From: an uncultured Thermoplasmatales archaeon | Lineage (GTDB): Archaea > Thermoplasmatota > Penumbrarchaeia > Penumbrarchaeales > Penumbrarchaeaceae | Direction: 5' to 3' | Assembly (NCBI GenBank): GCA_964445525.1 | Contig: CAYULA010000002.1 | Coordinates: forward strand, 34,576 to 98,575 | DNA length: 64,000 nucleotides | Part shown: positions 1-64,000 of the stretch, in pieces | How positions within the stretch are numbered: the stretch's first letter is position 1 | How the letters are laid out: each line of letters begins with the position of its first letter | Notes under the pieces: generated by a model | Databases searched by the model: none | What the model saw: the letters and a program-made list of their open reading frames with translations, nothing else | What the model was told of the DNA's origin: nothing | Made by a program: the position numbers and the translations under genes

Positions 1-213
1 TGCAATCATCTCAACGGATCTTTTCTCGGAGGGGCTGTTCACCGGAAACCCGGCCTCCAAAACATCGACACCGACCTCTTCCAGGGCCCTTGCTATGATC
101 ATCTTGCTGTCGGGAGAAAGCTGAATACCCGGTGCCTGCTCCCCGTCCCGGAGCGTCGTGTCGAAGATACCTACCTTACGAGAGAATTTACTCCCCCCCT
201 GACGCAAATGCAT
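1..213 (-). CDS. Partial gene running off the window start: N-terminus of a DRE-TIM metallolyase of the 2-isopropylmalate / citramalate / homocitrate synthase family
   Basis: The reverse strand translates from ATG at 213 as [71 protein letters not shown]. This contains the [10 protein letters not shown] motif and the ...LGVDxIEAGFP... signature of LeuA/CimA/AksA/NifV-type synthases. Not in the ORF table because it is truncated by the window edge. Confidence 0.6.
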
Positions 214-384
214 CCCTGGGATGTCTGTACAATTTATTATTACTATGCCAATATAAACGGAAAGGGGGGGTAGTCGAAAGTGAAATTACGGCAGAACTCC
301 CCGCCACGGGATTGATTGCTTAACCTCTCGATATTCTTATCGAAGCCCTTATCTACCTTCTCATTATCATGAGCCGAAGAACTG

Positions 385-1083
385 TTGTTTTCAAGGGGAC
401 GGATGATGCTCAAGGAATACCCTCTCGAGGATACACTGCTCAACGGATTCGAATTCCCTGTTGCGGTGGTCGTGGAAGTGACAAAACAGGGTATTGTACT
501 TTCCAAGATGAGATACCTCAAGGCTGTAGGAGACATCATCAACCAGACAATAAGATGTCCCATGATAACGGTTTACGCCCACATGGGAACCTTCAGGGAT
601 CCTCATCTTGCCTCGGACATGATCAGCCCCATGGGAGTGGACCTCATTTACCATTTCCAGATAGACAAACAATATTTCAACGAGACCATAGAGACCATCA
701 AGAGGGGGAGGGCCACTCTGAACTTCCACAATCCTCAGACCAGGGATATGGCAAGAGGCCTGATGGAGAAGATAATGAAAAAGGACAAGATCAACTTCAG
801 GAGGTTGTCGGCCCAGGAGCAGGGCCTGATCCTTGAACCCTATGTATTCTATCTCTTCCAGAGGATAGGTGAAGGCAAGAGGAACGTCTTACAAAACGTA
901 GAGCTCCTGGAAAGAGAGGGTATTCTCAAGTGCGAGATCGGAAACGACACACTCCGCTACAGACCGGCACCGGCTCCCACAATGGAGCTGGATATTCTGA
1001 TGTTCACCGATCTGAAGTATCTGCCATCAATTTTGAGAGGTCTTGAGTCTCACGGGTTCAAGCACGAGATACAGAGAGGATGA
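385..1083 (+). CDS. Hypothetical protein (232 aa). An alternative start at the MMLKEY... methionines (~403) is possible.
   Basis: Long ORF with ordinary amino-acid composition. I recognise no family. The competing ORF 369..836 in another frame is low-complexity and looks spurious. Confidence 0.4.
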   Translation: MFSRGRMMLKEYPLEDTLLNGFEFPVAVVVEVTKQGIVLSKMRYLKAVGDIINQTIRCPMITVYAHMGTFRDPHLASDMISPMGVDLIYHFQIDKQYFNETIETIKRGRATLNFHNPQTRDMARGLMEKIMKKDKINFRRLSAQEQGLILEPYVFYLFQRIGEGKRNVLQNVELLEREGILKCEIGNDTLRYRPAPAPTMELDILMFTDLKYLPSILRGLESHGFKHEIQRG

Positions 1084-1086
1084 CCC

Positions 1087-1332
1087 TCATATTATTCTGA
1101 CATCCTTGGCTCCCATCTCCCTTAGAGATGGAACGAGATTGTCGACTATGAAATCCATGTCGTCGGGAGAAGGACCTCTGGATGAAAGGTCGGCCACGAC
1201 GTTCATTTCCCTCAATCCCTTGAAACCCACCACCGCGTCAAGCTCCTCCTCGATCTGGGTAAGGGGATTTCCGCCTTTTCCCTTTCCAAAGAGTATATGA
1301 ACGGTGTCCCCTGACTGAGAAATGGTGAACAT
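1087..1332 (-). CDS. Small hypothetical protein (81 aa)
   Basis: Protein-like composition (MFTISQSGDTVHILFGKGKGGNPLTQIEE...). Sits between two real genes. No family recognised. Confidence 0.3.
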   Translation of the reverse strand: MFTISQSGDTVHILFGKGKGGNPLTQIEEELDAVVGFKGLREMNVVADLSSRGPSPDDMDFIVDNLVPSLREMGAKDVRII

Positions 1333-1397
1333 AAAAGAACATTAATTTGACCTTATAAAAAATGTAATGTATATATTGCCTAGATATTACCGTTTTT

Positions 1398-3863
1398 TCA
1401 GGCATTTCGATCAGGAGATATGTATATGTATGTGGATTTCCCGCTCTTTTTCACCACTATCTGTCCCTTCTCCTTGAGTGCCTTGATATTGTAGTTCACG
1501 GTGGAGTTTGACACCGAAAGTTCTTCTGATATCTCCTTCTGTGACAGGCCGGGTTTTACCTGTATGAGTTCGACAATTTTTTTCTGTATGGGGGATAGAC
1601 TTACCCTGTCCTCATCTATGTGGTATCCGGCCGGATAGAACCTTCTGTACAATCCGTCCCTCTGGCTCCTTATCAGGTTCTCCTTCTCGAGGGTGTAGAG
1701 GTGGTGGGCCAGGGTGCCGTTTGTAAGGTTCAGATTGACCAGTATTGCCCTGAAATGCTCTCCCGGATTGTTCTGGACATAGACGTATATCCTCTTTCTC
1801 AACCTGTTGGAGAGTAGATGCTCGGGTTTCAGTTTGCTGTATAGAGGGAAGAGACTGGCAAATAGCGGATATCTCACATATTCCGTGTTTATGAAAAGTA
1901 AAAGGGATGTCAGAACGATCGCTCCGCCACCGGCTGCCACCACAGCCGTGCTTGTCTCTATCTTTCCGCCCTCTCCCTCACCATCGGGATCGCCCGATCC
2001 CGATTTCACAGGGATCACGTTGATAGGTTCGGTCATGTCATTATCATCGTTGTCCGTCTCCTCGGACCCCTCGGGAGGCACAAGTATCGCCCTGATCTTC
2101 TGGGTTGAAGGCCTGGCGGACCAGTTGAATAATATTGTCATCTCCTCCCCCGAATTCAGCGAGACGGGTTTGGAGGAGACCTTGTTGTTGGAAAGTGAAT
2201 AGGATATCTCGTACAGTTCAAGGGTGAGCCCGCTCATGTCCAGATTTGAAGGGTTGTTTACGGTAACATTCACCTGTATGTTCTCCCCTTCGTCTATGGG
2301 TCTGTTCGGAAGAACAATTGAGGTAACCGCCACGTTGGGGAGCTCTATCATGGTAACCGGAACCACGAATTCGGTGGCAAGGACCCATTCCTTCTTGTCC
2401 TCCAGCGGGACCCTGATATCCACCTTGAAGGAGAATTCTAAGGGGACGTTTACGCTTTTGGGATACAGTATTATCTTGATATTGTTGAAATTGGAAGGGG
2501 CGAGATTGAAGGAATGATGATTGATATCGGATATGAAGCACGACGGTAGCTCTTCTAGGTCCAGTATGACCTGGGTTGATGATTCGCCGTCGTTGTGAAC
2601 CCTGAAATTGACGATTATGTCCGATCCCATTTTTGCCTCGCTCACCTCCAGATTGGAATACGAGATATTGGAATCGGAATTAACCACCACGGTCATCTTG
2701 CCTTCCACAACGTTTGCGTTGTCAGATTTTCCGTCAAGAATGATATCGAAGATCCCTGACCTGTTTCCGGGGGAGGCAACGTGCACGGTAACGGTCCTTG
2801 TCTCCCCCACTTCAAGGGTGTAGGATCCCCCTATGTCGAAAGTATAGTCCCAATCCATCTGCTGGAACGGACCTGAAAGAACCTTCAATTCCGGTTCGAA
2901 AGTGGAGGGTTTCACCCCGTTATGCATAAGATCGAACTGCAGGTGCATCTGCTCCCCGCTTCTGGATTCCACCATGGAATTGACGGGCTGGATGGATAGC
3001 GTTGAAGGATTTATGACCTTGAAATTGAAATCTATCCTGTCTGCACCCTTCCCCACTCCAAATAAGGAATACATCTCCGAAGCGGACCTGACAGATATTG
3101 TCTGGATATCCCCAACCTTGGCGGTTTCGGGAACACCGATCAGAAGCTTTGTAATGTATATGGTTCCGGACTGGAGATTCACCGTCTGGGACTGGTCCTC
3201 GTACTGGAATCTCGCCTCCCAGGATGATTGATGTTCCCCGATGGTGATCGTAATGTCATCTACCAGATCTCCCGGATTCCTCAAAAGGACCTCCATGTAG
3301 GTCCTCTGTCCGGGATAGACCTTGATCTCGACCTCCTTGCCCGAATCGGGATAGACAAGCAACTCGTGATCGACCTCCGCTTCCAGCCGAACCACAGCAA
3401 TTATGAATGCCCTGTCCCCGGTGAGATTTGCTATACCGTCGATCCGGATCTGGTATTCGCCCTCGGGATCCATCATGATGTTCTTGGGGATGGCTACATC
3501 CAGCAATATGGAGCTCCTCCCTTTTCCGGGGACCTGCACCGAACCGGTGACATAGACGTTCCAACCCTCCGGGGAAAGTAGTTCCATGATAACCGTTTGA
3601 TCCAGTTCATGGTCATTATTTACCCATATACTGTATTCCAGTTCGTCGCCCGGCGAAGCTGTCTTAACCGGATATCCGGCATCGGTAACATCGTCTCCCT
3701 CGTCGGCCTCCATGGTGATGGTTCCTTCGTTGATTTCCGCTCCGGAAACCGGATCCGCAATGATCATTGCCAGAAAGAACAGAGCCATAACTGAAAGGGC
3801 CAGTATGGAGGTCGCCTTACCGTTCATGTTATTCCAATCCTCCGTAAGACTATTTAAGCCCAT
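1398..3863 (-). CDS. Large single-pass membrane protein: extracytoplasmic multi-domain region, one TM helix, and a cytoplasmic C-terminal winged-helix (MarR/ArsR-like) DNA-binding domain. The real start is probably the internal Met at 3827 (MNGKATSILALSV..., signal/anchor-like).
   Basis: N-terminal hydrophobic signal. About 600 aa of Ig-like repeat-type sequence. A TM segment AVVAAGGGAIVLTSLLLFI. A C-terminal tail with a clear HTH (...IQKKIVELIQVKPGLSQKEISEELSVSNSTVNYNIKALKEKGQIVVKK...). Confidence 0.55.
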   Translation of the reverse strand: MGLNSLTEDWNNMNGKATSILALSVMALFFLAMIIADPVSGAEINEGTITMEADEGDDVTDAGYPVKTASPGDELEYSIWVNNDHELDQTVIMELLSPEGWNVYVTGSVQVPGKGRSSILLDVAIPKNIMMDPEGEYQIRIDGIANLTGDRAFIIAVVRLEAEVDHELLVYPDSGKEVEIKVYPGQRTYMEVLLRNPGDLVDDITITIGEHQSSWEARFQYEDQSQTVNLQSGTIYITKLLIGVPETAKVGDIQTISVRSASEMYSLFGVGKGADRIDFNFKVINPSTLSIQPVNSMVESRSGEQMHLQFDLMHNGVKPSTFEPELKVLSGPFQQMDWDYTFDIGGSYTLEVGETRTVTVHVASPGNRSGIFDIILDGKSDNANVVEGKMTVVVNSDSNISYSNLEVSEAKMGSDIIVNFRVHNDGESSTQVILDLEELPSCFISDINHHSFNLAPSNFNNIKIILYPKSVNVPLEFSFKVDIRVPLEDKKEWVLATEFVVPVTMIELPNVAVTSIVLPNRPIDEGENIQVNVTVNNPSNLDMSGLTLELYEISYSLSNNKVSSKPVSLNSGEEMTILFNWSARPSTQKIRAILVPPEGSEETDNDDNDMTEPINVIPVKSGSGDPDGEGEGGKIETSTAVVAAGGGAIVLTSLLLFINTEYVRYPLFASLFPLYSKLKPEHLLSNRLRKRIYVYVQNNPGEHFRAILVNLNLTNGTLAHHLYTLEKENLIRSQRDGLYRRFYPAGYHIDEDRVSLSPIQKKIVELIQVKPGLSQKEISEELSVSNSTVNYNIKALKEKGQIVVKKSGKSTYIYISPDRNA

Positions 3864-4020
3864 TAGTACAGGGATTGGATTGATTATTCTTATTGGTTTG
3901 CAAATTTATACTTTCTTGATCCGATTATTTTGTCCGTTTGTAAGAGCGCCGGAAAGGAAAATAATATAGTATTAAATCTCATCGGGAACCATCGACCCAG
4001 CTGGTCCAAGAGGTGTTCTC

Positions 4021-4461
4021 ATGTTTGAGGGTAAGGAGAGAATGGGCATGTTCTCCAGAACTATCGGAACGCGAATCAATTTGGTCCTCGGGATCATTGC
4101 CCTTATGATAATAATCGGGTCGCTCTCAGCACTGGTGTACAACGCCGCCAACACGAAATCAACAGATATCCTCACCGTGAACGGAAAGGAATATGATTGG
4201 GGGGCACTGGAAAGCGATTTCGACACAATGGAATCGGAGGGACACAGCGGAATACCCGTTGTTGATCTCCTGGAGGACGCCGGGATCGATGACCCGGAGG
4301 GCAGATCCTTCAGATTCACAGGGGCTGACGGCTACGAGAAGGAGGTCCCCTTCTCCGACATGGACAACGGAATGATCGATACAGATGAGAAGAAGGTCAT
4401 ATTTCCCGGACTTGCCAAGGCGTTCTGGGTGAGGGACCTCGTTGAGATAGAGGTGGTATGA
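4021..4461 (+). CDS. Membrane-anchored/secreted protein carrying one copy of a ~75-aa acidic repeat domain
   Basis: N-terminal hydrophobic anchor (LVLGIIALMIIIGSLSALV). Then a domain ending ...FPGLAKAFWVRDLVEIEVV, which recurs twice in the next ORF. The genes are only 1 nt apart, so this is the first gene of a + strand operon. Confidence 0.5.
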   Translation: MFEGKERMGMFSRTIGTRINLVLGIIALMIIIGSLSALVYNAANTKSTDILTVNGKEYDWGALESDFDTMESEGHSGIPVVDLLEDAGIDDPEGRSFRFTGADGYEKEVPFSDMDNGMIDTDEKKVIFPGLAKAFWVRDLVEIEVV

Positions 4462-4462
4462 G

Positions 4463-5188
4463 ATGAAAAGGAAAGCGGTTATGCCTTTAATCGGGATGGG
4501 CCTGATCCTACTCTCTGTAATCGTTCTGGGATGCACCGAAGAAGAAGATGAAGAAGAAGGTGTGGCAATAACGGTTGCCGGAGAGGAGGTTTCCCTGGAT
4601 GAGGTCTTCGACGATTACCAGATGAAGACCGTTTCTAGCGGAGGCAGCACTTACGAGGGTGTCTCTCTGAGCGATGTGATAAATGAAACCGCCCTAACAG
4701 ATCCTTCCGATTTGCAGTACAAGATCACGGCAAGCGACGGCTGGAATCAGGATGTGACCTGGGCTGATATGATGACGGGAGTCCTTGTTGAGGAGGAGAC
4801 CATGACAGCCTTCCCCAATCTTCCCGGAAAATACAGGATAAGGGATGTGGTCAAGATCGAAGCCGTGGATGCCGATACCATAGAGGTCAACGGTCATCTC
4901 TTCACTTGGAAACAGCCCTTCCACATCATTGACGAGACCGTCACCATGCAGGATGCGGAAAACAACACGATCGAGGGAATATACCTCTCCGATGTGGTCA
5001 ACATCACCGGTCTGACAGATCAGGGAACCCATGGTTATGACCTCCAGGCGGGTGACGGATACAACCAGACGGTGACCTGGGAGGACATGACGAAGGGACT
5101 TCTCGTGGAAGAGGAGAAAAAATGCTTCTTCCCGCATCTTTCCAAAAAATACCACGTTTCCGATATAATCAAGATAGAGGTGATATGA
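4463..5188 (+). CDS. Putative lipoprotein with two copies of the same ~75-aa repeat domain
   Basis: Signal peptide plus a lipobox-like VLGC followed by an acidic linker (TEEEDEEEG). Two repeats end ...FPNLPGKYRIRDVVKIEAV and ...FPHLSKKYHVSDIIKIEVI. The stop overlaps the next start (ATGA). Confidence 0.5.
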   Translation: MKRKAVMPLIGMGLILLSVIVLGCTEEEDEEEGVAITVAGEEVSLDEVFDDYQMKTVSSGGSTYEGVSLSDVINETALTDPSDLQYKITASDGWNQDVTWADMMTGVLVEEETMTAFPNLPGKYRIRDVVKIEAVDADTIEVNGHLFTWKQPFHIIDETVTMQDAENNTIEGIYLSDVVNITGLTDQGTHGYDLQAGDGYNQTVTWEDMTKGLLVEEEKKCFFPHLSKKYHVSDIIKIEVI

Positions 5189-5871
5189 AAATGTTAGAGA
5201 AGAGATCTGCCACGGAATACGGGATGATCGCAGCCGGGATAATCCTCCTTGGATCCATCTGGGGTCTGCTGGAATGCACCATCGGAGGTATGAAATGGGA
5301 GGTGGCCGGTCTCTACGTTTCCATGGGTGCTGTCATGGCGGGTCTTTTTGGACTTGCATTCATGATACTGGCCAGGAGAATATTCGATTTCCCGGGTGCC
5401 GCACTCTCGGTGGCTCTGGTCGCATCCCTATTGAGGTTCATCGCACCGGTTGGTTCATGCGTCATCTGTTCCGCCATAGCCATAGGTGTCGAAGGCCTCG
5501 TCTTCGAGATGATAGTAAGCAGGAAGGTGTTCCTGGGTAACCTCCGGGGAAGCAAGGATTTCAGGACCCTGGCCTTTCTCGGGGTCATCAGCGGATTCAC
5601 CGTTTTCACGGTGGGTTACATAACCACCCAGGTCCTAACGCCCGTCTTTACCGGGGGGACCCTTGTTGTAATGGATGTGGTTGACATCCTTCCGTTGATA
5701 GTGGGAAGGGCCTTTTATGCGGCGGTTCTGGGAGGAATATCCGTTCCGGTCATTGCTCTTTACGACAACCTCCATCTGGATGTTAGCAAATGGAACAAGG
5801 GTGCCTATTTCGCGGGTTCAACTGCCATAAGCGCTGTTTGCTGGATACTGGTGATATTCATTCTGTTCTGA
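5185..5871 (+). CDS. Polytopic integral membrane protein (~6 TM), function unknown. Possibly a transporter S-component-like protein.
   Basis: Start MKMLEK... overlaps the upstream stop. The sequence is hydrophobic throughout, and the gene is translationally coupled into the operon that continues into the ferredoxin and AOR genes. Confidence 0.45.
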   Translation: MKMLEKRSATEYGMIAAGIILLGSIWGLLECTIGGMKWEVAGLYVSMGAVMAGLFGLAFMILARRIFDFPGAALSVALVASLLRFIAPVGSCVICSAIAIGVEGLVFEMIVSRKVFLGNLRGSKDFRTLAFLGVISGFTVFTVGYITTQVLTPVFTGGTLVVMDVVDILPLIVGRAFYAAVLGGISVPVIALYDNLHLDVSKWNKGAYFAGSTAISAVCWILVIFILF

Positions 5872-5872
5872 G

Positions 5873-6331
5873 GTGTTGCAGATGACAGATACTGTAAAAA
5901 TAATAAAATTTCATCCGGATAAATGCAAGGGACACAGGGAATGCGAGAAGGCCTGTTCCCGGATCCATTTCAAATCCGACGAAGGTGGGGACAAGTCGGC
6001 CATCCACATAATCAAGACCGAGTCTGGTTACAAGATGGTCAACTGCAACCAGAACGGATTGTGTATGGATGTATGCCCGGTTCAGGCAATAAAAAGGCTT
6101 CCCAGCGGAGTGGTTACCGTCGATAAGAAGACCTGCATAGGATGCATGACATGTGTGGCATTCTGTCCCATGGACGGTATGAGAAGAGCCGAGGGCATGG
6201 TTGTTCCCCACAAATGCATCTCCTGCGGTGCATGCGTCAGGGCCTGTCCCGAGGGAGCTCTCGAACTGGTCGAGGTCAATATCAAGGACATAGAACAGAG
6301 GGTATACATTCATCAGGGGGTGTGCGAGTGA
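5873..6331 (+). CDS. Poly-[4Fe-4S] ferredoxin
   Basis: Two canonical CxxCxxCxxxCP motifs (CIGCMTCVAFCP, CISCGACVRACP) plus two more Cys clusters (CKGHRECEKAC, CNQNGLCMDVCP). Lies immediately upstream of AOR with a GTGA overlap. Confidence 0.8.
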   Translation: MLQMTDTVKIIKFHPDKCKGHRECEKACSRIHFKSDEGGDKSAIHIIKTESGYKMVNCNQNGLCMDVCPVQAIKRLPSGVVTVDKKTCIGCMTCVAFCPMDGMRRAEGMVVPHKCISCGACVRACPEGALELVEVNIKDIEQRVYIHQGVCE

Positions 6332-8682
6332 GCGGTAAATGCCTGAATCATGCAAGTACAGCGAGGACCATAGGAAGGGGAAACGGCCCCTTCGTTACCA
6401 ACAACACCGAGATAGAGGTGGATGTTGAAGGACTGAGGTCCGGCCACAAGGTCCTTGCAGAATACAAATACGACAAAAAACCAATCGAAAGGGGATATGC
6501 CGGCCGCCTTCTCCATGTCAACCTCACCGATCTAGAGTTCAGGGAGATACCCCTTGAAGAGGATGTCAAGGAGAAATTCACCGGAGGAAAAGGATTCGGC
6601 CTCAAGATGATGTGGGATCATATGGGACCGGATACCAGATGGAACGATCCGGAAAACATCCTGGCTCTGAACAGCGGCCCGATGAACGGAACCACCCAGT
6701 ATTCGGGAATGGGGAAAGCACTCTCCACAACCGTATCTCCCTCTACAGACATCATTTGCGATTCCAATGCGGGAGGATATTTCGCCCCCTACCTGAAATT
6801 CTGCGGATTCGATTCAATCTCCATTCAGGGAAAAGCGAAAGAGGATGTGGTCATTTTCATCGATGGGGTGGAAGGCAAGATCACCATCGAGACAGCACCC
6901 CACGAGGAGACCAACTCCCACATCCTTGCAGAGCAGTTGACCCGTATGTACGCAAAGGAGGATACCGAATCCTCCAGGCAGAAAGTGTCGGTGGTATCGG
7001 CGGGAAAAGGATCGGAGAACTCTTACTGGGGAATACTGAACATCTCGTTCTACGACCCGAGGAGGAAGGTCCCCAGGATAAAACAGCACGGCAGGGGCGG
7101 TCTCGGGACGGTACTGAGGGACAAGAAGGTCAAAGCCCTGGTATCCAGGATCGAGGGTTTCGGAGGAATGACCAATAATCCGGTTGATGTGGACAGGATC
7201 TCCAAGACCGGAATAAAGCATCACAGGGAGATCAGGGACCTCGACATGTACGAGAACAACATGAGAACCGTTGGAACCGGAAATCTCGTGGAGATCATGG
7301 ATGCCTACGATCTGCTTCCAACTGAGAATTACCGATTCGGAGGTTTCCCAAAAGCATCCAGGATATTTTCGACAAAATTCTATCACTATTTCACCCAGGG
7401 AATACCGGATGGATGCTGGTACGGATGCAACATCGCCTGTTCCAAGGCCGTTGACGGCTTTCTCCTGAAAACCGGCCCCTACAAGGGCAAGAGAGTGACC
7501 GTGGACGGTCCAGAATACGAGACCATAGCCGGCGGTTCCAACATGTCCATGTGGGATCCGGAGTGGATACTGGAGTTCAACTTCTACTGCGATACCTACG
7601 GCCTGGATACGATCTCCGCGGCCACCTCCATTGCATTCTACATGGAGATGTACGAATACGGAATACTGTCCAAGGAAAGATGCGACGGTCTGGAACTGTG
7701 CTTCGGCAATGCCCACGCCGTACTTGAGTTCCTTCACCGGATCGCATCCGGTGACAACAGCGAGTTCATCCAGGTGGCTTCCAAGGGCACCAGGAGAATG
7801 AAGGACTGGCTCAAGGAGAAAAAATGGGGAGTTCCGGACCTCATAGAGCATGCCGGAATGGAGATCAAGGGTTTGGAGTACTCCGAATATGTTTCAAAGG
7901 AATCCCTTGCGCAGCAGGGAGGCTTCGCACTTGCCACCAAAGGACCCCAGCATGACGAGGCCTGGCTTATCTTCATGGACATGGTCAACAATCAGATACC
8001 GACCTTCAAGGACAAGGCCGAGGCCCTTCACTATTTCCCCGTATGGAGGACCTGGTTCGGCCTTGTGGGCCTCTGCAAACTGCCCTGGAACGATATCGTT
8101 CCCGCAGACAACGCGGAAAAGGACGAACCCGCCAAGATTCCCGAACACGTTCAGAACTATGCGGATATCATGAGCGGAGTGACAGGCAAGGCAATAGGTC
8201 CCGATGATCTCATCGACCAGTCGGAAAGGGTCTACAACTGGCAGAGGGCCATGAGCGTCTGGATGGGAAAGGGAAGGAGGATACACGATATGCCTCCCTA
8301 CAGGTCCATGGGTCCTGTCACCGAGATGGAATACCTTTCCCGGGAGGAACGATACGACGGGCAGCTGAAAGACATCGTTGGCCTGGATGAGGAGACAATC
8401 GAGAAGATGTCCGTTCAGGACAAGATAGGTGTCCTCAGGGAATACAGATACGGTCAATATGAAAAGCTGGTGGATTCGGTCTATTACAGGAGGGGATGGA
8501 CACCCAACGGAGTACCGACTCCCGAGAAGATGAAGGAGCTGGGATTCTCCGACGAGAAGGAGATGCTGGACATTCTCCAGAAGGCCATAGACGATGATGA
8601 CGCAAACGGCCTCAACGTCTGGGGTGGGAAATATTCCGAAGGTGAGGATAAACCTTCAGATGACCAGAGATACTGGGAGTAG
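6328..8682 (+). CDS. aor: Aldehyde:ferredoxin oxidoreductase family (tungsten/pyranopterin enzyme), long variant (~784 aa) with a C-terminal extension
   Basis: The AOR N-terminal domain motifs GYAGRLLHVNLTD...KFTGGKGFG are present. The catalytic-domain motifs GLDTISAA and LVGLCKLPW (AOR DxxGxC(K/R)-type) are present. The likely start is GTG 6328, overlapping the ferredoxin stop. The ORF table extends it upstream to 6142. Confidence 0.75.
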   Translation: MSGKCLNHASTARTIGRGNGPFVTNNTEIEVDVEGLRSGHKVLAEYKYDKKPIERGYAGRLLHVNLTDLEFREIPLEEDVKEKFTGGKGFGLKMMWDHMGPDTRWNDPENILALNSGPMNGTTQYSGMGKALSTTVSPSTDIICDSNAGGYFAPYLKFCGFDSISIQGKAKEDVVIFIDGVEGKITIETAPHEETNSHILAEQLTRMYAKEDTESSRQKVSVVSAGKGSENSYWGILNISFYDPRRKVPRIKQHGRGGLGTVLRDKKVKALVSRIEGFGGMTNNPVDVDRISKTGIKHHREIRDLDMYENNMRTVGTGNLVEIMDAYDLLPTENYRFGGFPKASRIFSTKFYHYFTQGIPDGCWYGCNIACSKAVDGFLLKTGPYKGKRVTVDGPEYETIAGGSNMSMWDPEWILEFNFYCDTYGLDTISAATSIAFYMEMYEYGILSKERCDGLELCFGNAHAVLEFLHRIASGDNSEFIQVASKGTRRMKDWLKEKKWGVPDLIEHAGMEIKGLEYSEYVSKESLAQQGGFALATKGPQHDEAWLIFMDMVNNQIPTFKDKAEALHYFPVWRTWFGLVGLCKLPWNDIVPADNAEKDEPAKIPEHVQNYADIMSGVTGKAIGPDDLIDQSERVYNWQRAMSVWMGKGRRIHDMPPYRSMGPVTEMEYLSREERYDGQLKDIVGLDEETIEKMSVQDKIGVLREYRYGQYEKLVDSVYYRRGWTPNGVPTPEKMKELGFSDEKEMLDILQKAIDDDDANGLNVWGGKYSEGEDKPSDDQRYWE

Positions 8683-8687
8683 AGACG

Positions 8688-9302
8688 GTGAAACACCGGA
8701 CACTAACCGGGCCCCATGATAAAAACAGGGTGGCTGAGAGACTCCGGGATTCCTATGTAGGCATAGCCGGCGCCGGAGGCCTCGGATCCAATGTGGCAAT
8801 GTCTCTGGCCAGGGCGGGAGTCGGCCGTCTGCTCATAGCGGATTTCGACAGGGTCGAGGAATCCAATCTCAACAGGCAGTATTTCTTTCTGGATCAGGTG
8901 GGCATGTACAAGGTGGATGCACTCAAGAAGAATATTCAAAAAGCGGTCAGGGACTGCAAGGTTGAGGTCCTGAACAGGAAGCTCGAAAGAGGATCAATGG
9001 CAGCTCCTTTTTCTGAAGTCGATGTGATCGTGGAAGCCCTGGATTCGGCCTCGGTCAAGGTTGCTTTCATAGAGGAGGTCCTGACCGAATTTCCCGAAAA
9101 GCACCTCGTGGCCGCATCTGGAGTGGCAGGAATAGGCGGTTCGAACAGGATAGTTCAGAAGGACCTTGGAAATCTCATATTGGTTGAGGACCCTCAGGCG
9201 CTTTCAAGTGATGTGGAAGTTCTGCTTTCCCCCAAGGTGGGTCAATTCGCGCATCATCAGGCAAACATAGTCCTCCAGCTTCTCCTGGAGGGTGATAGAT
9301 GA
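8688..9302 (+). CDS. ThiF/MoeB/HesA-family E1-like adenylyltransferase
   Basis: Glycine-rich nucleotide-binding motif GIAGAGGLGSNVAMSLARAGVGRLLIADFDRVEESNLNRQ. Confidence 0.65.
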   Translation: MKHRTLTGPHDKNRVAERLRDSYVGIAGAGGLGSNVAMSLARAGVGRLLIADFDRVEESNLNRQYFFLDQVGMYKVDALKKNIQKAVRDCKVEVLNRKLERGSMAAPFSEVDVIVEALDSASVKVAFIEEVLTEFPEKHLVAASGVAGIGGSNRIVQKDLGNLILVEDPQALSSDVEVLLSPKVGQFAHHQANIVLQLLLEGDR

Positions 9303-9499
9303 CAATTACGGTCAACAGGAGGCCGGTGGAATTCGTGGAGGGCGAGACCGTAAAGGACCTCATCAAGAGAATGAGATATACATTCCCTCTACTTGTGGTC
9401 AAGGTTGACGGTAAGCTTGTTCCCGGAAAGCAACAGAAGGATTTCTTGATAGAGGACGGTTCCAGTATCGATATCATTCACCTTACCAGCGGAGGGTAG
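9299..9499 (+). CDS. MoaD/ThiS-like small sulfur-carrier protein
   Basis: 66 aa with a beta-grasp-like sequence ending in the diglycine ...HLTSGG. Translationally coupled to the E1-like gene upstream. Confidence 0.6.
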   Translation: MTITVNRRPVEFVEGETVKDLIKRMRYTFPLLVVKVDGKLVPGKQQKDFLIEDGSSIDIIHLTSGG

Positions 9500-9502
9500 A
9501 GC

Positions 9503-9685
9503 ATGGTTATTACAGATGAAAGAGCAAGAGAGAGGTTTACAGAGATCGCCGTTGAAGGCAGGATTTCCTGTGCAAAGTGTTTCGAGATAGCAGACGAATT
9601 TCATCTGGATAGGAGAGAGATCGCCGAAACATTGACGCAGATGGGCATAAAGATCGTACACTGCCAGCTGGGTTGTTTTCCCTGA
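9503..9685 (+). CDS. Small (60 aa) Cys-containing protein of unknown function (CAKC ... CQLGC)
   Basis: Embedded in the cofactor-biosynthesis operon. The four Cys residues suggest a small metal-binding or zinc-ribbon protein. Confidence 0.35.
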   Translation: MVITDERARERFTEIAVEGRISCAKCFEIADEFHLDRREIAETLTQMGIKIVHCQLGCFP

Positions 9686-10218
9686 GTGGTATCATGCTTA
9701 TCGTATCCCTGATCGGCTTGAAGAAATGCGGGAAGACAACAACCGCAGAGGCATTGATAGGTGAATTTCGAAGGAGAGGGTTCCGGGTCGGTGCCGTCAA
9801 GTTCATGCCCAATTCAACCCTGACACTTGATGTCGAGGGAAAGGACACCTGGAGGCACAGGAACGCAGGTGCGGAATTTGTTATCTCCCTCTCCCGCGGA
9901 GAGATAGGCTATATCGGAAACGTGGAAGGTAGGGCCACGATCGATGATGCCCTGAATATTGTTCCGGAGGGAACCGATATACTTGTCTGCGAGGGCTACA
10001 ACACGACCGATCCCGGGATAATCAAAATAATTCTCGCAAGGGATCCTCCATCTTTGGAGGAAACCATGAAAGTGAGAGGGGTGAAAGGAGATTTCCTGGC
10101 GGTGTCGGGAATAATATCGAATACTGAATTCAACCATCTCGATCTGCCTGTCCTCGATGCAACCTCTCCCATTCAGCTGAAAAAACTGGCGGACCTTATA
10201 ATAGGGAAGGGACAGTGA
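9673..10218 (+). CDS. mobB: MobB-like molybdopterin-guanine dinucleotide biosynthesis adapter (P-loop GTPase)
   Basis: P-loop GLKKCGKTT and the MobB signature GKDTWRHRNAGA. Confidence 0.65.
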   Translation: MFSLSGIMLIVSLIGLKKCGKTTTAEALIGEFRRRGFRVGAVKFMPNSTLTLDVEGKDTWRHRNAGAEFVISLSRGEIGYIGNVEGRATIDDALNIVPEGTDILVCEGYNTTDPGIIKIILARDPPSLEETMKVRGVKGDFLAVSGIISNTEFNHLDLPVLDATSPIQLKKLADLIIGKGQ

Positions 10219-10220
10219 CC

Positions 10221-10502
10221 TCATTTCTTGTCGGTCACCTTGATCAGATGAAAACCGAACTGGGTCTGAACAGGTTCCGATATGTCCCCTTTGTTCAGTG
10301 CGAAGGCCACATCCTCGAAAGGTTTCACCATCTGTCCCTTTCCGAAGTAACCCAGATCGCCACCCCTCTTGCCGGAGGGGCACTGGGAGTGCTTTTTCGC
10401 CAGGTCCTCGAACCTGGCTCCTGCCCTGATCCTGTTCAGTATCTTCGTAGCATCGTTCTTGGAACCAACAAGTATATGACTTGCCCTTACCTGAGATACC
10501 AT
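10221..10502 (-). CDS. Parvulin-type peptidyl-prolyl cis-trans isomerase (~93 aa; start at the internal Met MVSQVRASHILV)
   Basis: Parvulin hallmarks: ...ASHILV..., ...FEDLAKKHSQCPSGKRGGDLGYFGKGQMV..., ...GFHLIKV.... The ORF table's longer N-terminal extension is unlikely. Confidence 0.7.
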   Translation of the reverse strand: MVSQVRASHILVGSKNDATKILNRIRAGARFEDLAKKHSQCPSGKRGGDLGYFGKGQMVKPFEDVAFALNKGDISEPVQTQFGFHLIKVTDKK

Positions 10503-10764
10503 GTAATGACCTCGAGGGGGATCGGAGGCCATGTATATAAGATTCGCCGAAGCCGAAGGATATAAATACACCCCTCGAGGGTGGAACAGGGTCATCCTTT
10601 AATAGGAAATGATCAAAATGGTATCCGAAAAAACAGGTGATATTTCCCTGAAATGAGGCCTCAAAACAGGAGGCCAGTGTACTTCCCTTTTTATAATGCC
10701 GGGTAAATATTAACTGTTTCGAAACTTTTAAATAAGAAAAATGATGTCAGTCCAATGGAAACGT

Positions 10765-10771
10765 TTATATC
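10765..10771 (+). promoter_or_regulatory. Candidate archaeal TATA box (TTTATAT) about 45 nt upstream of the tfb start, with a purine-rich BRE-like sequence just 5' of it
   Basis: AT-rich octamer in an otherwise GC-balanced intergenic region. A second TTTTTATAA lies at ~10686. Confidence 0.3.
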
Positions 10772-10812
10772 CCATGATATGAGCGGAATAGAGCCCAAGG
10801 AGTTAGATACAG

Positions 10813-11784
10813 ATGGTAGTAGATGAAGACCCCGGCATGATTCGGAAGAAGCAGAGGTCCGACAGGGTCCAGATAGAGGAGACAACCACCTGTCCGGAGT
10901 GCGGAAGCGATCACATAATACGGGATTACGAGAGGGGGGAACTGGTTTGCGGGGACTGCGGTATTGTGATCAACGATCTCCAGATAGACATGGGCCCCGA
11001 ATGGAGAGCCTTCGACTCTGTCCAGACCGAACAGAGGGCAAGAACGGGAGCCCCGATGACCCTTACGATACACGACAAGGGTCTTTCAACGGAGATAGGC
11101 TGGAAGAACAAGGATTCCTACGGAAAGTCCATTCCCACCAGGAACAGGGCCCAGATGTACCGGCTCAGGAAATGGCAGAGAAGGATAAGGGTTTCCAACG
11201 CAACAGAGAGAAACCTGGCCTTCGCCCTTTCGGAACTTGACAGGATGGCGGCGGGAATCGGTCTTCCCCGGAATGTCAGGGAGACCGCCGCGAGGATCTA
11301 CAGGAACGCGGTGAACAAGAACCTGATCAGGGGAAGGTCCATAGAGGGAGTTGTGGCCTCCTCGATCTATGCGGCCTGCAGGCAGTGCAACGTTCCGAGG
11401 ACCCTGGACGAGATCGCATCGGCCTCGAGGGTGGGAAGGAAGGAGATCGGGAGAACCTACCGGTTCATGACAAGGGAGCTCGACATGAGGCTCATGCCCA
11501 CATCACCTCAGGATTATATCTCCAGGTTCTGCTCGGAGCTGAAGCTCTCGGGAGAGACCCAGACAAAGACAATGGAGATCCTCAAGCAGGCGGACGAGAT
11601 GGAGATAACCTCGGGCAGAGGACCCACCGGCATGGCGGCAGCGGCGATCTACATAGCCTCCATAATGACAAACGAGAGGAGGACCCAGAGAGAGGTTGCG
11701 GATGTTGCCGGTGTGACGGAGGTCACCATCAGGAACCGCTACAAGGAGCTTGCGGACAAACTCGGCATCGATCTTGAGATCTGA
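10813..11784 (+). CDS. tfb: Transcription initiation factor TFB (TFIIB homologue)
   Basis: N-terminal zinc ribbon [24 protein letters not shown], followed by two cyclin-fold repeats (...[14 protein letters not shown]..., ...[17 protein letters not shown]...). Confidence 0.9.
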
Positions 11785-11821
11785 TTTTGAAAAGAATAGA
11801 AATTAGATCAAGAAAAAGTAA

Positions 11822-11846
11822 GGGACCCTTGAGGTCCCTCGTTTAT
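11822..11846 (+). terminator. Hairpin GGGACC-CTTGA-GGTCCC followed by a T-rich tract, downstream of tfb
   Basis: Perfect 6-bp stem with a 5-nt loop, followed by TCGTTTATT. This fits archaeal oligo-T termination. Confidence 0.45.
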
Positions 11847-12337
11847 TATGAAAAATGAGCAAAGTAGCTCTCTTTTTTTCATATTTCCGCAATGCAGAGT
11901 ATACAATTGACGCTCTGTTTTGACCTTGGAATTGTTGATCTTTGAAAAATTTTATTCTAATTCCAAGGCATGCACAATGGTTTCTCTTATTAACGATCCA
12001 TTGGTGCTGTGGTGTGAAATTGCGATGCAAATAAAAAAATGACGCGAGTAATTTACGAGCTCCTTGAAAAGGAGTGACTTACGAAAAAACTCGCTTGTTA
12101 TTTTTCATGCTATGTTGTGAAAAGCAGTTCATGAGAGTTTTTTTTATAACCTGATTCTATTTATATTTTTAACAATTTAACTGAATAATACGATCCCTCT
12201 CTCCTCCATGGAAATGAAGCAGCAAAATTGCTTTAGGGGAGTAGATAGATAACATCCTAATGATATGAAATTTGATCAAGCAAGGTTGCATCTGAATATT
12301 ATATGGCCATTGAAAGGAAAATAACAAGGAAGATATT

Positions 12338-13828
12338 ATGACATCGAAGCTACCCATTAATCTTGAGGACCTCCTTCATCAGAGAAAAGTAGAGGGGGAC
12401 CGGATCGAATACAAGGCCGGATGGAATCCCGATTCAATTATGAGAACACTATGCGCCTTCGCAAATGATTTCGAGAACATTGGGGGAGGCTACATTGTTA
12501 TAGGTCAGGATACTGATGAAGATGGGAGACCGGTTTTTCCGCCTGTCGGTTTATCAGACAGTCTACTTGATAGGATTCAGCGCGAACTAATTGGATTTTG
12601 CAATCAGATCCAGCCAACCTACTTTCCGGTTTTAAGCTTGGAAGTGTTCCAAGACAAGAATCTTATCGTCTTATGGGCTCCCGGAGGCCAAAATCGTCCC
12701 TATAAGGTTCCAGAATCAGTAATATCAAAGAAAAAGTTACATAAATATTATATTCGACGCTTCACCAGTACTATAGTGGCAAAGGGTGAGGATGAACATG
12801 AATTGCTAAGTCTCACAGCAAAGGTTCCCTTTGATGACAGGTACAATCAAAATGCATCGATTGAGGATCTTTCTGTTTTATTGATGTGGGATTTTCTGAA
12901 AAAAGTAGGAAGTGAATTAGCTGAGGGGGCCAGAAACCTTGGTCATGGTGAAATTGGACTTCAGATAAATGTGGTTGGAGGACCTCCAGAGGCATTATTG
13001 CCGAAAAATGTTGGATTGCTTTTTTTTAACGAAGATCCCGAAAAGTTCTTCCCGGCAACTCAGATAGATGTGGTTTGGTTTCCAGAGGGTCCAGGTGGAG
13101 ATAGATTCGATGAAAAGATTTTCAAAGGACCTTTGGACCGAATTGCCCGAGATGCATTGAGTTATATCCAGATCAATTATCTGAAACAGACTATTATCAA
13201 GCATCCCGATAGGGCTGAGGCTGACCGATTTTGGAATTATCCCTATGTTGCAATAGAAGAAGCTGTAATAAATGCCGTTTACCATCGTTCATACGAGATT
13301 AGAGAGCCAATAGAAATCCGGATAACACCGGAGGATCTATTGGTTTTGAGTTTTCCAGGTCCCGATCGATCAATCAAAATGGAGGACCTTCAAAAAGGTA
13401 AAGCAGTTAGTCGCCGTTACAGGAACAGGCGTATCGGAGATTTCCTTAAGGAATTGGAGTTAACCGAGGGAAGGTCTACAGGGATCTCGAAGATATTAAA
13501 AGTTATACAAAAGAATAAATCTCCTTTACCCGAATTCGAAACCGATGATGATAGAAGCTATTTCATCATCAGGTTCCCGGTCCAACCGGATACGATTTCA
13601 GAAGAAGAAACGGAAAAAAGTTCGGAAAAAAGTTCGGAAAAAAGTTCGGAAGGGATCATGAACTTCATGAGGGTGAATCCAAAAATCACAATATCTGAGT
13701 TGTCTGCTGAGATTGGAATTACTACTAGAGCTATTGAAAAACAGATTGCAAAATTGAAAGCTGAAAAGAAAATTGAAAGAATTGGACCATTAAAAGGTGG
13801 ATACTGGAAAGTGAATTTGGACAAATAA
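12338..13828 (+). CDS. AlbA_2 (Schlafen-like 'divergent AAA') plus HATPase_c_4 family putative transcriptional regulator. Often annotated as RecG-related.
   Basis: N-terminal AlbA_2-type motif (...RIEYKAGWNPDS...LCAFANDFENIGGGYIVIGQD...). HATPase_c_4 motif (...IEEAVINAVYHRSYE...). C-terminal HTH (ISELSAEIGITTRAIEKQIAKLK). The gene is visibly AT-richer than its flanks. Confidence 0.65.
   Translation: MTSKLPINLEDLLHQRKVEGDRIEYKAGWNPDSIMRTLCAFANDFENIGGGYIVIGQDTDEDGRPVFPPVGLSDSLLDRIQRELIGFCNQIQPTYFPVLSLEVFQDKNLIVLWAPGGQNRPYKVPESVISKKKLHKYYIRRFTSTIVAKGEDEHELLSLTAKVPFDDRYNQNASIEDLSVLLMWDFLKKVGSELAEGARNLGHGEIGLQINVVGGPPEALLPKNVGLLFFNEDPEKFFPATQIDVVWFPEGPGGDRFDEKIFKGPLDRIARDALSYIQINYLKQTIIKHPDRAEADRFWNYPYVAIEEAVINAVYHRSYEIREPIEIRITPEDLLVLSFPGPDRSIKMEDLQKGKAVSRRYRNRRIGDFLKELELTEGRSTGISKILKVIQKNKSPLPEFETDDDRSYFIIRFPVQPDTISEEETEKSSEKSSEKSSEGIMNFMRVNPKITISELSAEIGITTRAIEKQIAKLKAEKKIERIGPLKGGYWKVNLDK
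13611..13646 (+). repeat. Three perfect tandem copies of the 12-bp unit CGGAAAAAAGTT inside the coding sequence (encodes SEKS-SEKS-SEKS)
   Basis: Direct reading: cggaaaaaagtt appears three times, then cggaaggg. Confidence 0.9.
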
Positions 13829-14039
13829 TATTATGAAAATTCGTATAGGAATCAAATCTATCAAATTTAATTTATTAATATTACTATTTGTGTAACTAGA
13901 GATTAAATCACTTAATCCTTTGTTCACTCTGAAATTCTCTTACCATTGGTTGGAGATTTGTAAAAATCTTATTTATTGAACAACAATGACGAATATTTCA
14001 GATTCGGAAAAATTCCGGTAAAAACTCCGGTAAAATAAG

Positions 14040-14432
14040 TCAGATCTGATTCCATAAAAGGAAGATCAAAATCCCGTGTAAGACAGCGGAAGCTACCATT
14101 ACAACCAGGAAGCTCTTCTTTCTTGTCTTGTGACGGAAGAAGACCATACCCGTCAATCCCCCCAGGAATCCTCCGAGCACGGCCATCATGTGGAGGTTGA
14201 ACTCCGGGATCCTCTTTCCGTTGCCTTTTGCCTGCCCCTTGTCGTAGCCGTACAATCCGAAAAGCGTGACGGAGGACCCTATCATCCATGAGATGTGAAT
14301 ACCAAGTTCAAAAGGTGAGAATGCCCAGATGGGTCCCGTCAGGACCAGGCTGAGCATTAGAGGATAGACGGTCCATTCCAGTTTTGGATGCATCCTGTAG
14401 GACCCTTTCCGCCCCTTTCTCCTTCTCGACAT
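14040..14432 (-). CDS. DUF1294-family small membrane protein
   Basis: Matches the DUF1294 consensus region ...KRIPEFNLHMMAVLGGFLGGLTGMVFFRHKTRKKSF... with additional TM helices. Confidence 0.5.
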   Translation of the reverse strand: MSRRRKGRKGSYRMHPKLEWTVYPLMLSLVLTGPIWAFSPFELGIHISWMIGSSVTLFGLYGYDKGQAKGNGKRIPEFNLHMMAVLGGFLGGLTGMVFFRHKTRKKSFLVVMVASAVLHGILIFLLWNQI

Positions 14433-14470
14433 CAGGGGACGGAAAGCCCCTTGAACATATCATATTTGCC

Positions 14471-15373
14471 TTAAAACATGAGTTCCGAGGACCTCAACAG
14501 ATCCAGCATTAGATCGATGAAAGGTCTGAGATTGCCATCAACCTGTCCAATTTCAAGACAGCTGTAGTATTCCATTTTCCTTCTGCTGGGGATGTTGACC
14601 ATGGGATAACCCTTCGAATGGAGGATGAAATTCATCAGGAGCCTGCCCACCCTTCCGTTTCCATCCACGAAGGGATGAACTGTCTCGAATCCCATGTGGA
14701 AATATGATGCAAGCACAAGCGGGTGCAGTACATGCCTGTTTCTGGTATACCACGAGAGGAGCTCCTTCATATCCTCGGGTACATCCTGTGGAGACGGGGG
14801 CATCCATTCCACCCCCCTGATGAATACCTGCACATCCCTGTATCTCCCGATCTGTCCTTTCAGATCCTCCCGGATCGCATCCTCCATTACAAGTTCATGA
14901 AGCTTCATTATCAGGTCCCTTGACATATCTCCTCTGTAAGCCAGGATGAAATCGAATCCCTTCTTGTGATTGATAACCTCATTTATCTCCCTGAGGTGCT
15001 TGGCCCGAGGTGTGATGCCTTCGAAGAGCAGACCCGCTGTTTCCTGGAGGGTCAATGTATTTCCCTCTATTGCGGTGGAATCGTGGGTGAACCTGGAAAG
15101 GAATGTCTCGTATCTGTTCATCCAGTTCTCCTTTGGAAGTGTGGAATACCTCGATTTTATCATCCCAAGTTCCTCGATCTCCGATCCCGAAAGCAGGTTT
15201 TCGAGGACGTGAAGCTCCCTGTCGGCTTCTCTTTCAAGCCTTTCCCGCTCTTTATCGGAGAGATCCTTTCCGAGGTAGATTCTGTTCTTTTTCACCTTTC
15301 CCTCCCTCCTTCTGGACCTGACCCTGTAGTAATATGACGACCCGTTCCTTTCCTTTCTTTCCGTATAGCTCAT
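14471..15373 (-). CDS. Fic/Doc-family protein (putative AMPylator) with an intramolecular inhibitory helix
   Basis: Canonical Fic active-site motif HPFVDGNGRVGR. An upstream (S/T)xxxE(G/N) inhibitory motif STAIEGN, which is the class II / intramolecular arrangement. Confidence 0.8.
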   Translation of the reverse strand: MSYTERKERNGSSYYYRVRSRRREGKVKKNRIYLGKDLSDKERERLEREADRELHVLENLLSGSEIEELGMIKSRYSTLPKENWMNRYETFLSRFTHDSTAIEGNTLTLQETAGLLFEGITPRAKHLREINEVINHKKGFDFILAYRGDMSRDLIMKLHELVMEDAIREDLKGQIGRYRDVQVFIRGVEWMPPSPQDVPEDMKELLSWYTRNRHVLHPLVLASYFHMGFETVHPFVDGNGRVGRLLMNFILHSKGYPMVNIPSRRKMEYYSCLEIGQVDGNLRPFIDLMLDLLRSSELMF

Positions 15374-15515
15374 GATAATTGTACGTCCACACTGATAGAT
15401 ATTTATTTTGGTTTGTGGACGTACAATGTACGTCTACATTAACAAAGTAAAAACGAACCATTGTAGTCGTACACATCCAAAATATCAATTTAGAGGTTTG
15501 ACGGTACCCGAATTC

Positions 15516-16070
15516 ATGCCGACAGATGATCCTTATGAGGTTCTCGGGGTCCCCAGGGATGCCGATATCACGGAGATCAGGAAAGCCTACAAGAACCTGG
15601 CAAGGAAGCTCCATCCCGACAAGAGCGGATCCAATGTCAGGGCGCTTGAACAGATGAAGCTTGTCAATGAAGCATATGCGATACTTTCTAACAAGAGAGC
15701 AAGGGACATCCTGGAAGACGAGGAAGACTGGAAATGCAATGCTACGGAGGAAACCAGGGAGAAAGTGTGGAAGGAGTACTCCAAACAGGTTGAGGAATAC
15801 TACCAGCAGGTGCAGTCCTACCTTGAGACCGAGCTCTCCTCAATAAAAAGGGAAAGGGAGAAGCTCTCCGGGATCGAATTGAAGCTCAGAAAAAGAGAGG
15901 AAGAACTGAAAAAAAGGGAATCGGAGATTGAAAGCAGTATCAAAAAAAGAGAGGATTACATTTCCAGGAAGGAATCGGAGCTGGACGAGCTCCTGATGCT
16001 GATCTCACGCTCCAATTCCATCGTGGTTGATCTGGCCCAGTCCTCCAAATCCCTGAGAAACAGGAAATAA
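15516..16070 (+). CDS. J-domain (DnaJ-like) protein with a coiled-coil C-terminus. It has no zinc-finger or substrate-binding domains.
   Basis: DPYEVLGVPRDADITEIRKAYKNLARKLHPDK carries the HPD motif. The start is at Met 15516 (MPTDDPYE). The C-terminal half is charged and coiled-coil-like. Confidence 0.7.
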   Translation: MPTDDPYEVLGVPRDADITEIRKAYKNLARKLHPDKSGSNVRALEQMKLVNEAYAILSNKRARDILEDEEDWKCNATEETREKVWKEYSKQVEEYYQQVQSYLETELSSIKREREKLSGIELKLRKREEELKKRESEIESSIKKREDYISRKESELDELLMLISRSNSIVVDLAQSSKSLRNRK

Positions 16071-16072
16071 CA

Positions 16073-16543
16073 TCATTCGATCTGTGCATAAACCTCTGTC
16101 AGGATCTCTTCGGGGGGAACCTCACTCGGGTCGTTGAGATAATATTCCCTGTATGGACCTTTCACTTCCTTTCCGTTTTCTTTCATCCATCCGAACAACC
16201 TGTTGTATGAATCCCCCACCTTCTCGTAGGGTCCCTTGTGGATGGTCTTTACCATCTTCACCCGTGGCAGTTCGTAATGTTTGATCTCGTCTGTCTCCAG
16301 GATTTTTCCGGTCACGGGGATTGCCACTTCGAGGTCCGCATTATTGTTTTTCATTGCCTCCTCAACCGCTTCCATCGTGAGTTCGTGGCAGAGGAATACG
16401 GGAGGTCCGGCGACCTCCATTCCGCTGGTCATAACGTGTTCGAACAACTTTGGAATCAGCTTCCCGGTGTCCTGGTAAGCTCCCCTGGCTCTCATTCCCA
16501 CAACCTTTAACGGTTCAAGTTCAACGATCTCGATATCTTCCAT
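16073..16543 (-). CDS. GyrI-like / AraC-effector-binding-domain small-molecule-binding protein
   Basis: Two tandem half-domains, each with a 'G..Y' core (...VGMRARGAYQD... and ...VKTIHKGPYEKVGDSYNRLFGWM...). Confidence 0.5.
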   Translation of the reverse strand: MEDIEIVELEPLKVVGMRARGAYQDTGKLIPKLFEHVMTSGMEVAGPPVFLCHELTMEAVEEAMKNNNADLEVAIPVTGKILETDEIKHYELPRVKMVKTIHKGPYEKVGDSYNRLFGWMKENGKEVKGPYREYYLNDPSEVPPEEILTEVYAQIE

Positions 16544-16654
16544 TTATTTCACCTCACTCCTCTCAAAGGATCCGGATATTTGAACCGAACCTCGGGAGTG
16601 AGAGGTGCATAAACGTGGAAATAAAGGTAGGTTTGCAGTTTCACCCGGGTGAGA

Positions 16655-17995
16655 CTACATCCAGTGTACGCTGTTGATGAACTCGTCCCACCGGGTGTCC
16701 TGACTGAACTTGATATCCTCGTAGGCGGGATTGTAAGACGAGGACCTGTATGGAAGGTAGATGGATACCCCGTGGGCGTCAGGATGACCTCCGTCCTCGT
16801 AGGTATTTCTGTACAGCATCACCAGGTCCTCGACAGCGTTCATTATATCCTGAGAATGGGAGGTCCTCAAGGTACCCGCTGTGGGTTTGGACAGCTGAAA
16901 GGCGAAATCGTAGATGTCGTAGTTTGTATATGTGGCCTGGCCGATCCAATCCATCTGGTGGGAGAAGTATTCGGTGTACAGTTTCGGGTCCTGATATTCC
17001 GGGTGCCCTATCACGGTGTTTATGAGGATTCCCTGGTTTATGGTCTGGCCGATCCCTGTCATCTTTGGGAGCAGCTCTGATGCCAGGGCATCCAGGGCCT
17101 CCACAAGGGGTACGACATTACTCAGGTTGAATATTCCGAAGACATCGGAATATCCCTGCTTGGGAATGTAAGGAGGTGCGGTCCAGGGTCCGTAGGGCTT
17201 GAACGTTTCCCCCATCACGAGTGCGAACTCTTCTGCGGACATTTTCGGATTATCGGAAAGCTCCTCCCAGCATGCGTCGTACTGCCAGTTCCCCGGTCTG
17301 TAATCATTGTTCTCGGGTTCCGCCTCACCACCCCATCCGTAGGTTGATCCTCCCACGAAGTAGCTGCAGGAATCCCTGACCTCGTAGGCGAACTCCACCA
17401 TCCCCACAAGACATGCTTCCGTGGAAAATACGTCCACTTTCCGACCCAGGTGATCGCTGAAAGATTCCATTGTCCTGCCAATTTCAGGAAGGTCCAGATG
17501 ATCTGCGGAGAGAACGTCCCAGCACATTCCCCTCCAGCCTCCGCCGTGATTTACGAGGTGGACATTGTATCTCTTGGCCGGATAGTTGTCCGCTCCCCAT
17601 TTCAGGAACTTGAGAAGCTGGTCTCCATCGCCGGTATTGAGTTCATTATGCCCCCATTCGGGGTCGATATCGGTAAGGTTGAGGTATCTTGACCCGCCGT
17701 GCTGCAGTTCTATGAGCTGGGTGTCACCTTCCAGTTCCTTGTCCAGGATAATAATGACGTTTGTCAATGGGTTGTCCGGGACCTTCTCCAGGAAATGAAG
17801 GTTGCACAGGCCCATGTTCCACTCGCCGAGGTCCCCTTCCATGCACATCCACATCAATGTGGTCCATTCGGCCTCGCCGGTGGTCTCTTCTCCGTCGCTC
17901 CCGATTTCCCTGCTGGATGTGGTCAGGAGCAGAGCTCCCGCAACCATGAAAATAGCCACAGCGACAGCTCCGATCGCAATATGCTGTCTCTTCAT
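16655..17995 (-). CDS. Secreted clostripain-like cysteine peptidase (family C11)
   Basis: Signal/anchor at the N-terminus. Catalytic His motif NVHLVNHGGGWRGMCWD and Cys motif VFSTEACLVGM, spaced as in C11 peptidases. Confidence 0.55.
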   Translation of the reverse strand: MKRQHIAIGAVAVAIFMVAGALLLTTSSREIGSDGEETTGEAEWTTLMWMCMEGDLGEWNMGLCNLHFLEKVPDNPLTNVIIILDKELEGDTQLIELQHGGSRYLNLTDIDPEWGHNELNTGDGDQLLKFLKWGADNYPAKRYNVHLVNHGGGWRGMCWDVLSADHLDLPEIGRTMESFSDHLGRKVDVFSTEACLVGMVEFAYEVRDSCSYFVGGSTYGWGGEAEPENNDYRPGNWQYDACWEELSDNPKMSAEEFALVMGETFKPYGPWTAPPYIPKQGYSDVFGIFNLSNVVPLVEALDALASELLPKMTGIGQTINQGILINTVIGHPEYQDPKLYTEYFSHQMDWIGQATYTNYDIYDFAFQLSKPTAGTLRTSHSQDIMNAVEDLVMLYRNTYEDGGHPDAHGVSIYLPYRSSSYNPAYEDIKFSQDTRWDEFINSVHWM

Positions 17996-18054
17996 CGACC
18001 CATGATATGGGCCTTTTCATATCTAAATTTCGATGGTAGCGTCCATACGTTGGA

Positions 18055-21015
18055 TCAGTGAGAGAACAGATCATCGAGATCGCTTGTATAATTCTGCCCT
18101 CCCTGTCCCTGAGGGGAGGTGTACTGGGCAGGCTGGTACTGGGAAGCCTGGGGTTGCTGATAGGTAGATTGACCCTGTTCCTGTCGGACAGGTGCCGGCT
18201 GGTAGGGTCTCAGCTGTTCCTTTTGCTGCTGGGGCTGTAGATTGGAGACCGGTTCGGCCCTCTTCTGAGCATCCGGAAGGGCTTTTTTATCCTCTTTTTC
18301 CGTGACTGCCTCCTTTGCTTGGGGTATCGATGATCTTTTCGTATAGGCTCTTGAAAACAGGAGTATGGAGACAACAATGGCCACTGATATCATGGCAAAA
18401 GCTAACAGAATACCTATCATCACCATAAGGCCCGTGGACCTGATGGTGTTCTCCATTTCCTTGTCCTCCGGTTCCGGGGAGGTCATAATATTGAGTTCCT
18501 CTCCCTCCTCGGCGTAGAAATCGGCTTCATTACCAAACTCGTCTCTGTAGCTGGTCCTTACAACCATGCAGCACTGCTCGGAATAATCCACGTGCTCTGC
18601 GGCACTGCACTGGAACGTGACAGTTGCGGTTTCTCCCGCTTCTATGGGGTCGAGCTGAACAATCGGATTATCCAGATTGATCAGGTTGTCCTTTGATAGA
18701 AGAAGGACCTCGGACCAGGTTACCCTTGCCGTGCCCGTGTTGAGGACCTTGACTGTCACGCTGAATGGTTTCCCCGGCTCAATAACCGATGACGAGGTTG
18801 ATATAACCTTGAGCTTTCCCGTGCTATCAGGTATCAATACGTAGGTCACGTAAGGCTCTTCATCGTTGAAATCCTTTGAAAAACCGTTCACATCCTCCAT
18901 GGAGGTCCTGATGGAAAGAGCATATGTGGCTCCGGGAATTGTACCTTCTCCCAGGGTGCAGTTGAAGGATATGGTCCTTTTCTGACCAAGATTGAGACCA
19001 CCAATGATAATCAGGTCGTTGTCGAATGTGAACATGTTGTCAAGGGAGGTTATGAGAACGGAGAAATCCCTTATCACGGTAGGTCCCGAGTTGATGACAT
19101 CCACATGAAGAGTGAACCTCTCGTTCACTATTTCCGAAACCCTGGTGGTCATTATGTCGATATCACCTTCACCCGGATTGATCAGTACAGAAATATCAAA
19201 TGTATTGCTCTGGACAACCCCGGTAAGGTTCCTGAAATTGATCAAGAGAGTCAGGTTCAGCTTGGTCTCGACCCTGAAGGTTCCCACATCAACAGGTATG
19301 TTCACATCGAGCGTTCCGTAGGAATTGAAATCCGCGGCGGGAATGATCATATCAATACGGTCAAGGAGTACTCCCGATCCAGGGGATCCTCCCGACCTCA
19401 CCAATCTGTCGGCTTCCGTGGTTGAAAGGATCATTGACACATCTTCCAGAGGATAGAGCTCCTTGTTGGTGACCGTGAAGGAGATCCTCTGGTCTTTGCT
19501 GGTGGAATTGAGTATGTTGTGGGAATCAACGGAGATATCAGCTCCTGCGGGATCATCCAGTACCTTAAGAATGACATAAGGACTGGGAACCTGAACCTTT
19601 CGCGGCTCATCCCTGTACCAGATTATATCGACGAAATCCTCTTTCCCCATCTCGTCCCATTGATATGAATAGAGCTTGCTCGAGACCCCCGAATCGTCGA
19701 AGGGATCCTCGAATGTGGCAAAGTAGTCCACGGGAATGATATATTCCCCCGGCGGGAGCATTTCATATACCTCGATACATGGGAAAAACACGTTGAAGCT
19801 TGTCTCGACCTTGACATCGTATTTGGTAAACTCCAGTGGTTCGTATACCTTTTCTCCGTTTCCTCCCTCGTCATACCTGTATTCGGTCTGCTTCAGATAG
19901 GTAGCAGAATCCAGGTCAAGTCTAACCGTGACCATGGCCAGATCCACATTGCCTATGTTCCTCATGTTGAAACTGATCCCGCAGGTCCTCTCCTTCTGCT
20001 CAATTGAAGCCACGGGATGATCATTTGCCATATTGGTCGGATAGAGTATCGGTGTGGATTCCACCTTGAGCCTGATCACGTATGGTCCATCAATGAACTG
20101 ATCCTCGCCTATCCTGTACCTGAAGGTGAGGGTTCCCGAGTAATATCCTGGCGGAGTTGTGTCCAGTATGTCTGTCCTCCATTTCAGTATCCTGTAGGAG
20201 CTGTCGAATATATCATAGGAAATCCTGTTTGTTACCAGCCTTATTCCTTCGTTTCCGAAATCTATGTCCGCCTTGAAATCCATGAGATTAAAGGACTGCT
20301 TCCTGAACGAATTGGTGGTCTGTATGGTCATGTATTTGGAGCCAGCATAAAGGGGTGCGGGTCCCGAACCTTCTCTTCCTTGGAGTTCGATCGGGGAATT
20401 CTGCACGCCGTACACATGGCTTCTGACGAAGAACCTGGCATATCCGTCCTGGAATTTGGACATATAATAGATCTCTCCGGGGTTTTGATCATTGTAAGCC
20501 CTTGCCACCTTGAAGCTCAACCTGAGAGGAAGGCGATAATAACCCTCTTTGATATTGGTGGCGGAAATGGTCAACTCGAAGTAATTTCCCGATTGATCCC
20601 TATAGTAATTTGCCGAATATGATATATCATAACCCTCGTTGGAGGGTCCGTTGTAAGGTGTTAGAGATCCGCTTTGAGCGGGTTGGATTATATCCCTTGG
20701 TTGACCCTCGTCATCCGTTACCGCATCTGATCTGATGGTGAGTTTCGAATCGAAAAGATAGTATCTGGCATAATAATAGTCGGTATCATCCCAGTGTCTT
20801 CCATCGTAATTATTGTAAACCCTGATCCTGAAGCTTACCCTGTCCCCTATGTAATGGGAATCGAGATAGTATGCGTTGAAGGTGCAGTACGGGTCATCTC
20901 CTTCTCCCTCTCTGGTTTCTGTTTTCCCGGCCGTGCCTGTATTGAAAATCAGCATTCCCGAAAATATCAGTATTGCAAGTACCGAAATAGATACAAACTT
21001 GCTCTTCAAATTCAT
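18055..21015 (-). CDS. Giant (986 aa) secreted surface protein with a C-terminal TM anchor and a Q/P/Y-rich cytoplasmic tail
   Basis: N-terminal signal peptide (MNLKSKFVSISVLAILIFSGMLIF). Long beta-rich extracytoplasmic region with many NxS/T sequons. A single TM near the C-terminus (LMVMIGILLAFAMISVAIVVSILLF). The tail is rich in QPQQQ...YQPAQY. Confidence 0.6.
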   Translation of the reverse strand: MNLKSKFVSISVLAILIFSGMLIFNTGTAGKTETREGEGDDPYCTFNAYYLDSHYIGDRVSFRIRVYNNYDGRHWDDTDYYYARYYLFDSKLTIRSDAVTDDEGQPRDIIQPAQSGSLTPYNGPSNEGYDISYSANYYRDQSGNYFELTISATNIKEGYYRLPLRLSFKVARAYNDQNPGEIYYMSKFQDGYARFFVRSHVYGVQNSPIELQGREGSGPAPLYAGSKYMTIQTTNSFRKQSFNLMDFKADIDFGNEGIRLVTNRISYDIFDSSYRILKWRTDILDTTPPGYYSGTLTFRYRIGEDQFIDGPYVIRLKVESTPILYPTNMANDHPVASIEQKERTCGISFNMRNIGNVDLAMVTVRLDLDSATYLKQTEYRYDEGGNGEKVYEPLEFTKYDVKVETSFNVFFPCIEVYEMLPPGEYIIPVDYFATFEDPFDDSGVSSKLYSYQWDEMGKEDFVDIIWYRDEPRKVQVPSPYVILKVLDDPAGADISVDSHNILNSTSKDQRISFTVTNKELYPLEDVSMILSTTEADRLVRSGGSPGSGVLLDRIDMIIPAADFNSYGTLDVNIPVDVGTFRVETKLNLTLLINFRNLTGVVQSNTFDISVLINPGEGDIDIMTTRVSEIVNERFTLHVDVINSGPTVIRDFSVLITSLDNMFTFDNDLIIIGGLNLGQKRTISFNCTLGEGTIPGATYALSIRTSMEDVNGFSKDFNDEEPYVTYVLIPDSTGKLKVISTSSSVIEPGKPFSVTVKVLNTGTARVTWSEVLLLSKDNLINLDNPIVQLDPIEAGETATVTFQCSAAEHVDYSEQCCMVVRTSYRDEFGNEADFYAEEGEELNIMTSPEPEDKEMENTIRSTGLMVMIGILLAFAMISVAIVVSILLFSRAYTKRSSIPQAKEAVTEKEDKKALPDAQKRAEPVSNLQPQQQKEQLRPYQPAPVRQEQGQSTYQQPQASQYQPAQYTSPQGQGGQNYTSDLDDLFSH

Positions 21016-21088
21016 TTCTCTTCCCCCGCTATGGAAACGTATAGTTCATCATCATCATAGATTAAAAAAGTATTGAATTAATGATGAA

Positions 21089-21988
21089 CTACTGGCTCCT
21101 TGCATATCTCGCAACCAGAAATATCCCTAAAAGAACAACAGGCCCACCGAGTAAGGCTCCGGTTCCCGGGTTTTCCGACAGGATCAGATATGCGAGAATT
21201 GAAGATCCAACCGGTTCCCCAAGCAATGTAACCGAGATAACGGTGGGAGAGACATAACGAAGAGCCCAGTTGTAGATCGTATGTCCAGCGAGCATGGGAC
21301 CAACCGCAAGGAGTAAGAACAACAAATATTCGTTTGGTTCAATCGGTGTAAGATCAACACCTGTTGAAAGGGAGGCTGCAAGTAAGAACAGGGAGGCAGG
21401 TCCGTAGACCAGGAATGCATAGGTAGACAGTGAAAGTTTTTTCCTGAATCTTGACCCTGCCAGTATATACAATCCCGCCATGACACCTCCACCGAGTGCA
21501 AGCAGGTTTCCCTTCAGAGCCTCGCCGGAAAATGAGAGATCCCCGCCTATTACCAATACGGATCCTATCAAAGCAAGAGCCATCCCGGCCACAACTCTGG
21601 AACTGAGTCTCTCACCGAAGGCGACAAACGAGATGACTGCCACAAATACCGGATGTGTCGTTACCAGAAGCACTGAACTTGCAACCGTGGTGAATTGAAA
21701 TGACCATATCCACAAAGTGAAATGCATTGCCAGGGCCAGACCCACAAGCATCAGGCCCAGCATTGTTCTCCTATCAAGCAGAGGAAGCTCCTTTCGTATG
21801 GATGGTATCGCAAAAGGAAGCAATATGGCCTCGGCAATTATCAATCTCCAAAGTGCAATGGTGAGGGGATGACTTTCGGAAAGCTTGATGAGGATCGCGG
21901 CGGTGGATACCGCAGCCATTGCAATGATAATCCAGAATGGGGCCTGTTCCTGGCGGAAAAGGAACCTCTCCCGATCCACTGCGGGCAT
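21089..21988 (-). CDS. DMT-superfamily (EamA-like) 10-TM transporter. Start probably at Met 21988 (MPAVDRERF...).
   Basis: Two internally repeated 5-TM halves with the typical EamA composition. It would overlap the divergent dus gene if the longer ORF-table start (22075) were used. Confidence 0.6.
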   Translation of the reverse strand: MPAVDRERFLFRQEQAPFWIIIAMAAVSTAAILIKLSESHPLTIALWRLIIAEAILLPFAIPSIRKELPLLDRRTMLGLMLVGLALAMHFTLWIWSFQFTTVASSVLLVTTHPVFVAVISFVAFGERLSSRVVAGMALALIGSVLVIGGDLSFSGEALKGNLLALGGGVMAGLYILAGSRFRKKLSLSTYAFLVYGPASLFLLAASLSTGVDLTPIEPNEYLLFLLLAVGPMLAGHTIYNWALRYVSPTVISVTLLGEPVGSSILAYLILSENPGTGALLGGPVVLLGIFLVARYARSQ

Positions 21989-22040
21989 GCCGAGGCGATC
22001 GCTGTGCAGATTATATAATAGGTGTCGGAATAGGGAAGGG

Positions 22041-23063
22041 ATGGCTGAAGGAAAACCCTGGAAGAATCTTACCATAGAGAGAAAGGGTTCGAAATTGAAC
22101 CTGAGACATCCAATCTTTCCAGGACCTATGGCAGGGGCCTTCGAACCTCCCTACAGAATGATGCTCCATGACATTGGGATCGAACTATCCTTCACAGAGA
22201 TGATCTCCGCCAGGGGCACCATAGAGGGATCCGGGAAAACCCTGGAACTCGCGGGCTGGGTGCCGGAGAAGGGATATTCGGGAGCGCAGGTATTCGGTTC
22301 CGATGCGAATTATGTCTCCGGTGCGGCCAGGGAGATGGTGAGGCTGGGGCATGATATTATCGATCTGAATGCAGGCTGTCCCAAGCGGAAGGTGCTGGTC
22401 CAGGGTTCCGGCGGAGCTCTCCTGAAAGAACATGAACGGTTCGTCTCGATTGCTTCTTCCATTCTGGATTCGGTGGATGTACCCGTCAGTGTGAAGACCA
22501 GATCGGGATTCCATGTTTTCGAACCGAATCCATTTAAAAAATTGTTGAAAGACTTAGAAAGTATCGGAATATCCATGATATCCATACACGGACGCACAGT
22601 CAGACAGGGATACAGGGGCAGTGCCGACAGGGATGTGATCTCCCAAGCCGCCTCGATCGTGGATATTCCGGTCATTGCATCGGGTGACGTGAGGTCCCTG
22701 GCGGATGTTTTAGACTATTTCGGCAGGGGAGCTTCCGGAGTGATGGTCGGCAGGGCCATGATGGGAGACCCTTTCTTCATTTCGAGGATCATTTCCGAAG
22801 ACCAAGACCCGTTTCCCTCAAAATCAGATGATGTTGAAAGGATTTTTTCCATGGCAGCGAGACACCTGGACCTCTCGATCGATTATTACGGAGAGAAGAG
22901 GGGATGCATGAAGTTCAGAAGTCAGCTCGGTTGGTATGTCCGTTCGTTCAAGGGAAGGAAACCATACATGGACAGGATCCATCATGCATCCTCAAAGGAT
23001 GATTTCACAAGTCTCATGACCGAGATCTTGCATGAATGGAAGCGTCAGCCGGGTACTTGTTAA
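22041..23063 (+). CDS. dus: tRNA-dihydrouridine synthase (Dus family, TIM-barrel flavoenzyme). Start at Met 22041.
   Basis: PMAGAFEPPYRMM..., DLNAGCPKRKV (the Dus catalytic Cys region) and TIM-barrel spacing. The ORF table's upstream extension overlaps the divergent transporter gene. Confidence 0.75.
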   Translation: MAEGKPWKNLTIERKGSKLNLRHPIFPGPMAGAFEPPYRMMLHDIGIELSFTEMISARGTIEGSGKTLELAGWVPEKGYSGAQVFGSDANYVSGAAREMVRLGHDIIDLNAGCPKRKVLVQGSGGALLKEHERFVSIASSILDSVDVPVSVKTRSGFHVFEPNPFKKLLKDLESIGISMISIHGRTVRQGYRGSADRDVISQAASIVDIPVIASGDVRSLADVLDYFGRGASGVMVGRAMMGDPFFISRIISEDQDPFPSKSDDVERIFSMAARHLDLSIDYYGEKRGCMKFRSQLGWYVRSFKGRKPYMDRIHHASSKDDFTSLMTEILHEWKRQPGTC

Positions 23064-23132
23064 ACTTTTATACCGGATATGGCCATTAACCGTCCGCCCT
23101 TAGTTTGAAGTTCTTTCGGGAGGTATCTTCAG

Positions 23133-26123
23133 ATGAGAACCTGGATAGTCCGCCAAATAACCGTTATGATCGCGATTGCATTGGCATTTACCGCTGTTTT
23201 ATCTCTTACGGAATCAGCGGAAGCAGGGACCCCGATGGGGGTGAGGTCCTCTACCGGATTCATCTCCATTGATGACTTCTATGTCCATAACGAATACAAT
23301 GTTGATGATCTCTGGGTAGTGGTCTGGCTGGAGAACAGGGATACCCATTACAGACAGTATTCCGACAGTGATTACTACTTCTATTACAGGGATATTGCAA
23401 ACTCGTTTGCAATTCCCGTGGACGGTTCACCCCATTCCTCCGGTGAAGAAAAGAGGGCTCTTGTGGAACTGTTCACCTCCACAGATTGCGTTTTCTGTCC
23501 GGGTGCGGTAGGAGCCCTGGATACCCTGGCAGAGGAGAGGTTCCCGGATGAGTTCTCTTTGATAGAGTGGCACAAGGCAATAAATCCCGGAAGCGATCCC
23601 TACGAAACCCCCGCCTCCAGGGGGAGGTTCTCTTCCTACAACATCTCTTCAAGACCGACAACCATCTTCGACGGGGCGACCGCAGCGGTGGGCGGAGATC
23701 AGGACCCCAACAACGTCCAGATACTCAAGAGCTACGGCAACACCATTGACCTGGTCAATTCCTTTCTTCTGCCACAGGTCAGTTTCTCTGGTTCCGCTGA
23801 CACGGGAGGGGATTACCTGTCCTACAATATCAGTTTCGAGGTGACCAATCCCATGGTCAAGGGTGATTGGGTGGTCAGGGCTGCTGTTTGCGAGGACATC
23901 GACAGCGATCACGGAGGGGCCAGGATGAGATTCGTACCCAGAGGGTCCCTGAATTCAAAGGCCCTCTCCGATCTTCAGGAGGGCCATCCGGATATCACCG
24001 TTGAGGAGGAAGCCACGTTCCAGGGTCTCGACCCCGAGGAGATAAAGGGCAATTTCACCATGAAATGGAACGCTTCCGACCCCCAGGACGGAGATGACGT
24101 AACCATTGACATTCGATACTGGGGACCTGACGATCAATGGAAAGAACTGGCCACAGGTTTGGAGAATACGGGTTCTTTCACCTGGAACACTGGGGATCCC
24201 AGGGTTCCCGACGGGCAATACGAGGTAGCCATTTCTGCCGAGGATTCCCAATCCAACTCGATCCTTGCCTCCGATCTTCTTGTTTTCATAATAGACAATC
24301 CTGATTTTCCCCATGCTAATTTCTCCTATCCGGCGCAATTCGAGACATTCAACGGAGAAGAGGAGATCAGATGGACCTCCTCTGATGACGAGGACGATTC
24401 CATGGATATGCTGGCCAGGGTCTCCATATCCAATGATACCGGCCAGACATGGAAGGTCATTTCTTTCAACAGGGTAACAGGCGAGGATTGGATCGCCAAT
24501 CTCGGATCCTTTACCCTGAACACCCTCAATTACGAGGATATTCCAACATACAAGCTCAAGGTTGACATCAAGGATACCGACAATATGATAACCACAATCG
24601 AATCCGCGGTATTCGAGATCTACAACAACGATGCACCGAGGGCCTTCCTCTACAGTCCGAAACTCGGGGAAACCATCAGTTCCGTTCTGGATATAGGCTG
24701 GAAGGTTACCGATCAGGAGGACCTCCCCTCCGCCATAGAAGGCAACTTCTCCATCAGGAAGTCCGGACAGGAGAGATGGACCGTCCTCTATGAAGGCCTT
24801 CTTGATGATGAGATGGAGAACAGGACCTTCGACACCGCAGACCTCATGGGCGACGGAGATTACGAACTGAAATTCTCCGTCGAGGATTCCAGGGGAAAAA
24901 CCCACTCCGTGAACAGGCAGTTCTCGATCTACGATCCCGATCCGCCTGTCTTCTCATCGATTTCATCTCCCAGAAAGGATCTCACAGACATCAGGGAGGA
25001 AACGATAACAGTATCATGGGAATGTTCCGACGCAGACGAGGGTGAGACCCTGAGTTATGATGTGCATATCTCCCAGGCGGATCTGGAAAACTGGACCCTT
25101 CTGGCGGAGGGATTGGATACGGAAACCTATGTGGTGGACCTGTCTCTCTTGGAGGAGGGAAGCTACAGGATCAGGGTTACGGCTGTGGATTCCTCTGCAG
25201 GGTCCCTTACCTCGGAAACATTCTTCGGACCGTTCTATTACAACGCCCCGGACAGTCCCGACATCAGCCAGTTCCTTCCTTCGGAGAACCTCGACGGCGG
25301 AATACCCTCCGACATCAATTCCACGATGGAAGCCGGAGAATTTTTCCTGGACCTCAGCTGGACAGCTTCCGATGATGACAACGACAACATCACCTTTGTA
25401 TTGCATTACAGGAAGACCGGGGACCAGGATTGGACCCTGATCGAGGACAACCTGGAGGGGAGCTCTTACAGCTGGAACATGACAGCTCTGCCCTCCGGTG
25501 AGTACCGGATCAGATTGACAGCCGTGGACGAATCCCCGGAAACATTGACAAGCCAGATGATATTGGGACCATTCAGCTGGAACAATGTTATACTGAATCC
25601 GCCTGCAGATGATGACACAGACGACGATGACGAGCCGGTCCCCGAAGATGAGGATGACAGCGACGAACCCGACTGGGGACTCTACATCATCATAGGCGCC
25701 GCCAGTGTGGTAGTTGTGATAATAGTGGTGATCCTGGCTCTGTTCATGGCTTCCAAATTGGGAAAGAGGAAAGGTAAGACCGACGTGATCCCCGATCAAA
25801 AAGACATGGATTTCACCCAGATACCCGATTTCGAGAGGAACAGGCCCCCTGTCCAGCAGCCTCCTCCCCGGCAGGTAATGGCCGGGACCTACCAGGAGCA
25901 GCAGGCTCCTGTTCAGGAGGAACCTCAGCCAACCTATCAGGAGCCCCAACCCCAAGGTATTGAGGGGAATGTGAACTGGGAAGGAGAGGACCAGTCAGGT
26001 ACGGAAAACGAATCCGTTCCCGAACAGACACAGGAATCATCCCTTCCCGAAGAGGATACCGGTGATCAGGAGGGATCGGAGGAGAGTACCAATATCGCAG
26101 CTCCTCCCGAGCCTCCTGTCTGA
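23133..26123 (+). CDS. Giant (996 aa) surface protein: signal peptide, N-terminal CxxC thioredoxin-fold domain, multiple Ig/FN3-like domains, C-terminal TM anchor, acidic and P/Q-rich cytoplasmic tail
   Basis: Thioredoxin-like segment ...ALVELFTSTDCVFCPGAVGALD...SSRPTTIFDG (CxxC plus a cis-Pro loop). TM WGLYIIIGAASVVVVIIVVILALFMA. Tail PPVQQPPPRQ...TYQEQQAPVQEEPQPTYQEPQPQ. Confidence 0.6.
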   Translation: MRTWIVRQITVMIAIALAFTAVLSLTESAEAGTPMGVRSSTGFISIDDFYVHNEYNVDDLWVVVWLENRDTHYRQYSDSDYYFYYRDIANSFAIPVDGSPHSSGEEKRALVELFTSTDCVFCPGAVGALDTLAEERFPDEFSLIEWHKAINPGSDPYETPASRGRFSSYNISSRPTTIFDGATAAVGGDQDPNNVQILKSYGNTIDLVNSFLLPQVSFSGSADTGGDYLSYNISFEVTNPMVKGDWVVRAAVCEDIDSDHGGARMRFVPRGSLNSKALSDLQEGHPDITVEEEATFQGLDPEEIKGNFTMKWNASDPQDGDDVTIDIRYWGPDDQWKELATGLENTGSFTWNTGDPRVPDGQYEVAISAEDSQSNSILASDLLVFIIDNPDFPHANFSYPAQFETFNGEEEIRWTSSDDEDDSMDMLARVSISNDTGQTWKVISFNRVTGEDWIANLGSFTLNTLNYEDIPTYKLKVDIKDTDNMITTIESAVFEIYNNDAPRAFLYSPKLGETISSVLDIGWKVTDQEDLPSAIEGNFSIRKSGQERWTVLYEGLLDDEMENRTFDTADLMGDGDYELKFSVEDSRGKTHSVNRQFSIYDPDPPVFSSISSPRKDLTDIREETITVSWECSDADEGETLSYDVHISQADLENWTLLAEGLDTETYVVDLSLLEEGSYRIRVTAVDSSAGSLTSETFFGPFYYNAPDSPDISQFLPSENLDGGIPSDINSTMEAGEFFLDLSWTASDDDNDNITFVLHYRKTGDQDWTLIEDNLEGSSYSWNMTALPSGEYRIRLTAVDESPETLTSQMILGPFSWNNVILNPPADDDTDDDDEPVPEDEDDSDEPDWGLYIIIGAASVVVVIIVVILALFMASKLGKRKGKTDVIPDQKDMDFTQIPDFERNRPPVQQPPPRQVMAGTYQEQQAPVQEEPQPTYQEPQPQGIEGNVNWEGEDQSGTENESVPEQTQESSLPEEDTGDQEGSEESTNIAAPPEPPV

Positions 26124-26125
26124 TC

Positions 26126-28846
26126 CTAAAATCCGAAGCTGAAATACGCTCCGATGGTGCTCTCGAGGAACAGAACGTAAATGATAACAAAGGATCCGGC
26201 AAGCATCAGGAGCACCGCGGATACCTTCTTTATCACCTGGGTCTTGGAAACCATCCTCTGGAGGAAACCCGAACCCGAGGCAGCCATGTAGGTGAACAGC
26301 ACCATCATGGCGCCGAGGGAAAGGGTGTAAAGTCCGAATATGAGCGCCCCTCCGAGGATCCCTCCTATTGCAAAGGAGATCAGTATCATACCGATGAATG
26401 CAGGGGCCATGCAGCTGGAGGCGGCGGCTCCGTATCCGAATCCGTATGCGAACAGTCCGCCGGCCGAGGAATCCTCCTCGGAGGACCTTCCCCTCATCCT
26501 CGCTATCATGATCTCGAAGGGCCTCTTGATGTAATCCATTCCTCTTTCAAGGAATGAATCCTTCCCTATGAAGGTCAGAAATCCCAGTATTACCAGTACC
26601 CCGCCAATGGGCAGGATCAGGAAACGAAGATACTGCTGGATCGCGCCTCCGACTATTGTAACCAGTATTCCGATGAGTATGAAGAAGGTGATTATGCCCG
26701 CAGCAGCGACCATGCCCCCGATCAGAGGATTCTGCTTTCTCCCGGTGGAGGATTCCTGGGTGATGTAATACGAGATATAACCCGGGAGCATGGGAAGGGA
26801 GCAGGGCGAGAAGAAGGTGACAATTCCGAAAAGGGCTGCTATCGATCCGAAGGCAATGAGGGACCCTCCGGTCTGGGTTATGGAGACGGCCTTGTAATCT
26901 CCGGTATGGGAATCCTCTATCTTATCAAGGACGGTATCCTTGTTGATGATCCCCGTGTGCTGATAGACGATATCCCCGTTGGGAGCAATTATTACCATCT
27001 TCGGTACCGCCAGTGCATCGAAGAGTTCAACGAAATCCCTGTTGAGGCCTATGGGCCATTCGGCCCCGTATTTTTCCTGGAAATCGTTCATGGCTTTGTT
27101 TGTATCGGCGTTGTCAACCGATACCGAAAGGAACTCCACATCATCGCCGTATTTATCTTTGGCTTCTTCGAAGACGTCAACCACGATCGGCATCTCCTCG
27201 TTGCAGCTTGCACAGGTTGTGAACATTATGTCAATAACCAGTGTCTTCCCCTCGTACATATCCGGGGTGTGTAACACTCCGTTGGTGTCGGTAACCCTGA
27301 AATCAGGAACCGATGATGTGGATCCCGTGAAAACCGAAGCGGCCGAGATCGATGTGATTATTATTCCGAGCGCCACGATTATTGCCAGACTCGCTTTCGA
27401 GGAAAACACCTTCAGCAGTCCCCCCTGGACCTTCCTCGTGGCAATGTATAGTACGGGCCCCAGTATGATCAGTATTATTCCGATTGTCAGGAACAGGGTT
27501 CCCGTCTCCATTCCGATCAGGGCCGTGTTCTTGTCCTTGGACGCCTCTTCCTGGCTTACCAGGGTGTATATCTGAGAGGAGGACTGGGCAAACTGATCGT
27601 CATAGAGCAGAACCTGGGCATAGAGAGGTCCTCCCGAGTGTTCTATCTCGGCAGTGCCGGTGGCGTCGGAGTAGGCATAGCAGACCCCCTGATCATCGCA
27701 TACCTCCTCCCCTGTTATGGTGAGTTCCACCGGTTCCCAGGAGGGCATATCCACTCCCTTCTGATTGATGAAGACGAAACCCCTGGCTATCCCACCCTCG
27801 TCATCCATGGTGACGGTGACCGTGTTATCGTTCAGTGTAAGTGACTTCACCTTTGGAGGTTGATTTTCCCTGTCGTATGCGGTGGACCTTGATGTTGCGG
27901 ACTGGACGCATCTGATGGAATTCGCCCTCTGGTTTCCGTCAGTGCCTCCGGGGCTGGAATCCGTGTCGGTGGTATCGAATATTGCGGCTACGGCATACAT
28001 GTCCTGAGCTTTTATCGGGATCGTGGCCTCGGGAATCTGGTAGGTGAAGGAGAACACCTTCTCGGTGCCCATGTTCATGGTGAATCTCTCGTCTTGTGCC
28101 GCATAGCCTCTGAAAACCGCATCGTTGGATACGTTCATGTCATATACCAGCGAATAGGCGGTGACGTTGTCTTCCACCATGAATACGTAAAGGGATCCTT
28201 GAAGGGGAAGAAGATTTCCTCCCACCATCTTTGCGTTGGCCTCGTACGTTGCCTTTACCTCGACGTAAAATGAGCTCCCGTCGAATATCTGGTCCACCTC
28301 CATCTTCACGAAGGGAAAGGACCAGGAAAGCCTGTCCATGGGCCTCATAGGGGCGTTGTCATACCTCCTCTCCGATTCCATAAGGGCCCAGTCTATCGTG
28401 GGTTTGTCTATTGGTTTATTGGAAGCCGAGAACCCGCCTATCTCGATGTATCCGCCGTCGAACTGGACATCCGGAGTACCTGCGAGGCCTGGCTGATAAT
28501 ACCTCATTCTGGCTGTGGCTTCCTCGGTATTGAGATCATCCTCGCCTCCGCCGTTCAATTCATGGAAGACCACCGTGCTGAAAGGTGCGGAAGGGTCCTC
28601 CCTGCCCTCCATATAAGTATCATGGACGGCTTTCTCGGGAGAATCCGCATCCGGTCCGCTTCCCATGCAGGCGGGACAGGATAGGCCGGTGAAGAATTCC
28701 ATGAGCGGTCTGTGAATGTAACCTTCCGGCGGTGGCGCATCGGTCTGGAATGAAGGTGCTTGGACGCCGTCTGCATTGAAAGATGTAACCAGTGATGCCA
28801 AAATGACGGCTGTCAACGATACGAGGAATATGATTCTTCCCTTCAT
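26126..28846 (-). CDS. Multi-domain thiol-disulfide electron-transfer protein: extracytoplasmic CxxC thioredoxin-fold domain, TlpA/ResA-like redoxin domain, and a C-terminal CcdA/DsbD-beta transmembrane domain
   Basis: Probable start at Met 28846 (MKGRIIFLVSLTAVILASL, signal-like). The ORF table extends it to 29083. N-terminal ...MEFFTGLSCPACMG...GTPDVQFDGG is paralogous to the Trx module of the neighbouring gene. The redoxin domain has the active site ...VIDIMFTTCASCNEEMP.... The CcdA motif ...FFSPCSLPMLPGYISY... and a second Cys-containing TM region are present in the C-terminal ~280 aa. Confidence 0.7.
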   Translation of the reverse strand: MKGRIIFLVSLTAVILASLVTSFNADGVQAPSFQTDAPPPEGYIHRPLMEFFTGLSCPACMGSGPDADSPEKAVHDTYMEGREDPSAPFSTVVFHELNGGGEDDLNTEEATARMRYYQPGLAGTPDVQFDGGYIEIGGFSASNKPIDKPTIDWALMESERRYDNAPMRPMDRLSWSFPFVKMEVDQIFDGSSFYVEVKATYEANAKMVGGNLLPLQGSLYVFMVEDNVTAYSLVYDMNVSNDAVFRGYAAQDERFTMNMGTEKVFSFTYQIPEATIPIKAQDMYAVAAIFDTTDTDSSPGGTDGNQRANSIRCVQSATSRSTAYDRENQPPKVKSLTLNDNTVTVTMDDEGGIARGFVFINQKGVDMPSWEPVELTITGEEVCDDQGVCYAYSDATGTAEIEHSGGPLYAQVLLYDDQFAQSSSQIYTLVSQEEASKDKNTALIGMETGTLFLTIGIILIILGPVLYIATRKVQGGLLKVFSSKASLAIIVALGIIITSISAASVFTGSTSSVPDFRVTDTNGVLHTPDMYEGKTLVIDIMFTTCASCNEEMPIVVDVFEEAKDKYGDDVEFLSVSVDNADTNKAMNDFQEKYGAEWPIGLNRDFVELFDALAVPKMVIIAPNGDIVYQHTGIINKDTVLDKIEDSHTGDYKAVSITQTGGSLIAFGSIAALFGIVTFFSPCSLPMLPGYISYYITQESSTGRKQNPLIGGMVAAAGIITFFILIGILVTIVGGAIQQYLRFLILPIGGVLVILGFLTFIGKDSFLERGMDYIKRPFEIMIARMRGRSSEEDSSAGGLFAYGFGYGAAASSCMAPAFIGMILISFAIGGILGGALIFGLYTLSLGAMMVLFTYMAASGSGFLQRMVSKTQVIKKVSAVLLMLAGSFVIIYVLFLESTIGAYFSFGF

Positions 28847-28957
28847 GGGGCCAGGCTCCTGGGGGTGGTAGGATATATATCTAATAAATCTGGTTATAAC
28901 TAATTTACCACTGAATGGGTGAGCAATATTTATATTCCATACCCTTTGGGCGCCACA

Positions 28958-30022
28958 ATGGACCTCGATCTCTTCGATTATGATCTGCCCCAGGAGATGA
29001 TCGCACAATCGAAATCTTATCCCAGGGATATGTCCCGTCTCTTCCATCTCGATGCCAGGGGAGCTGTTTCGAGGTATCGGCATATGAGGTTCAAGGATAT
29101 CGTTGAAAAGCTTGACCCCGGTGATATCCTGATTTTGAATCGCTCCAGGGTGATCCCAGCGAGGATAAGGACCAGGAAACCCACCGGGGGAAGGTCCGAG
29201 GTATTGCTCCTTGGAAGATCGGGCCGATTTGATTGGGAAGCACTTGTCGGCGGGAAAAGGATCGAGGAAGGCATGGTTCTACTCACCAAAGTGGGTGACA
29301 TGCGGATATCCGTGGAAAGGAGATTGGAAGAGGGAAGGTGCATGGTTTGCTTTTACCGGGACGGAGAGAAGGTTCCCCACCATGAAGTTCTGGAATGGCT
29401 CAGTGAATTCGGGCTGATGCCAACTCCCCCATACATCAAAAGGATGCTCTCCGATCCCGAGGAGTATCAGACGGTTTACGGCAACATAGAGGGATCGGTT
29501 GCCGCTCCAACCGCTGGACTTCACTTCACGGACGAGCTGTTGGAGAGCATCAGGAAAAAAGGAGTGGAGGTGTTGTTTGTTGTACTCCATGTCGGGTTGG
29601 GTACTTTCGCTCCTGTCAAATCCGCCAACATCAAGGATCACGTTATGGAGGAAGAGGAATACCTGGTACCTCCGGAAGTTGCTGAAAAGATAAGGGAAGC
29701 GATCTCTGATCATGATAAAGGCAAAAAGAGGATATGGGCAGTGGGGACAACCGTCATGAGAACACTGGAATCCGCATTCGACGGCAATGGAAATCTTGTG
29801 AAATCATCGGGAAGAACCGGACTCTATATCACCCCCGGATATCAATTCAAGATTCCATACAAGGGTTTCATCACCAATTTCCATCTTCCGAGGTCCACCC
29901 CTCTGATACTTGTCTCGGCCTTTCACAACCGGGAGGGAATTCTGGATGCTTACGAGGAGGCAAAGAGGGTGGGATACAGGTTCTATTCACTCGGTGATTC
30001 CATGATGATAAGGAAGGGATGA
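28958..30022 (+). CDS. queA: S-adenosylmethionine:tRNA ribosyltransferase-isomerase (QueA)
   Basis: DLFDYDLPQEMIAQ...PRDMSRL..., ...VAAPTAGLHFTDELL..., ...VGTTVMRTLES..., ...TNFHLPRSTPLILVSAF...YRFYSLGDSMMI. These match QueA along its full length. Start at Met 28958. Confidence 0.8.
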   Translation: MDLDLFDYDLPQEMIAQSKSYPRDMSRLFHLDARGAVSRYRHMRFKDIVEKLDPGDILILNRSRVIPARIRTRKPTGGRSEVLLLGRSGRFDWEALVGGKRIEEGMVLLTKVGDMRISVERRLEEGRCMVCFYRDGEKVPHHEVLEWLSEFGLMPTPPYIKRMLSDPEEYQTVYGNIEGSVAAPTAGLHFTDELLESIRKKGVEVLFVVLHVGLGTFAPVKSANIKDHVMEEEEYLVPPEVAEKIREAISDHDKGKKRIWAVGTTVMRTLESAFDGNGNLVKSSGRTGLYITPGYQFKIPYKGFITNFHLPRSTPLILVSAFHNREGILDAYEEAKRVGYRFYSLGDSMMIRKG

Positions 30023-31161
30023 TGATGACCGTTTTCAGGCTAGAGAGAGGTGGAAGTAAAGGTCCAAGGGCCGGGATATTGAACCTCCCATCGGGGATCT
30101 CCGTCGAGACACCGCTTTTCATGCCGGTTGCCACCAAGATGTCGGTGAAAACCCTGGAACCCGATGAACTGGCAAGGACCGGAACGGGCACCGTGATAAC
30201 AAACGGTTTTCTATCGTCATTGGAACCCGGGAGCGAGGTCATAAGGACCATGGGCGGAATGCATGCGATGATGGGCTGGGACGGGGGCATCTTCTCGGAC
30301 TCGGGAGGCTTCCAGTTCATAAGGAAGGGATTCGATGCCGATGTATCCGATGAAGGTGTGGGGTTGAGGTCCCCCTTTAACGGGGAGAAGGTATTCATAA
30401 CCCCGGAAAGCGTTGTTGATATGCATACCAGGCACGGGGTGGATGTTGGCATGGTCCTTGATCATTGCCCCCCCTATCCTTCCACAAAGGAGGATCTCTC
30501 CGCTTCATCCAACCGGACCATCTATTGGGCCAGGAGATCCATTCTCAGGTTAAAGGATAATAAATTGAATGATATGCTGCCCCCGGGAAAGAAACCTCCT
30601 CTCCTGTTTGCGATCACCCAGGGAGGGACGGATTCGTCCACGAGGAAGAAGTGCACGGAAAGCCTCGTTGAGATGGATTTTCCCGGGTACGGAATAGGGG
30701 GCCTTTCCATTGGAGAATCCAAAACGGAGACCTTCAGGTCCCTGGAGGCATCGACCTCCCTCATTCCGGAGGAGAGACCGAGGTATTTCATGGGGGTGGG
30801 GGACCCTGACGATATGATCAGATCTATTATGGCGGGGGTGGATATCTTCGACAGCGTCTTCCCCACCAGGAATGCAAGGCACAGGTCTGTTTTTACCCAT
30901 TCTGGCAGGGAGAATATCAGGGCCTCGGGATGGAAGGGAAAAGAGGACCCGATCAGGAAGGAATGTATGTGTGATACATGCAGGAGATTCTCCAGGGCAT
31001 ACCTGTATCATCTTTTCAAGGCAGGGGAGCCGCTGGGTCCCAGATTGGCGACCGTGCACAACATTTTCTATCTTCAGGAACTCGTTTCCAGAATAAGGAA
31101 GCTCATATTTGAAGATGATATGAAAGGAACCTTGACTTCCACTGGAGTAATGGACCCTTGA
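30019..31161 (+). CDS. tgt: Queuine/preQ1-type tRNA-guanine transglycosylase (bacterial/eukaryotic-type Tgt, ~380 aa, no PUA extension)
   Basis: DSGGFQ, GVGDPDDM...DIFDSVFPTRNARH, and the zinc motif CMCDTCRRFSRAYLYHL. The start overlaps the queA stop, so the two form an operon. Confidence 0.8.
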   Translation: MMMTVFRLERGGSKGPRAGILNLPSGISVETPLFMPVATKMSVKTLEPDELARTGTGTVITNGFLSSLEPGSEVIRTMGGMHAMMGWDGGIFSDSGGFQFIRKGFDADVSDEGVGLRSPFNGEKVFITPESVVDMHTRHGVDVGMVLDHCPPYPSTKEDLSASSNRTIYWARRSILRLKDNKLNDMLPPGKKPPLLFAITQGGTDSSTRKKCTESLVEMDFPGYGIGGLSIGESKTETFRSLEASTSLIPEERPRYFMGVGDPDDMIRSIMAGVDIFDSVFPTRNARHRSVFTHSGRENIRASGWKGKEDPIRKECMCDTCRRFSRAYLYHLFKAGEPLGPRLATVHNIFYLQELVSRIRKLIFEDDMKGTLTSTGVMDP

Positions 31162-31382
31162 GGAAACTCGGTGCATAATTCAATGGAACGGCTGAATAAT
31201 ATACATCTATACGAAAAATTGCAATAATTCGTCAATAAGTGAACTTATTGTAGAGGTTTATCAGTTGTTCCGAAAAACTCTTATATATCATCTATTTTCA
31301 TTGGCGGGTCATGGCACTGTATTCCAAAAATGTGCCTATACCTATGGATAGGGACCTATAAAGGATCATAAGAGGTGTTAGT

Positions 31383-33971
31383 ATGGATACAAAGAACAAT
31401 AGAAAAATGGGGATGGCAGCTTCTGTCATTGTCATATTGATGGGAATGGCAGCCCTGGGATTATTCGTTCCGGGCCAGGCCAACGGAGATGCGGTATGGG
31501 ATGGCCATCTGGTCAGTTCTGCATCGGTGGACCCTACATGGGTCTACAGCACCTCAACGGTTGATGTCAACATATCATATTCACTTGCTCCCGAGGATAT
31601 GAATCTGGAGCTTTCAAATCTGACCATAACCGTTGTGGAAGTAAGTTCGGGAGTCCTTCCGATGCCGATCTATAACTGGAACAGGACAGGAGACGGCGGA
31701 ATGCCGGACAATCCTTATACCTGGTCCCTGGACGGAAGCCAGGGAATAGGTGATTGGATCATCAACGTTACCGCGGATTATCACAACTCCACTCTGGGAG
31801 ATGATCATTACGGTTCCGAAGAGATCCATTTTCAGGTGATCGACGGAACCCACATCATACAGGATATATCCGCCGAACCCAAAATAGTGAAAAACAACGG
31901 AATGGACATGGTCAACATGAGTTTCATGTTCAACAGGAACTTCGACGAGATGGACATGGACAGGACAGAGGCCATGTTCTTCCACGTGGATACCATGTCA
32001 TGGGTCGATGACGAGACCCTGATGGTTCCCGAGCCCGCACCCGAAAATATCACAGACGGATTCCACAACTCATCTGTCTGGTCACACATGACCATACCCG
32101 AGGACCTCCCTGTGGGCGAATACAAGTTCTACTTCAACTTCTTCGACAGGTGGGGATACAATGAATCCATAAACGAGACCGTCTTCGAGGTCATCTGGAA
32201 AGAGCTCCCGCCGGTGATGGTGAACGATACCATCTACATACACGAGGATGGATTCGAGATAGTCGATCTCGATGATCACTTCGAGGATGTCAACGGACAG
32301 GAGCTGATGTATTACATCAACATGTCTCAATTCGAGAACCTGATGATAACCTGGGAAGATGAGGCAGAAAACCATATCAACGTGACCGCCGCCGAGAACT
32401 ATTTCGGCACGGAGACCTTTGACCTCAATGTCACAGATGGAATAGACATGCCCGGTCACAACGTGACCTTCACCATGACGGTCAATGTCATGCCTGTGGA
32501 GGATCCGTTGATGCCGGCAGAGGACCTCACCATCGAGGTCAACGAGGTCACCAAGGAAGCCCTGTTCAATCCCCAGGATCTCTTCTACGATCCTGACGGC
32601 CCCGCCGAATTCACGGTATCGCTCGGCACCGAGATGGTGAACGTCTCCGGCAACATGACCGAGATGCCCGCATGGACCTGGACGGATGGCAACTTCTCCA
32701 TTGCGATCAACGAGACCGACAACACCGTTGGAACAGCGATCATATTGGAGGACATGGAAGAGGGAATGGCAAACTTCCCAATCTATGCGTGGATGAACGA
32801 ATCCATCGTGCTCATGGAAGAGGCAACCGTGATGGTCCAGGAGGTCAACGACGTCCCGATGCCCCTGAACGACACCTTAACGATGTTCAAGAACGAACCC
32901 TTCACAGGGAATCTCTCGGAACTGTTCATGGACCCCGACAGCGAGATGCTGAACTTCACGGTCAATGACACCATGGCCGAGAATGTTGCGGTGGAGTATG
33001 ACTGGATGACCCATACGCTGACGATCACTCCTATATTGAATTGGACAGGAACCACCACCTTCATGGTTAATGCCACAGACGGTATCGATTATCAGGAATA
33101 CACCATGAACGTTGAGGTGATCCTCAGGTCCTACGAGGTCAGCGGAACCATAACCTTCGAGGAGGTTGCCGGTGTCGATGTGAACCTCTCAAACGTCACC
33201 ATGATGATAGGTGAGACCGAGGTGGTCCTGGCGGATGACGGAACCTTCTCGGTCATGATCGAAGAGGGAGACTACGAAGTCACTCTCGAGATACCTGATG
33301 AACTCACCTATTCCGAGGCTGATGAGAGGTCCGGTTACGAGATCCCGACCCTGGATCCCATCAATCTTACAGCGGATGAGACCTACGATGTGTCTGTTAC
33401 CTACATGGAATACAATGCATCAGCCGGGGAGGCCTCCTGGGATGATCTCGACTTCGAGAATGTGGAGTTCGACGACGACGATGACCTCATGGTCATGCTT
33501 CCCGTCATGGAGGGCACAGAGAACTACACCGGATGGGACACATTCGTTGTCAAGCTGGTCATAAGGGAGTCAGATGACGAGGAGCTCAACTTCACCATGA
33601 CCTGGGACGACGATAACGACAGGTTCACCGTCACCCTAACTGACGAGGACCTGGAGGACCTTGGTGATGGCAAGAAGGAATATTACTTCATGAACGAGGA
33701 CGGGACCCTCACATCGGATGAGGAGAAGTACGAGTTCAAGAGCGAGGACGAGAACGCAGGTCCCATGACCATCATAATTCTCGTCGCATTGATCCTTCTG
33801 GTGCTCATTGCCCTTATCTTCATCATGAGGAAGCCTTCAGAAGAGGACTTCGATGAGGAAGAGGAAGATGAGGAGGAAGAGGGGAGGACCTGCCCCGGAT
33901 GCGGTGAGACCGTAACCGACGATGAAGCAGAGGAATGCCCCTACTGCGGTGAGGACCTCGAAGAAGAGTAA
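31383..33971 (+). CDS. Large (862 aa) acidic, Met/Asn-rich secreted protein with a C-terminal TM anchor and a cytoplasmic CxxC...CxxC zinc-ribbon tail
   Basis: Signal peptide (MGMAASVIVILMGMAALGLFVPGQA). Many NxT/S sequons. TM PMTIIILVALILLVLIALIFIM. Tail ...EEEDEEEEGRTCPGCGETVTDDEAEECPYCGEDLEEE. Confidence 0.55.
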   Translation: MDTKNNRKMGMAASVIVILMGMAALGLFVPGQANGDAVWDGHLVSSASVDPTWVYSTSTVDVNISYSLAPEDMNLELSNLTITVVEVSSGVLPMPIYNWNRTGDGGMPDNPYTWSLDGSQGIGDWIINVTADYHNSTLGDDHYGSEEIHFQVIDGTHIIQDISAEPKIVKNNGMDMVNMSFMFNRNFDEMDMDRTEAMFFHVDTMSWVDDETLMVPEPAPENITDGFHNSSVWSHMTIPEDLPVGEYKFYFNFFDRWGYNESINETVFEVIWKELPPVMVNDTIYIHEDGFEIVDLDDHFEDVNGQELMYYINMSQFENLMITWEDEAENHINVTAAENYFGTETFDLNVTDGIDMPGHNVTFTMTVNVMPVEDPLMPAEDLTIEVNEVTKEALFNPQDLFYDPDGPAEFTVSLGTEMVNVSGNMTEMPAWTWTDGNFSIAINETDNTVGTAIILEDMEEGMANFPIYAWMNESIVLMEEATVMVQEVNDVPMPLNDTLTMFKNEPFTGNLSELFMDPDSEMLNFTVNDTMAENVAVEYDWMTHTLTITPILNWTGTTTFMVNATDGIDYQEYTMNVEVILRSYEVSGTITFEEVAGVDVNLSNVTMMIGETEVVLADDGTFSVMIEEGDYEVTLEIPDELTYSEADERSGYEIPTLDPINLTADETYDVSVTYMEYNASAGEASWDDLDFENVEFDDDDDLMVMLPVMEGTENYTGWDTFVVKLVIRESDDEELNFTMTWDDDNDRFTVTLTDEDLEDLGDGKKEYYFMNEDGTLTSDEEKYEFKSEDENAGPMTIIILVALILLVLIALIFIMRKPSEEDFDEEEEDEEEEGRTCPGCGETVTDDEAEECPYCGEDLEEE

Positions 33972-33997
33972 TCAAGCCAGAGCAAGGTGGATATTCC

Positions 33998-34025
33998 GGG
34001 GGCTTCTTTCGAGGCCCCTTTTTTT
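33998..34025 (+). terminator. GC hairpin (GGGGC ... GCCCC) followed by T7 just after the stop of the 31383..33971 gene
   Basis: ccgggggcttctttcgaggcccc followed by ttttttt. Confidence 0.45.
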
Positions 34026-34125
34026 ATGTACATTTACAAGTAATGTTTATAAATAAAAAGATGTTTTTAATTAAGTCCAGTGTCCTGTAATTGAGGGCAG
34101 GAACAACTCTGATGGGTGAGGGAAG

Positions 34126-37100
34126 ATGAAACGAGAGGTATTCGCGGTACTGATTACATTCGGATTGTTATTGGTAACTGGAGAATCAGTTTTCGGTATA
34201 ATTGCCGAAAATGAGGATATTGAACCCATGATTCCAGAATTTGATTTTCAGTTTTCAGGAGGAAATGGGACCAAAATCAATCCATACAAAATCTCGAACA
34301 TAACGGAGCTCCAATGGATGGGAAATACGTCGAATCTGGATAAACATTTCATTTTTATAAACGATATCAATGCATCCGCAACTTTAACCTGGAATGGAGG
34401 AAATGGATTCGATCCGGTTGGTGATTCAAGCAACCGCTTCGATGGCTCGATTAACGGCAATGGTTACAAAATAATAAATTTATTAATAAACAGATCGAGT
34501 GATGACTTTGTAGGGTTGGTAGGTGATCTTGGAGTAACAGGATATCTCTCCAATATCACAATGCTAAATGCCTCGATAAATGGCGAGGACATTTGCGGAA
34601 TTCTTGCTGGCAGATCTTTCAAAGGAACAATTCATAATTGCTCCGTAAACGGATCGGTGAAAGGATCAACAAATATCGGAGGTTTGGTTGGCAGAAACCA
34701 TGAAGGAAAAATTTCAAATTGCTTTTCTGGTTGTAATGTAATCGGGAGGGGACAGAAAATTGGAGGTATGGTAGGTTATAATGAAGATGCAAAAACTTTT
34801 GAAAACTGTAGTTCAAGATCTTATGTTAAGGGAACTGAAAATGTTGGAGGATTGATTGGAGATAATGAAGGATCATTTATTGAATGGTCGAATTCAACAT
34901 CCATGGTGATTGGAACCGGAGCTGTGGGAGGTTTAATCGGGTATAATCATTTTTATTCAAGAATTACTAATTGTCATTCGAGATTTGAAATAAATTCCAC
35001 AAGAGATAATATTGGAGGACTTATCGGGAAGAATCAAAACAACTGTCCAATATTCCACAGTGGTTCAATTGGAAAAATAAATGGTAGGAATCAACTTGGA
35101 GGAATTGCAGGTTACAACAATCAAAAAATCATCAATTCATCCTCAGAGGTTGAAATAACAGGTCAAAGTATGATTGGAGGTTTAGTAGGAGAAAATCATG
35201 GAGAAATAAGGAATTGCACGGCTGATGCTGAAATTGAAGGTGTCCAAAGATTAGGAGGATTGGTTGGTGATGGTAGGGACAAATCGATTTATGATAGTAT
35301 ATCTTATGGAAATGTTACAGGAACCACTTACTATATCGGAGGATTTGTAGGTGGTATTATTTCGATTGATGTAATCAATTGTCGATCATATGCTAATGTT
35401 AATTCAACAGGAGAATATGTTGGTGGATTTGCGGGTTATCCAAGTTTATCTAATATAAAGAATAGTTTATCCGATTGTGAAGTAAAGGGAGAAACCAACG
35501 TGGGAGGTTTTTTAGGTGTAAACTCTTATTGTATCATTGAAAATTGTCATTCATTTGGATGGGTTAACAGTACAAAGGATTATACTGGCGGTTTCATAGG
35601 ATTGAATTTAGGTACGATATCAAATTGTTCCTCCCTTTCAAATGTTAACGGAAAGAAATCCACTGGAGGTTTAATTGGAAAGAACAATAATAATTATGAA
35701 ATTAAGGAATGTTTCTCCAATGGTAATGTTACAGGAACCGATTACATAGGTGGTTTAATTGGTGAGAATTACGGTAAAATCTTGAATTGTTATTCTCAAG
35801 GTGGTGTGAATGGACCTATGAATAAATTGGCATATTTTGGTGGTTTATTAGGATATAATAACGGTAGAGTAACAAATTCGTATTCCACAGGAAAAGTAAC
35901 CGGAACATTTAGGAAAGGATTCATTGGTGATAATTACGGAACAGTTCAAAATAGCTTTTGGGACTATGAATCTTCAGGAGTTACATATAGTGACGGTGGA
36001 ACAGGAAAAAACTCTTCCGAGATGAAATCTCAGAACACATTTTCATCAGCAGGATGGGATTTCAACGAAACCTGGTACATTATTGAAGATGAAACCTATC
36101 CAATGTTATCCAATAATTTAATGGATTATTCCGTTCCGGTATTTCTTGATGATTATACAAATATTTCAGGGTCTACCGGGACCAATTTTACCTTTAACAT
36201 TAGTGTAACAGATAATATTGGTTTAAGTTTTGTAATGGTAGAATTCTGGTATGGCAATGGTTCGCATTTAGAAAAACAATTGAAGCTCAATAATACATAT
36301 AAAACCTTTACTGAATTGCCCGTTAATTCCACTGATACCCTATATTATTTTTTTCACGCAAGAGATTTCAAGGGAAATACTAATTCTACACCAATAAAAA
36401 ATGTAACAATCAATGATATTTTGATCCCGTTTTTTAGTAATGAAACAACACAAAATAATGGTACGACCGGTGATCAATTTCAATTCAAGATATATGCATA
36501 TGACAATATCGGTATCCAGAACGTATATTTGGAATATTGGTCAAACTTCACAAAGAAAACTAATGTTTCCATGGAGGAAAACGGTTATTTTATCAAAAAT
36601 ATACTTTTACCCTCCAATGTAACAAATATCTCTTATCAGTTCCATGCAGTGGATTTATCTTTCAATTGGAAAAGCACAGATGTAAAAACTTTATTAGTAT
36701 TGGATAACGACAAACCTCTATTTGGTAAGGACCTCACTGCTGATAACTGGACAACAGGAGATATTGTCGAATTTTCCATTATTGTACAGGATAATATCAA
36801 TGTCAATAGTGTCAAAATAGAATACTGGTTCGGTTCGGGACCTCGATTCAATGAATCCATGGTTTTCGATTCTGGATCCTATACCTTCGATCTCATGATC
36901 CCCCCGGATTCGCTTGATCAGCTTCACTACATCTTCCATGCGGTGGATACCTCGGGCAACTGGAACAGGACCGATCAGATCGATGTGGCTGTTCTGGATG
37001 ATGATAGACCAATCTTTGGTATGGATGGATCTGCGGTTCTGGGAACCACAGGTGAACAGTACCGTTTCGGAATCGGAGTGGTTGACAATATCGGTATCGA

Positions 37101-38634
37101 GGAGGTCAAGGTGGAATACTGGTTCGGAGAAGGGCCTCACACCAATGTCACAATGACCGGGGGCGGTCCTTTTTCCCACATTGCCGATATACCACTGGAT
37201 TCTTCAGAAACACTGCATTACATCTTCCACGCATCGGATACCTCCGGCAACTGGAACCATACCCCGCAGGTGGATGTGGATATACTTGACAACGATCTGC
37301 CGGCATTCATGGAGGATCTCTCAGATACCACGGCGACAACGGGTGATAATTTCTCTTTCGAGATCGAGGTGACTGACAACATCGGTATCTCCGATGTTTA
37401 CGTGGAGTACTGGTTCGGGACCGGAGACCATAACAATGAATCCATGATTTCAGTGGATTCCTTTGGTTTGAGAATCGAGATCCCATCCGACTCGGTGGAG
37501 AGGCTCAATTACATCTTCCATGCAGTGGATGAATCCGGGAACTGGGCACACACGGACCGGGTGGATATCCAGATCGCAGATAATGACATGCCGGAAATGA
37601 TCGCCGACGAGAGTCCGGACGAAGCTTTTACCGGAGAGGATCTGGAGATAATTATCCGTGCAACCGATAACATCGGGTTGGCAGAGGTCGAACTTATCTG
37701 GATGATCGGATCGGATATTGATGAACAAAGAGTCGATATGGACCTCGAGTCAGGGAATTATGTTCACACCATCCAGGTTCCGGTCGATACGGTTGATCCT
37801 CTCCGGTACGTGATGAGGATAATCGATACCTCGGGTAACATATTCGAATCGGATGAAGCAACCATTACCATAACTGACAGTATATCTCCAACCGTCGATC
37901 CTGTGGATGATATCACTGTTTATGATGGACAGGACCTCGATGTCAATGTAACAGGGTCGGATAATATCGGTATCGCTTCATATTCGTGGGAAGGAGCTCC
38001 CATCGATGCAGATGGTTCCGAACTGAAAGGGATCGTGACAGTTCCGGGTGATCATGATATCACTGTCACCATTTCCGATGAGGAGGGCAATACCGATTCC
38101 ACTACTTTCAGAGTCACGGTTCTTGCGGAGGACCATGACACTGATTCCGACGGCATCCCGGACCTAGTCGAAATGGAGTGGGGCCTCTCCATCGAGGATC
38201 CTTCGGATGGCGAGGAGGATGCAGATAATGACGGGATGTCCAATGCTCTGGAGTATGCGAACGGGACCCTTCCCTTTGATGATGATACCGATGATGACGG
38301 AATGCCGGACGGATGGGAGGACAGCTACGGCCTGGATCCAACGACCTCCTCTTCAGATAACGATGCCGATGGTGACGGCAAGACCGACCTTGAGGAGTAT
38401 CGGGAAGGTACCGATCCTCTGATCAAGGAAAAGGAAGATGACGATGATGGCGGAGGATCCCCGATAGTGATCATTGTGATCATCGCGGTTGTTATCCTCA
38501 TTGCTATCGGTCTTTTGCTGTTTTTCCTTACCAGAAAGAAGGAAGAAAAATTGGAAAATGAGCCCTCCGATGGTCAGGACACATCAGAAAATGCTATTGA
38601 GGATCCAAGAGATGATGAAAATGAAAATCCTTGA
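34126..38634 (+). CDS. Giant (1502 aa) surface protein. An N-terminal array of ~25-aa GLUG-type repeats, eight ~100-aa Ig-like repeats, thrombospondin-type-3-like Asp-rich calcium-binding repeats, a C-terminal TM anchor and a short acidic tail.
   Basis: GLUG-like periodicity (...NIGGLVGRNHEGKISNCFSGCNVIGRGQKIGGMVGYN... repeated ~25 times). The repeated module ...DNIGI..V..EYWFG.G... occurs eight times. DTDSDGIPD, DADNDGMSN, DTDDDGMPDGWEDSYGLDP and DNDADGDGKTDLEEY are also present. TM IVIIVIIAVVILIAIGLLLFFL. Confidence 0.6.
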   Translation: MKREVFAVLITFGLLLVTGESVFGIIAENEDIEPMIPEFDFQFSGGNGTKINPYKISNITELQWMGNTSNLDKHFIFINDINASATLTWNGGNGFDPVGDSSNRFDGSINGNGYKIINLLINRSSDDFVGLVGDLGVTGYLSNITMLNASINGEDICGILAGRSFKGTIHNCSVNGSVKGSTNIGGLVGRNHEGKISNCFSGCNVIGRGQKIGGMVGYNEDAKTFENCSSRSYVKGTENVGGLIGDNEGSFIEWSNSTSMVIGTGAVGGLIGYNHFYSRITNCHSRFEINSTRDNIGGLIGKNQNNCPIFHSGSIGKINGRNQLGGIAGYNNQKIINSSSEVEITGQSMIGGLVGENHGEIRNCTADAEIEGVQRLGGLVGDGRDKSIYDSISYGNVTGTTYYIGGFVGGIISIDVINCRSYANVNSTGEYVGGFAGYPSLSNIKNSLSDCEVKGETNVGGFLGVNSYCIIENCHSFGWVNSTKDYTGGFIGLNLGTISNCSSLSNVNGKKSTGGLIGKNNNNYEIKECFSNGNVTGTDYIGGLIGENYGKILNCYSQGGVNGPMNKLAYFGGLLGYNNGRVTNSYSTGKVTGTFRKGFIGDNYGTVQNSFWDYESSGVTYSDGGTGKNSSEMKSQNTFSSAGWDFNETWYIIEDETYPMLSNNLMDYSVPVFLDDYTNISGSTGTNFTFNISVTDNIGLSFVMVEFWYGNGSHLEKQLKLNNTYKTFTELPVNSTDTLYYFFHARDFKGNTNSTPIKNVTINDILIPFFSNETTQNNGTTGDQFQFKIYAYDNIGIQNVYLEYWSNFTKKTNVSMEENGYFIKNILLPSNVTNISYQFHAVDLSFNWKSTDVKTLLVLDNDKPLFGKDLTADNWTTGDIVEFSIIVQDNINVNSVKIEYWFGSGPRFNESMVFDSGSYTFDLMIPPDSLDQLHYIFHAVDTSGNWNRTDQIDVAVLDDDRPIFGMDGSAVLGTTGEQYRFGIGVVDNIGIEEVKVEYWFGEGPHTNVTMTGGGPFSHIADIPLDSSETLHYIFHASDTSGNWNHTPQVDVDILDNDLPAFMEDLSDTTATTGDNFSFEIEVTDNIGISDVYVEYWFGTGDHNNESMISVDSFGLRIEIPSDSVERLNYIFHAVDESGNWAHTDRVDIQIADNDMPEMIADESPDEAFTGEDLEIIIRATDNIGLAEVELIWMIGSDIDEQRVDMDLESGNYVHTIQVPVDTVDPLRYVMRIIDTSGNIFESDEATITITDSISPTVDPVDDITVYDGQDLDVNVTGSDNIGIASYSWEGAPIDADGSELKGIVTVPGDHDITVTISDEEGNTDSTTFRVTVLAEDHDTDSDGIPDLVEMEWGLSIEDPSDGEEDADNDGMSNALEYANGTLPFDDDTDDDGMPDGWEDSYGLDPTTSSSDNDADGDGKTDLEEYREGTDPLIKEKEDDDDGGGSPIVIIVIIAVVILIAIGLLLFFLTRKKEEKLENEPSDGQDTSENAIEDPRDDENENP

Positions 38635-38651
38635 AAAAGGTGTTTATATTT

Positions 38652-40040
38652 TCATCTGGGGATCCAGCCGATCCTCTCATATCCGTTGATAACCCTTTCA
38701 AGGTCCTCCACGGTGATTCCAAGGACCTTTTCCTCTTTCATCAAGGATATCGCATCCTCGGTGAATCCCTCTCTCGCCATTATGAAGGCATACTCGGTCC
38801 TTTTCCGGTTATGCCAATCGATTTTCTCCATGTTATTCAGGAGGTCTCTTACAACATCCGGACCCGTTGGTCTGTTCCTCCACTTGATCTCGCCGACCAG
38901 AATTGTCTTTTCCTTCCTGGAATAGAATAACGAATCCACCTCGTTTCCGGACCTGTCCCACCATGATCCGCTCCCATCCTGAACGAATGGAATGGATCCG
39001 TTCTCTTCCAGAAATGTCCTTATCACCTTCTCTATCCCTCTTCCAATGGCATCGAAGAAGGTATTTTTGTCTATCTTGGCTATCCCGTTTTTAAATAGTT
39101 CCATTTTGGGATAACATACTGAGAACCATAACTGGAAGAAGGGATCATCTATCACATATCTGACATGTTTTTCCTTTCCGAAAATGGGCCTGTCCCTTTT
39201 CACAAGTCTCATGTCCATGAGATTATTGATGTATTTGGGAAGCATCTGGACCTCCATTCCGAGCTGGTCCGCTATCATGGTAGGTCCGAACTTGCCCCTG
39301 GATATGACCTCGAGTATCGAGAAATAGGTATCCCAGGAATTGCCGAATTCCTGGATAAGGACATTCTCCCCCTCCGGTAAAAATATCGATCCGGGTGAAA
39401 ATATACTCTTTCTGATATCATCTATATTTTTCTTGTATCTGATCAATTCGAGATATCTGGGGACCCCTCCCACAAGTGAATAGGCTTCCATTGCGTCCCT
39501 GAAGGAGAATCCGGAATCGGTCAGGATACTCACCGAATCCTCCATCGCAAGAGGCCTCAGCTCCAGGAGGTGAGTGCTTCTACCGAAGAGGGGTTCTTTC
39601 CTGTCCTCGAATATCTTCTTCATCAGACTTATGTGGGAACCATCGACTATCAGCCTCAGCCTTCTCTCGTCCTTGTACTTGTCTATGAGCATCTGCAGAT
39701 CCGAGAATGCCCCTTCGTCCATGAATTTCAGATTGGAGAGCTCGTCAAGAAAAATGATCTTCCCATCCAGTCTGAACAGATATTCGAAGAATTCCTCCAA
39801 GGAACCGAAGGTCGGGGAATAGCCCGTTTGTTCCTTTAGGGACCTCGACATCTGATCCAGAGCCAGACTGAGTCTTTTCCTCGGGATGAAGAATTCAAGG
39901 AGGTCGGGACCTTTGAGGGCCTCCCTGATCAGTCGTGTTTTCCCGATCCTTCTTCTTCCGGTGATCACAAAAAAGCAGTGATCTCTGGACATTCCTTCCC
40001 GTATCATCGATGTCTCTTCATCCCTGTCGAAGAACCTCAT
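38652..40040 (-). CDS. Archaeal ATPase (Arch_ATPase / ATPase_2 family) fused to a C-terminal DUF234 domain
   Basis: Walker A FFVITGRRRIGKT, a Walker B-like IIFLDE, and the characteristic ~460-aa length with a DUF234-type C-terminus (...LVGEIKWRNRP...). Confidence 0.7.
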   Translation of the reverse strand: MRFFDRDEETSMIREGMSRDHCFFVITGRRRIGKTRLIREALKGPDLLEFFIPRKRLSLALDQMSRSLKEQTGYSPTFGSLEEFFEYLFRLDGKIIFLDELSNLKFMDEGAFSDLQMLIDKYKDERRLRLIVDGSHISLMKKIFEDRKEPLFGRSTHLLELRPLAMEDSVSILTDSGFSFRDAMEAYSLVGGVPRYLELIRYKKNIDDIRKSIFSPGSIFLPEGENVLIQEFGNSWDTYFSILEVISRGKFGPTMIADQLGMEVQMLPKYINNLMDMRLVKRDRPIFGKEKHVRYVIDDPFFQLWFSVCYPKMELFKNGIAKIDKNTFFDAIGRGIEKVIRTFLEENGSIPFVQDGSGSWWDRSGNEVDSLFYSRKEKTILVGEIKWRNRPTGPDVVRDLLNNMEKIDWHNRKRTEYAFIMAREGFTEDAISLMKEEKVLGITVEDLERVINGYERIGWIPR

Positions 40041-40214
40041 GTTTAAACCAAAACAGGATTATCCTGAAATGGTTTATAACTTTCCTCGATAATCCTGTCT
40101 TATGAATGAATTATCCCGAAACCCAATTCTGCATTTCAATAAATCCGAATTATATCGCTTCTTATTTATTCCAAGAGATTTTTCAAGTTTCCGGGATCAT
40201 TCAGGTGGACCTCC

Positions 40215-41237
40215 ATGCTGGTGGAAGCTGTAGATGACGACATCAAGAGGGATGTCTGGAAGAGGGACGAGTTCACGTGCCGCTACTGCGGGAGGACCGT
40301 TGCATGGGAGGATGTGAACCTTGTTTTGGATGTGCAGCCGGAAAAAGGAGGAGAGGTTGCCCCCTCAAATATGCTCACTGTCTGCTCCACCTGTTTGACC
40401 GAGGGAAAGACAGCCCCCGTAGAGGAGAAGGACAAGCAGAGACTTCTGGGAATAATCAGAGAGCTCGTCTGCTACACCGATCTCACAGACGAGGTAATAT
40501 TCGAGATGGACCACGAGCAGGAGATCGAGAGGCTCCTTGCGAAGATGCAGGCCCTCAAGGAGGATAATCAGAGGCTTTCTGCCGCAATTCAGCAGAGGGA
40601 GAGGCTTGCAATAGGTTACAAGCAGAAGATGGACAGGGTCCTCAAGGATATGGAAAACTTGAAGAGAAGACAGGAGTCGGATATAGAACTGAGAGTGGAT
40701 GAGGGCACCAGAAAGGTAATCCTGTCCATGATCGAGACCCTTGACGATATCGACAGGGCCATCCAGGAAGCAAGGAAGGATAACGGAGTCAAGGAGGTTC
40801 AAAATATCATTTCCGGCCTGGGAATGATAAGGAAAGCCTTGATGGACAGGCTGAGGTCACAGAGTGTCCAGAAACTGGACCCCAAGGGGGAGATATTCGA
40901 TCCGAACTATCACGAAGCGGTATCCTCGGTGATGAATAGAAAGGTCCCCAAGGGAACGGTCCTCGAGGTCCGGCAGCCGGGTTTCATCCGGGGCCACCAT
41001 CTTCTCAGACCGGCCATGGTGATCATATCCAAGGGTGGTAAAAAACCCGAAAGGAAAGAACCCGAGAAACTGGAGGAGTTCGAGCTGGACGAGGAGACAG
41101 ATGAGATAGAGGTCCTCCCCCTGGAACCCTGGACGCCGGGCAGTAACGATACCGAATTCGTGGTCAAGAAACCAAAGAAGAAGAAAAGGGTTTCAAAACG
41201 GAAGAAAAATACTCAATCCAAGGGCGATAAAACATAA
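40215..41237 (+). CDS. grpE: GrpE nucleotide-exchange factor with an N-terminal degenerate HNH-like zinc ribbon and a Lys-rich C-terminal tail
   Basis: The GrpE C-terminal domain is clear (...GMIRKALMDRL...GEIFDPNYHEAVSSV...VLEVRQPGFIRGHHLLRPAMVIISKG), preceded by a long coiled coil. The N-terminus WKRDEFTCRYCGR...LDVQPEKGG...NMLTVCSTC resembles an HNH zinc finger with the catalytic His replaced (DVQ for DHI). Confidence 0.7.
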   Translation: MLVEAVDDDIKRDVWKRDEFTCRYCGRTVAWEDVNLVLDVQPEKGGEVAPSNMLTVCSTCLTEGKTAPVEEKDKQRLLGIIRELVCYTDLTDEVIFEMDHEQEIERLLAKMQALKEDNQRLSAAIQQRERLAIGYKQKMDRVLKDMENLKRRQESDIELRVDEGTRKVILSMIETLDDIDRAIQEARKDNGVKEVQNIISGLGMIRKALMDRLRSQSVQKLDPKGEIFDPNYHEAVSSVMNRKVPKGTVLEVRQPGFIRGHHLLRPAMVIISKGGKKPERKEPEKLEEFELDEETDEIEVLPLEPWTPGSNDTEFVVKKPKKKKRVSKRKKNTQSKGDKT

Positions 41238-41269
41238 CAATTTACAACAAGGAATGGTATGCCCGTTCG

Positions 41270-43708
41270 TTGGCTCTGAAGGATCACGGATTGACTGCCC
41301 GGGAAGGGATAATGCTCCATCTTCTGGAATGCGATATCTACAGAAATGACGATATTGTGCCGGAGTCAGTGACACAGCCGGGAATCGCCAGGGCATTGGA
41401 CACTGACAGGAGCTATGTTTCCTTCGTCCTGTCGCAGATGGAGAGCAATGATACGGTGATAAACAAGCTGGGCAGGATCCAGGGGGGAAAGAGGAGAAGG
41501 AAGGTCTACTTCCTAACGGAGGAAGGGCTGAAATATGCCCAAGATATCAGGACCCTGATCTCCGGAATCCGGATTGCATACAAGAGCAAGGGGAAGGAAC
41601 TCAACAATCCCCTTGGATATGTCGCTTCCGAGGCAGGCCTCTCACTGACCACCATGGTGGTGAACATGGATGCCTCATCGGTTTTCGACCTTGACGATAT
41701 CACCCTTCTCGGCAGGACCAAAAAGAGATCCCCCGGAGGGCCCAGAGGTCCTCCTGTTCCCGATAATTTCAAGGGCAGGAAAAAAGAGATCTCAATTATC
41801 AGGTCCTGGTTGAAGGGAAGCTCCGGCATTCTCCAGGTCAACGGCATCGCGGGAACGGGAAAGACATCACTTGTGGGGAAAGCTCTCGAGGAGGAAATCG
41901 ATCCCGAACTGACCACGATTTACATTCCCGTACCCTCCTGGGGGGATGATTCGTCACTGATGACGAACCTCTCCAGGGAGCTTGAATCGGCAAATAGGTT
42001 GTCACTATCCAGCCTGCAGAAGGAGAAGGGCTCCCTTTCCCTGGATGAGTTCGCGAGAGGCCTCGAACAGGAGATATCAAGGAAATCCATGCTCCTGAAC
42101 CTGGATGACGTTCACAATCTTATCGGAAAGGGAAGGAAAAGCAAGGTCCTCGATCTGATCATCAGTATGTCCGTAAAGGACCTTAAGACCATTCTGATCT
42201 CCAGGAAGCCTCTCGAGCTTGACCCCAGGTTATCAATGAGATCGGATCCCCCCCTAATCCTGGAGGTGGCTGGATTGAAGAAGAACGATGTCAGAAGCCT
42301 TTTCGAGGACCACGATCTCGATTTCAACAATGATATCTATTCCAGAACCTCCGGTCATCCCCTCTACGTGAATCTTATTATCCATCATCACTGTCAGGGA
42401 GATGCGCTTGAACCCGGAAAGAGCATAAGGACATTCATCCGAAACGAGGTCCTGGAATGTCTCAACAGAACGGAGATGGACCTTCTGGATATCATGTCCG
42501 TTTTCAGGGTCCCAGTATCCAGGGAGAGGCTGTTCGATCTGGATGCCGGGGACCTTCTGATATCCGAGTCGGGCCTGCAGAGCCTGATGGGAGGGGGGAT
42601 ACTGACCGGAGGGGAGGGGTCCATCGTGATCCACCAGCTTATTAAGGATATTGTTCTCGAGATGATGCCCAAGAGCAGGTCTCTCAGGATACACAGGATC
42701 TTATCGGAACATTACAGGGAGAGGCTGGATCTCCAGACGATGCCGGTAAAGGATGTTTCCGGGAGGATCATCGATCTCAGGGAATACCTGCACCATATCT
42801 GGACCTGCGGAACAATCGGAGAAAGACTCTCCGCAATTTCCGACATGGGAGAGGAGATCATGAGCAGGTCCCTCAATGATGACCTGGAGAGATACAGCAA
42901 GGATATGCTGGATGAGATATCCCGGTCCCATGAAGCGGAATCACTCGATCCATCTCTCATGATCAGGATAATGATCTATCACGGATGGTGCCTGTCCGTC
43001 AGAGGAGAATGGGAAAAGGCCCTTGAAGAATACGACAGGGCCAGGATGAAAGCTGAGGAGATCCCCAGCTGGGACCTGGTTGGCAGATGCCTGAATGCCG
43101 TCGGGACCATACATCTCAGGAGGGGCGATCCCGAAAATGCCAGGGAGCTGATATCGAGGTCCATCGAGTTGATGGATGACAGGCGCACCCTTTGCAAGGC
43201 AAGGTCAAATCTTGCCATAGTACACTGGATGGAGGGACGCCTCGAGGAAGCCCTGGAGGAGGTTGACAGATCCCTGGATCTTGCACTGTATCTGGATGAT
43301 GCCATGGGAGTATCCAGGGGACTGATAAACAAGGGAATAATACTGGCCCAGATGAATGATTTCGAGGGATCGGGTTCCGCTTACGAGAAAGCCCTTGACA
43401 TATGCGAGAGGGAGGGTTTTTCCCAGACATTATCCATAGTACACGACAATCTCGGTGAGATAAGAAGGGAACTGTGTGACCTGGAGGCTTCCAGGAAACA
43501 TTTCGAAAAGAGCCTCTCGCTGGCAGCTGATCTCGGCTTCAGGTGGCAGGTGGCTGAGGCCACCCGGAACCTGGCATCCCTCACGGAGAAGGGACCGAGG
43601 AGAACCGGAATGTTCATGGAGTCCATTGAGATTTTCAGGGGCCTCGGTGACCTGAGAGAGGTCGAGAGGACCGAGGAGATGATGAGGGAGAGTCCCGATA
43701 AGGAATAG
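41270..43708 (+). CDS. STAND-type NTPase: N-terminal winged-helix DNA-binding domain, AAA/NB-ARC-like P-loop ATPase, C-terminal TPR array
   Basis: The N-terminal wHTH-like region is ...DIVPESVTQPGIARALDTDRSYVSFVLSQME.... Walker A GIAGTGKTSLVGKAL. The C-terminal ~300 aa are TPR-like (...ALEEYDRARMKAEE..., ...EEALEEVDRSLDLAL..., ...SAYEKALDICEREG...). Confidence 0.6.
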   Translation: MALKDHGLTAREGIMLHLLECDIYRNDDIVPESVTQPGIARALDTDRSYVSFVLSQMESNDTVINKLGRIQGGKRRRKVYFLTEEGLKYAQDIRTLISGIRIAYKSKGKELNNPLGYVASEAGLSLTTMVVNMDASSVFDLDDITLLGRTKKRSPGGPRGPPVPDNFKGRKKEISIIRSWLKGSSGILQVNGIAGTGKTSLVGKALEEEIDPELTTIYIPVPSWGDDSSLMTNLSRELESANRLSLSSLQKEKGSLSLDEFARGLEQEISRKSMLLNLDDVHNLIGKGRKSKVLDLIISMSVKDLKTILISRKPLELDPRLSMRSDPPLILEVAGLKKNDVRSLFEDHDLDFNNDIYSRTSGHPLYVNLIIHHHCQGDALEPGKSIRTFIRNEVLECLNRTEMDLLDIMSVFRVPVSRERLFDLDAGDLLISESGLQSLMGGGILTGGEGSIVIHQLIKDIVLEMMPKSRSLRIHRILSEHYRERLDLQTMPVKDVSGRIIDLREYLHHIWTCGTIGERLSAISDMGEEIMSRSLNDDLERYSKDMLDEISRSHEAESLDPSLMIRIMIYHGWCLSVRGEWEKALEEYDRARMKAEEIPSWDLVGRCLNAVGTIHLRRGDPENARELISRSIELMDDRRTLCKARSNLAIVHWMEGRLEEALEEVDRSLDLALYLDDAMGVSRGLINKGIILAQMNDFEGSGSAYEKALDICEREGFSQTLSIVHDNLGEIRRELCDLEASRKHFEKSLSLAADLGFRWQVAEATRNLASLTEKGPRRTGMFMESIEIFRGLGDLREVERTEEMMRESPDKE

Positions 43709-43720
43709 GAGTGTGTTGAT

Positions 43721-45259
43721 TTGAAGGCAGATTTTAGTGGAATCGATCCCAGGACCGGCCGGTCCTCGGGAGAATTGTTTAAAGATTCAACCAGGGAAGA
43801 AATTGATGAAAAGATCATAAAAGCATCAAAGTCCTTTGACGCTTTTTCATCACTTTCCAGAAATAAGAGAGCGGGATTTTTGAGGGCGGTTTCCCGTGAG
43901 ATAAAGGATCTGGCAAAGGAATTATTGGAGACCGCCGACAGGGAAACCGCACTGGGTCATAGGAGATTGAGGGGAGAGATGAATAGGACCTGCAATCAGC
44001 TTGTCTCCTTTGCCGATCACATTGAGGAAGGCTCCTATCAGGAAGTCGTGATAGATACCGGAGATCCGAACAGGTTCCCCGCTCCCAAACCCGATATCAG
44101 GAGGATGCTCTTTCCGATAGGACCGGCGGCAATATTCGGGGCATCCAACTTCCCGTTTGCATTCGGGGTGCTCGGTGGCGACACGGCATCCGCTCTTGCC
44201 GCGGGATGCACCGTTGTTGTCAAGGGACATCCGTCACATCCGGAAACCAACGAACTGTTCCTCTCAGCGGTTGAAAGAGCAGTTGATGAAACCGCTATCC
44301 CAGACGGAGTTTTTTCCCTGGTCCAGGGAGTCGGAAACGAGGTGGGTGAGGAGCTTGTGATGCATCCCTTGATCAAGGCCGTGGGATTCACGGGAAGCAG
44401 AAGAGGAGGAATGTCCCTGTCCGGGAAAGCCTCCGCCAGGGACGAACCCATACCTTTCTATGCGGAGATGGGAAGCATCAATCCTGTGATAGTAACCAGA
44501 GAGGCTGTTTCGAAGGATCCTTCTTCCGTGGCAGTGAAGGTGGCGGGGGCGGTTCTGCACGGATCGGGACAGCTGTGTACAAAACCAGGACTGGTCCTGG
44601 TGGAGGAGGCTCCCGGTCTGGAAACCTTCAGGGAGGCCCTGGAAAACAGGATGAGAACGGACAGATGCCAGCCGCTTTTAAATCACCAGATAAGGGAAAA
44701 CCTTGAACATGGCCTCGGGAAGCTATCGGGAATTGAGGGCATAGAGATGGCGGGAGGCGGGAAGGTCCGGGATGATAATTCCATAACATTTGAAAATACT
44801 CTGATCACGGCTTCCTCCGAGATCTTCCGCCGGGAGCCTCTCCTGCATGAGGAGAGGTTCGGTCCCGTAACATTGGTTGTAGGATGCAAGGGAAGGGAGG
44901 ACCTCCTGAAAACGGTGGAGTGTATCGAGGGCCAGTTGACCGGAACTGTCATGAATGCCGGGGAGGATGATGTTGAGGACATTCTGAGGGTCCTCACCTC
45001 GAAGGTGGGGAGGATCATATTGAATGGAGTCCCCATCGGTGTGGAGGTAAACCATTCAATGCAGCACGGAGGACCTTTCCCCGCAACTACAGCTCCGTGG
45101 ACGACATCCGTTGGCATGATGTCAATCAAAAGATGGCTGAGGCCCGTGGCTTTCCAGAATATTGATGAGAGGTATCTTCCCCTCGAGTTGAAGGATGACA
45201 ATCCCACGGGAATAATGAGGATCGTCAACGGGAAATATTCGAGAGGACCTGTTGGATAA
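43721..45259 (+). CDS. Aldehyde dehydrogenase superfamily protein (NAD(P)+-dependent; KGSADH/ALDH-like)
   Basis: ...IFGASNFPFAFGVLGGDTASALAAGCTVVVKGHPSHP..., the catalytic Cys region ...GQLCTKPGLVLVEE..., and ...EERFGPV.... Confidence 0.7.
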   Translation: MKADFSGIDPRTGRSSGELFKDSTREEIDEKIIKASKSFDAFSSLSRNKRAGFLRAVSREIKDLAKELLETADRETALGHRRLRGEMNRTCNQLVSFADHIEEGSYQEVVIDTGDPNRFPAPKPDIRRMLFPIGPAAIFGASNFPFAFGVLGGDTASALAAGCTVVVKGHPSHPETNELFLSAVERAVDETAIPDGVFSLVQGVGNEVGEELVMHPLIKAVGFTGSRRGGMSLSGKASARDEPIPFYAEMGSINPVIVTREAVSKDPSSVAVKVAGAVLHGSGQLCTKPGLVLVEEAPGLETFREALENRMRTDRCQPLLNHQIRENLEHGLGKLSGIEGIEMAGGGKVRDDNSITFENTLITASSEIFRREPLLHEERFGPVTLVVGCKGREDLLKTVECIEGQLTGTVMNAGEDDVEDILRVLTSKVGRIILNGVPIGVEVNHSMQHGGPFPATTAPWTTSVGMMSIKRWLRPVAFQNIDERYLPLELKDDNPTGIMRIVNGKYSRGPVG

Positions 45260-45271
45260 ACCTTTAATCAA

Positions 45272-47329
45272 CTATTCGAATGGATCCTTCTCATCCTTTT
45301 TCTTGGAGGTCCTATTGAGCAGTATTATGAACAGCAATATCATAACTATCACAACCACCACTATAATGATGATCAAAAGTGTGTTCATCATCTTGACACT
45401 TTCAAGTTCATCTTCTGTTGACCTGAGGTCCTCCTCCAGTGCGCCTCTGGATTCCGATGCGGCATCGATATCGCTCTCGGTATCCGAAAGCCCGGACTCC
45501 ACGGAATCTATCCTCGATCCTTCATTCTCCAGCAGGGATTCCAGTGAATCGATGGTGGAGTTCAGGGATTCGAGGTCCGATAAAAGGTCTTCCAGGTCCT
45601 CCTCGCTGATATTGAGGTCCTCCGAAAGGGAGGTAAGATTGGAATCAAGCGAAGAGATATCCTCCCTGATCATGGTGAGGTTCTCGAGGATGTGAAGGAT
45701 ATCTGCCTGCGTGAGGGCAAGGTCCTCGATCAGAGTAGGTATCGGGTCCGTGAAATTCACGGTCCTTGTGACGGTTTCGGAGTTACCGGAAGCATCCGTT
45801 GACGTGATGGTGATCAGGTTGCTCCCGGGGTAAATGGGAATGTCCAGCTGGAAGTAACCAGAATTTGATACATCGGCCACGATCCCGTTCACAACAACCG
45901 TGGCAAGACGTTCCGTGGTTCCGTTCACGGTCACCACCGGTGTGGAACAATTTCCATTGTCTTGAGGTCCGAAAACATCTATGGACGGAGGTACATTATC
46001 ACGCTCGAAGTAGGTGTTGGCCCAGACGCTTGGTTTTTTCGTATCATACTGGATCCAGGCTGAAATGGCATTTCCGAAGAGACCGATGTCCACAACCGGC
46101 GAATAGCAGAATGTTAACCTGGACTCAATGAGTTGTTCTGTGGACCAACCTTTTTCGGGTGTATACCTGCAATATGCAACATTGTAGGTGTCATCTTTCA
46201 GCCAGTTGCATACCATTATCGCTTCCCCTGACCGAGCCATGGAGATATCCGAACTGGTGGCGCTCTCCACGAGGATCTCTGCTTCTCCCCAACCTGTTTC
46301 CGGGGAGTAATCGTTGGTAATGATATTGTTATCGACACCATCGATCTGCCTCCAGACAGCGATGGCATTTCCCTGTCCATCCATTCCAATCCTGGGATAT
46401 CTTTCATTGGTATCATCATATGATTCGATGATTTCATCCGATCCCCAGCCCGATCCTGCCACATATCTGTTTGAGAACATGTCGTATCCTGTACCTGGAT
46501 CCTTTGACCAGACCACCAGGGCGTTTCCATCCTCATCCATGACAACACCGGGTGTGTCCACATTTCCGGGGTCGCCGCTGTCAATCCTCTCGGCCGACCC
46601 CCATCCTATGTCGGGAACATAAACATTGGCCCATACTGTAAATCCACTTGGGGTGAACTGTTTCCATGCCACAACCGCCCTGCCGGACGGATTCACGAAA
46701 ATACTTGGATACAGGGAAGACCCGGAATCAACGGTCTCCACAAGCTCGGAAGTTCCCCAACCGGAACCTCTGACCCATCTGTTTGCCCAGATACTCATTT
46801 CGCCTCCATCGTTCTGTCTCCAGACAACGATTGCAGTTCTACCCAACCTATCCATGGAAACCTCCGGATTCTCAACATTGTTGACCTCATCGGTTTCCAG
46901 AAGAACAGCTTCCTCCCAACCATCACCAATATGTCTTGTTCTTGCATAGAGATTGTATGAGGACCCTTCCAACTGGGTCCAGACCGCTACATAGTGACGA
47001 CCTTCGGGACCAACATCGATTGATGGGTACCTTGCATCCGTGAATCCGGCTGTATCGATAACCTCGGGAACATCCCACCCTGTGTCCTTGTCATAAACGT
47101 TTGTCATGGCATTGTCATAGCTGCCATCGTCCTGTATCCATATTGCACAGGCATCGTTCATATCATGGACTGCCACATCGACACTGTATGATGCCCCTTC
47201 ATGTTCGTTCTCCAGCAGCACCGGATTCTGCCAGCCAACGGGTGGCTCCTCTGCATTTGACGGCAATATCATCAACGATGAAACCATCAACATCAAACCA
47301 GCAAGTAAACAGTAAGATCCCGTTCTCAT
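45272..47329 (-). CDS. Secreted surface protein with a ~7-blade repeat region (likely beta-propeller), an Ig-like domain, an acidic Ser/Leu-rich coiled coil, a C-terminal TM anchor and a short Lys-rich tail
   Basis: Signal peptide. About seven repeats of the type ...VAVWTQ..GSSYNLYARTRHIGDGW... / ...AIVVWRQNDGGEMSIWANRWVRGSGWG.... Coiled coil ...LEDLLSDLESLNSTIDSLESLLENEG.... TM LLIIIIVVVVIVMILLFIILL. Confidence 0.55.
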   Translation of the reverse strand: MRTGSYCLLAGLMLMVSSLMILPSNAEEPPVGWQNPVLLENEHEGASYSVDVAVHDMNDACAIWIQDDGSYDNAMTNVYDKDTGWDVPEVIDTAGFTDARYPSIDVGPEGRHYVAVWTQLEGSSYNLYARTRHIGDGWEEAVLLETDEVNNVENPEVSMDRLGRTAIVVWRQNDGGEMSIWANRWVRGSGWGTSELVETVDSGSSLYPSIFVNPSGRAVVAWKQFTPSGFTVWANVYVPDIGWGSAERIDSGDPGNVDTPGVVMDEDGNALVVWSKDPGTGYDMFSNRYVAGSGWGSDEIIESYDDTNERYPRIGMDGQGNAIAVWRQIDGVDNNIITNDYSPETGWGEAEILVESATSSDISMARSGEAIMVCNWLKDDTYNVAYCRYTPEKGWSTEQLIESRLTFCYSPVVDIGLFGNAISAWIQYDTKKPSVWANTYFERDNVPPSIDVFGPQDNGNCSTPVVTVNGTTERLATVVVNGIVADVSNSGYFQLDIPIYPGSNLITITSTDASGNSETVTRTVNFTDPIPTLIEDLALTQADILHILENLTMIREDISSLDSNLTSLSEDLNISEEDLEDLLSDLESLNSTIDSLESLLENEGSRIDSVESGLSDTESDIDAASESRGALEEDLRSTEDELESVKMMNTLLIIIIVVVVIVMILLFIILLNRTSKKKDEKDPFE

Positions 47330-47492
47330 TTCCTTTTCCCCGTTACCGAATTGCCTTTCTATGATTTATCTATATTTATTCTATTATTATTGTAATGAAA
47401 TTAAATTGAAGGGAAAAAAATCCTCACTGAATCAAAGATTCGGCTGGCCTTTGTTTTCACACTTTTATAAAAATGGTTAGTGAAAACAAAGA

Positions 47493-47510
47493 TGGTGCGA
47501 GGGCTGTGAT
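47493..47510 (-). repeat. 18-nt perfect copy of the 3' end of the tRNA-Leu gene (T-stem 3' strand, acceptor, CCA), 147 bp downstream of the intact gene and in the same orientation
   Basis: tggtgcgagggctgtgat at 47493-47510 is identical to 47657-47674. Confidence 0.8.
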
Positions 47511-47656
47511 GTTAGAATCGTGATATAATTAACGTTAATCCAGATTCTAACATTCAGACCAAAAACGGTTTTCATTTCAAATTCATCATTTTTGGTTGCA
47601 GTGAATTATTTTCAAGCACCATTTTTCGTAATATTATATAATCGACGAAAGAAAAA

Positions 47657-47743
47657 TGGTGCGAGGGCTGTGATTTGAACACAGGAACCACTAAGGACTA
47701 GACCCTCAATCTAGCGCCGTTGACCAAGCTAAGCTACCCTCGC
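47657..47743 (-). tRNA. tRNA-Leu (anticodon GAG), type II with a 13-nt variable arm, CCA encoded
   Basis: Reverse-complement reading: acceptor GCGAGGG/CCCTCGC; D-arm with GG; anticodon stem CTAGA/TCTAG with loop TTGAGGG (U33, G34 A35 G36, G37); variable arm TCCTTAGTGGTTC; T-arm CTGTG-TTCAAAT-CACAG; discriminator A; then CCA. Followed on its strand by a T-rich tract. Confidence 0.85.
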
Positions 47744-47910
47744 ACACGATTGGTGGTTTCTTTTGGCGGATGTTTTCGAACCACCAATCCATGAGGGTAG
47801 CTTAACGGTCAACGGCGCCCCGGGAACTTGTTTCCGGGTTATGCGCCGTAGGTCGGTTGCCTGCAACCGGCCATTTCCGTCAACGCTTTTTCCTTTGGGA
47901 AAAAGGGTTG

Positions 47911-47967
47911 TGACCAAGCTAAGCTTTTCGTGCCCAGCTTGTTACCCTCGCACACGATTGGTGGTTC
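47911..47967 (-). repeat. Diverged direct copy of the tRNA-Leu 5' region plus ~45 nt of its upstream leader, with an 18-nt insertion. Likely a pseudo-tRNA fragment or att-like remnant.
   Basis: tgaccaagctaagct[tttcgtgcccagcttgtt]accctcgcacacgattggtggtt matches 47721-47758 apart from the bracketed insertion. Similarity continues beyond it (tggcggatg). Confidence 0.7.
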
Positions 47968-48026
47968 ACTGGCGGATGATCCTGAAGGGACCTCACATCC
48001 GGTCGGGATGTAGGTTGATTTGATAT

Positions 48027-48890
48027 TTAAGCTTCATCGAGACCCGAGATCTCTTCTCTCAGACCCTCGTATCTGTCGGAAAGCTGATTCAGGGCATAAT
48101 TGAGAGCATCCTTTGCCGGAATCGATCCATCGGTCTCGAATGTGAAGACGAACTTGTCCTCCTCGTAGGAAATCTCGACCGCCTTTTCGCCGTTTATGGC
48201 ATCCAGGGCTGAAGAATCGTAGTAGTTGGGATCCATTTTCTCCAGGGGTTTGAGGTCCTTGACAACGATCTTTCCCTTCTCATAGGCAAGGACCCCCTCG
48301 GGGAATACCTTCACTACCTCCTGGGGGTCATCAAGCTTGGCATTCTTGTTGACTACCAGCTTGGGGTAGTTCATGAATCCGCAGATTGTAACCGGCTGCC
48401 ACTTGGCATGGGTCTTTCCCATTCCGAGCACCGCCGTGGCATAGATCAGAAGCGCCTGTTTCTCCTTGAGCTTCACAACAGGTATGAGCTCCTCCTTGAT
48501 CCTGAGGCTCATATCGCCCAGAGGCTGAAGGTCCCCGGAATATACCGTGCAGGGTCCTTTCTTGTTCATTACATATATTATCGTGCAGTGAGGACACCCG
48601 GTTCCCCCGCATTCGCACTGATCCCTGAACGTGAAGTGCTCCAGGTCTGTGGGAATGGGAACCAGGCTGAGCCTGTGGGCGATCATCTCGTCGAAGAGGG
48701 CGGAATTGGAATCGTATTCGTTTCCCTCCTCGTCCCTGATCGGCCCCATATGGAACTCAACCTCGTCGATGGCCATCTTGGGGACATCGGATATGAGCGT
48801 TCTCCTGATAGAATTCATTACGTCGGGTCTGACCTTGTCTACAACCAGCGTGCATTTCGTATCGGTCAGCTCCCTTACCTCCAATTTCAT
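48027..48890 (-). CDS. rpoD: DNA-directed RNA polymerase subunit D (Rpo3) with a Cys-rich Fe-S cluster-type insertion
   Basis: The typical Rpo3/RpoD N-terminus (...VRELTDTKCTLVVDKV...VMNSIRRTLISDVP...) and a Cys cluster QCECGGTGCPHC. Its position after uS11 is the conserved archaeal order. Confidence 0.85.
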   Translation of the reverse strand: MKLEVRELTDTKCTLVVDKVRPDVMNSIRRTLISDVPKMAIDEVEFHMGPIRDEEGNEYDSNSALFDEMIAHRLSLVPIPTDLEHFTFRDQCECGGTGCPHCTIIYVMNKKGPCTVYSGDLQPLGDMSLRIKEELIPVVKLKEKQALLIYATAVLGMGKTHAKWQPVTICGFMNYPKLVVNKNAKLDDPQEVVKVFPEGVLAYEKGKIVVKDLKPLEKMDPNYYDSSALDAINGEKAVEISYEEDKFVFTFETDGSIPAKDALNYALNQLSDRYEGLREEISGLDEA

Positions 48891-48905
48891 CCTGACACCT
48901 CTGAA

Positions 48906-49295
48906 TCAGACCCTTCTGCCCCTTTTTCCGCCTTTTGGTTTTGTACCATCATGGGGAACAGGGGTGACATCCTCTATTCTGCCTATCCTCAGACCGGCTC
49001 TCGAAAGCGACCTGATTACTCCCTGGGCACCCGGTCCGGGAGATGAGGGTCCGTTACCTCCCGGGGCCCGGACCTTTATGTGGATATTGGTTATTCCCTT
49101 TTCCTTTGCCTTGTCGGCGATAACCTCTCCGGCCCTCATGGCTGCAAAAGGCGATGCCTCGTCCTTGGCTGCTTTCACTACCATTCCGCCGGTTGCCTTG
49201 GCCACTGTCTCGGCACCGGTCAGGTCGGTGAGGGTAACCAGTATGTTGTTGTAGGATGCGTATATGTGGCAGACGCCCCATTTTTCATTCATCAT
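48906..49295 (-). CDS. rps11: 30S ribosomal protein uS11
   Basis: ...[23 protein letters not shown]...[12 protein letters not shown]...[29 protein letters not shown].... Confidence 0.9.
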
Positions 49296-49903
49296 TTCTC
49301 ACCTCCCTCGGCGGTGGGTGCCTCGATGCTAATCTTCTCCGGGACCTGGGAAACCTCATCCCCGGTCTCCGATTTCACGGATGATTTTGGCCTCATTGGA
49401 TGCTCCTCGAAGGCGAAGGGAGAAGAATCCTGATAATCGATGGATCTCTCGTTCATCCTCGGGACGAGCATTCCCGGTATTGTGACCCTTCTGTCATTCA
49501 AGATGATATGGCCGTGGGAGATGAGCTGCCTGGCCTGCTTCGGAGTTGATGCCAGACCCTTCGTGTAAACAAGGGTCTGAAGCCTCCTCGACAGTATCGT
49601 CTCGATCTCGATGGCAAGAACATCCTGGAGAGGGGCTCCCTCGTTGAGAAGACCGAGTTTGTAGCACCTTTTCAGAAGCTGGTCAGCCTCCTTGATGGCC
49701 TGCCTGTCCTCGGTCCTAATCTGTGCCTGGAGGTGTCTTGCCTGCCCCCTCAGATCCCTGAGGTAGGACTCGGCCTTCCATACTTCCTTCTTGTTTTTGA
49801 GGCCGAACTTGATCATGAGCTCCTTTTCTTCCTTGATCCTCTCGCCCTGCCAGGGGTGTGAGGGTGTGTTGAATCTCTTTCTAAGCTTTCTAGGATCTCC
49901 CAT
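49292..49903 (-). CDS. rps4: 30S ribosomal protein uS4 (archaeal/eukaryotic S9-type)
   Basis: [18 protein letters not shown]... and an S4 RNA-binding domain (...[45 protein letters not shown]...). Confidence 0.9.
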
Positions 49904-49915
49904 TCATAACCCTCC

Positions 49916-50458
49916 TCACTTCATCTTCTTCCTGGACACGCCGACAGTGGCACCGGTCCTTCCGTTGGACCTGGATTTCTGTCCTCTGACCTTCTGTCCG
50001 GTCTCGTGCCTGATCCCGCGGTAGCTTCTGATCTTCCTGAGGAGATTGATATCCTCCTTCTCGGTCATGGAGAGATCCGTTGAGATGGCGTGGGTATCCT
50101 CCCCCGTCTCCAGGTCCCTCTGCCTGTTCAGAAGCCAGGAGGGTAGGAGGTTGGGGATGTCCTCGATCAGTTCAATAAGCCTGGAGACCTCTTCGTCCGT
50201 CAGGTCTCCCATGAGCTTGTCGTGGGGGACTCCGAGCTCCCTTGTCAGGATATGTGAGATCCTGTAGTTGATACCGTTTACGGAGGTGAGTCCGTCAAGG
50301 ATCTTCCTCTCTCCGTCTATGTCGGTATTTACCATACGAACAATGAATTTGAAATCAGGATCGTGTTCCCTTTCCTGATCCTTGGGCTGTCCTTTGCCCT
50401 TCTTCTTCTCTGCCAAGCGAATTCCTCCGGAAGCGGCCAGTTCGAAACCGGCCCGCAT
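49916..50458 (-). CDS. rps13: 30S ribosomal protein uS13. The N-terminal ~35 aa of the ORF-table model may be an over-extension.
   Basis: ...FKFIVRMVNTDIDGERKILDGLTSVNGI... and the C-terminal ...RSYRGIRHETGQKVRGQKSRSNGRTG... are typical of S13. Confidence 0.85.
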   Translation of the reverse strand: MRAGFELAASGGIRLAEKKKGKGQPKDQEREHDPDFKFIVRMVNTDIDGERKILDGLTSVNGINYRISHILTRELGVPHDKLMGDLTDEEVSRLIELIEDIPNLLPSWLLNRQRDLETGEDTHAISTDLSMTEKEDINLLRKIRSYRGIRHETGQKVRGQKSRSNGRTGATVGVSRKKMK

Positions 50459-50628
50459 TTTCTTGCTGCGGCGGCCAGATAATATCTGGCTTTGGCTTCA
50501 GGTTCCCCCCGATAATTGTTCTTATTTATATCCCTTTCCATGGCAACCCTCTCGAACGTCAATCACAGACCCGCAACAGGTATAAAAATAAATAGGGTAG
50601 GAGACTGTCAGCGGCAGGTTGATAGAAG

Positions 50629-51063
50629 ATGGGAATAGTGACTTTGGCCGGACCCTCCCTGGCGAAGGTGGGTACAGTATTCAAGTATGCGGGTCCAGCG
50701 GACGAATGCGAGGAATGCGGCCTAAAAGCCGTTTGCCACAAATTGAAACCCGGATACAAATACAAAGTTTCCGCCGTCAGGGACGTGGAGCATCCATGCG
50801 AGGTCCACTCCGGAGCTATAGTGAAGGTGATCGAGGTAGAGGAGCTTCCGCTGGAGGCCGCAATCCCTTCGAGGAAAGCACTTGAAGCGGCCCTGATCGC
50901 ACTTGACGAACCCGAATGTCCCAGAAAATGGTGCCCCAATCATGCGCTTTGCACCGTTCCGGAGGATGTAAGGGGTGGAAAGGTCGCCGTCAAGGAGATA
51001 AAAGGCCAACTGGAATGCCCCAGGGGTTTAAAGCTCAAGAAGGTCATTGTGGAACCTCGCTGA
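50629..51063 (+). CDS. Conserved archaeal Cys-rich protein (UPF0179-like)
   Basis: 144 aa with conserved Cys pairs (CEECGLKAVC, ...CEVHSG..., ...ECPRKWCPNHALC..., ...ECPRG...). The assignment is from memory of the UPF0179 pattern. Confidence 0.4.
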   Translation: MGIVTLAGPSLAKVGTVFKYAGPADECEECGLKAVCHKLKPGYKYKVSAVRDVEHPCEVHSGAIVKVIEVEELPLEAAIPSRKALEAALIALDEPECPRKWCPNHALCTVPEDVRGGKVAVKEIKGQLECPRGLKLKKVIVEPR

Positions 51064-51076
51064 GAAAACGGGTGAT

Positions 51077-52354
51077 ATGATGAGGTCGGACATACCGGGT
51101 CTCTACAAGATGAAGATAGAGGATAGGTTGAAAAAGATTGCAGAGGAATCGGATCTTTCTCATGAAGATCTTGTTGGTTTGAAGGGATCCTCAGAAAACA
51201 TTGAGATCCTGGAGGGAATGATCGAAAACGTTGTGGGGGTTTTCGAACTTCCCGTTGGTGTGGCAACCAACTTCATGATAAACGGTGAGGACAGGCTCAT
51301 ACCCATGGCAATCGAAGAGCCGTCCGTGGTTGCGGCTGCTTCGAAAGCCGCAAAGATAGCGAGAAAGAGGGGAGGCTTCTCATGCTCCACAACCGATCCT
51401 GTCATGATCGGCCAGGTGCAGCTTGTAAATCTCGAGGATCCCGATCAGGCTGTGAGGATACTGAAAAATTCCAGGGAGGACCTGATCGCACTTGCCAATT
51501 CCAAGGACCCCATGCTAGTCAAATTCGGGGGTGGTTGCAAGGATATCAAGATAAGGAGGATAGACTGCGACATGGGGCCCATGATCGTTCTCCATCTCCT
51601 TGTTGACTGCAGGGACGCAATGGGTGCAAATGCGGTAAATACCATGGCGGAAGCGGTGGCCCCCGAGATCGAGAACCTCACCGGAGGCACCGTGGTACTC
51701 CGGATAATCTCCAATCTGGCAGTTCACAGGATTTCCAGGGCCAGGGCGGTGTTCCCCAAGGAGGACCTGGGAGGAGAGGACGGACTGGAGCTGATAATGT
51801 GGGCCCTCTCCCTTGCAAAGACCGATCCTTTCAGGGCCACCACCCACAACAAGGGTGTAATGAACGGCATCACAGCCGTTGTCAGAGCCACCGGAAATGA
51901 TACCAGGGCAGTGGAGGCCGGTGTTCACTCATATGCTTCCTACGGAAAGGACTACGGTCCTGTCACCGACTATCATCTTGATGAGAACGGAGACCTGGTG
52001 GGTAAAATTGAGATACCCGTTCCCGTGGGACTGGTAGGCGGTGCCACCAAGGTCCATCCGGCTGCAAAGGCGGCAGTAAAAATTCTCGGTATCAAGACCG
52101 CCTCGGAGCTCGGTGAGGTCCTGGCGGCGGTCGGTTTGGCCCAGAACCTGGCCGCATTGAGGGCGCTTTCCCAGGAAGGAATTCAGAAAGGCCACATGAA
52201 GCTCCATGCCAGGAACCTGGCGATCCAGGCAGGTGCCGGTTCGGGTGAGACCGACAAGGTTGTGGCAAGGATGATCGGAACCGGGACCTTGACCGCCTCC
52301 TATGCAATGGAGATACTGGAGGATATCAGGACCAATAAATCGCGGAAACCTTAA
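51077..52354 (+). CDS. hmgA: Class II HMG-CoA reductase
   Basis: The class II-type N-terminus ...IPGLYKMKIEDRLKKIAEESDL... and ENVVGVFELPVGVATNFMINGE (ENxIGxxxLPxGxA). Overall length ~425 aa. Start at Met 51077, just after the upstream stop. Confidence 0.8.
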   Translation: MMRSDIPGLYKMKIEDRLKKIAEESDLSHEDLVGLKGSSENIEILEGMIENVVGVFELPVGVATNFMINGEDRLIPMAIEEPSVVAAASKAAKIARKRGGFSCSTTDPVMIGQVQLVNLEDPDQAVRILKNSREDLIALANSKDPMLVKFGGGCKDIKIRRIDCDMGPMIVLHLLVDCRDAMGANAVNTMAEAVAPEIENLTGGTVVLRIISNLAVHRISRARAVFPKEDLGGEDGLELIMWALSLAKTDPFRATTHNKGVMNGITAVVRATGNDTRAVEAGVHSYASYGKDYGPVTDYHLDENGDLVGKIEIPVPVGLVGGATKVHPAAKAAVKILGIKTASELGEVLAAVGLAQNLAALRALSQEGIQKGHMKLHARNLAIQAGAGSGETDKVVARMIGTGTLTASYAMEILEDIRTNKSRKP

Positions 52355-52389
52355 CTAATGAACAGAAGCTAACATAAGCAGGTGTTAAC

Positions 52390-52872
52390 ATGGATATAGA
52401 GAGCGTTCCGATAGAGAAACCCGATGACATCAATTTCATACTGGGTCAGTCCCATTTCATAAAGACGGTTGAGGACATCTACGAGGCTATTGTGAACGTC
52501 AATCCGGAACTCAAGTTCGGACTGGCCTTCTGTGAGGCTTCCATGAACTGTCTGGTCAGGTTCACCGGAAATGACGACGAGATGACAGAACTTGCAAAGA
52601 CCAATGCGAAAAGAATCGGGGCCGGACATTCCTTCATCATATTCATGAAGAACGGATTCCCCATCAACATCATTCCCAGATTGAAGGAGGTCCCCGAGGT
52701 CTGCAGGTTGTTCTGCGCCACTGCAAACCCCACCGATGTCCTGATAGTGGAGAACGATAGGGGCAGGGGGATCGTCGGTGTCATAGACGGCAGCAAGCCC
52801 AAAGGCATCGAAGGTCCCGAGGACAAGGAATGGAGAAGGGATTTCCTCAGAAAGATAGGATACAAGCAGTGA
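52390..52872 (+). CDS. DUF355 / adenosine-specific-kinase-family protein (archaeal)
   Basis: 160 aa with ...GLAFCEAS...[19 protein letters not shown].... Resembles the PF04008-type small archaeal proteins. Confidence 0.4.
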
Positions 52873-52890
52873 TGAAAGGGGACTGGTTCC

Positions 52891-54855
52891 ATGGAAGACG
52901 AAGAGGGGAAGGAGGAAGGGACAGACGAAAAGAAGGCTCCCTCATTCACTCCGGTGAAAGCCATCATGCCGATTACCATGATGGTGGTACTGATCGTTGT
53001 AACACTGGCTCTTGCACTGTGGATAGGCCCCTATTTCGATGCGCTTGGAATTACATCGGAGATGAGCGAGTACGCCGACAATCCACTCTACGCATTCGTG
53101 TTTCTCGGATTCGTGATAGCCTTTGCGGTGTTCATCTTAGTTCTAAGGAAGCTCCTCAAGAGAAGAAGGTTCAAGCTGAAGTACATCTTCGCGTTTGCGG
53201 TCCTCCTCTCGTCCCTTTACATCCTCACGCCCGTGGTGGATATAATCGCGAACGGTTTCCCGGAGGTGTGGGAGGAGTACGATCTCGATATCGATGGCAT
53301 CCGGGGAGCTCTCCCCCTCGATCCGGAGGACTCCGGGAAGGGTATCATCATAGTAGCCGACACCTCCTTCCATGTCCTTGAAAGGGACGAATACGAATAT
53401 GACGAGGTCTGGATGATCGACGGTCTCGAAGAGACATTTGACCCCCATTTCAGCAACGGCCTGTGGGCCTTTGCGGGCAAGGACCAGGGAGAGAACAGAT
53501 ACTGGACAGTGGATGTCCAAGGAGAGGAGACATCATCGGGAACCGTGGAAAATGATAACTCTACCATGGATCTGCTAGGTGTTTCCGTCGCTTACCCCAA
53601 CGGAACTCATTACCTCATATCATTCTGGGAAGGAGAGGGAAACTGGTCCCTTCTTGCCAACAAACCCGGATCAGGAAGTTACTGGTCACCGATAGAATAC
53701 ATCGGTATCAACGAAGGGCCATTCCATCCTGTATTCGGCTGGTCAAACAACCGGTTCCATTACATCGCTGATGATTCTGTCAGATACCTGAAACTGGAGG
53801 CAAGCGAAGAAAAACTCAAGACCACAGGAAGTGGAGGGTCCGGAATCGGAAACTTCACCTGGACGGTTTCTCAGGGGGAGAATGTACTTCTTTGGTCGCC
53901 TGACCCTTATCTCAAAGCAGGAGATGGGTCGCCGACGAAAGAAAATGTAATCATAACCACCTTCATCATCGAGGGAAATTCTCACACCCACACCAAGGAA
54001 GGATACCACACCGGTCCGGTTGAAAACGGATACATGGTATCTTTTACGGAAAAAAATGAAGATCACAGACTTCTCTATCTCTCAGGAGACGAGGTCGGTG
54101 TTTTAACACCGGATTCGGAAGATACCTATTCCTTCACGGAGGATCCCATTGCCGTGTTCCAGGACGGTCCCGGCGGGGATATCTATCTCGTTTTCGAGGG
54201 AGCTGTCCTCATAGGCGATTTCGAGGACCAGGAGAGGATGCAGGTCTGGATCCAGGTTGCAGCCTTCCTGATCTCTCTTGGAATACTGGTACTCCTCCTC
54301 AAGGTCCCCAAATGGTGGATAATAGACATATCCGGGATCCTGATGGGGGCCGGCGTGGTCGCATTGATGGGGACCTCATTCCCGCTTCTTTTCACACTGC
54401 TTTTACTGATACTGCTTGCTATCTACGATGCGATCTCGGTATACAAAACAAAACACATGATTTCCCTTGCGGATGCGGTTGTGGAGTCCAAGATGCCCAT
54501 ACTCCTGGTATTCCCGATGAGGCTGGATTACCGCTACGAGGACGAGACCAACCTGATGGATCCCAAGCGCAAGAGGGAGTCCCTCTTCATGGGACTGGGA
54601 GACGTGATAATACCGGGAATACTGGTGGTATCCTCGTTCGCCTGGCTTCCGAGGGCAGAAGGATTGTTCGGCATCTCAGGTCCCTTGACGGTCGCATTGT
54701 TCTCACTTGCGGGAATGCTTTTAGGCTATGCCGTTCTGATAGGATGGGTTCTCAAGGGAAAGGCCCATGCGGGCCTCCCTCCTCTTAACGGAGGGGCCAT
54801 ACTCGGATTCCTTCTGGGGCATCTCCTTGTATACGGAACCTTCGTTTTCTGGTGA
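52891..54855 (+). CDS. Presenilin/signal-peptide-peptidase-like GxGD intramembrane aspartyl protease (9 TM) with a ~330-aa hydrophilic insertion between TM3 and TM4
   Basis: YD motif in a TM helix (LLAIYDAISVY). GLGD motif in the next helix (LFMGLGDVIIPGIL). A PAL-like motif near the C-terminus (HAGLPPLNGG). Nine hydrophobic segments. The insertion between TM3 and TM4 (residues ~130-450) is hydrophilic and has NxS/T sequons. Confidence 0.65.
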   Translation: MEDEEGKEEGTDEKKAPSFTPVKAIMPITMMVVLIVVTLALALWIGPYFDALGITSEMSEYADNPLYAFVFLGFVIAFAVFILVLRKLLKRRRFKLKYIFAFAVLLSSLYILTPVVDIIANGFPEVWEEYDLDIDGIRGALPLDPEDSGKGIIIVADTSFHVLERDEYEYDEVWMIDGLEETFDPHFSNGLWAFAGKDQGENRYWTVDVQGEETSSGTVENDNSTMDLLGVSVAYPNGTHYLISFWEGEGNWSLLANKPGSGSYWSPIEYIGINEGPFHPVFGWSNNRFHYIADDSVRYLKLEASEEKLKTTGSGGSGIGNFTWTVSQGENVLLWSPDPYLKAGDGSPTKENVIITTFIIEGNSHTHTKEGYHTGPVENGYMVSFTEKNEDHRLLYLSGDEVGVLTPDSEDTYSFTEDPIAVFQDGPGGDIYLVFEGAVLIGDFEDQERMQVWIQVAAFLISLGILVLLLKVPKWWIIDISGILMGAGVVALMGTSFPLLFTLLLLILLAIYDAISVYKTKHMISLADAVVESKMPILLVFPMRLDYRYEDETNLMDPKRKRESLFMGLGDVIIPGILVVSSFAWLPRAEGLFGISGPLTVALFSLAGMLLGYAVLIGWVLKGKAHAGLPPLNGGAILGFLLGHLLVYGTFVFW

Positions 54856-54901
54856 ACCGATAAGGATTTGATGCATCATCCTTCTCCACCTATGATATCG
54901 G

Positions 54902-55636
54902 ATGGAATCACTGATAGCTATACTGATCCTGATGTTCCTGCTCGGAACGGTCCAGGGTCTGACCGTATGCAATCTCACCTGCGGACCCCTGCTGATTCTC
55001 CGGCTTGCGGGACAGTCAAGAGGTGCCAGGGAGGGCCTGGGCCTTTCATTTCTCTTCTCGATGCCCAGAATAATCATCCTCACAATACTCGGAGCTCTCC
55101 TTGGAGCCCTGGGTTTCTCCATCTCATCACTTGCGGGCCTCTCATCTTTTCCCTGGTTCCAGGCAGTTGTATACATCATAATCGCTTTGATCATGATAGC
55201 CACCGGTTTCAGGTTCCTTGGATTCCCAAAAAAAAGGAGCAAGGACTGTCATGAACACGGATCGATGAACCGACTGCTGATGCTCATCATGAAACTCGGT
55301 CCGAGAAAAGGAGAGGCCGAGAAGAGATCCATGGTAGGCCTCGGGATCCTGGTATCCCTGATCTGTTTCGTGGAGGCATCCGGAGCTTCCCTGGCGGTGG
55401 CGCAGATGCTCTCACTGGATACCGGGGAGATCGGCTCCGGTATAATGGTTGGATCTCTAACGATGTTCTTTTATTCCGTCGGTCTGGCAGTCCCTCTACT
55501 GATCCTCGGTTCGGGGGCCTCGGAACTCGGAAAGAGATTGAACAGAGATGATGTCAGGATCGTGGGGGGGATACTCCTTATCGGATTCGGGTTACTACTG
55601 CTCATATTCGAGTTCATATCGATATTATTGTTCTAG
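54902..55636 (+). CDS. Polytopic membrane protein with a CxxxC motif in TM1. Possibly a DsbD_2/CcdA-like or TauE-like family member.
   Basis: ...GLTVCNLTCGPLLIL... in the first TM, and a second half with ...SGASLAVAQM.... Two homologous halves separated by a charged loop. Confidence 0.35.
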   Translation: MESLIAILILMFLLGTVQGLTVCNLTCGPLLILRLAGQSRGAREGLGLSFLFSMPRIIILTILGALLGALGFSISSLAGLSSFPWFQAVVYIIIALIMIATGFRFLGFPKKRSKDCHEHGSMNRLLMLIMKLGPRKGEAEKRSMVGLGILVSLICFVEASGASLAVAQMLSLDTGEIGSGIMVGSLTMFFYSVGLAVPLLILGSGASELGKRLNRDDVRIVGGILLIGFGLLLLIFEFISILLF

Positions 55637-55924
55637 GAAGAACAGATGGGAACCGCACCTGCAGTCCGAGCAGCCGAATCCTCTGATCGAATCGAATCTT
55701 TCGGAAAGAAGGGAAGCCGTCCCGCACTCATCCCCTTCCATATGTTCTTTGAAAAAAACCTTTCTGGATGTGGAATGACCTGTAATAGAATCGATGTGCC
55801 ATCTCCTCCTATTAGGGTTGGATAGATGTCTCTTCACCCTCCCCCAGAGTCCGGATTTCGCCGATCCGACATAGGCATATCTACCCTTCTTAAATGAAAC
55901 AGAACCTAGTGAACCCACATTCAC
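55625..55924 (-). CDS. DUF123-family (GIY-YIG-like) small protein. The conserved N-terminal region continues in frame upstream with no ATG, so this is either a non-canonical start or a pseudogene.
   Basis: ...FKKGRYAYVGSAKSGLWGRVKRHLS...RRRWHIDSI...GFGCSDCRCGSHLFF matches the DUF123 pattern. In frame upstream of the GTG used by the ORF table, the sequence reads ...PATYILILDFDVDREVNVGSLG..., which is also conserved-looking. The frame opens right after the aCPSF1 stop. Confidence 0.5.
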   Translation of the reverse strand: MNVGSLGSVSFKKGRYAYVGSAKSGLWGRVKRHLSNPNRRRWHIDSITGHSTSRKVFFKEHMEGDECGTASLLSERFDSIRGFGCSDCRCGSHLFFLEQ

Positions 55925-56030
55925 TTCCCTATCAACATCGAAATCAAGGATCAGAATGTAGGTGGCAGGACCCTCATAGGGATCATCAAGGTCGAGTTCG
56001 GAGTATCCCTCGACCGGGACCTTCAGGGTC

Positions 56031-57956
56031 TCACCTCAGCCTGAATGTTTCGAGGTTCAATGGTATGGTGGTGGTCATGCCGTATTTTCTATGCAATGAG
56101 GATGCAAGGTCCATCTCCTTGGTCTCGTCGCCGTGATGGATTATAATCCGATCGGGTTTTGGATCCATTGTCGAGATGTAGTTGATCAACTGCTTGCGGT
56201 CGGAGTGGCCTGAGAATCCGTCAACGGTCTCCGCATCTATCTTCAGACTGACGGACATGGGCTTGCCCTTCTCCGATATCATCAGCTCCTTCATGCCCTT
56301 CTGTATCTTCCTGCCCAGGGTGCCTTCCGCCTGGTAACCGACGAACACCAGAGTGTTCCTCGGGTCAGCTCCCCAGTATTTGAGATACTCCATTACCGGA
56401 CCTCCGTTGAGCATACCTGAGGTGGCCAGGACCACGGCCGGTTCGCTATCGTGTATGATCCTGTCCCTCATGTCCCTTGAATCCACCTTCTGGAAGAATT
56501 CCGAAAGGAAGGGATTCTCGTTGCGCTGAAATATCTGTGTCCTGAGCTGATTGTTGAGGAACTCGGGATAGGCGGTATGAATGGCGGTGGCCTCCCATAT
56601 CATTCCGTCCAGGTAGATCGGTGCCCTGGGGATCTGACCGTTCTTCATCTGTTTCTCCAGGACTATCATGACCTCCTGGGACCTCCCCACTGCAAACACG
56701 GGGACAAGGACCTTGCCTCCCCTGGAGAGGGTCCTCTTCATGACGTTCCTCATCTGGGTAGCGGCTTCCTTCCTGGTGGGCTGGAAGTCCCTTCTACCGC
56801 CGTAGGTGGATTCCATCACAAGCGCCTCCAATCTGGGGAACTTGTTCGTGGCGGAATTGAACAGCCAGGTTCTCTCGAACTTTATATCACCCGAATACGC
56901 TATGTTGAAGAGACCGTCGCCCACATGGAAATGGGGAGATGCCGAACCCAGGATATGACCCGCGTTGTGAAGTGTCAGCCTGATGTCCGGTGCTATGTCG
57001 GTGGTTTCGTTGTATTTGATGGGTATCGTGTGAAGTATCTCATCCTGAACGTGTTTGGATTCGTAAGGTGGCCTCTTACCTTCGGCCACGGCGACCTTGA
57101 TGTAATCCAGCTGCAGAAGGGCCATCATGTCCCTGGTGGGAGCTGTACAGTAGATCGGCCCGTCGAATCCATACTTGTACATAAGGGGAACCAGGCCGGA
57201 ATGGTCCAGATGAGCGTGTGTGAGGACCACCGCATCGATGGAATCGAATGGCTGGACCTCCGCCATCTGCAGATATGGAGATGGATGGTCCTGTGATCCG
57301 ACGTTCACTCCGATGTCTATTATCACCTTGGAATTCCTGGTGGTCAGCATGTGGCAGGACCTGCCCACTTCCCTGTAGCCTCCGAGACTCGTGGTCCTGA
57401 CCCAGTTCTCGTCATCGGGAATGTCACGGAAGATCCTCCTTCCGACCTTTTTCAGGAAATTCTTCCTCTTTTCGGTCACACCCGGTTCCTTGAGGAACTG
57501 CCTTATGTCCTTGACACTTTTGGATTCGATTGGAGGTGTCCTGACAACAAGCGGGGCCCATCCGGTCCTTTTCTTGATGTCGTTGAGATTGGAACCGTGC
57601 TTGCCTATGGCAAGACCGGGAGAGAGGGCTTCTATGGTAACCTCGTTGGAATCATGATTGAAGGCAACATCGGTGATCTTTGCCTCGTCGGGTATGATCT
57701 CCTTGATTATCTCGCTTGCCTCGTTTACATCCTTGACCAGGGAGGAATGGGGTCTGATCGCTACCCTCCTCTTAAGTCCCTGGGCAAGTTTCCTGACCAG
57801 ATTGGAATCGTACACGAACTCGTCCATGCTCCTCGTCTTGATCACTACCACAGGTCCCTCGAAATCGACCTCGGTGATCTCCACACCTTCGGGCACTATC
57901 GATTCCACATCGGCCTTGATACGCTTTATAAGGGCCTCATAACTCGTTTTAACCAC
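56031..57956 (-). CDS. aCPSF1 / FttA (KH-KH-metallo-beta-lactamase-beta-CASP ribonuclease; archaeal transcription termination factor)
   Basis: Two N-terminal KH domains. The MBL motif VVLTHAHLDHSGLVP. beta-CASP motifs. Length 641 aa. Confidence 0.85.
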   Translation of the reverse strand: MVKTSYEALIKRIKADVESIVPEGVEITEVDFEGPVVVIKTRSMDEFVYDSNLVRKLAQGLKRRVAIRPHSSLVKDVNEASEIIKEIIPDEAKITDVAFNHDSNEVTIEALSPGLAIGKHGSNLNDIKKRTGWAPLVVRTPPIESKSVKDIRQFLKEPGVTEKRKNFLKKVGRRIFRDIPDDENWVRTTSLGGYREVGRSCHMLTTRNSKVIIDIGVNVGSQDHPSPYLQMAEVQPFDSIDAVVLTHAHLDHSGLVPLMYKYGFDGPIYCTAPTRDMMALLQLDYIKVAVAEGKRPPYESKHVQDEILHTIPIKYNETTDIAPDIRLTLHNAGHILGSASPHFHVGDGLFNIAYSGDIKFERTWLFNSATNKFPRLEALVMESTYGGRRDFQPTRKEAATQMRNVMKRTLSRGGKVLVPVFAVGRSQEVMIVLEKQMKNGQIPRAPIYLDGMIWEATAIHTAYPEFLNNQLRTQIFQRNENPFLSEFFQKVDSRDMRDRIIHDSEPAVVLATSGMLNGGPVMEYLKYWGADPRNTLVFVGYQAEGTLGRKIQKGMKELMISEKGKPMSVSLKIDAETVDGFSGHSDRKQLINYISTMDPKPDRIIIHHGDETKEMDLASSLHRKYGMTTTIPLNLETFRLR

Positions 57957-58121
57957 CCCTTGAAATATTGTTAAAAGGGTTATACCGTTCAGTTAGCTCA
58001 TAGTCCTTTACAGAACATTGGTGATTTGAAATATGATCACAACCGCCCAATGGCGAGGACGGTATTGCGATAAATAATGGATAATGGGAGCGGATTATCC
58101 CGTTCCGGCCGCACTTATGAT

Positions 58122-58763
58122 CTATTTAATATTTAATTTTTGCTTCCTTTTTTCGAGATCTTTCTCGGTTAAGGGTTTCCATCCTGATTTTGAGATCACA
58201 ACTATATCATAGCCGTTTCCGGAAGCGCTGTCCCTCCTCATTGCGGCATTCAGGGCCTTTATTGCGATATCAACACCCTGGCTGCTCGAGAGGTCCTCCT
58301 TGAAATTGTCCTCGAGTACACCGTAAGCATAGGGCGATCCCGATCCTGTTGCACAGTATTTATCGGGTATGGAACCTCCCGCGGCATCAAGTGAGTAAAC
58401 ATGTCCCCCGTCCCTGTCCCAGCCTCCGAGGAGGAGCTGGACCCAGTAGGGGAAGTATCTGCTTCCCGAGAGAATATTGGCTGTGAGTGTTGCAGCGGCC
58501 TTGATGGTCATTGGCTGGTCCCTCTTCAGCCTGTAAAGCTCTGCCTCTGCGGTTATGTAACGTGAAAGGTTCTGCGCATCTCCCACGAGGCCCGCCGTGG
58601 TGAGACCTATATGCTCGTCTATCCTGAAGAGCTTCTGCGTCTCCGTATGTGCGATGAGGGTTCCCATGGTGGCCCTGTGCTCGGTAGCCAGAACAACCCC
58701 GTCCTTGCATACTATGCCAAGGGTTGTCGTGCCTGTTTTCATCTTTTCCTGTTCGTTGTTCAT
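58122..58763 (-). CDS. psmB: Proteasome beta subunit
   Basis: A propeptide followed by TTTLGIVCKDGVVLATEHRAT... (the active-site Thr after processing). Confidence 0.85.
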   Translation of the reverse strand: MNNEQEKMKTGTTTLGIVCKDGVVLATEHRATMGTLIAHTETQKLFRIDEHIGLTTAGLVGDAQNLSRYITAEAELYRLKRDQPMTIKAAATLTANILSGSRYFPYWVQLLLGGWDRDGGHVYSLDAAGGSIPDKYCATGSGSPYAYGVLEDNFKEDLSSSQGVDIAIKALNAAMRRDSASGNGYDIVVISKSGWKPLTEKDLEKRKQKLNIK

Positions 58764-58925
58764 GGGATTTAGCCTCCTTTAAAAGAACTTCGCCCTTCAT
58801 TCTATCCGCTATATATAAGGTTGTTGTAACCCGCCTGAAAATGGAAAATAACCAGGTCAGAAATATTTACCAGGGATTATCTATAAGTAATCATTAATAA
58901 TAGTTGACCCTCCCGGAGGAAATCG

Positions 58926-61900
58926 ATGAGATCACTTTCCCTTCCAACCGCCCTCGGTATTCTGATCATTGTTGTCGCGGGTCCCTCAAGCATGATAGCT
59001 GTGGAAGGGGACCAAGAACCTTTCGAGGATATCATCCCTCTCGACACCCAGGTTCCGCTTTCATTCAGGGGATGGGACAGAGACAGCGACGAAAACAGAG
59101 TGGATGACATGCTTTCGGGAAATGAGAACCTGGATGTCACCGAAGGTATGATAGGAATAAACGTCCACATGAAAGGACCCGTTACAGCCAAAGATGTGAG
59201 ATCCGTGATGGAAAGAGCTGAGGTCCTGGGTATGGATCCCGTTTTTCTGAGGGTCGGCTCCCATACAACTGCAATCTATCTTCTGGTCAGGGAATCCAAA
59301 GATTTCCGATCGCTTCTCATAGGAAACGTGGAATTTGTGGAGTACAGACCAATGACGATCCCATTTCTGGATTCGTCCTCGCCAGGGGTGAGGGCGGCCT
59401 CTTCCTCTGTTTACTCTCCTTTCACCGCAGAGGACCTTGGATACACGGGAGAGGGGATCACCATCGCTGTACTGGATTCCGGGGTGGATAACACTCTCCA
59501 CGAATCCCTCAGAGGGAAATACGAATACGGTGTTGATTTCACGGGGACAACGGTAGTCCAGGGCCTTGACCCCGATGACGTGGACGGCCACGGAACCCAT
59601 GTCGCCGGGACCGCACTGGGTTCCGGAGGAGGCACCGAAACCTACAGGGGAACGGCTCCCGAAGCCTCCCTGGTTGACCTGAAGATCTTCAAGACCTTCG
59701 GATCCTTCCTCGGGAACTCGGACCAGGCTTTCGAGTGGCTTATAGACAATCATGAGGAGAGGGATATCAAGGTGGTATCCTGCTCTTTCGGTTCCACCAA
59801 TCCGACATCCGGTCGCGATACAACCGCCCAGCTGGCAAACAGGCTGGTGGACGAGGGTGTCGTGGTTGTGGCCGCTGTTGGAAATGACGGAGCCCAGGGA
59901 ATACCGAGCCCTGCTTCGGCGGACAAGGTTATCTCGGTTGGAGCCTATTCGGATCAGGATACTATCGGGAGGGGAGACGATGTTGTTCAGGGATTCTCCA
60001 ACAGGGGACCGAGGAACAGCGACGGGGACCTGGACCAGACCGATGAATTGAAACCGGACATCTCCGCCCCGGGAAGGGACATCAGGGCCCCCAATCACAA
60101 TTCCGTTTTCGAGTATGTGGACAAGACAGGAACCTCGATGTCCTGCCCTCACATATCCGGAATTGCGGCATTGATGCTGCAGGCCAATCCCGAACTGTCC
60201 CCCTCGGATGTAAAATCCATTTTGAGAGACACAGCCCAGCAGGAATATTCCCCCTCAAGGCAGAATATCGATGACAAATACAATTACAGGTCCGGGTGGG
60301 GCCTCGTTGACGCGTACGGGGCTGTAAAGAGGTCTGTTGACCTGCTCAACCTCGAGATATCATCTCCGGTGGAGGTCGCTTCCGGGATCCCGCTTGATAT
60401 CAGGTTAACGGGTGAATTCACGAAGACCGAATACGATGAAACCCCGGACATTCACGAGATGGAGTTGAGGACCCCGTACGGTTGGGGAATACCTGACGAT
60501 ATCCGGACGGATCCCGACATGCTCGATGCGGATGTGGAGGTTATAGGCCCCGGAAGATCAGGGGACTCATGGATAACGACATTGAGAACATATTACAATT
60601 CAAGCTTCGAAGGGGCGGAACCCGAACTCTCCGTTACCGTGATACCCTCGGGCGGGGTAGGAGATTCCGGTAATGTACTCGGAACACTTACCATAAACGG
60701 GATCAATCTCAAAGCGGAGGTAAAGGAGATCAATATCACCGAAGGCCCCTCTCCTCCTGACCTCTCCATAGTCCCTCTTGCCATTTCATTTTCGGACAAT
60801 CTTCCCGAGAACGGTGACACCGTTGTGATAAACGTAAGGGTGAACAACACCGGCGGAAGGACCGTCGAGAACGCTCTGATCAGGCTCCTGGACGGTCCGG
60901 AAAGGACCGGGACGGTGATCGGAGAGGATACCATAATGGTGCCGTCCAGTTCATTCGGCATGGCGGAATTCGAATGGGTGGCCAATCCGGGGATCCATGC
61001 GATAACGGCAATAGCGGATCCGGAAAACGAGATAGCCGAATCCGACGAGGACAACAACGAGGCGGAGAGGCCCCTGACTGTCCGGGGTATAAATCCCCCG
61101 CCGGTTGCCCAGCTGGAAGTCAGTCCCTCCCAGGGAACCACCGTCACGAGGTTCGTGTTCGACGGGTCCTCATCACAGGACACCAACATAAGGGGAGGGA
61201 ACGTGGTTGCATACAACTTCGATTTCGGGGACGGGACCGAAAGCGGATGGGTGGATACATCCACAATAGAACACAGGTATCTTTCCGGTGGGAGCTACAC
61301 CGCATCATTGAGGGTCAGGGACAACGGCGGGGGGGAATCCACCAATGACGCGGAGGTGCAGGTCAACGTCTCCGAGGTTTCCTCCAGCAAGCAAGTCCTC
61401 TACCTGACCAACGATTCCAGGCTGGACCCGGACCCGGGTCCCCCGGGCAGCCGCGAGGTCGAGGGAAGGGTCGGTGAATGGTCCTCCGATCCCCTGGAAG
61501 AGACCAGAATGATCGGATCGCTTCTTTCCCTTAGAATGGAGATAACATCAATGGATCAGGGCGAGATGGAATACGAGATCGGTCTCCTGGTAGATGGTGA
61601 CGAGAGGGTCTTCCATACTGGATCGCAGACCCTCCTGGGAGGAGAGCAGAGCTTCCAGGTCGATATTACCATAGAGGAGCTGGTGGTGAAGGCTGGAGAG
61701 GACATATCCCTTGCCATATCGGCCACATCCTCAGCATCCGATACAAGACTGCTTGTTGGAGAGGACGGCACATTCCTGGAATACATGTATTACAATCCTC
61801 CCAACATGCCTCCCGAGGTGAATGCGGGAGAGGATATCGAGGTAAGGGTTGACACTCCCGTTACGTTCTCCGGTACAGCGGACGACCCCGACGGAAACAT

Positions 61901-63278
61901 CGAGAACATACGATGGGACATTGACGATGACGGAGTATACGAGAGCGAGGGGTTGCTTACCTTCGAGTACTCCGGATACAACGAGGAAGGCATATTCCAG
62001 GCGGTTCTTGAGGTGATGGACGACGACGGTGCCTGGTCCTCGGATTCCCTGGAGGTTATCGTCAGGCCATCAGACTACAATTTCCCTCCGTCGGTCACAA
62101 TCGATTGCGGGAAGAATTTGACGGGAATGGTGGAGATAACGGGCACCGCAGAAGATGACGTATCCGTCGAATCAGTTGAGGTAAGGATCGAATCCTCAGA
62201 TGGGGAAGTGCTGCCATGGACGGAAGCGGACGGGGAAGAGGAATGGTCCCTCGAATGGGATTCCAGGGGAGTTCCTGACGGTGAATACACCATCTCGGCC
62301 AGGGCATTCGACGGATCAGTTTACTCCGAGACCGATACCTGCCCGGTACGTGTCTCCAACATCAACACACCGCCGGAGATCATCGATTTTGAGATGGATC
62401 CTCCCTCCATGATATCGGGTCAGGAGATAATGATCATGATAACCGCCGTGATATCGGATCCGGACATTCCCGGAGACAGCCTGGAGGTTATCGTGGATCT
62501 GGGGAATCTGGAAGGTCCTCCGTCCCTGGCCCTTGCCGATGACGGCAGGGGAGCCGATGAAGAGGACGGGGACGGTATTTTTTCGGCCGTATTCGATCCT
62601 CCCGTTGATATCCAGCCTGGGACATACAGAATCTTTGTCGAGGCCCGGGATTCCGCAGGCGGTATCGATCAGGATTTTGTTGATTTCAGCGTGGTGTCCG
62701 ATATCATGATAATCCCCAATATATCCCCTACAGACCTTGATCCCGGCGAGGAGGTCCTCATAGAGGTGGAGATCGACACGACCCTTGATGTAATAATAAG
62801 GGCGGAATCCGAACTCTTTCCCAATGGTTCGGTGACCCTGAACGATCAGGGACTGGAGGGTGACAGGGTCCTCGGAGACGGCATCTATTCCAGGAAACTG
62901 GCAATAGACGGCGATCCAGGAAGGTATCCGGTCCTTATAATCGTGGAGGAGGACGGATCGGTCCTCTCCAGGGAAGAGATGGTCATCAGAATAGTTGGAT
63001 CTCCCCAGACCCAGGCGGATGAGGAATCGGGATTGGTATGGATCCTCATCGCGGGTGCTGTTGTGATATTACTCACTCTGGTCATTGTTCTCATGATAGT
63101 TCTGGGTCGGAGGAGCAAACCGGAGATTGATCCTACCCCGGTATACGATCTGCCAATGGTTGCAGAAGTGGTGGAGGCGGAGGTCCTAGAGGGAGAGCTC
63201 CCCGTCGAGGGAGAGATGCCAGAGGTATCCCAGGATCCCGAGTATTCCTATCAGGACGGCTCCCTCCAGGCCGAGTGA
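58926..63278 (+). CDS. Giant (1450 aa) subtilisin-like serine protease (S8) with PKD/Ig-like domains, a C-terminal TM anchor and an acidic cytoplasmic tail
   Basis: Signal peptide. Catalytic Asp (ITIAVLDSGVD), His (HGTHVAGTA) and Ser (GTSMSCPHISG). A PKD-like module (...FVFDGSSSQDTN...YNFDFGDGTE...). TM LVWILIAGAVVILLTLVIVLMIVL. Confidence 0.8.
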   Translation: MRSLSLPTALGILIIVVAGPSSMIAVEGDQEPFEDIIPLDTQVPLSFRGWDRDSDENRVDDMLSGNENLDVTEGMIGINVHMKGPVTAKDVRSVMERAEVLGMDPVFLRVGSHTTAIYLLVRESKDFRSLLIGNVEFVEYRPMTIPFLDSSSPGVRAASSSVYSPFTAEDLGYTGEGITIAVLDSGVDNTLHESLRGKYEYGVDFTGTTVVQGLDPDDVDGHGTHVAGTALGSGGGTETYRGTAPEASLVDLKIFKTFGSFLGNSDQAFEWLIDNHEERDIKVVSCSFGSTNPTSGRDTTAQLANRLVDEGVVVVAAVGNDGAQGIPSPASADKVISVGAYSDQDTIGRGDDVVQGFSNRGPRNSDGDLDQTDELKPDISAPGRDIRAPNHNSVFEYVDKTGTSMSCPHISGIAALMLQANPELSPSDVKSILRDTAQQEYSPSRQNIDDKYNYRSGWGLVDAYGAVKRSVDLLNLEISSPVEVASGIPLDIRLTGEFTKTEYDETPDIHEMELRTPYGWGIPDDIRTDPDMLDADVEVIGPGRSGDSWITTLRTYYNSSFEGAEPELSVTVIPSGGVGDSGNVLGTLTINGINLKAEVKEINITEGPSPPDLSIVPLAISFSDNLPENGDTVVINVRVNNTGGRTVENALIRLLDGPERTGTVIGEDTIMVPSSSFGMAEFEWVANPGIHAITAIADPENEIAESDEDNNEAERPLTVRGINPPPVAQLEVSPSQGTTVTRFVFDGSSSQDTNIRGGNVVAYNFDFGDGTESGWVDTSTIEHRYLSGGSYTASLRVRDNGGGESTNDAEVQVNVSEVSSSKQVLYLTNDSRLDPDPGPPGSREVEGRVGEWSSDPLEETRMIGSLLSLRMEITSMDQGEMEYEIGLLVDGDERVFHTGSQTLLGGEQSFQVDITIEELVVKAGEDISLAISATSSASDTRLLVGEDGTFLEYMYYNPPNMPPEVNAGEDIEVRVDTPVTFSGTADDPDGNIENIRWDIDDDGVYESEGLLTFEYSGYNEEGIFQAVLEVMDDDGAWSSDSLEVIVRPSDYNFPPSVTIDCGKNLTGMVEITGTAEDDVSVESVEVRIESSDGEVLPWTEADGEEEWSLEWDSRGVPDGEYTISARAFDGSVYSETDTCPVRVSNINTPPEIIDFEMDPPSMISGQEIMIMITAVISDPDIPGDSLEVIVDLGNLEGPPSLALADDGRGADEEDGDGIFSAVFDPPVDIQPGTYRIFVEARDSAGGIDQDFVDFSVVSDIMIIPNISPTDLDPGEEVLIEVEIDTTLDVIIRAESELFPNGSVTLNDQGLEGDRVLGDGIYSRKLAIDGDPGRYPVLIIVEEDGSVLSREEMVIRIVGSPQTQADEESGLVWILIAGAVVILLTLVIVLMIVLGRRSKPEIDPTPVYDLPMVAEVVEAEVLEGELPVEGEMPEVSQDPEYSYQDGSLQAE

Positions 63279-63731
63279 TGTTGAAAGGAAAACATAGGAC
63301 CCGAATGCGGTTCCGAAGACCGCCCCGGGTGTTATCGAATGCATCCATCCCCTGTGTTTCATGGGAAGGAGAATGATCAGGTATCCCGCAGTCGTCAGTA
63401 TCAAAAAGAGCCGTGCGCCCTCATACCACACGAATGAGAATGCCTCAAGAGGACCTCGATCCGTGAAATTTCCCAGAAAAGGCGGCAGCAGGGCAAAGGC
63501 ACCCAGAACGGGCCCCATGGTCCACCTGATCCTGCCTTTCCCGTCAATATCAGGAAGGACCGATCCCACGATCAATGCCGCAAAACCGAGACAGAGGATC
63601 TGGATCAGAGGGAAGGTCCTCTCGATCTCGGAGATGGTTATCCCTTGCTGGTATATGCCCAGGGAAAAACCTGTTGCGATCGACAGGACCGCTGTCAGCG
63701 ATACGGAAAGGTGAACCTCCCATCTGGGCAT
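63186..63731 (-). CDS. DUF457 / YdjM-like membrane-bound metal-dependent hydrolase (start at Met 63731, MPRWEV...)
   Basis: A polytopic hydrophobic protein with His/Asp-containing motifs (...LPDIDG..., ...HRGWMHS...). Its 3' end overlaps the protease gene's 3' end by ~93 nt. TATA-like TTTATATA / CTTATAAA sequences lie 30-45 nt upstream of the start. Confidence 0.45.
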   Translation of the reverse strand: MPRWEVHLSVSLTAVLSIATGFSLGIYQQGITISEIERTFPLIQILCLGFAALIVGSVLPDIDGKGRIRWTMGPVLGAFALLPPFLGNFTDRGPLEAFSFVWYEGARLFLILTTAGYLIILLPMKHRGWMHSITPGAVFGTAFGSYVFLSTSLGLEGAVLIGILGILGYLWHLSLDGELSL

Positions 63732-63783
63732 GCCATCCCCTTTATAAGTGGATCGGTGTGGAGTATATAAATGGTTTTTGTTC

Positions 63784-64000
63784 TCACCACGGCTCCTTCT
63801 TGACACCGATCCAGTATCCTATGTAATTTGCAATTGTGTGTGCAAGCCAGGCAACGGCAAAAAACAGTATCAGAGCTATCCAGGAGAAATCCGCTATGAG
63901 ATGATCGTACCACCACGGAAAAAAGGGGATTATGAAAATTGCGGTCCCGATCAGATAATCCCACTGGTCCAGAAGAGGCGTTCTGGTGCCCCTGGGCCTG
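63784..64000 (-). CDS. Partial gene (C-terminal part of a hydrophobic membrane protein) running off the window end
   Basis: The reverse strand reads ...LIGTAIFIIPFFPWWYDHLIADFSWIALILFFAVAWLAHTIANYIGYWIGVKKEPW and then a stop at 63784-63786. Confidence 0.3.
   Translation of the reverse strand, partial: RPRGTRTPLLDQWDYLIGTAIFIIPFFPWWYDHLIADFSWIALILFFAVAWLAHTIANYIGYWIGVKKEPW

Follow-up and report, generated by a model that had tools for sequence, protein, structure and literature searches.

A predicted transmembrane receptor with a tandem winged-helix tail, and a promoter motif specific to its family, in an uncultured Thermoplasmatales archaeon

The gene at 1398..3827 (minus strand) of the window, the 64,000-nucleotide stretch of contig CAYULA010000002.1 that was analysed, encodes a predicted single-pass surface receptor with an intracellular tail that carries two domains of DNA-binding type. 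That it is a type-I single-pass transmembrane transcription regulator (TTR), in which the ectodomain controls the binding of a tandem winged helix-turn-helix (wHTH) to a bipartite site, is by a slight balance of probability the correct reading. In archaea, TTRs are a recognised class (PMC10269533, PMC6396743), defined operationally by a predicted DNA-binding domain and at least one predicted transmembrane (TM) segment (Demey et al. 2023, PMC10269533), both of which are present here, and the family-specific promoter motif described below lends indirect support to the view that this protein would regulate transcription from the membrane. Such proteins had been called rarely described in archaea in the original prediction, which is so for experiments, where ArnR and ArnR1 are known (PMC6396743), but not for genomics, a census having counted 1,384 archaeal TTRs, spread over 367 of 404 species (PMC10269533).

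The longest open reading frame, 821 aa at 1398-3863 (minus strand), is present and continuous in the ORF list, as originally given, and its residue numbering is used throughout. The true start is probably the ATG at 3827 (M13), giving a protein of 809 aa. This start is preferred because the ATG at 3863 falls within a TATA box that is conserved in 17 orthologues, the ATG at 3827 sitting 24 nt downstream of that box. The equivalent of M13 is the start in P0002 and in all of the orthologues. A fusion of two genes, or a frameshift near 1900, against which the original prediction had cautioned, is excluded because the same unbroken architecture recurs in full-length homologues down to 35% identity and in the best 150 family representatives listed.

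There are only two strong hydrophobic segments, at aa 17-39 and aa 637-660, in agreement with the N-terminal signal or anchor and the single TM helix near residue 640 that had been proposed. The first belongs to a signal peptide or uncleaved N-terminal anchor (3741..3827, minus strand; aa 13-41, MNGKATSILALSVMALFFLAMIIADPVSG) with a Kyte-Doolittle peak of 2.48 at aa 17-36 and a possible cleavage site at VSG/AE; an N-terminal hydrophobic peak is found in 41 of 54 family representatives. The second is the predicted TM helix (1884..1955, minus strand; aa 637-660, TSTAVVAAGGGAIVLTSLLLFINT), which has a hydrophobicity of 2.32, is modelled by AlphaFold2 (AF2) as a helix at residues 5-26 of the C-terminal model, and is Gly-rich in its outer half. 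The region between the two segments is acidic (net charge -49) and the tail is basic (+10), with 6 K/R versus 1 D/E just after the TM helix and 2 K/R versus 12 D/E just before it. Under the positive-inside rule, this charge bias would place the wHTH module in the cytoplasm, which was the outcome sought from a topology check. The same pattern is seen in 50 of the 54 family representatives, and family-wide the net charge is -7.4 per 100 aa for ectodomains and +5.5 per 100 aa for cytoplasmic tails. The predicted layout is therefore of type I, with a signal peptide, an N-terminal ectodomain, one TM helix, and a C-terminal cytoplasmic part of about 161 aa, rather than the roughly 170 residues first estimated. 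Between the membrane and the module there is a conserved juxtamembrane segment (1827..1883, minus strand; aa 661-679, EYVRYPLFASLFPLYSKLK) carrying the family motif E..Y.......PLYSKLK, where P41, L42, and Y43 are invariant or nearly so (alignments A1 and A7). AF2 models this segment as a helix (residues 29-45 of the C-terminal model), in which no amphipathicity was found (muH 0.08).

The extracytoplasmic domain (1956..3740, minus strand; aa 42-636, about 595 aa) is acidic and all-beta, AF2 giving only strands over residues ~37-583 at moderate confidence. This bears out the large beta-rich portion that had been expected, whereas the glycosylation sequons that had been remarked upon within it are at chance level, with 5 observed against 5.6 +/- 2.2 in shuffles. 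The model suggests about 5-6 Ig-like beta-sandwich domains, and the Foldseek matches are tandem Ig-like arrays. There is a CARDB match at aa 518-610 (23.0 bits, cutoff 22.7), and the orthologue ectodomains also match NPCBM_assoc and FixG_C. No recognisable ligand-binding or small-molecule sensor domain was found with Pfam or Foldseek, only Ig-like sandwiches. The C-terminal end of the ectodomain is an acidic linker (EETDNDDND...GDPDGEGEGG) that is probably disordered, the pLDDT being below 30 at model residues ~586-625, which are aa ~598-637. The sole cysteine of the protein, C442, is in the ectodomain, and there is none in the cytoplasmic module.

A single MarR/ArsR-like wHTH had been recognised in the tail; there are two, of which the first, with its PF24266 match, had been missed. 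Winged helix 1 (1632..1826, minus strand; aa 680-744) is ArsR-like and matches PF24266 (HTH_HVO_0163_N) over aa 688-749 at 2.5e-15, with 56.7 bits against a Pfam cutoff of 31. Its recognition helix is TNGTLAHHLYTLEKE and its wing RDGLYRRFYP, its sequence match in the PDB is 5duk, a putative DNA-binding protein (1.5e-6), and AF2 gives it an H-H-H-beta-beta fold at a pLDDT of ~95. It is almost invariant among orthologues. Winged helix 2 (1419..1592, minus strand; aa 758-815), of HTH_24/MarR/ArsR type, has the recognition helix SNSTVNYNIKALKEKG and a pLDDT of 90-96. The search of the C-terminal region against HTH families that had been recommended gave significant matches here to HTH_24 (1.7e-18, 66.3 bits, cutoff 21.9), MarR (1.1e-7), and HTH_5 (3.4e-6). 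MarR, HTH_5, and HTH_20 are at or above their Pfam cutoffs, HTH_5 (27.3 bits, cutoff 22) and HTH_20 (27.0 bits, cutoff 27) passing at the domain level only. The structure prediction likewise suggested at the outset shows two canonical H-H-H-wing units in the AF2 C-terminal model (pLDDT 85.7), in which a pTM of 0.47 makes the interdomain geometry unreliable. In single-domain Foldseek matches, CzrA, ArsR, and SmtB superpose on one or other wHTH of the module for ~60 residues, with an rmsd of ~1 A and 22-30% identity. On this evidence the protein would be expected to bind DNA.

The module is not confined to this locus. The family is defined here by the order ectodomain, TM helix, PLYSKLK, wHTH1 (PF24266), and wHTH2 (HTH_24) at the extreme C-terminus, and the window protein has this arrangement, as seen in alignments A1 and A7 and in the position of the module in the 150 listed representatives. 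A search with the C-terminal module gave 6,731 matches at E<1e-3 and 2,578 representative clusters at E<1e-10, and the genome matches are almost all from Thermoplasmatota. The best 150 matches listed all have E<1e-30, in proteins of 173-1,726 aa in which the module is nearly always at the extreme C-terminus. In the 36 of these that were inspected, an N-terminal signal is usual and the module nearly always follows immediately upon a TM segment; PF24266 is matched by all 62 of the representatives tested. Their ectodomains are unrelated to one another and of adhesin or envelope type (CARDB, NPCBM_assoc, Big_9, FG-GAP, He_PIG, PKD). Such swappable ectodomains on a constant C-terminal module are what characterises receptor families whose output is shared. 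Among orthologues, identity is 62-85% in the C-terminal module, where the recognition helices are invariant, and 27-66% in the ectodomain; judged from these alignments, the wHTH module is under strong purifying selection and the ectodomains are fast-evolving. No paper on the family was found in a literature search, and the module marks what is, by these matches, a very large and previously unstudied receptor family of the Thermoplasmatota.

Some of these features would also suit an adhesin or envelope protein that is not a transcription factor at all, its tandem winged helices being a protein docking module in the manner of ESCRT-II or ScpB, or a non-specific tether between nucleoid and membrane. 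Indeed, the best whole-module Foldseek matches are the tandem-WH scaffolds ESCRT-II (Vps25/Vps22), ScpB, SelB, and RPC62, which do not bind DNA sequence-specifically and so count against a TTR. The adhesin-type ectodomains of the family, the lack of a small-molecule sensor domain, and the neighbourhoods of the paralogues, which showed no consistent regulon-like theme when examined, point the same way. However, every sequence-profile match is to a DNA-binding wHTH family, above curated cutoffs, the tail is basic, and conservation in the family alignments is highest at residues of the recognition helix and the wing (NG..HL, RRF, NY). A scaffold would also leave unexplained the presence, at the promoters of the family's own genes, of a family-specific bipartite motif with one-turn spacing. 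This explanation is thought to be quite improbable.

The TATA box of the regulator gene, CTTAAATAG, is at 3850..3858 (minus strand), and within the 17 orthologous promoters TTTAAATA is invariant. Its distance from the ATG at 3827 would mean that the mRNA is leaderless or nearly so, the transcription start being placed by general archaeal promoter geometry. Directly abutting the BRE/TATA region is the bipartite motif AATCCAA-N5-GTACTA (3864..3881, minus strand; half-site 1 at 3875-3881 and half-site 2 at 3864-3869). The motif and the TATA box are conserved in 17 of 17 orthologous promoters, unlike the intergenic DNA on either side. GTACTA-N6-TTAAATA has a single occurrence in the window and one in each orthologous locus, with none in the paralogue loci, where a related motif, ATTCGAA-N4-GTACCA-TATA, precedes genes from at least 8 paralogue groups whose ectodomains are unrelated. 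The strict pattern ATTCSAA-N4-5-GTACYA, which was refined after some of the sequences had been inspected, has 32 matches in the 961 kb searched, where shuffles gave a mean of ~5 (1-8). About 30 of the 32 are at the 5' end of a family gene, on the same strand and 3-9 nt before a TATA-like box, and the promoters of the remaining genes of these loci, estimated at roughly a thousand, gave no match. The motif is present in about half of the sampled paralogue promoters, there being no match in about 17 of the 37 paralogue loci with complete 5' ends. By its distribution this is a newly found, family-specific promoter element. The half-sites are ~10.5 bp apart, one helical turn, which fits two tandem wHTH domains and autoregulation, and the element is a candidate operator through which the receptor may regulate its own gene. 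It could instead be the site of a different, shared regulator.

A search for palindromes upstream of the gene, as had been advised, found a perfect 8-bp inverted repeat, TCCAATCC / GGATTGGA (3833..3879; arms at 3833-3840 and 3872-3879), which brackets the TATA box with its downstream arm between the box and the start codon. In the window it was equalled in 4 of 500 shuffles and in locus L002 it is 11 bp long, but many orthologues lack it, which makes its significance uncertain. Downstream of the TATA box, a GGATT element is conserved.

Back to back with the regulator is an operon (4021..9302, plus strand; Pfam matches) for 146-aa and 241-aa exported repeat proteins, a 226-aa polytopic membrane protein, a polyferredoxin, a tungsten-type aldehyde:ferredoxin oxidoreductase (AOR), and a ThiF-like protein. 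Alignment of five orthologous intergenic regions shows a promoter block for it, AAGGAAA...TATAG (3954..3969, plus strand), and a Shine-Dalgarno sequence, GAGGTG (4010-4015, plus strand), can be read before its ATG at 4021. The operon had been put forward as a target of the regulator. As a dedicated regulator, the protein would respond to a substrate or redox cue outside the cell by switching on the repeat-protein, ferredoxin, and AOR genes, in keeping with the divergent promoters, which are about 100 bp apart, and with the divergent AOR that adjoins the regulator in 10 of 19 orthologous loci. Operon synteny is kept in L001-L005 (52-68% identity), fully only in L002-L004, and AOR alone is adjacent in L009, L012, L014, L016, L018, and L019 (~35-37% identity). 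Three of the 19 loci are too short to be judged. In the other six (L007, L008, L010, L011, L013, and L015) no AOR was seen, five of them having a parvulin-like gene and TFB upstream instead by ORF calls, although neither the regulator nor its promoter motif differs there. The operon's own conserved promoter block has no further copy of the bipartite motif, and the cis-motif goes with the regulator gene and not with the AOR operon. The most constant neighbour of the regulator is the convergent p232 rather than AOR, and the whole block of TFB, regulator, p232, and homocitrate-synthase-like genes is syntenic, which would mean that the adjacency of regulator and AOR may simply be inherited. The operon is a frequent neighbour and a candidate target only, and its dedicated control by this protein is considered unlikely.

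In the mechanism preferred here, that of a membrane-tethered regulator, a Sec signal peptide would export the ~595-aa stalk of Ig-like domains, and the Gly-rich TM helix and PLYSKLK segment would hold a pseudo-dimer of two ArsR-like winged helices near the membrane. When the ectodomain meets a macromolecule or surface outside the cell, the oligomeric or conformational state of the receptor may shift, and this shift may alter binding of the tandem wHTH to ATTCSAA-N4-5-GTACYA. Given the spacing of the half-sites, one wHTH would occupy each of them on the same face of the DNA. Since the site abuts the receptor's own BRE/TATA, binding would help or block the recruitment of TFB/TBP and so autoregulate the gene, and in the window the bound receptor might also act on the AOR operon promoter, ~85-105 bp away.

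The tether between membrane and wHTH1, at ~20 aa, is very short and may hinder access to a promoter, which counts against a tethered regulator and would be relieved if the module were set free. In the manner of Notch, SREBP, or RsgI, engagement or shedding of the ectodomain could lead to intramembrane cleavage and release of a soluble tandem wHTH to bind the same sites. The substrates of intramembrane proteases typically carry helix-destabilising residues in the TM segment, as does the Gly-rich helix here (AAGGGA; family mean 2.5 Gly per TM), and the acidic, probably disordered linker before it would suit site-1 cleavage. Gly-rich helices fit helix-helix dimerisation equally, however, the loci examined show no protease gene linked to the family, and the strong conservation of PLYSKLK suggests a function at the membrane. 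Tethered ToxR and CadC do bind DNA there (PMC10629549, PMC5430869). Release by proteolysis is accordingly given a low probability.

The topology was first described as ToxR-like. ToxR, CadC, and TcpP do share with the window protein a single polypeptide with one TM helix, extracytoplasmic input, and cytoplasmic winged-helix output, and they bind promoters while tethered to the membrane (PMC10629549, PMC5430869, PMC10269533). The layout is, however, a mirror image: in ToxR and CadC, which are N-in/C-out, the DNA-binding domain, a single OmpR/PhoB-type wHTH, is N-terminal and the periplasmic sensor, compact in ToxR-like proteins, is C-terminal, whereas here the order is reversed, the output is two ArsR-like wHTH domains in tandem, and the ectodomain is a long Ig-like array. 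Their partner is sigma-70 RNA polymerase, and that of an archaeal protein TBP/TFB. Trans_reg_C, the OmpR/PhoB-type wHTH, is absent from the 25 best of 30 Pfam families at E<=1, and membership of the ToxR family is rejected on domain order and on the ArsR/MarR-like nature of the domains. ArnR of Sulfolobus acidocaldarius has an N-terminal cytoplasmic HTH, a HAMP-like region, and C-terminal TM helices, and to our knowledge it has essentially no large ectodomain. Compared by architecture, this crenarchaeal protein has the opposite domain order and no tandem wHTH. ArnR and ArnR1 are nevertheless archaeal membrane-bound HTH factors that have been studied experimentally, and they act on the promoters of surface-structure genes (PMC6396743).

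The fold of each wHTH resembles ArsR/SmtB proteins (CzrA, SmtB, ArsR), with the HTH_5 and HTH_20 matches and the recognition-helix pattern S/T-x-S/T-x-x-x-H-L, and the tandem pair mimics an ArsR homodimer. Members of that family are small, soluble, and homodimeric and have metal or metalloid sites, whereas here two non-identical domains are part of one membrane-anchored chain. An ArsR/SmtB metalloregulator is not indicated, as NCBIfam NF033788 (HTH_metalloreg) scores 38.6 bits against a cutoff of 55 and the anchored module has no Cys, a test that does not extend to His-based alpha5-type sites. HVO_0163 of Haloferax volcanii, the namesake of PF24266, shares the wHTH1 domain as far as tested; in a published list it is given as an ArsR-type transcription protein that becomes more abundant under hypochlorite stress (PMC10294847).

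Archaeal signal transfer from membrane to genes is very little understood so far, and the Thermoplasmata are nearly without two-component systems, with 3 histidine kinases and 4 response regulators in 11 genomes (PMC5847659). It is possible, if doubtful, that the family is a Thermoplasmatota-wide receptor superfamily (at least 2,500 clusters at E<1e-10) with, in the members examined, interchangeable adhesin-like ectodomains joined through one TM helix to a constant tandem wHTH that recognises a common bipartite operator, and that it is the main transmembrane signalling device of the phylum, a counterpart of RsgI and Notch that may act through regulated proteolysis. RsgI-type anti-sigma factors of cellulolytic clostridia and Notch-type receptors are single-pass proteins with a constant cytoplasmic transcription-control module and variable extracellular macromolecule-binding modules, often autoregulated, whose output is a sequestered sigma factor or a released co-activator and depends on proteolysis. 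They are unrelated in sequence to the window protein, and the likeness is one of analogy only.

The locus is a testable system, with a defined cytoplasmic module and an 18-bp candidate operator beside a TATA box, and the paralogues, with their differing ectodomains and slightly differing half-sites, form a natural series for specificity swaps. If binding were not confirmed, the gene would stay an ordinary, automatically annotated 'wHTH regulator'. If it were, archaea that are abundant in sediments but uncultured would be seen to have a major signalling family, the way in which a tethered factor works with the TBP/TFB machinery would become visible, and archaeal synthetic biology would gain modular receptor parts. 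A superfamily of this kind would let sediment archaea sense extracellular polymers or surfaces.

The regulator ORF, listed at 1398-3863 on the minus strand with 821 aa (the residue numbering used here), is real and is not a fusion artefact of two genes. Metagenomes contain full-length homologues of 54-99% identity, and the orthologues in 17 genome loci (L003-L019) are about 811-833 aa with identity down to 35%. All of these keep the same continuous architecture, which rules out a fusion or frameshift around nt 1900. The word-index homologue searches returned 6, 18 and 5 proteins, the third search being alignment-based. In the homologue P0002 and in all of the orthologues, the start codon is the equivalent of M13. 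When the upstream regions of 17 orthologues are aligned, an invariant TTTAAATA box lies 24 nt 5' of the ATG at 3827, and the ATG at 3863 falls inside this box. The orthologue starts and the position of the box point to the ATG at 3827 as the most likely start, which would give a regulator of 809 aa. General archaeal promoter geometry would make its mRNA most likely leaderless or near-leaderless. The N-terminus consists of MNGK, a hydrophobic core and ADPVSG/AE, and resembles a Sec signal peptide with a possible cleavage site.

The main new result is a family-specific cis-element at this promoter. The sequence CAtTcCAA-N-TGTACTA-N5-TTTAAATA is common to 17 out of 17 orthologous promoters, the remaining intergenic DNA being unconserved. 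GTACTA-N6-TTAAATA has a single occurrence in the 64-kb window, and TGTACTA-N6-TTAAATA is present exactly once per locus in the 15 exactly matching orthologous loci, always 5' of the family gene, and in none of 43 paralogue loci. Groups of paralogues with unrelated ectodomains carry a clearly related sequence, gATTCGAA-N4-GTACCA, with the TATA-like box of the same gene 3-9 nt further downstream. Together these define the bipartite motif ATTCSAA-N4-5-GTACYA. The strict pattern, covering both variants, has 32 matches on both strands of 961 kb, compared with 1-8 (mean about 5) in block shuffles, with about 30 of the 32 at family-gene 5' ends and on the coding strand of the gene. These matches include groups that were outside the definition of the pattern (loci L026/L030/L033, L044, L046, L050 and L061). 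No match was found at the promoter of any other gene in the loci, of which there are an estimated thousand or so, and the motif is therefore no general feature of promoters. Of the 37 paralogue loci having a complete 5' end, about 17 have no match to the strict pattern.

The half-sites are spaced about 10.5 bp centre to centre, which would suit two winged helix-turn-helix (wHTH) domains binding in tandem to the same face of the DNA. The element abuts the BRE/TATA, a position from which activators and repressors act in archaea, and the regulator probably autoregulates through it. A wider regulon in the window was considered, but the relaxed matches at 12752 (within a CDS) and 54897 and the strict match at 57652 (no TATA box) are judged to be chance occurrences. 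The regulator TATA box is also bracketed by a perfect 8-bp inverted repeat, TCCAATCC at 3833-3840 and GGATTGGA at 3872-3879. Equivalents are 11 bp in orthologous locus L002 and 6-7 bp in several other loci; the repeat is significant in the window and in L002 and is missing from many orthologues, and was rejected as a universal operator.

There are only two strong hydrophobic segments in the regulator by hydropathy, at aa 17-39 and aa 637-660. The approximately 595 residues between them have a net charge of -49, and the last 156 residues +10. The second helix is flanked on the outside by 2 K/R and 12 D/E and on the inside by 6 K/R and 1 D/E, which by the positive-inside rule places the C-terminus in the cytoplasm, as had been proposed for a wHTH domain following a single TM helix. 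The same asymmetry is seen in 50 of 54 family representatives. The N-glycosylation sequons noted in the ectodomain are uninformative as evidence for it, with 5 observed against 5.6 ± 2.2 by chance. An amphipathic in-plane juxtamembrane helix was also considered and is unsupported (hydrophobic moment 0.08).

Winged-helix profile matches are significant, and there are two such domains rather than the one originally noted. In Pfam, PF24266 (HTH_HVO_0163_N) matches aa 688-749 (2.5e-15; wHTH1) and HTH_24 matches aa 757-802 (1.7e-18; wHTH2), with MarR, HTH_5, HTH_20 and others overlapping wHTH2 and a borderline CARDB match at aa 518-610. The NCBIfam matches are ArsR/MarR-type and all sub-threshold, and wHTH1 matches PDB 5duk, a putative DNA-binding protein (1.5e-6). 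A full-length AlphaFold2 model, based on an alignment of 6 sequences only and with wHTH1 poorly modelled, has a mean pLDDT of 61.5; at this moderate confidence residues 37-583 are all beta-strands, in about 5-6 sandwiches. In the PDB, Foldseek matches the ectodomain model only to proteins with generic arrays of Ig-like domains in tandem, namely the ASH domains of hydin, the ectodomain of KIT, titin and cadherins. The model of the C-terminal 189 residues (23-sequence alignment, pLDDT 85.7) runs from the TM helix through a helix with a conserved PLYSKLK to two winged helices, both of the canonical three-helix-plus-beta-hairpin form and separated by a 13-residue linker, their relative orientation being unreliable (pTM 0.47).

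Single-domain Foldseek matches are to CzrA, ArsR and SmtB, at about 1 Å rmsd and 22-30% identity, and the tandem-winged-helix matches are to ESCRT-II, TFIIIC, RPC62, SelB and ScpB (E~1e-5 to 1e-4). The tandem winged helices might be a protein-docking module, as in these top structural matches, rather than a DNA-binding output. There is also a hint, in the Gly-rich TM helix and the very short tether, that the regulator acts after proteolytic release instead of while tethered. On the best-supported reading, the gene product is a transmembrane transcription regulator (TTR) of type I, with one membrane pass and a tandem ArsR-like wHTH output.

The regulator falls within the operational definition of a TTR, so that the original reading of a one-component membrane regulator stands in this respect. 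The ToxR-like topology claimed for it does not, as the topology is the reverse of that in the ToxR family and the Trans_reg_C domain is missing, which places the regulator outside that family. Nor is it a true ArsR/SmtB metalloregulator, since its score does not reach the curated cutoff and there is no Cys in the cytoplasmic module. TTRs are common in archaeal genomes (PMC10269533), where those studied experimentally are ArnR and ArnR1 only (PMC6396743).

The divergent operon at 4021-9302 on the plus strand, which had been suggested as the target, encodes two exported repeat proteins, a polytopic membrane protein of 226 aa, a polyferredoxin, an aldehyde:ferredoxin oxidoreductase (AOR) and a ThiF-like protein. 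The exported proteins (4021-5188, plus strand; 146 aa and 241 aa), whose genes come first in the operon, have one and two copies of a repeat of about 100 aa that weakly resembles both the molybdopterin-oxidoreductase domain (PF00174) and a 'GEGP diheme' model, and the second has a lipobox-like LGC behind its signal peptide. The products may form a membrane-associated AOR complex. The operon is preceded by a conserved promoter block of its own and a Shine-Dalgarno sequence. Its arrangement is maintained in L001-L005; since contig ends truncate it elsewhere, it is complete in L002-L004 only. The divergent AOR alone adjoins the regulator in six orthologues of greater distance, and AOR was not found in six orthologous loci (L007, L008, L010, L011, L013 and L015), in five of which ORF calls place a parvulin-like gene and a TFB in the AOR position. 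As the whole region is syntenic, adjacency is weak evidence alone, and the operon is a possible but unproven target. The TFB (TFIIB-like) gene of the window, at 10813-11784 on the plus strand, is a member of the syntenic block, and in L008, L012, L013 and L015 a TFB gene lies upstream of the regulator at a distance of no more than a few kb.

The sole universal neighbour is p232 (406-1083, plus strand; 225 aa, MLKEYPLED...), which all the orthologous loci have in convergent orientation to the regulator and which, at 58-96% identity, is better conserved than the regulator. Having no Pfam or NCBIfam match, p232 is a conserved Thermoplasmatota protein without a family assignment. An 81-aa ORF, p81 (1087-1332, minus strand), shares the strand of the regulator and is 65 nt 3' of it. 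No family matches p81, which is conserved in just two loci, L002 (65% identity) and, weakly, L008 (30%); it was rejected as a conserved partner, and is uncertain as a true gene. Elsewhere in the window, low-GC islands at 12001-14000 (0.38) and 34001-36000 (0.36), against about 0.51 in the remainder, may be foreign or mobile DNA; the first contains a 496-aa ORF (12338-13828) with C-terminal residues that are HTH-like by eye.

An exhaustive HMMER search of representative proteins with the C-terminal 189 aa identified 6,731 module matches at E<1e-3, 2,578 at E<1e-10 and 150 at E<1e-30. Among the best 150, the module is nearly always at the extreme C-terminus of proteins of 173-1,726 aa, and the 36 of these inspected usually have a hydrophobic helix directly before it, and usually also a hydrophobic segment at the N-terminus. 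PF24266 and HTH_24 are present in all 62 family representatives tested, with N-terminal parts that carry a variety of surface-protein domains, among them CARDB (22), NPCBM_assoc (14), Big_9 (12), FG-GAP (11), He_PIG (11) and PKD (10). Within the orthologous group, identity is 62-85% in the cytoplasmic module and 27-66% in the ectodomain, and the recognition helices are invariant.

Sixty genome loci were recovered, with two from each of several genomes, and all but one are from archaeal MAGs, labelled as Thermoplasmatota, Thermoplasmata, Thermoplasmatales, Methanomassiliicoccales or Methanobacteriota archaeon. The exception, L060 (JAJPHT010000007.1), binned as 'Proteobacteria bacterium' and with a module of 35% identity, is probably a mis-binned archaeal contig, or possibly a transfer. 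Family genes seem to be split in two MAG contigs, as a 463-aa C-terminal ORF with homology running on upstream (L003, 8957-10570) and as ORFs of 270 aa and 485 aa with the promoter motif before the first (L029, 3402-5727); these are probably frameshifts or assembly errors, or possibly pseudogenes. No neighbourhood theme is shared by the paralogues, Peptidase_M20 and TPR being present in a few loci only. An opposite-strand ORF of about 1,800 aa lies 1-2 genes downstream of the family gene in L023, L025, L026, L027, L033, L034 and L036.

The public records name the family proteins 'hypothetical protein' or 'winged helix-turn-helix transcriptional regulator', and the generic class is already known, the regulator gene itself being already auto-annotated as a wHTH regulator. 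No paper describing the receptor family was found in the literature on HVO_0163, COG3398, PF24266 and Thermoplasmatota TTRs. The topology of type I, the output through tandem wHTH domains, the number of family members and the promoter motif that their genes share are previously undescribed, and these new features are directly testable. Two-component systems are almost absent from the Thermoplasmata (PMC5847659), which makes it plausible that this expanded receptor family is the main transmembrane signalling route of the phylum.

Follow-up and report, generated by a model that had tools for sequence, protein, structure and literature searches.

The 64,000-nt stretch analysed here (the window), from an uncultured Thermoplasmatales archaeon, contains a convergent gene pair. 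The plus-strand gene (23133..26123) encodes a 996 aa surface protein and the minus-strand gene (26126..28846) a 906 aa fusion protein, with the two stop codons 2 nt apart. Both open reading frames are present as described in the initial annotation, except that the minus-strand start, placed there at 29083, is not kept. Sequence comparison makes M 28846 the most likely start, since homologues P0001 and P0002 are also 906 aa long and the upstream extension overlaps queA: the longer reading frame to 29083 would run into that gene, which starts at 28919. The motifs previously quoted from the two proteins (ELFTSTDCVFCPGAVG, RPTTIFDG, MEFFTGLSCPACMG, TPDVQFDG, TTCASC and FSPCSLPMLPGY) were all found in the translations.

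The minus-strand protein consists, in order, of a signal peptide or signal anchor, an HBP35-like thioredoxin (Trx) domain, two β-sandwiches, a transmembrane (TM) hairpin, a TlpA-like redoxin and a CcdA domain; its length and architecture are kept by 48 clusters, the most distant of them at 30% identity. The signal peptide or anchor (aa 5–23; 28778..28834, minus strand as for all features of this protein; Kyte-Doolittle peak 2.46) is followed by an acidic stretch of 427 aa with 28 Lys/Arg and 66 Asp/Glu residues. A structure model reveals an HBP35/DUF1223-type Trx fold at aa 48–159 (28370..28705), with the CxxC motif C57-P-A-C60 at 28667..28678 and T124-P125 at the cis-Pro position. It is joined to the first β-sandwich (aa 178–318; 27893..28315), the counterpart of the one in HBP35 and DUF1223. 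The second β-sandwich, seen in the AF2 model at aa 332–430 (27557..27853), carries a further Cys pair in the motif CDDxGVCYAY, C383 being found in 53 of 57 homologues and C389 in all 57. Hydropathy locates a two-helix membrane hairpin at aa 451–505 (27332..27496), made up of TM 451–469, a basic 17-aa loop (four Lys/Arg, no Asp/Glu) and TM 487–505, which returns the chain to the outside. The order of Trx, spacer domains, TlpA-like redoxin and CcdA had been recognised earlier, but the hairpin preceding the redoxin was missed, and the extracytoplasmic part, taken as ~700 aa, is corrected to ~580 aa (427 + 155). According to hydropathy and the positive-inside rule all soluble redox domains are extracytoplasmic, as had been expected for both Trx domains. 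We assign the domain identities and topology of this protein with high confidence.

The redoxin (aa 511–635; 26942..27316) is TlpA/ResA-like, as first thought, with Pfam, NCBIfam and PDB matches in agreement. It scores above the Pfam cutoffs for Redoxin (E 3e-12; 46.9 bits vs 26.6) and AhpC-TSA (36.3 vs 26), matches ResA (1st9, E 4e-10) and TlpA (1jfu, E 5e-5) among solved structures, and its C545-A-S-C548 pair (27203..27214) is present in 48/48 homologues. NCBIfam ResA gives an E value of 1.7e-16, but the equivalog level is missed for ResA (60.6 bits vs a cutoff of 170), TlpA (33.2 vs 230) and StoA (27.3 vs 210). SCO1-SenC also scores above its Pfam cutoff (36.2 vs 22.8); identity as a SCO1/SenC copper chaperone was rejected because these bind copper through CxxxC and a distal His, and the motif here is the CxxC of C545-A-S-C548. 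The C-terminal TM core (aa 661–906; 26129..26866) is of the CcdA/DsbD type, as proposed initially: Pfam DsbD_TM (PF02683) is matched above cutoff over profile positions 9–210 of 219 (E 6e-9; 35.9 bits vs 27.1), Thermus CcdA (5vkv) matches with E 1.2e-3, and both TM cysteines are present. These are C682 (26801..26803) in FSPCSLPMLPGY and C812 (26411..26413) in AASSCMAP, Pro-containing motifs in TM1 and TM4, each Cys occurring in 48/48 homologues. Overall, all four cysteine pairs of this protein are, but for C383, invariant in the 48–58 homologues of 30–98% identity.

The plus-strand protein has a signal peptide, a Trx-headed N-module, Ig-like/fn3 repeats, a TM anchor and a PQ-rich cytoplasmic tail. 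Its N-module (aa 41–278; 23253..23966, plus strand as for all features of this protein) is a β-sandwich wrapped around a Trx fold (aa 109–211), with the CxxC motif C119-V-F-C122 at 23487..23498. An Ig-like/fibronectin-III stalk covers about aa 300–815 (24030..25577), with Pfam matches to Kre9_KNH (E 7e-11), fn3 (E 3e-9), Big_7 (E 8.5e-8) and Big_13 (E 1e-6). Hydropathy shows TM segments at aa 5–23 and aa 852–870, the latter the C-terminal anchor (25686..25742; peak 3.37), which is followed by a 126-aa tail; the 828-aa ectodomain between them is acidic. Homologues of this protein number 33. Elsewhere in the window, a 244 aa membrane protein (54902..55636, plus strand) with six hydrophobic segments and C23-x3-C27 at the end of TM1 had been flagged as possibly related. 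It does belong to the DsbD superfamily as a stand-alone member, scoring above the cutoffs of Pfam DsbD_2 (E 5.8e-13) and DsbD_TM (E 1.2e-7).

The two N-modules are homologous, with 27% identity over 108 aa by BLASTP (E 1e-4) and a probability of 96% in profile-profile comparison (E 2.5e-9), which bears out the suggestion of a paralogous Trx-like module on both proteins. The CxxC segments model as Trx folds with Pro at the cis-Pro position, again as predicted. The motifs are no chance occurrences: all 58 homologues of the minus-strand protein and all 32 of the plus-strand protein have the N-module CxxC. Both families also share further invariant residues, namely His, Arg, Tyr and Asp. At the cis-Pro position T-P is invariant in the minus-strand N-module, while the residue preceding Pro varies in the plus-strand family. 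T-P at this position is typical of Trx folds of the reductase/isomerase type. The shared module is a thioredoxin of the HBP35/DUF1223/Omp28 kind with attached β-sandwich, a fold that superposes on 5y1a and 2axo. The plus-strand protein scores below the cutoffs of DUF1223 (15.5 vs 30.7) and Omp28_seleno (46.3 vs 200); the minus-strand N-half of the window has no match to Pfam DUF1223/Omp28 or NCBIfam Omp28, and 21 of 48 relatives match Omp28 below cutoff.

About 30 species representatives encode N-half and redoxin–CcdA half in one gene, and eight representatives of a marine clade (L037-L040, L042, L043, L046, L048) in two adjacent co-directional genes. In the four cases examined in detail (L039, L040, L042, L043) the split falls exactly in the cytoplasmic loop of the hairpin, with gene 1 ending in TM-A and gene 2 starting with a cytoplasmic tail and TM-B, suggesting the two halves are functionally tied together. 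Stand-alone N-half genes with no CcdA nearby are found at L006, L009 and L031, so the N-module can apparently work without a fused conduit. Redoxin–CcdA fusions by themselves are common, as proteins of ~400–450 aa, and some have a second upstream redoxin (P0153, P0132, P0180), indicating that three-module relays recur. The unusual, lineage-specific element is thus only the HBP35-like front half, and not the redoxin–CcdA fusion.

Literature searches found no description of this architecture, in line with the initial view that it is not a described archaeal system. In Mycobacterium tuberculosis DipZ the soluble domains, with a single one of Trx type, lie C-terminal to the membrane core. DipZ likewise fuses a CcdA-like TM domain to Trx-like and CBM-like domains (PDB 5cyy), but the archaeal soluble domains are N-terminal and include two redox modules. 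The archaeal protein resembles DsbD and ScsB in having redox-active cysteines in TM1 and TM4 of its membrane core and, outside the cytoplasm on the same chain, two domains that both contain a Cys pair, one of these domains being Trx-like; the presumed cascade leads from cytoplasmic thioredoxin to acceptors outside. It differs from DsbD in its six-TM CcdA-type core (eight TM in DsbD), in the order 'α'–hairpin–'γ'–'β' in place of α–β–γ with γ at the C-terminus (nothing follows the archaeal CcdA core), and in an 'α' of HBP35/DUF1223-type Trx plus β-sandwiches that is unrelated to the Ig-like DsbDα; NCBIfam DsbD scores 17.4 vs a cutoff of 330. ScsB has a conserved, ScsB-specific Lys eight residues beyond its TM1 Cys (Cho et al. 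2012, PMC3322552), whereas C682 is followed by S-L-P-M-L-P-G-Y, which puts Tyr at that place. Members of the CcdA class are, according to the same authors, bare membrane domains, unlike the archaeal core, which is preceded by ~660 aa with two CxxC domains. The combination of CcdA with ResA/CcmG/TlpA (System II; M. acetivorans MA4254/MA4255) shares the CcdA core and a membrane-anchored extracytoplasmic CxxC redoxin; these are separate proteins there and fused in the archaeon, and the HBP35-like half has no counterpart. Porphyromonas gingivalis HBP35 (PDB 5y1a), DUF1223 (Atu2684, PDB 2axo) and Omp28 share the Trx fold plus β-sandwich, but the archaeal sequence similarity is far below family cutoffs, the anchors are TM segments and not T9SS C-terminal domains or lipoprotein signals, and the module is carried by a CcdA relay, as a fusion, or by ~1000-aa stalked proteins. 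Finally, in the CcdA–Etrx–MsrAB2 surface pathway of Streptococcus pneumoniae (PMC3914529), CcdA feeds surface-exposed Trx-family proteins in a cell lacking an outer membrane, and so provides a model in which an exposed surface is protected or repaired. The pneumococcal components are separate lipoproteins, and around the archaeal genes neither an Msr nor a peroxiredoxin partner was found.

Bacterial DsbD-type systems export reducing power, and the archaeal system looks like a lineage-specific variant of them. We lean slightly towards the minus-strand protein being a DsbD-superfamily member that relays electrons by thiol-disulfide exchange within a single polypeptide. By analogy with the family, electrons from cytoplasmic thioredoxin would enter at the CcdA core cysteines C682 and C812. 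The onward step from CcdA to ResA, CcmG or TlpA is known for those systems, and transfer to the covalently joined, outward-facing redoxin (C545xxC548) is probable here. The subsequent transfer in cis to the HBP35/DUF1223-type Trx module (C57xxC60), which the TM hairpin would keep at the membrane, has marginally better than even prospects. The N-half would then correspond in role to DsbDα/ScsBα, the redoxin to DsbDγ and CcdA to DsbDβ, with the N-module a putative terminal reductase or isomerase for Cys-containing surface targets. HBP35, its closest solved relative, reduces insulin in a CxxC-dependent manner (PMC2907840). The plus-strand protein, with its module on a ~500-aa Ig/fn3 stalk, could serve as an acceptor in trans, as one of several Trx-headed surface proteins that these genomes encode; we regard such a client role as doubtful.

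The initial annotation had seen in the neighbour a plausible client or partner. The shared module and the adjacency both stand, but the adjacency is limited to one syntenic clade, and there is an even chance that inherited gene order is all that holds the pair together, the plus-strand protein being a Trx-headed surface protein or adhesin like many others. The convergent pair is kept in all 14 loci with enough flank in the clade of at least 50% identity, is absent from the more distant clade at ~35% identity, and wherever it occurs lies in the same syntenic block, tgt-queA | fusion >< plus-strand protein | dus | eamA. Since these four flanking genes are conserved together with it, conservation of the pair is inseparable from background synteny. 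Proteins of the plus-strand type furthermore occur elsewhere in the genomes with no CcdA nearby, including as tandem paralogues (L049, L050), and the plus-strand protein diverges faster than the fusion (39% vs 54% identity in L005). Set against this are the rarity of the module common to both proteins, the distance of 2–58 nt between the stop codons in the loci checked, and a single independent recurrence of the convergent pairing of module types outside the clade: at L041, where the context is unrelated, a stand-alone N-half faces an Omp28/DUF1223-like protein of 332 aa.

Less probable is that the HBP35-like modules take no electrons from the relay and have a surface role of their own, for example in forming disulfides as DsbA does, in binding haem or a metal, or in tolerance to copper. 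HBP35 complements an E. coli dsbA mutant, so such modules are capable of an oxidising role, and it binds haemin via its non-Trx region (PMC2907840). A ligand site could be built from the invariant His, Arg, Tyr and Asp, N-halves stand alone away from CcdA, four distinct genomes have CutA1 2–3 kb downstream of the fusion gene, and the redoxin matches SCO1/SenC. However, fusion to or fission from a reductant conduit is maintained across lineages at only 30–35% identity, an oxidase is not expected to require a supply of reductant, the redoxin has CASC in place of the SCO1 CxxxC, and T-P at cis-Pro fits a reductase or isomerase. A role in cytochrome c maturation, with a fused ResA/CcmG–CcdA reducing apocytochrome CxxCH and the N-half an unrelated passenger, appears more improbable still. 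Source annotations do read 'cytochrome c biogenesis protein CcdA', ResA tops the NCBIfam matches of the redoxin, the B. subtilis enzyme is its best solved sequence match (E 4e-10), and Methanosarcina has adjacent ccmG-ccdA genes (PMC9084895). In contrast, the ResA score stays below its cutoff, ccmG and ccdA of M. acetivorans are dispensable for cytochrome c maturation (PMC9084895), and the invariant CxxC of the fused or adjacent N-half is left unexplained. Nothing pointing to a cytochrome c context was found within the 64-kb window and related loci: no Ccm or Ccs gene is annotated in either, CxxCH occurs in no real gene within the window, and the aldehyde:ferredoxin oxidoreductase carried there suggests an anaerobic lifestyle.

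The putative electron relay in the minus-strand protein, with its HBP35-like head, could, in an extension we consider unlikely, belong to a dedicated 'surface thioredoxin' system by which Thermoplasmatota keep reduced a multi-copy family of giant surface proteins, all with such a head on an Ig/fn3 stalk. If true, disulfide reduction or isomerisation could take place far from the membrane, on cysteines of S-layer proteins or adhesins, on partner cells, or on environmental disulfides and organosulfur compounds, and would represent a redox function outside the archaeal cell for which no equivalent has been described.

ORF calling in the window placed the two convergent genes at 23133..26123 (+; 996 aa) and, in its longest form, 26126..29083 (−). 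The sequence motifs quoted in the initial annotation were all found in the translations of both ORFs, and the − gene proposed there holds as an ORF but probably not in its start at 29083. The − protein has 906-aa homologues that start at the Met encoded at 28846, and the 79 codons upstream of this Met overlap queA, which begins at 28919. We therefore take the − gene as 26126..28846 and number its product from that Met. The stop codons of the pair are separated by 2 nt in the window (26123..26126) and by 4, 2 and 58 nt at the homologous loci L001, L002 and L005, respectively. As this leaves no space for separate terminators between the ~3-kb genes, their transcripts may overlap.

Hydropathy analysis of the − protein reveals a signal/anchor (aa 5-23), an acidic stretch of 427 aa, a transmembrane hairpin (TM 451-469, a 17-aa loop and TM 487-505), a second acidic stretch of 155 aa and a polytopic C-terminal region. 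The hairpin loop contains four basic and no acidic residues. Pfam searches match aa 511-635 to Redoxin (E 3e-12), AhpC-TSA and Thioredoxin_8, while the C-terminus, suggested earlier to be of CcdA/DsbD type, indeed matches DsbD_TM (aa 671-883; 35.9 bits vs a cutoff of 27.1). Among solved structures, those closest in sequence are B. subtilis ResA (E 4e-10) and B. japonicum TlpA (E 5e-5), with the membrane core related to Thermus CcdA (E 1.2e-3). Against the NCBIfam models for ResA, TlpA and DsbD, the scores fall far under the respective cutoffs, and the domains are thus superfamily members rather than equivalogs. An SCO1-like copper chaperone was ruled out for the redoxin domain by its motif, which is CxxC and not CxxxC.

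The cysteines of this fusion are strongly conserved in an alignment of 59 homologues (30-98% identity). Both cysteines of the N-terminal HBP35-like thioredoxin module (C57/C60) occur in 58/58 homologues, C389 in 57/57 and C383 in 53/57, while the redoxin pair (C545/C548) and the CcdA residues C682 and C812 are each present in 48/48. The CxxC of the + protein is likewise found in 32/32 homologues, among them a paralogous subgroup of ~20-30% identity. Such conservation indicates motifs under selection rather than chance occurrences.

At eight loci (L037-L040, L042, L043, L046 and L048), all from distinct species representatives and ~30-38% identical to the query, the fusion is replaced by two adjacent co-directional ORFs. 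In L039, L040, L042 and L043, the first ORF stops right past the first hairpin helix with a short basic tail, and the second, following a gap of 43-64 nt, encodes a cytoplasmic segment, the second hairpin helix, the redoxin and CcdA. The split point thus lies exactly within the hairpin loop predicted to be cytoplasmic, supporting the proposed topology. Of the evidence that the HBP35-like and redoxin–CcdA halves act jointly, it is also the strongest. L007 and L008 were rejected as natural splits: their downstream ORFs begin inside the redoxin profile (positions 19-25), indicating frameshifts or assembly errors.

When one genome per GTDB species was scanned, 39 loci were identified, all from uncultured archaeal MAGs and nearly always with the label Thermoplasmatota or Thermoplasmata; an EX4484-6 isolate and a Thalassarchaeaceae representative are among them. 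Searched exhaustively with phmmer, 1.84 billion representatives gave 113 matches at E ≤ 1e-30. In these, the unit of anchor, redoxin and CcdA (query aa 485-893) commonly stands alone, in proteins of ~400-450 aa, and also sits behind other, unrelated N-extensions. In a few cases a second redoxin precedes the unit (P0153, P0132, P0180), and PKD repeats can separate redoxin from CcdA (P0209, P0220). The HBP35-like half is found stand-alone (P0074, P0083) or on fn3 stalks (P0249). Hence, the novelty is limited to one specific combination, and thioredoxin fused to CcdA as such already occurs.

The + protein consists of a signal peptide, an 828-aa acidic ectodomain, a TM helix (aa 852-870) and a 126-aa PQ-rich tail, with Ig-like repeats (Pfam Kre9_KNH, fn3, Big_7 and Big_13) across ~aa 300-815. 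Its head matches the NCBIfam Omp28-related selenoprotein model (aa 103-264; E 3.7e-12, under the cutoff) and, weakly, DUF1223. That the heads of the two proteins are paralogous, as originally proposed, is confirmed by BLASTP (E 1e-4) and profile-profile comparison (96% probability, E 2.5e-9). A joint alignment shows Glu, Thr, Cys, Cys, His, Arg, Tyr, Pro, Asp-Gly and Gly-Gly to be invariant in both head families, and the ELFT..CxxCP segment of the joint profile aligns to Atu2684 (E 1.7e-5), HBP35 (E 6e-4) and the M. jannaschii thioredoxin 1fo5 (E 7e-5). A word-indexed search restricted to residues 1-306 of the + protein gave no matches, which we read as an index artefact since the protein is itself a cluster representative in that database; the full-length query yielded 33 homologues. 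At other places in related genomes, tandem pairs of ~940-1150-aa surface proteins with the same CxxC head occur in L049 (8001..11144 and 11255..14068) and L050 (384..3383 and 3523..6951), which points to the Trx-headed stalk proteins being a multi-copy family.

The window is rich in surface proteins of ~860-1500 aa with CARDB, Big_9, GLUG and subtilase-PKD domains, encoded at 18055..21015 (−), 23133..26123 (+), 31383..33971 (+), 34126..38634 (+) and 58926..63278 (+). Two of these proteins, from the ORFs at 18055 and 23133, close with a TM helix and then a Pro/Gln-rich cytoplasmic tail, and a third, from the ORF at 31383, with a TM helix and a CPGC…CPYC zinc ribbon. A similar cytoplasmic tail bearing a CxxC is seen in P0249, and zinc-ribbon domains also occur in a 1072-aa neighbour in L003. 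Two stretches of low GC content, 12001..14000 (0.38) and 34001..38000 (0.36-0.42, vs ~0.51 elsewhere), carry a Schlafen/AlbA_2–HATPase_c_4–HTH gene (12338..13828) and a 1502-aa GLUG-repeat protein, and may represent horizontally acquired islands. A further membrane protein at 54902..55636 (+), suspected earlier to be related, does match DsbD_2 (E 5.8e-13) and DsbD_TM (E 1.2e-7); it is a second, stand-alone DsbD-superfamily protein of 244 aa with C23-x3-C27 at the end of TM1. Directly upstream lies a 654-aa signal-peptide-peptidase (presenilin-type) protein (52891..54855, +), whose ~450-aa N-terminal extension has no Pfam match.

The initial annotation regarded the + protein as a plausible client or partner of the − protein. 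Within the clade sharing at least 50% identity, all 14 loci with enough flank (L001, L002, L005, L010, L011, L013-L018, L021-L023) keep the convergent pair. The block around it is the same in all 14, with tgt-queA on the side of the fusion and dus and eamA on that of the + protein; as the entire block is syntenic, conservation of the pair by itself is no proof of a functional link. Furthermore, the clade at ~35% identity lacks the convergent pair, and the paralogous Trx-headed giant proteins in L049 and L050 have no CcdA nearby. In favour of a partnership are the shared head, the adjacency and the arrangement in L041, where a stand-alone HBP35-like N-half (5926..7299, +) is convergent with a 332-aa Omp28/DUF1223-like thioredoxin protein (7366..8364, −; Omp28 E 3e-8, DUF1223 E 2e-6). 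This context is independent of the main block, with ftsY upstream, and no CcdA was found in the 13-kb locus. We consider a partnership plausible but weakly supported.

Neighbourhood clustering across distant clades showed no conserved Msr or peroxiredoxin substrate gene near the fusion and lineage-level synteny only, comprising aminotransferase, NadA, CutA1 and ThiI in one clade and DUF3335, PhoU_div and PHO4 in another. Four distinct genomes of the ~35% identity clade have a CutA1 gene (L003 12944..13309; also L024, L032 and L033) 2-3 kb downstream of the fusion gene, past the aminotransferase and NadA; L004 and L028 carry an identical CutA1. This placement resembles that in E. coli, whose cutA1 adjoins dsbD (dipZ) at the cutA locus. 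It may be just synteny.

Homology to CcdA/DsbD systems (Cho et al. 2012, PMC3322552) is most simply read as a cascade in which electrons would pass from cytoplasmic thioredoxin to the CcdA cysteines, then to the tethered TlpA-like redoxin, on to the HBP35-like head in cis and possibly also in trans, and finally to surface targets. HBP35 reduces insulin in a CxxC-dependent manner, outpacing E. coli thioredoxin; it also complements a dsbA mutant, and its non-Trx part binds haemin (PMC2907840). On this precedent, the heads may act as reductants or as oxidants, and may also bind a ligand. Public annotations imply instead that the fusion serves cytochrome c maturation. This finds no support: no real genes with a CxxCH motif occur in the 64-kb window, and no Ccm or Ccs genes are among the annotated genes of the window and related loci. 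In M. acetivorans, the one archaeon tested, cytochrome c maturation proceeds without ccmG and ccdA (PMC9084895). The window also encodes an aldehyde:ferredoxin oxidoreductase (846 aa, ~120-aa N-terminal extension) followed by a ThiF-family protein (6142..9302, +), which suggests an anaerobic, ferredoxin-based host metabolism.

Like DsbD and ScsB, the fusion carries three putative redox stations on one chain. Unlike both, its core is of the six-TM, CcdA type; its domain order differs from that of DsbD, with no γ domain after the core, and a Tyr replaces the ScsB-specific Lys. In contrast to the CcdA class, it is not a membrane domain only. Literature searches gave no paper on this architecture or on any Thermoplasmatota CcdA system. 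The fusion is real, conserved and uncharacterised, with familiar parts and predictable logic. Archaeal cell-surface thiol-redox chemistry is almost unstudied, and this family, known in its split form from abundant marine archaea including the Thalassarchaeaceae representative, offers a compact and testable case, with three invariant CxxC or Cys-pair stations on one chain and an accompanying set of candidate acceptors bearing the same head domain. If the proposed relay is true, cascades of three stations like that of DsbD would have an independent origin with another 'α' module, and the fusion would provide a first approach, outside Bacteroidota, to the function of the HBP35/DUF1223/Omp28 thioredoxin-like domain.

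Follow-up and report, generated by a model that had tools for sequence, protein, structure and literature searches.

A bacterial-type queA-tgt operon in a clade of Thermoplasmatota and its predicted role in the modification of tRNA position 34

The tRNA-guanine transglycosylase (TGT) normally expected in archaea is the archaeosine enzyme ArcTGT (TgtA), a protein of about 580 aa with C1, C2 and PUA C-terminal domains, which targets G15 and inserts preQ0. The locus described here, on a 64-kb stretch of DNA (the window) from an uncultured member of the Thermoplasmatota living in marine sediment, raises a different question: what do two adjacent genes resembling bacterial queA and tgt do in such a host, and how long have they been there? 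We consider it likely that they came from bacteria and function as an operon of two genes, which has been stable and vertically inherited in a clade of Thermoplasmatota to which class EX4484-6 (‘Candidatus Penumbrarchaeia’) belongs. In GUN-anticodon tRNAs, the operon would most likely turn G34 into preQ1, and subsequently into epoxyqueuosine.

Gene models and family assignment

The operon and its upstream region contain the following features.

28846, minus strand: ATG start codon of the gene for a DsbD/redoxin membrane protein, taken from the gene call in locus L001
28847 to 28957, no strand: divergent intergenic region of 111 bp between the DsbD/redoxin gene and queA, with two A/T-rich TATA-like boxes, one per direction
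about 28871 to 28889: TATA-like box for the other of the two directions, A/T-rich, putative promoter function
28926 to 28936, plus strand: TATA-box-like element ATATTTATATT, centred about 27 nt 5' of the queA ATG
28958 (ATG) to 30022, plus strand: queA, 354 aa, by family assignment converting preQ1(34)-tRNA to epoxyqueuosine(34)-tRNA
30011 to 30018, plus strand: purine-rich stretch AGGAAGGG, Shine-Dalgarno-like with putative function, within the 3' end of queA and abutting the tgt start codon
30019 to 31161, plus strand: tgt, 380 aa, bacterial-type tRNA-guanine(34) transglycosylase, by family assignment exchanging G34 for preQ1

queA and tgt share 4 bp (ATGA), the queA stop codon (TGA, 30020-30022) lying on the tgt start codon (ATG, 30019-30021). 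The overlap agrees with the original prediction, made from the sequence alone, that the genes are translationally coupled; together with the Shine-Dalgarno-like stretch, it suggests that tgt is translated by coupling. An in-frame GTG further upstream (28919) was rejected as the queA start, because the clade homologues are about 355 aa long and alignable from the ATG at 28958, and because the TATA-like box lies between both candidate starts. In each of the 15 further clade loci whose upstream sequence could be read, a similar A/T-rich box (TTTATAT, TTTTAATAA, TTTAAAT, TTTATAA and the like) lies 20-45 nt 5' of the queA start. Judging by this position and conservation, the spacing of the box fits an archaeal promoter. 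The operon would then be transcribed from a TATA-type promoter, probably as a leaderless or near-leaderless mRNA.

The first gene had been predicted to encode a genuine QueA, and all comparisons point in the same direction. The protein matches Pfam PF02547 (E = 2.6e-105) and scores above the cut-offs of two NCBIfam equivalog models, NF001140 (363.5 bits, cut-off 324) and TIGR00113 (314.6 bits, cut-off 267.45), with a profile coverage of residues 1-352 of 354. Furthermore, residues 3-351 match end to end the solved QueA structures from Thermus thermophilus (1wdi), Thermotoga maritima (1vky) and Bacillus subtilis (1yy3), at E = 1e-78 to 1e-82. As with these bacterial enzymes, the operon partner is tgt. 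Unlike them, the window QueA has an archaeal host and belongs to a sequence clade shared with other Thermoplasmatota. An identical protein was found in a second assembly. By its family, QueA would form epoxyqueuosine from preQ1-tRNA and S-adenosylmethionine (SAM).

For Tgt, the decisive comparison is between the queuosine and the archaeosine models. The protein passes the NCBIfam equivalog TIGR00430 (358.7 bits, cut-off 306.75) and fails the archaeosine model TIGR00432 (86.6 bits, cut-off 350). Its sole Pfam domain, PF01702, covers residues 16-369 (E = 3.6e-114). In the same sense, the Zymomonas mobilis TGT matches it at E = 4e-82 (about 279 bits, residues 16-365), whereas the Pyrococcus horikoshii ArcTGT (1iq8) does so only at E = 3e-16. 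The 380 aa make up a TIM barrel with a zinc subdomain, and PUA or other C-terminal domains are absent. The enzyme thus shares superfamily, fold and base-exchange chemistry with ArcTGT, but it is of the bacterial Q34 type, as predicted, and a grouping with ArcTGT, which would have spoken against that reading, was not borne out.

The residues known from the Z. mobilis enzyme (given in brackets) are retained. The catalytic aspartates are D278 (D280, nucleophile) and D94 (D102, general acid/base), which are also invariant in 93/93 aligned sequences. The zinc ligands are C316, C318, C321 and H347 (C318, C320, C323 and H349), the preQ1 pocket consists of D148 (D156), C150 (C158), G228-L229-S230 (G230-L231-A232), I231 (V233) and E233 (E235), and the anticodon-loop RNA contacts are R284 and R287 (R286 and R289). 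All these positions are invariant in 30 clade sequences. As quoted in the original prediction, residues 94-99 read DSGGFQ and residues 316-321 read CMCDTC; the fourth zinc ligand given there, the histidine of a ‘YHL’, has to be replaced by H347.

Compared with bacterial Tgt of the Z. mobilis/E. coli type (PDB 1ozm, 1enu), the length of about 380 aa, the architecture and the position of the gene directly 3' of queA, as in many bacteria, are the same. The differences lie in the archaeal host, the archaeal-looking TATA box in front of the operon, the placement in a sequence group in which every labelled member is archaeal, and the moderate similarity to the Z. mobilis enzyme; identity to the sampled bacterial sequences is 33-44%. 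In the pocket, S230 and I231 depart from A232 and V233. F98 and F324 stand where Z. mobilis has Y106 and W326. Serine and isoleucine at positions 230 and 231 also occur in sampled bacterial Tgt, the isoleucine in seven aligned bacterial sequences.

A eukaryotic-type enzyme was considered and rejected. Eukaryotic TGT is heterodimeric and takes free queuine as the base to be inserted, and its enlarged pocket has Val for C158 and Gly for V233. QTRT1/QTRT2 (PDB 6h45, 7nq4) share the fold and the target position with the window Tgt, but the QTRT1 matches, at 232-239 bits, score lower than the bacterial TGT. On sequence grounds, C150 together with I231 is the bacterial pattern and not that of a eukaryotic queuine pocket. 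Moreover, the gene is coupled to queA, and a QueA partner is pointless for a queuine-inserting enzyme.

Predicted pathway, substrate supply and target

Based on these assignments, Tgt would exchange G34 of GUN-anticodon tRNAs for preQ1. It would probably act as a homodimer, as the bacterial enzyme does, with D278 as the nucleophile and D94 as the general acid/base, and place preQ1 in the U33-G34-U35 loops of tRNA-Asp, -Asn, -His and -Tyr. The aminomethyl group of preQ1 would then receive the ribosyl moiety from SAM, transferred and isomerised by QueA, to give epoxyqueuosine. The preQ0 precursor is to be expected from the archaeal archaeosine pathway. With respect to substrates, GUN-anticodon tRNA genes were looked for in the window and the compared loci, which yielded tRNA-Leu(GAG) only, and an Rfam scan of the window gave no matches.

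The steps on either side of the two enzymes are less clear. The conversion of preQ0 to preQ1 requires a QueF-type reductase, or else preQ1 is taken up from the environment, and the conversion of epoxyqueuosine to queuosine requires QueG, QueH or an analogue. In Pfam and NCBIfam scans of all sizeable open reading frames (ORFs) of the 64-kb window, no QueF, QueG, QueH, QueC/D/E, precursor transporter of the YhhQ or QueT/QrtT type, or ArcTGT was found. Since neither QueF nor QueG/QueH was seen there, the end product could be epoxyqueuosine or queuosine. In 80 related loci, the genes around tgt were also compared through ORF clustering and searched with motif patterns. Loose patterns for QueH, QueF, QueC, QueD and QueE, applied up to 10 kb from tgt, gave no match in the archaeal loci. 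Only three Actinomycetota loci had a QueH-like ORF (motif CCGPC, pattern CC[AGS]PC), which lies directly 5' of queA.

In a less probable variant of the functional operon, the genes would be active in a pathway that is truncated or dependent on salvage. With salvage, preQ1 would not be made by the host, and preQ1 or another queuosine precursor would come from neighboring bacteria. With truncation, an epoxyqueuosine reductase would be absent, and the tRNA would carry epoxyqueuosine, or only preQ1, in place of queuosine. The missing QueF, QueG and QueH in the window, and the contrast between the archaeal loci and the three Actinomycetota loci, would fit this variant, as would the dense sediment communities which the host organisms inhabit (PMC12220078). 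On the other hand, 64 kb is too small a part of a megabase-sized genome for such an absence to carry much weight. Furthermore, archaeal QueH homologues exist, since Castelle et al. (2021, PMC8204110) found QueH co-localized in DPANN archaea.

A different target for Tgt is improbable. One fold and one base-exchange chemistry serve the whole TGT superfamily, and the enzyme could have been recruited to G15 of the D-loop, replacing ArcTGT, to another RNA, or to DNA in the manner of DpdA, with QueA acting on the product. Such a recruitment is difficult to reconcile with an enzyme that passes the Q34 equivalog, fails the ArcTGT cut-off, and does without the C-terminal and PUA domains used by ArcTGT. 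Both the preQ1 pocket of the bacterial type (C150, L229-S230, E233) and the two arginines that contact the anticodon loop (R284, R287) are retained, and Tgt remains coupled to QueA, whose substrate is preQ1 on tRNA. In addition, the family scans of the window revealed no dpd-type genes nearby.

Chromosomal context and age of the acquisition

Finding bacterial-type enzymes on an archaeal contig calls for a close look at the DNA around them. The archaeal surroundings named in the original prediction were identified, among them the following genes.

10813 to 11784: transcription factor TFB
48027 to 48890: RpoD
56031 to 57956: FttA/aCPSF1
58122 to 58763: proteasome beta subunit

Ribosomal proteins S4/S13, HMG-CoA reductase and AFOR are further archaeal genes of the window. 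The queA-tgt adjacency is shared by 18/18 GTDB species representatives of one Thermoplasmatota clade, which includes class EX4484-6, ‘Ca. Penumbrarchaeia’. In most clade loci the distance between the two genes is -4 to +2 bp, and the order EamA-Dus-surface protein-DsbD, queA-tgt, surface protein and, further on, GrpE is found clade-wide. Within the clade, identities range from 60 to 76% for Tgt and from 52 to 76% for QueA, dropping in parallel with those of the neighboring genes.

The composition of the operon is that of its surroundings. Its GC content is 0.516, compared with 0.499 for the window, and by distance from the mean codon usage of the window queA ranks 18th and tgt 10th among 39 genes. 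Two foreign low-GC genes (12338-13828 and 34126-38634) are clear codon-usage outliers; because they stand out, the method is able to detect foreign DNA here.

In neighbor-joining analyses, the QueA and Tgt trees are congruent inside the clade, which has a support of 88% in the Tgt tree. All 62 archaeal Q-type Tgt sequences group together, with a bootstrap of only 27%, and the bacterial sample in these trees is biased by the two search motifs used to collect it. For these two reasons, we do not name a donor lineage. Among the 120 best Tgt matches, the organism-labelled proteins were archaeal throughout (17/17). The nearest relatives outside the clade, at 43-52% identity, also come from archaeal contexts and are again queA-tgt pairs, and the adjacency recurs in other Thermoplasmatota outside the clade.

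A recent transfer from a bacterium into this single genome is hard to believe in light of these data. The enzymes are of bacterial type, and the window does hold recently acquired genes, the two of low GC content. However, the operon occupies the same chromosomal position in 18 species, with neighbors that have diverged equally, its closest non-clade relatives are archaeal and not bacterial, and the codon usage of both genes is native. Altogether, the evidence supports what had been proposed from native-looking composition, namely that queA-tgt is an old acquisition, which was inherited vertically thereafter.

There is next to no chance that a bacterial queA-tgt fragment was fused to archaeal DNA during assembly or binning, or that it is a contamination: the pair is indeed common in bacteria, with the same arrangement in loci from Caldisericum, WOR-3, TA06, Saccharibacteria and Actinomycetota, but the DsbD|queA junction is reproduced at 100% protein identity in an independent Logan assembly of SRR7048224, the same neighborhood is repeated on contigs of 430.7 kb and 85.7 kb from other studies (74-76% identity), all 18 clade species carry the pair, and the composition is native. 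A chimera at 28850-28960 is refuted, since independent assemblies and the related species show the junction as well.

In five other Thermoplasmata loci, a conserved small ORF lies 5' of queA. We considered it as an enzyme and rejected it, as it has no family match and is zinc-ribbon-like.

Queuosine genes in Archaea and meaning of the operon

The pair described here is not the first of its kind in the domain. Castelle et al. (2021, Front Microbiol, PMC8204110) already described bacterial QueA, QueH and Tgt from 34 archaeal genomes, by sequence prediction only. In its text and figure legend, that study names DPANN and Methanosarcinales, with QueA, a QueH-like gene and Tgt co-localized. The absence of queuosine in Archaea is nevertheless still stated by papers from 2025-26, and the original prediction likewise held that archaea are not known to make it. 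Experimentally this is true, as no archaeal tRNA has been demonstrated to carry queuosine, but with regard to gene content it was already superseded by the 34 genomes.

Both the DPANN/Methanosarcinales sets and the present operon place bacterial-type QueA and Tgt in genuine archaeal genomes. In contrast to what that study describes there, the present lineage is a Thermoplasmatota clade including class EX4484-6, queA and tgt are tightly joined as an operon, their chromosomal neighborhood is conserved, and no QueH is nearby. In the DPANN loci that we compared, tgt adjoins a bacterial-type AspRS gene and not queA. The homologues in Thermoplasmatota are already labelled as Tgt and QueA at NCBI. 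The operon therefore extends a published observation and is not a new kind of system. What the window adds is a further lineage, one whose operon is tightly organized, native-looking and vertically inherited across many species.

With somewhat less assurance than for the operon itself, we favor the view that throughout the clade, ‘Ca. Penumbrarchaeia’ included, position 34 of the Asp, Asn, His and Tyr tRNAs is occupied by epoxyqueuosine or queuosine. The modification would probably exist alongside archaeosine at position 15, both drawing on one preQ0 pool. Queuosine and archaeosine serve as domain markers, and, if this view is correct, the textbook absence of queuosine from Archaea would be overturned. 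It would also mean that the archaeal translation apparatus can take on a bacterial system for anticodon modification and keep it in the long term, and it would raise the question of how the preQ0 pool is shared between the modifications of positions 15 and 34.

Within the class, ‘Ca. Penumbrarchaeum helgolandense’ (locus L004) is available as an enrichment culture, in which it accounts for about 90% of the archaeal 16S reads. This culture makes the lineage a convenient one for testing the prediction.

The operon and its two enzymes

The queA and tgt reading frames, described as translationally coupled, overlap by four nucleotides (30019-30022), the queA stop codon TGA (30020-30022) overlapping the tgt ATG (30019-30021). 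A purine-rich stretch, AGGAAGGG, lies immediately 5' of the tgt start.

Genes of the operon
28958 (ATG)-30022, + strand: queA, 354 aa
30019-31161, + strand: tgt, 380 aa

The assignment of the first gene as QueA holds. Its product contains PF02547 (E = 2.6e-105), passes the equivalog cut-offs of NF001140 (363.5 bits, cut-off 324) and TIGR00113 (314.6 bits, cut-off 267.45), and matches the solved structures of Thermus, Thermotoga and Bacillus QueA end-to-end (E = 1e-78 to 1e-82). Tgt contains PF01702 (E = 3.6e-114) and, as proposed, is of the bacterial Q34 type and not the archaeosine enzyme ArcTGT: it passes TIGR00430 (358.7 bits, cut-off 306.75), but scores only 86.6 bits with the archaeosine model TIGR00432, whose cut-off is 350. 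Among solved structures, it matches Zymomonas mobilis TGT at E = 4e-82 and, less strongly, eukaryotic QTRT1 (E of about 1e-68 to 1e-70), whereas Pyrococcus horikoshii ArcTGT reaches only E = 3e-16.

Residues of the window Tgt, paired by alignment to Z. mobilis TGT and checked against the translation
D94 (Z. mobilis D102): general acid/base
F98 (Y106): substrate-site residue, DSGG(Y/F)Q motif
D148 (D156) and C150 (C158): preQ1 pocket
G228-L229-S230 (G230-L231-A232): peptide switch
I231 (V233): pocket size
E233 (E235): governs the peptide switch
D278 (D280): nucleophile
R284, R287 (R286, R289): tRNA contacts
C316, C318, C321, H347 (C318, C320, C323, H349): zinc site
F324, Y328, H331 (W326, Y330, H333): dimer-interface aromatic residues

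In 30 aligned clade sequences, these residues, including H331, are invariant apart from F324 and Y328, and the catalytic and zinc residues show no variation among 93 aligned sequences. The predicted zinc site is present, although in the Z. mobilis alignment its fourth ligand is H347 and not the histidine of the "YHL" motif. A Cys at position 158 with a branched aliphatic residue at 233 is the bacterial preQ1 pattern, while Val and Gly at these positions form the queuine pocket of eukaryotic TGT. An Ile at the V233 position also occurs in bacterial Tgt sequences of the 93-sequence alignment.

At the level of sequence, the Tgt is of bacterial type, with intact catalytic residues, zinc site and preQ1-type pocket, and QueA is full-length and tightly coupled to tgt; both genes have long been under purifying selection in an archaeal lineage. 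From the biochemistry established for the bacterial members of the two families, Tgt would exchange G34 for preQ1 in tRNA-Asp, -Asn, -His and -Tyr, and QueA, using SAM, would convert preQ1 to epoxyqueuosine. The preQ1 may derive from the archaeal preQ0 pool through QueF, or from uptake.

Archaeal setting and age of the operon

Pfam annotation of the window bears out the archaeal surroundings described in the original prediction.

Archaeal genes of the window
10813-11784: TFB
48027-48890: RNA polymerase subunit D
56031-57956: FttA/aCPSF1
58122-58763: proteasome beta subunit

Ribosomal proteins S11, S4 and S13, class-I HMG-CoA reductase, aldehyde:ferredoxin oxidoreductase, an archaeal adenosine-specific kinase family, UPF0179 and DUF123 are also encoded. 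Besides queA-tgt, the ORFs of the 64-kb window yielded no QueC/D/E/F/G/H, YhhQ/QueT or ArcTGT/ArcS. Loose motif patterns for QueH, QueF, QueC, QueD and QueE were unmatched in the 10 kb around tgt in archaeal loci; the same patterns revealed a QueH-like ORF 5' of queA in three Actinomycetota loci.

A chimeric contig at queA is excluded, as the junction recurs in independent assemblies and in 18 species representatives. The contig that contains the window measures 128 kb, the window's QueA is identical to a protein of another assembly, and the DsbD-queA junction was recovered in the Logan assembly of run SRR7048224 with 100% identical proteins. Two further contigs, CAWEDU010000009 (430.7 kb) and CBDDUX010000014 (85.7 kb; isolate "Protein_d157_A_EX4484-6"), have a Tgt 74-76% identical and the same gene order: EamA, Dus, a 996-aa surface protein, DsbD/redoxin, queA, tgt, surface protein, ATPase_2, GrpE, TPR and aldehyde dehydrogenase. 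When one genome per GTDB species was scanned, 18 representatives had a Tgt 60-76% identical to that of the window, and all 18 have queA directly 5' of tgt. This clade has a bootstrap of 88% in the Tgt neighbour-joining tree, and the QueA tree has the same internal groupings.

Recent acquisition is likewise excluded, by native codon usage and by divergence parallel to that of neighbouring genes: in the clade, Tgt (60-76%) and QueA (52-76%) identities drop alongside those of EamA, Dus, DsbD and GrpE. In GC3 and codon usage, queA and tgt are window-typical (18th and 10th when the 39 genes are ordered by distance from the mean), whereas low-GC genes at 12338-13828 and 34126-38634 (GC 0.41), an internal control, clearly deviate. 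The proposed old acquisition, as opposed to contamination, is thus borne out.

The 111-bp region upstream of queA contains a TATA-like box about 27 nt 5' of the ATG, and an equivalent A/T box is found 20-45 nt 5' of queA in all 15 further clade loci whose upstream region could be read. This conserved putative element is consistent with expression of queA-tgt from an archaeal promoter.

Distribution and standing of the finding

The closest named relative is the locus of "Ca. Penumbrarchaeum helgolandense", of class EX4484-6. This class, a rare Thermoplasmatota lineage of marine sediment and water column, was renamed "Candidatus Penumbrarchaeia" in 2025, and an enrichment on protein brought one of its members to about 90% of the archaeal 16S reads (PMC12220078); queuine, tgt and archaeosine are not mentioned in that paper.

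All 17 organism-labelled proteins among the best 120 Tgt matches are archaeal (Thermoplasmatota, Thermoplasmata, "Euryarchaeota", Methanoperedens, ANME-2, Hydrothermarchaeales and uncultured archaea). The neighbour-joining tree places all archaeal Tgt sequences together, with a support of only 27%. Because of this value, and because the bacterial sample comprised only genomes matching two peptide motifs, we make no claim on a single origin or donor. The nearest matches outside the clade (about 50% identity) are again queA-tgt pairs, adjoining archaeal pilin and XPD-type helicase genes. Fifty of the best 80 genome loci are archaeal; 29 are Thermoplasmatota broadly defined, one of them a Methanomassiliicoccales and another a "Methanobacteriota", and the others are Woesearchaeota, Nanoarchaeota and "Methanosarcinales".

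The finding is real, and the interpretation first given to it is supported. It adds a lineage to a phenomenon described before, and the enzymes are standard ones whose names already stand in public annotation: the Tgt matches are "tRNA guanosine(34) transglycosylase Tgt" at NCBI, and the QueA homologues are named correspondingly. Our literature search turned up neither an experiment showing queuosine in an archaeon nor a paper relevantly linking queuosine to Thermoplasmatota, and papers from 2025 and 2026 still call it absent in Archaea. That part of the original prediction stands, but at the gene level the phenomenon was not new: Castelle et al. 2021 (PMC8204110) reported bacterial QueA/QueH/Tgt sets in 34 archaeal genomes, with QueA, QueH-like and Tgt genes co-localised and Methanosarcinales named in a figure. 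The practical value lies in a clean operon, conserved across a clade, in a lineage with an enrichment culture, where "queuosine in Archaea" could get its first test.

Other observations

In Woesearchaeota/Nanoarchaeota-type loci (L029, L033, L036, L039, L045, L047-L050, L057 and L061, around 5000-10300), queA is not adjacent to the bacterial-type tgt, whose neighbour is an aspartyl-tRNA synthetase, likewise of bacterial type, that contains a GAD domain. Queuosine substrates include tRNA-Asp. Some "uncultured Methanosarcinales archaeon" records (L039 and L050, compared with L033, L045, L047, L048 and L061) have the gene order of the Woesearchaeota and Nanoarchaeota loci (AspRS, metallo-beta-lactamase, M20 peptidase, translin, a triplicated unknown gene), so their taxonomic labels may be unreliable.

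Directly 5' of queA, five other Thermoplasmata loci share a conserved reading frame of about 180 codons whose product has a CxxC...CxxC motif, an acidic middle and a basic C-terminus, without match in Pfam and NCBIfam (L035:8463-8993, L041:1144-1674, L043:8478-9017, L056:70-633, L058:8494-9042).

Further features of the window
22041-23063, + strand: Dus, dihydrouridine synthase, 6 kb 5' of queA
40215-41237, + strand: GrpE
15408-16070, + strand: separate 220-aa J-domain protein
34126-38634, + strand: 1502-aa GLUG-motif surface protein
12338-13828, + strand: Schlafen/AlbA_2 plus HATPase_c_4 protein

Throughout the clade, Dus keeps its place in this neighbourhood. The protein is far closer to bacterial DusB (TIGR00737, 236.5 bits, under the cut-off of 293) than to the archaeal MJ0144-type Dus-like family (25.7 bits), and its gene may be another of bacterial type for tRNA modification in the lineage, besides the queA-tgt pair. 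The synteny of GrpE with the queA-tgt neighbourhood is also kept; GrpE and J-domain proteins are parts of the bacterial-type Hsp70 system.

A cluster at 4021-9302 and 9673-10218 encodes an aldehyde:ferredoxin oxidoreductase of 846 aa, extended at its N-terminus by about 120 aa, together with a ThiF-family protein and MobB. It also holds two to three small membrane or secreted proteins that lack annotation and faintly resemble molybdopterin oxidoreductases.

The GLUG-motif and Schlafen-like genes, with a GC of 0.41 against 0.50 for the window and deviant codon usage, are likely recent insertions; the former is missing from the syntenic position in the relatives, among them the 430-kb contig. 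Adjoining the latter, 14471-16543 encodes a Fic/DOC-family protein, a J-domain protein and a small-molecule-binding protein of GyrI-like type, which together may form a small island with an accessory or defence-like role.
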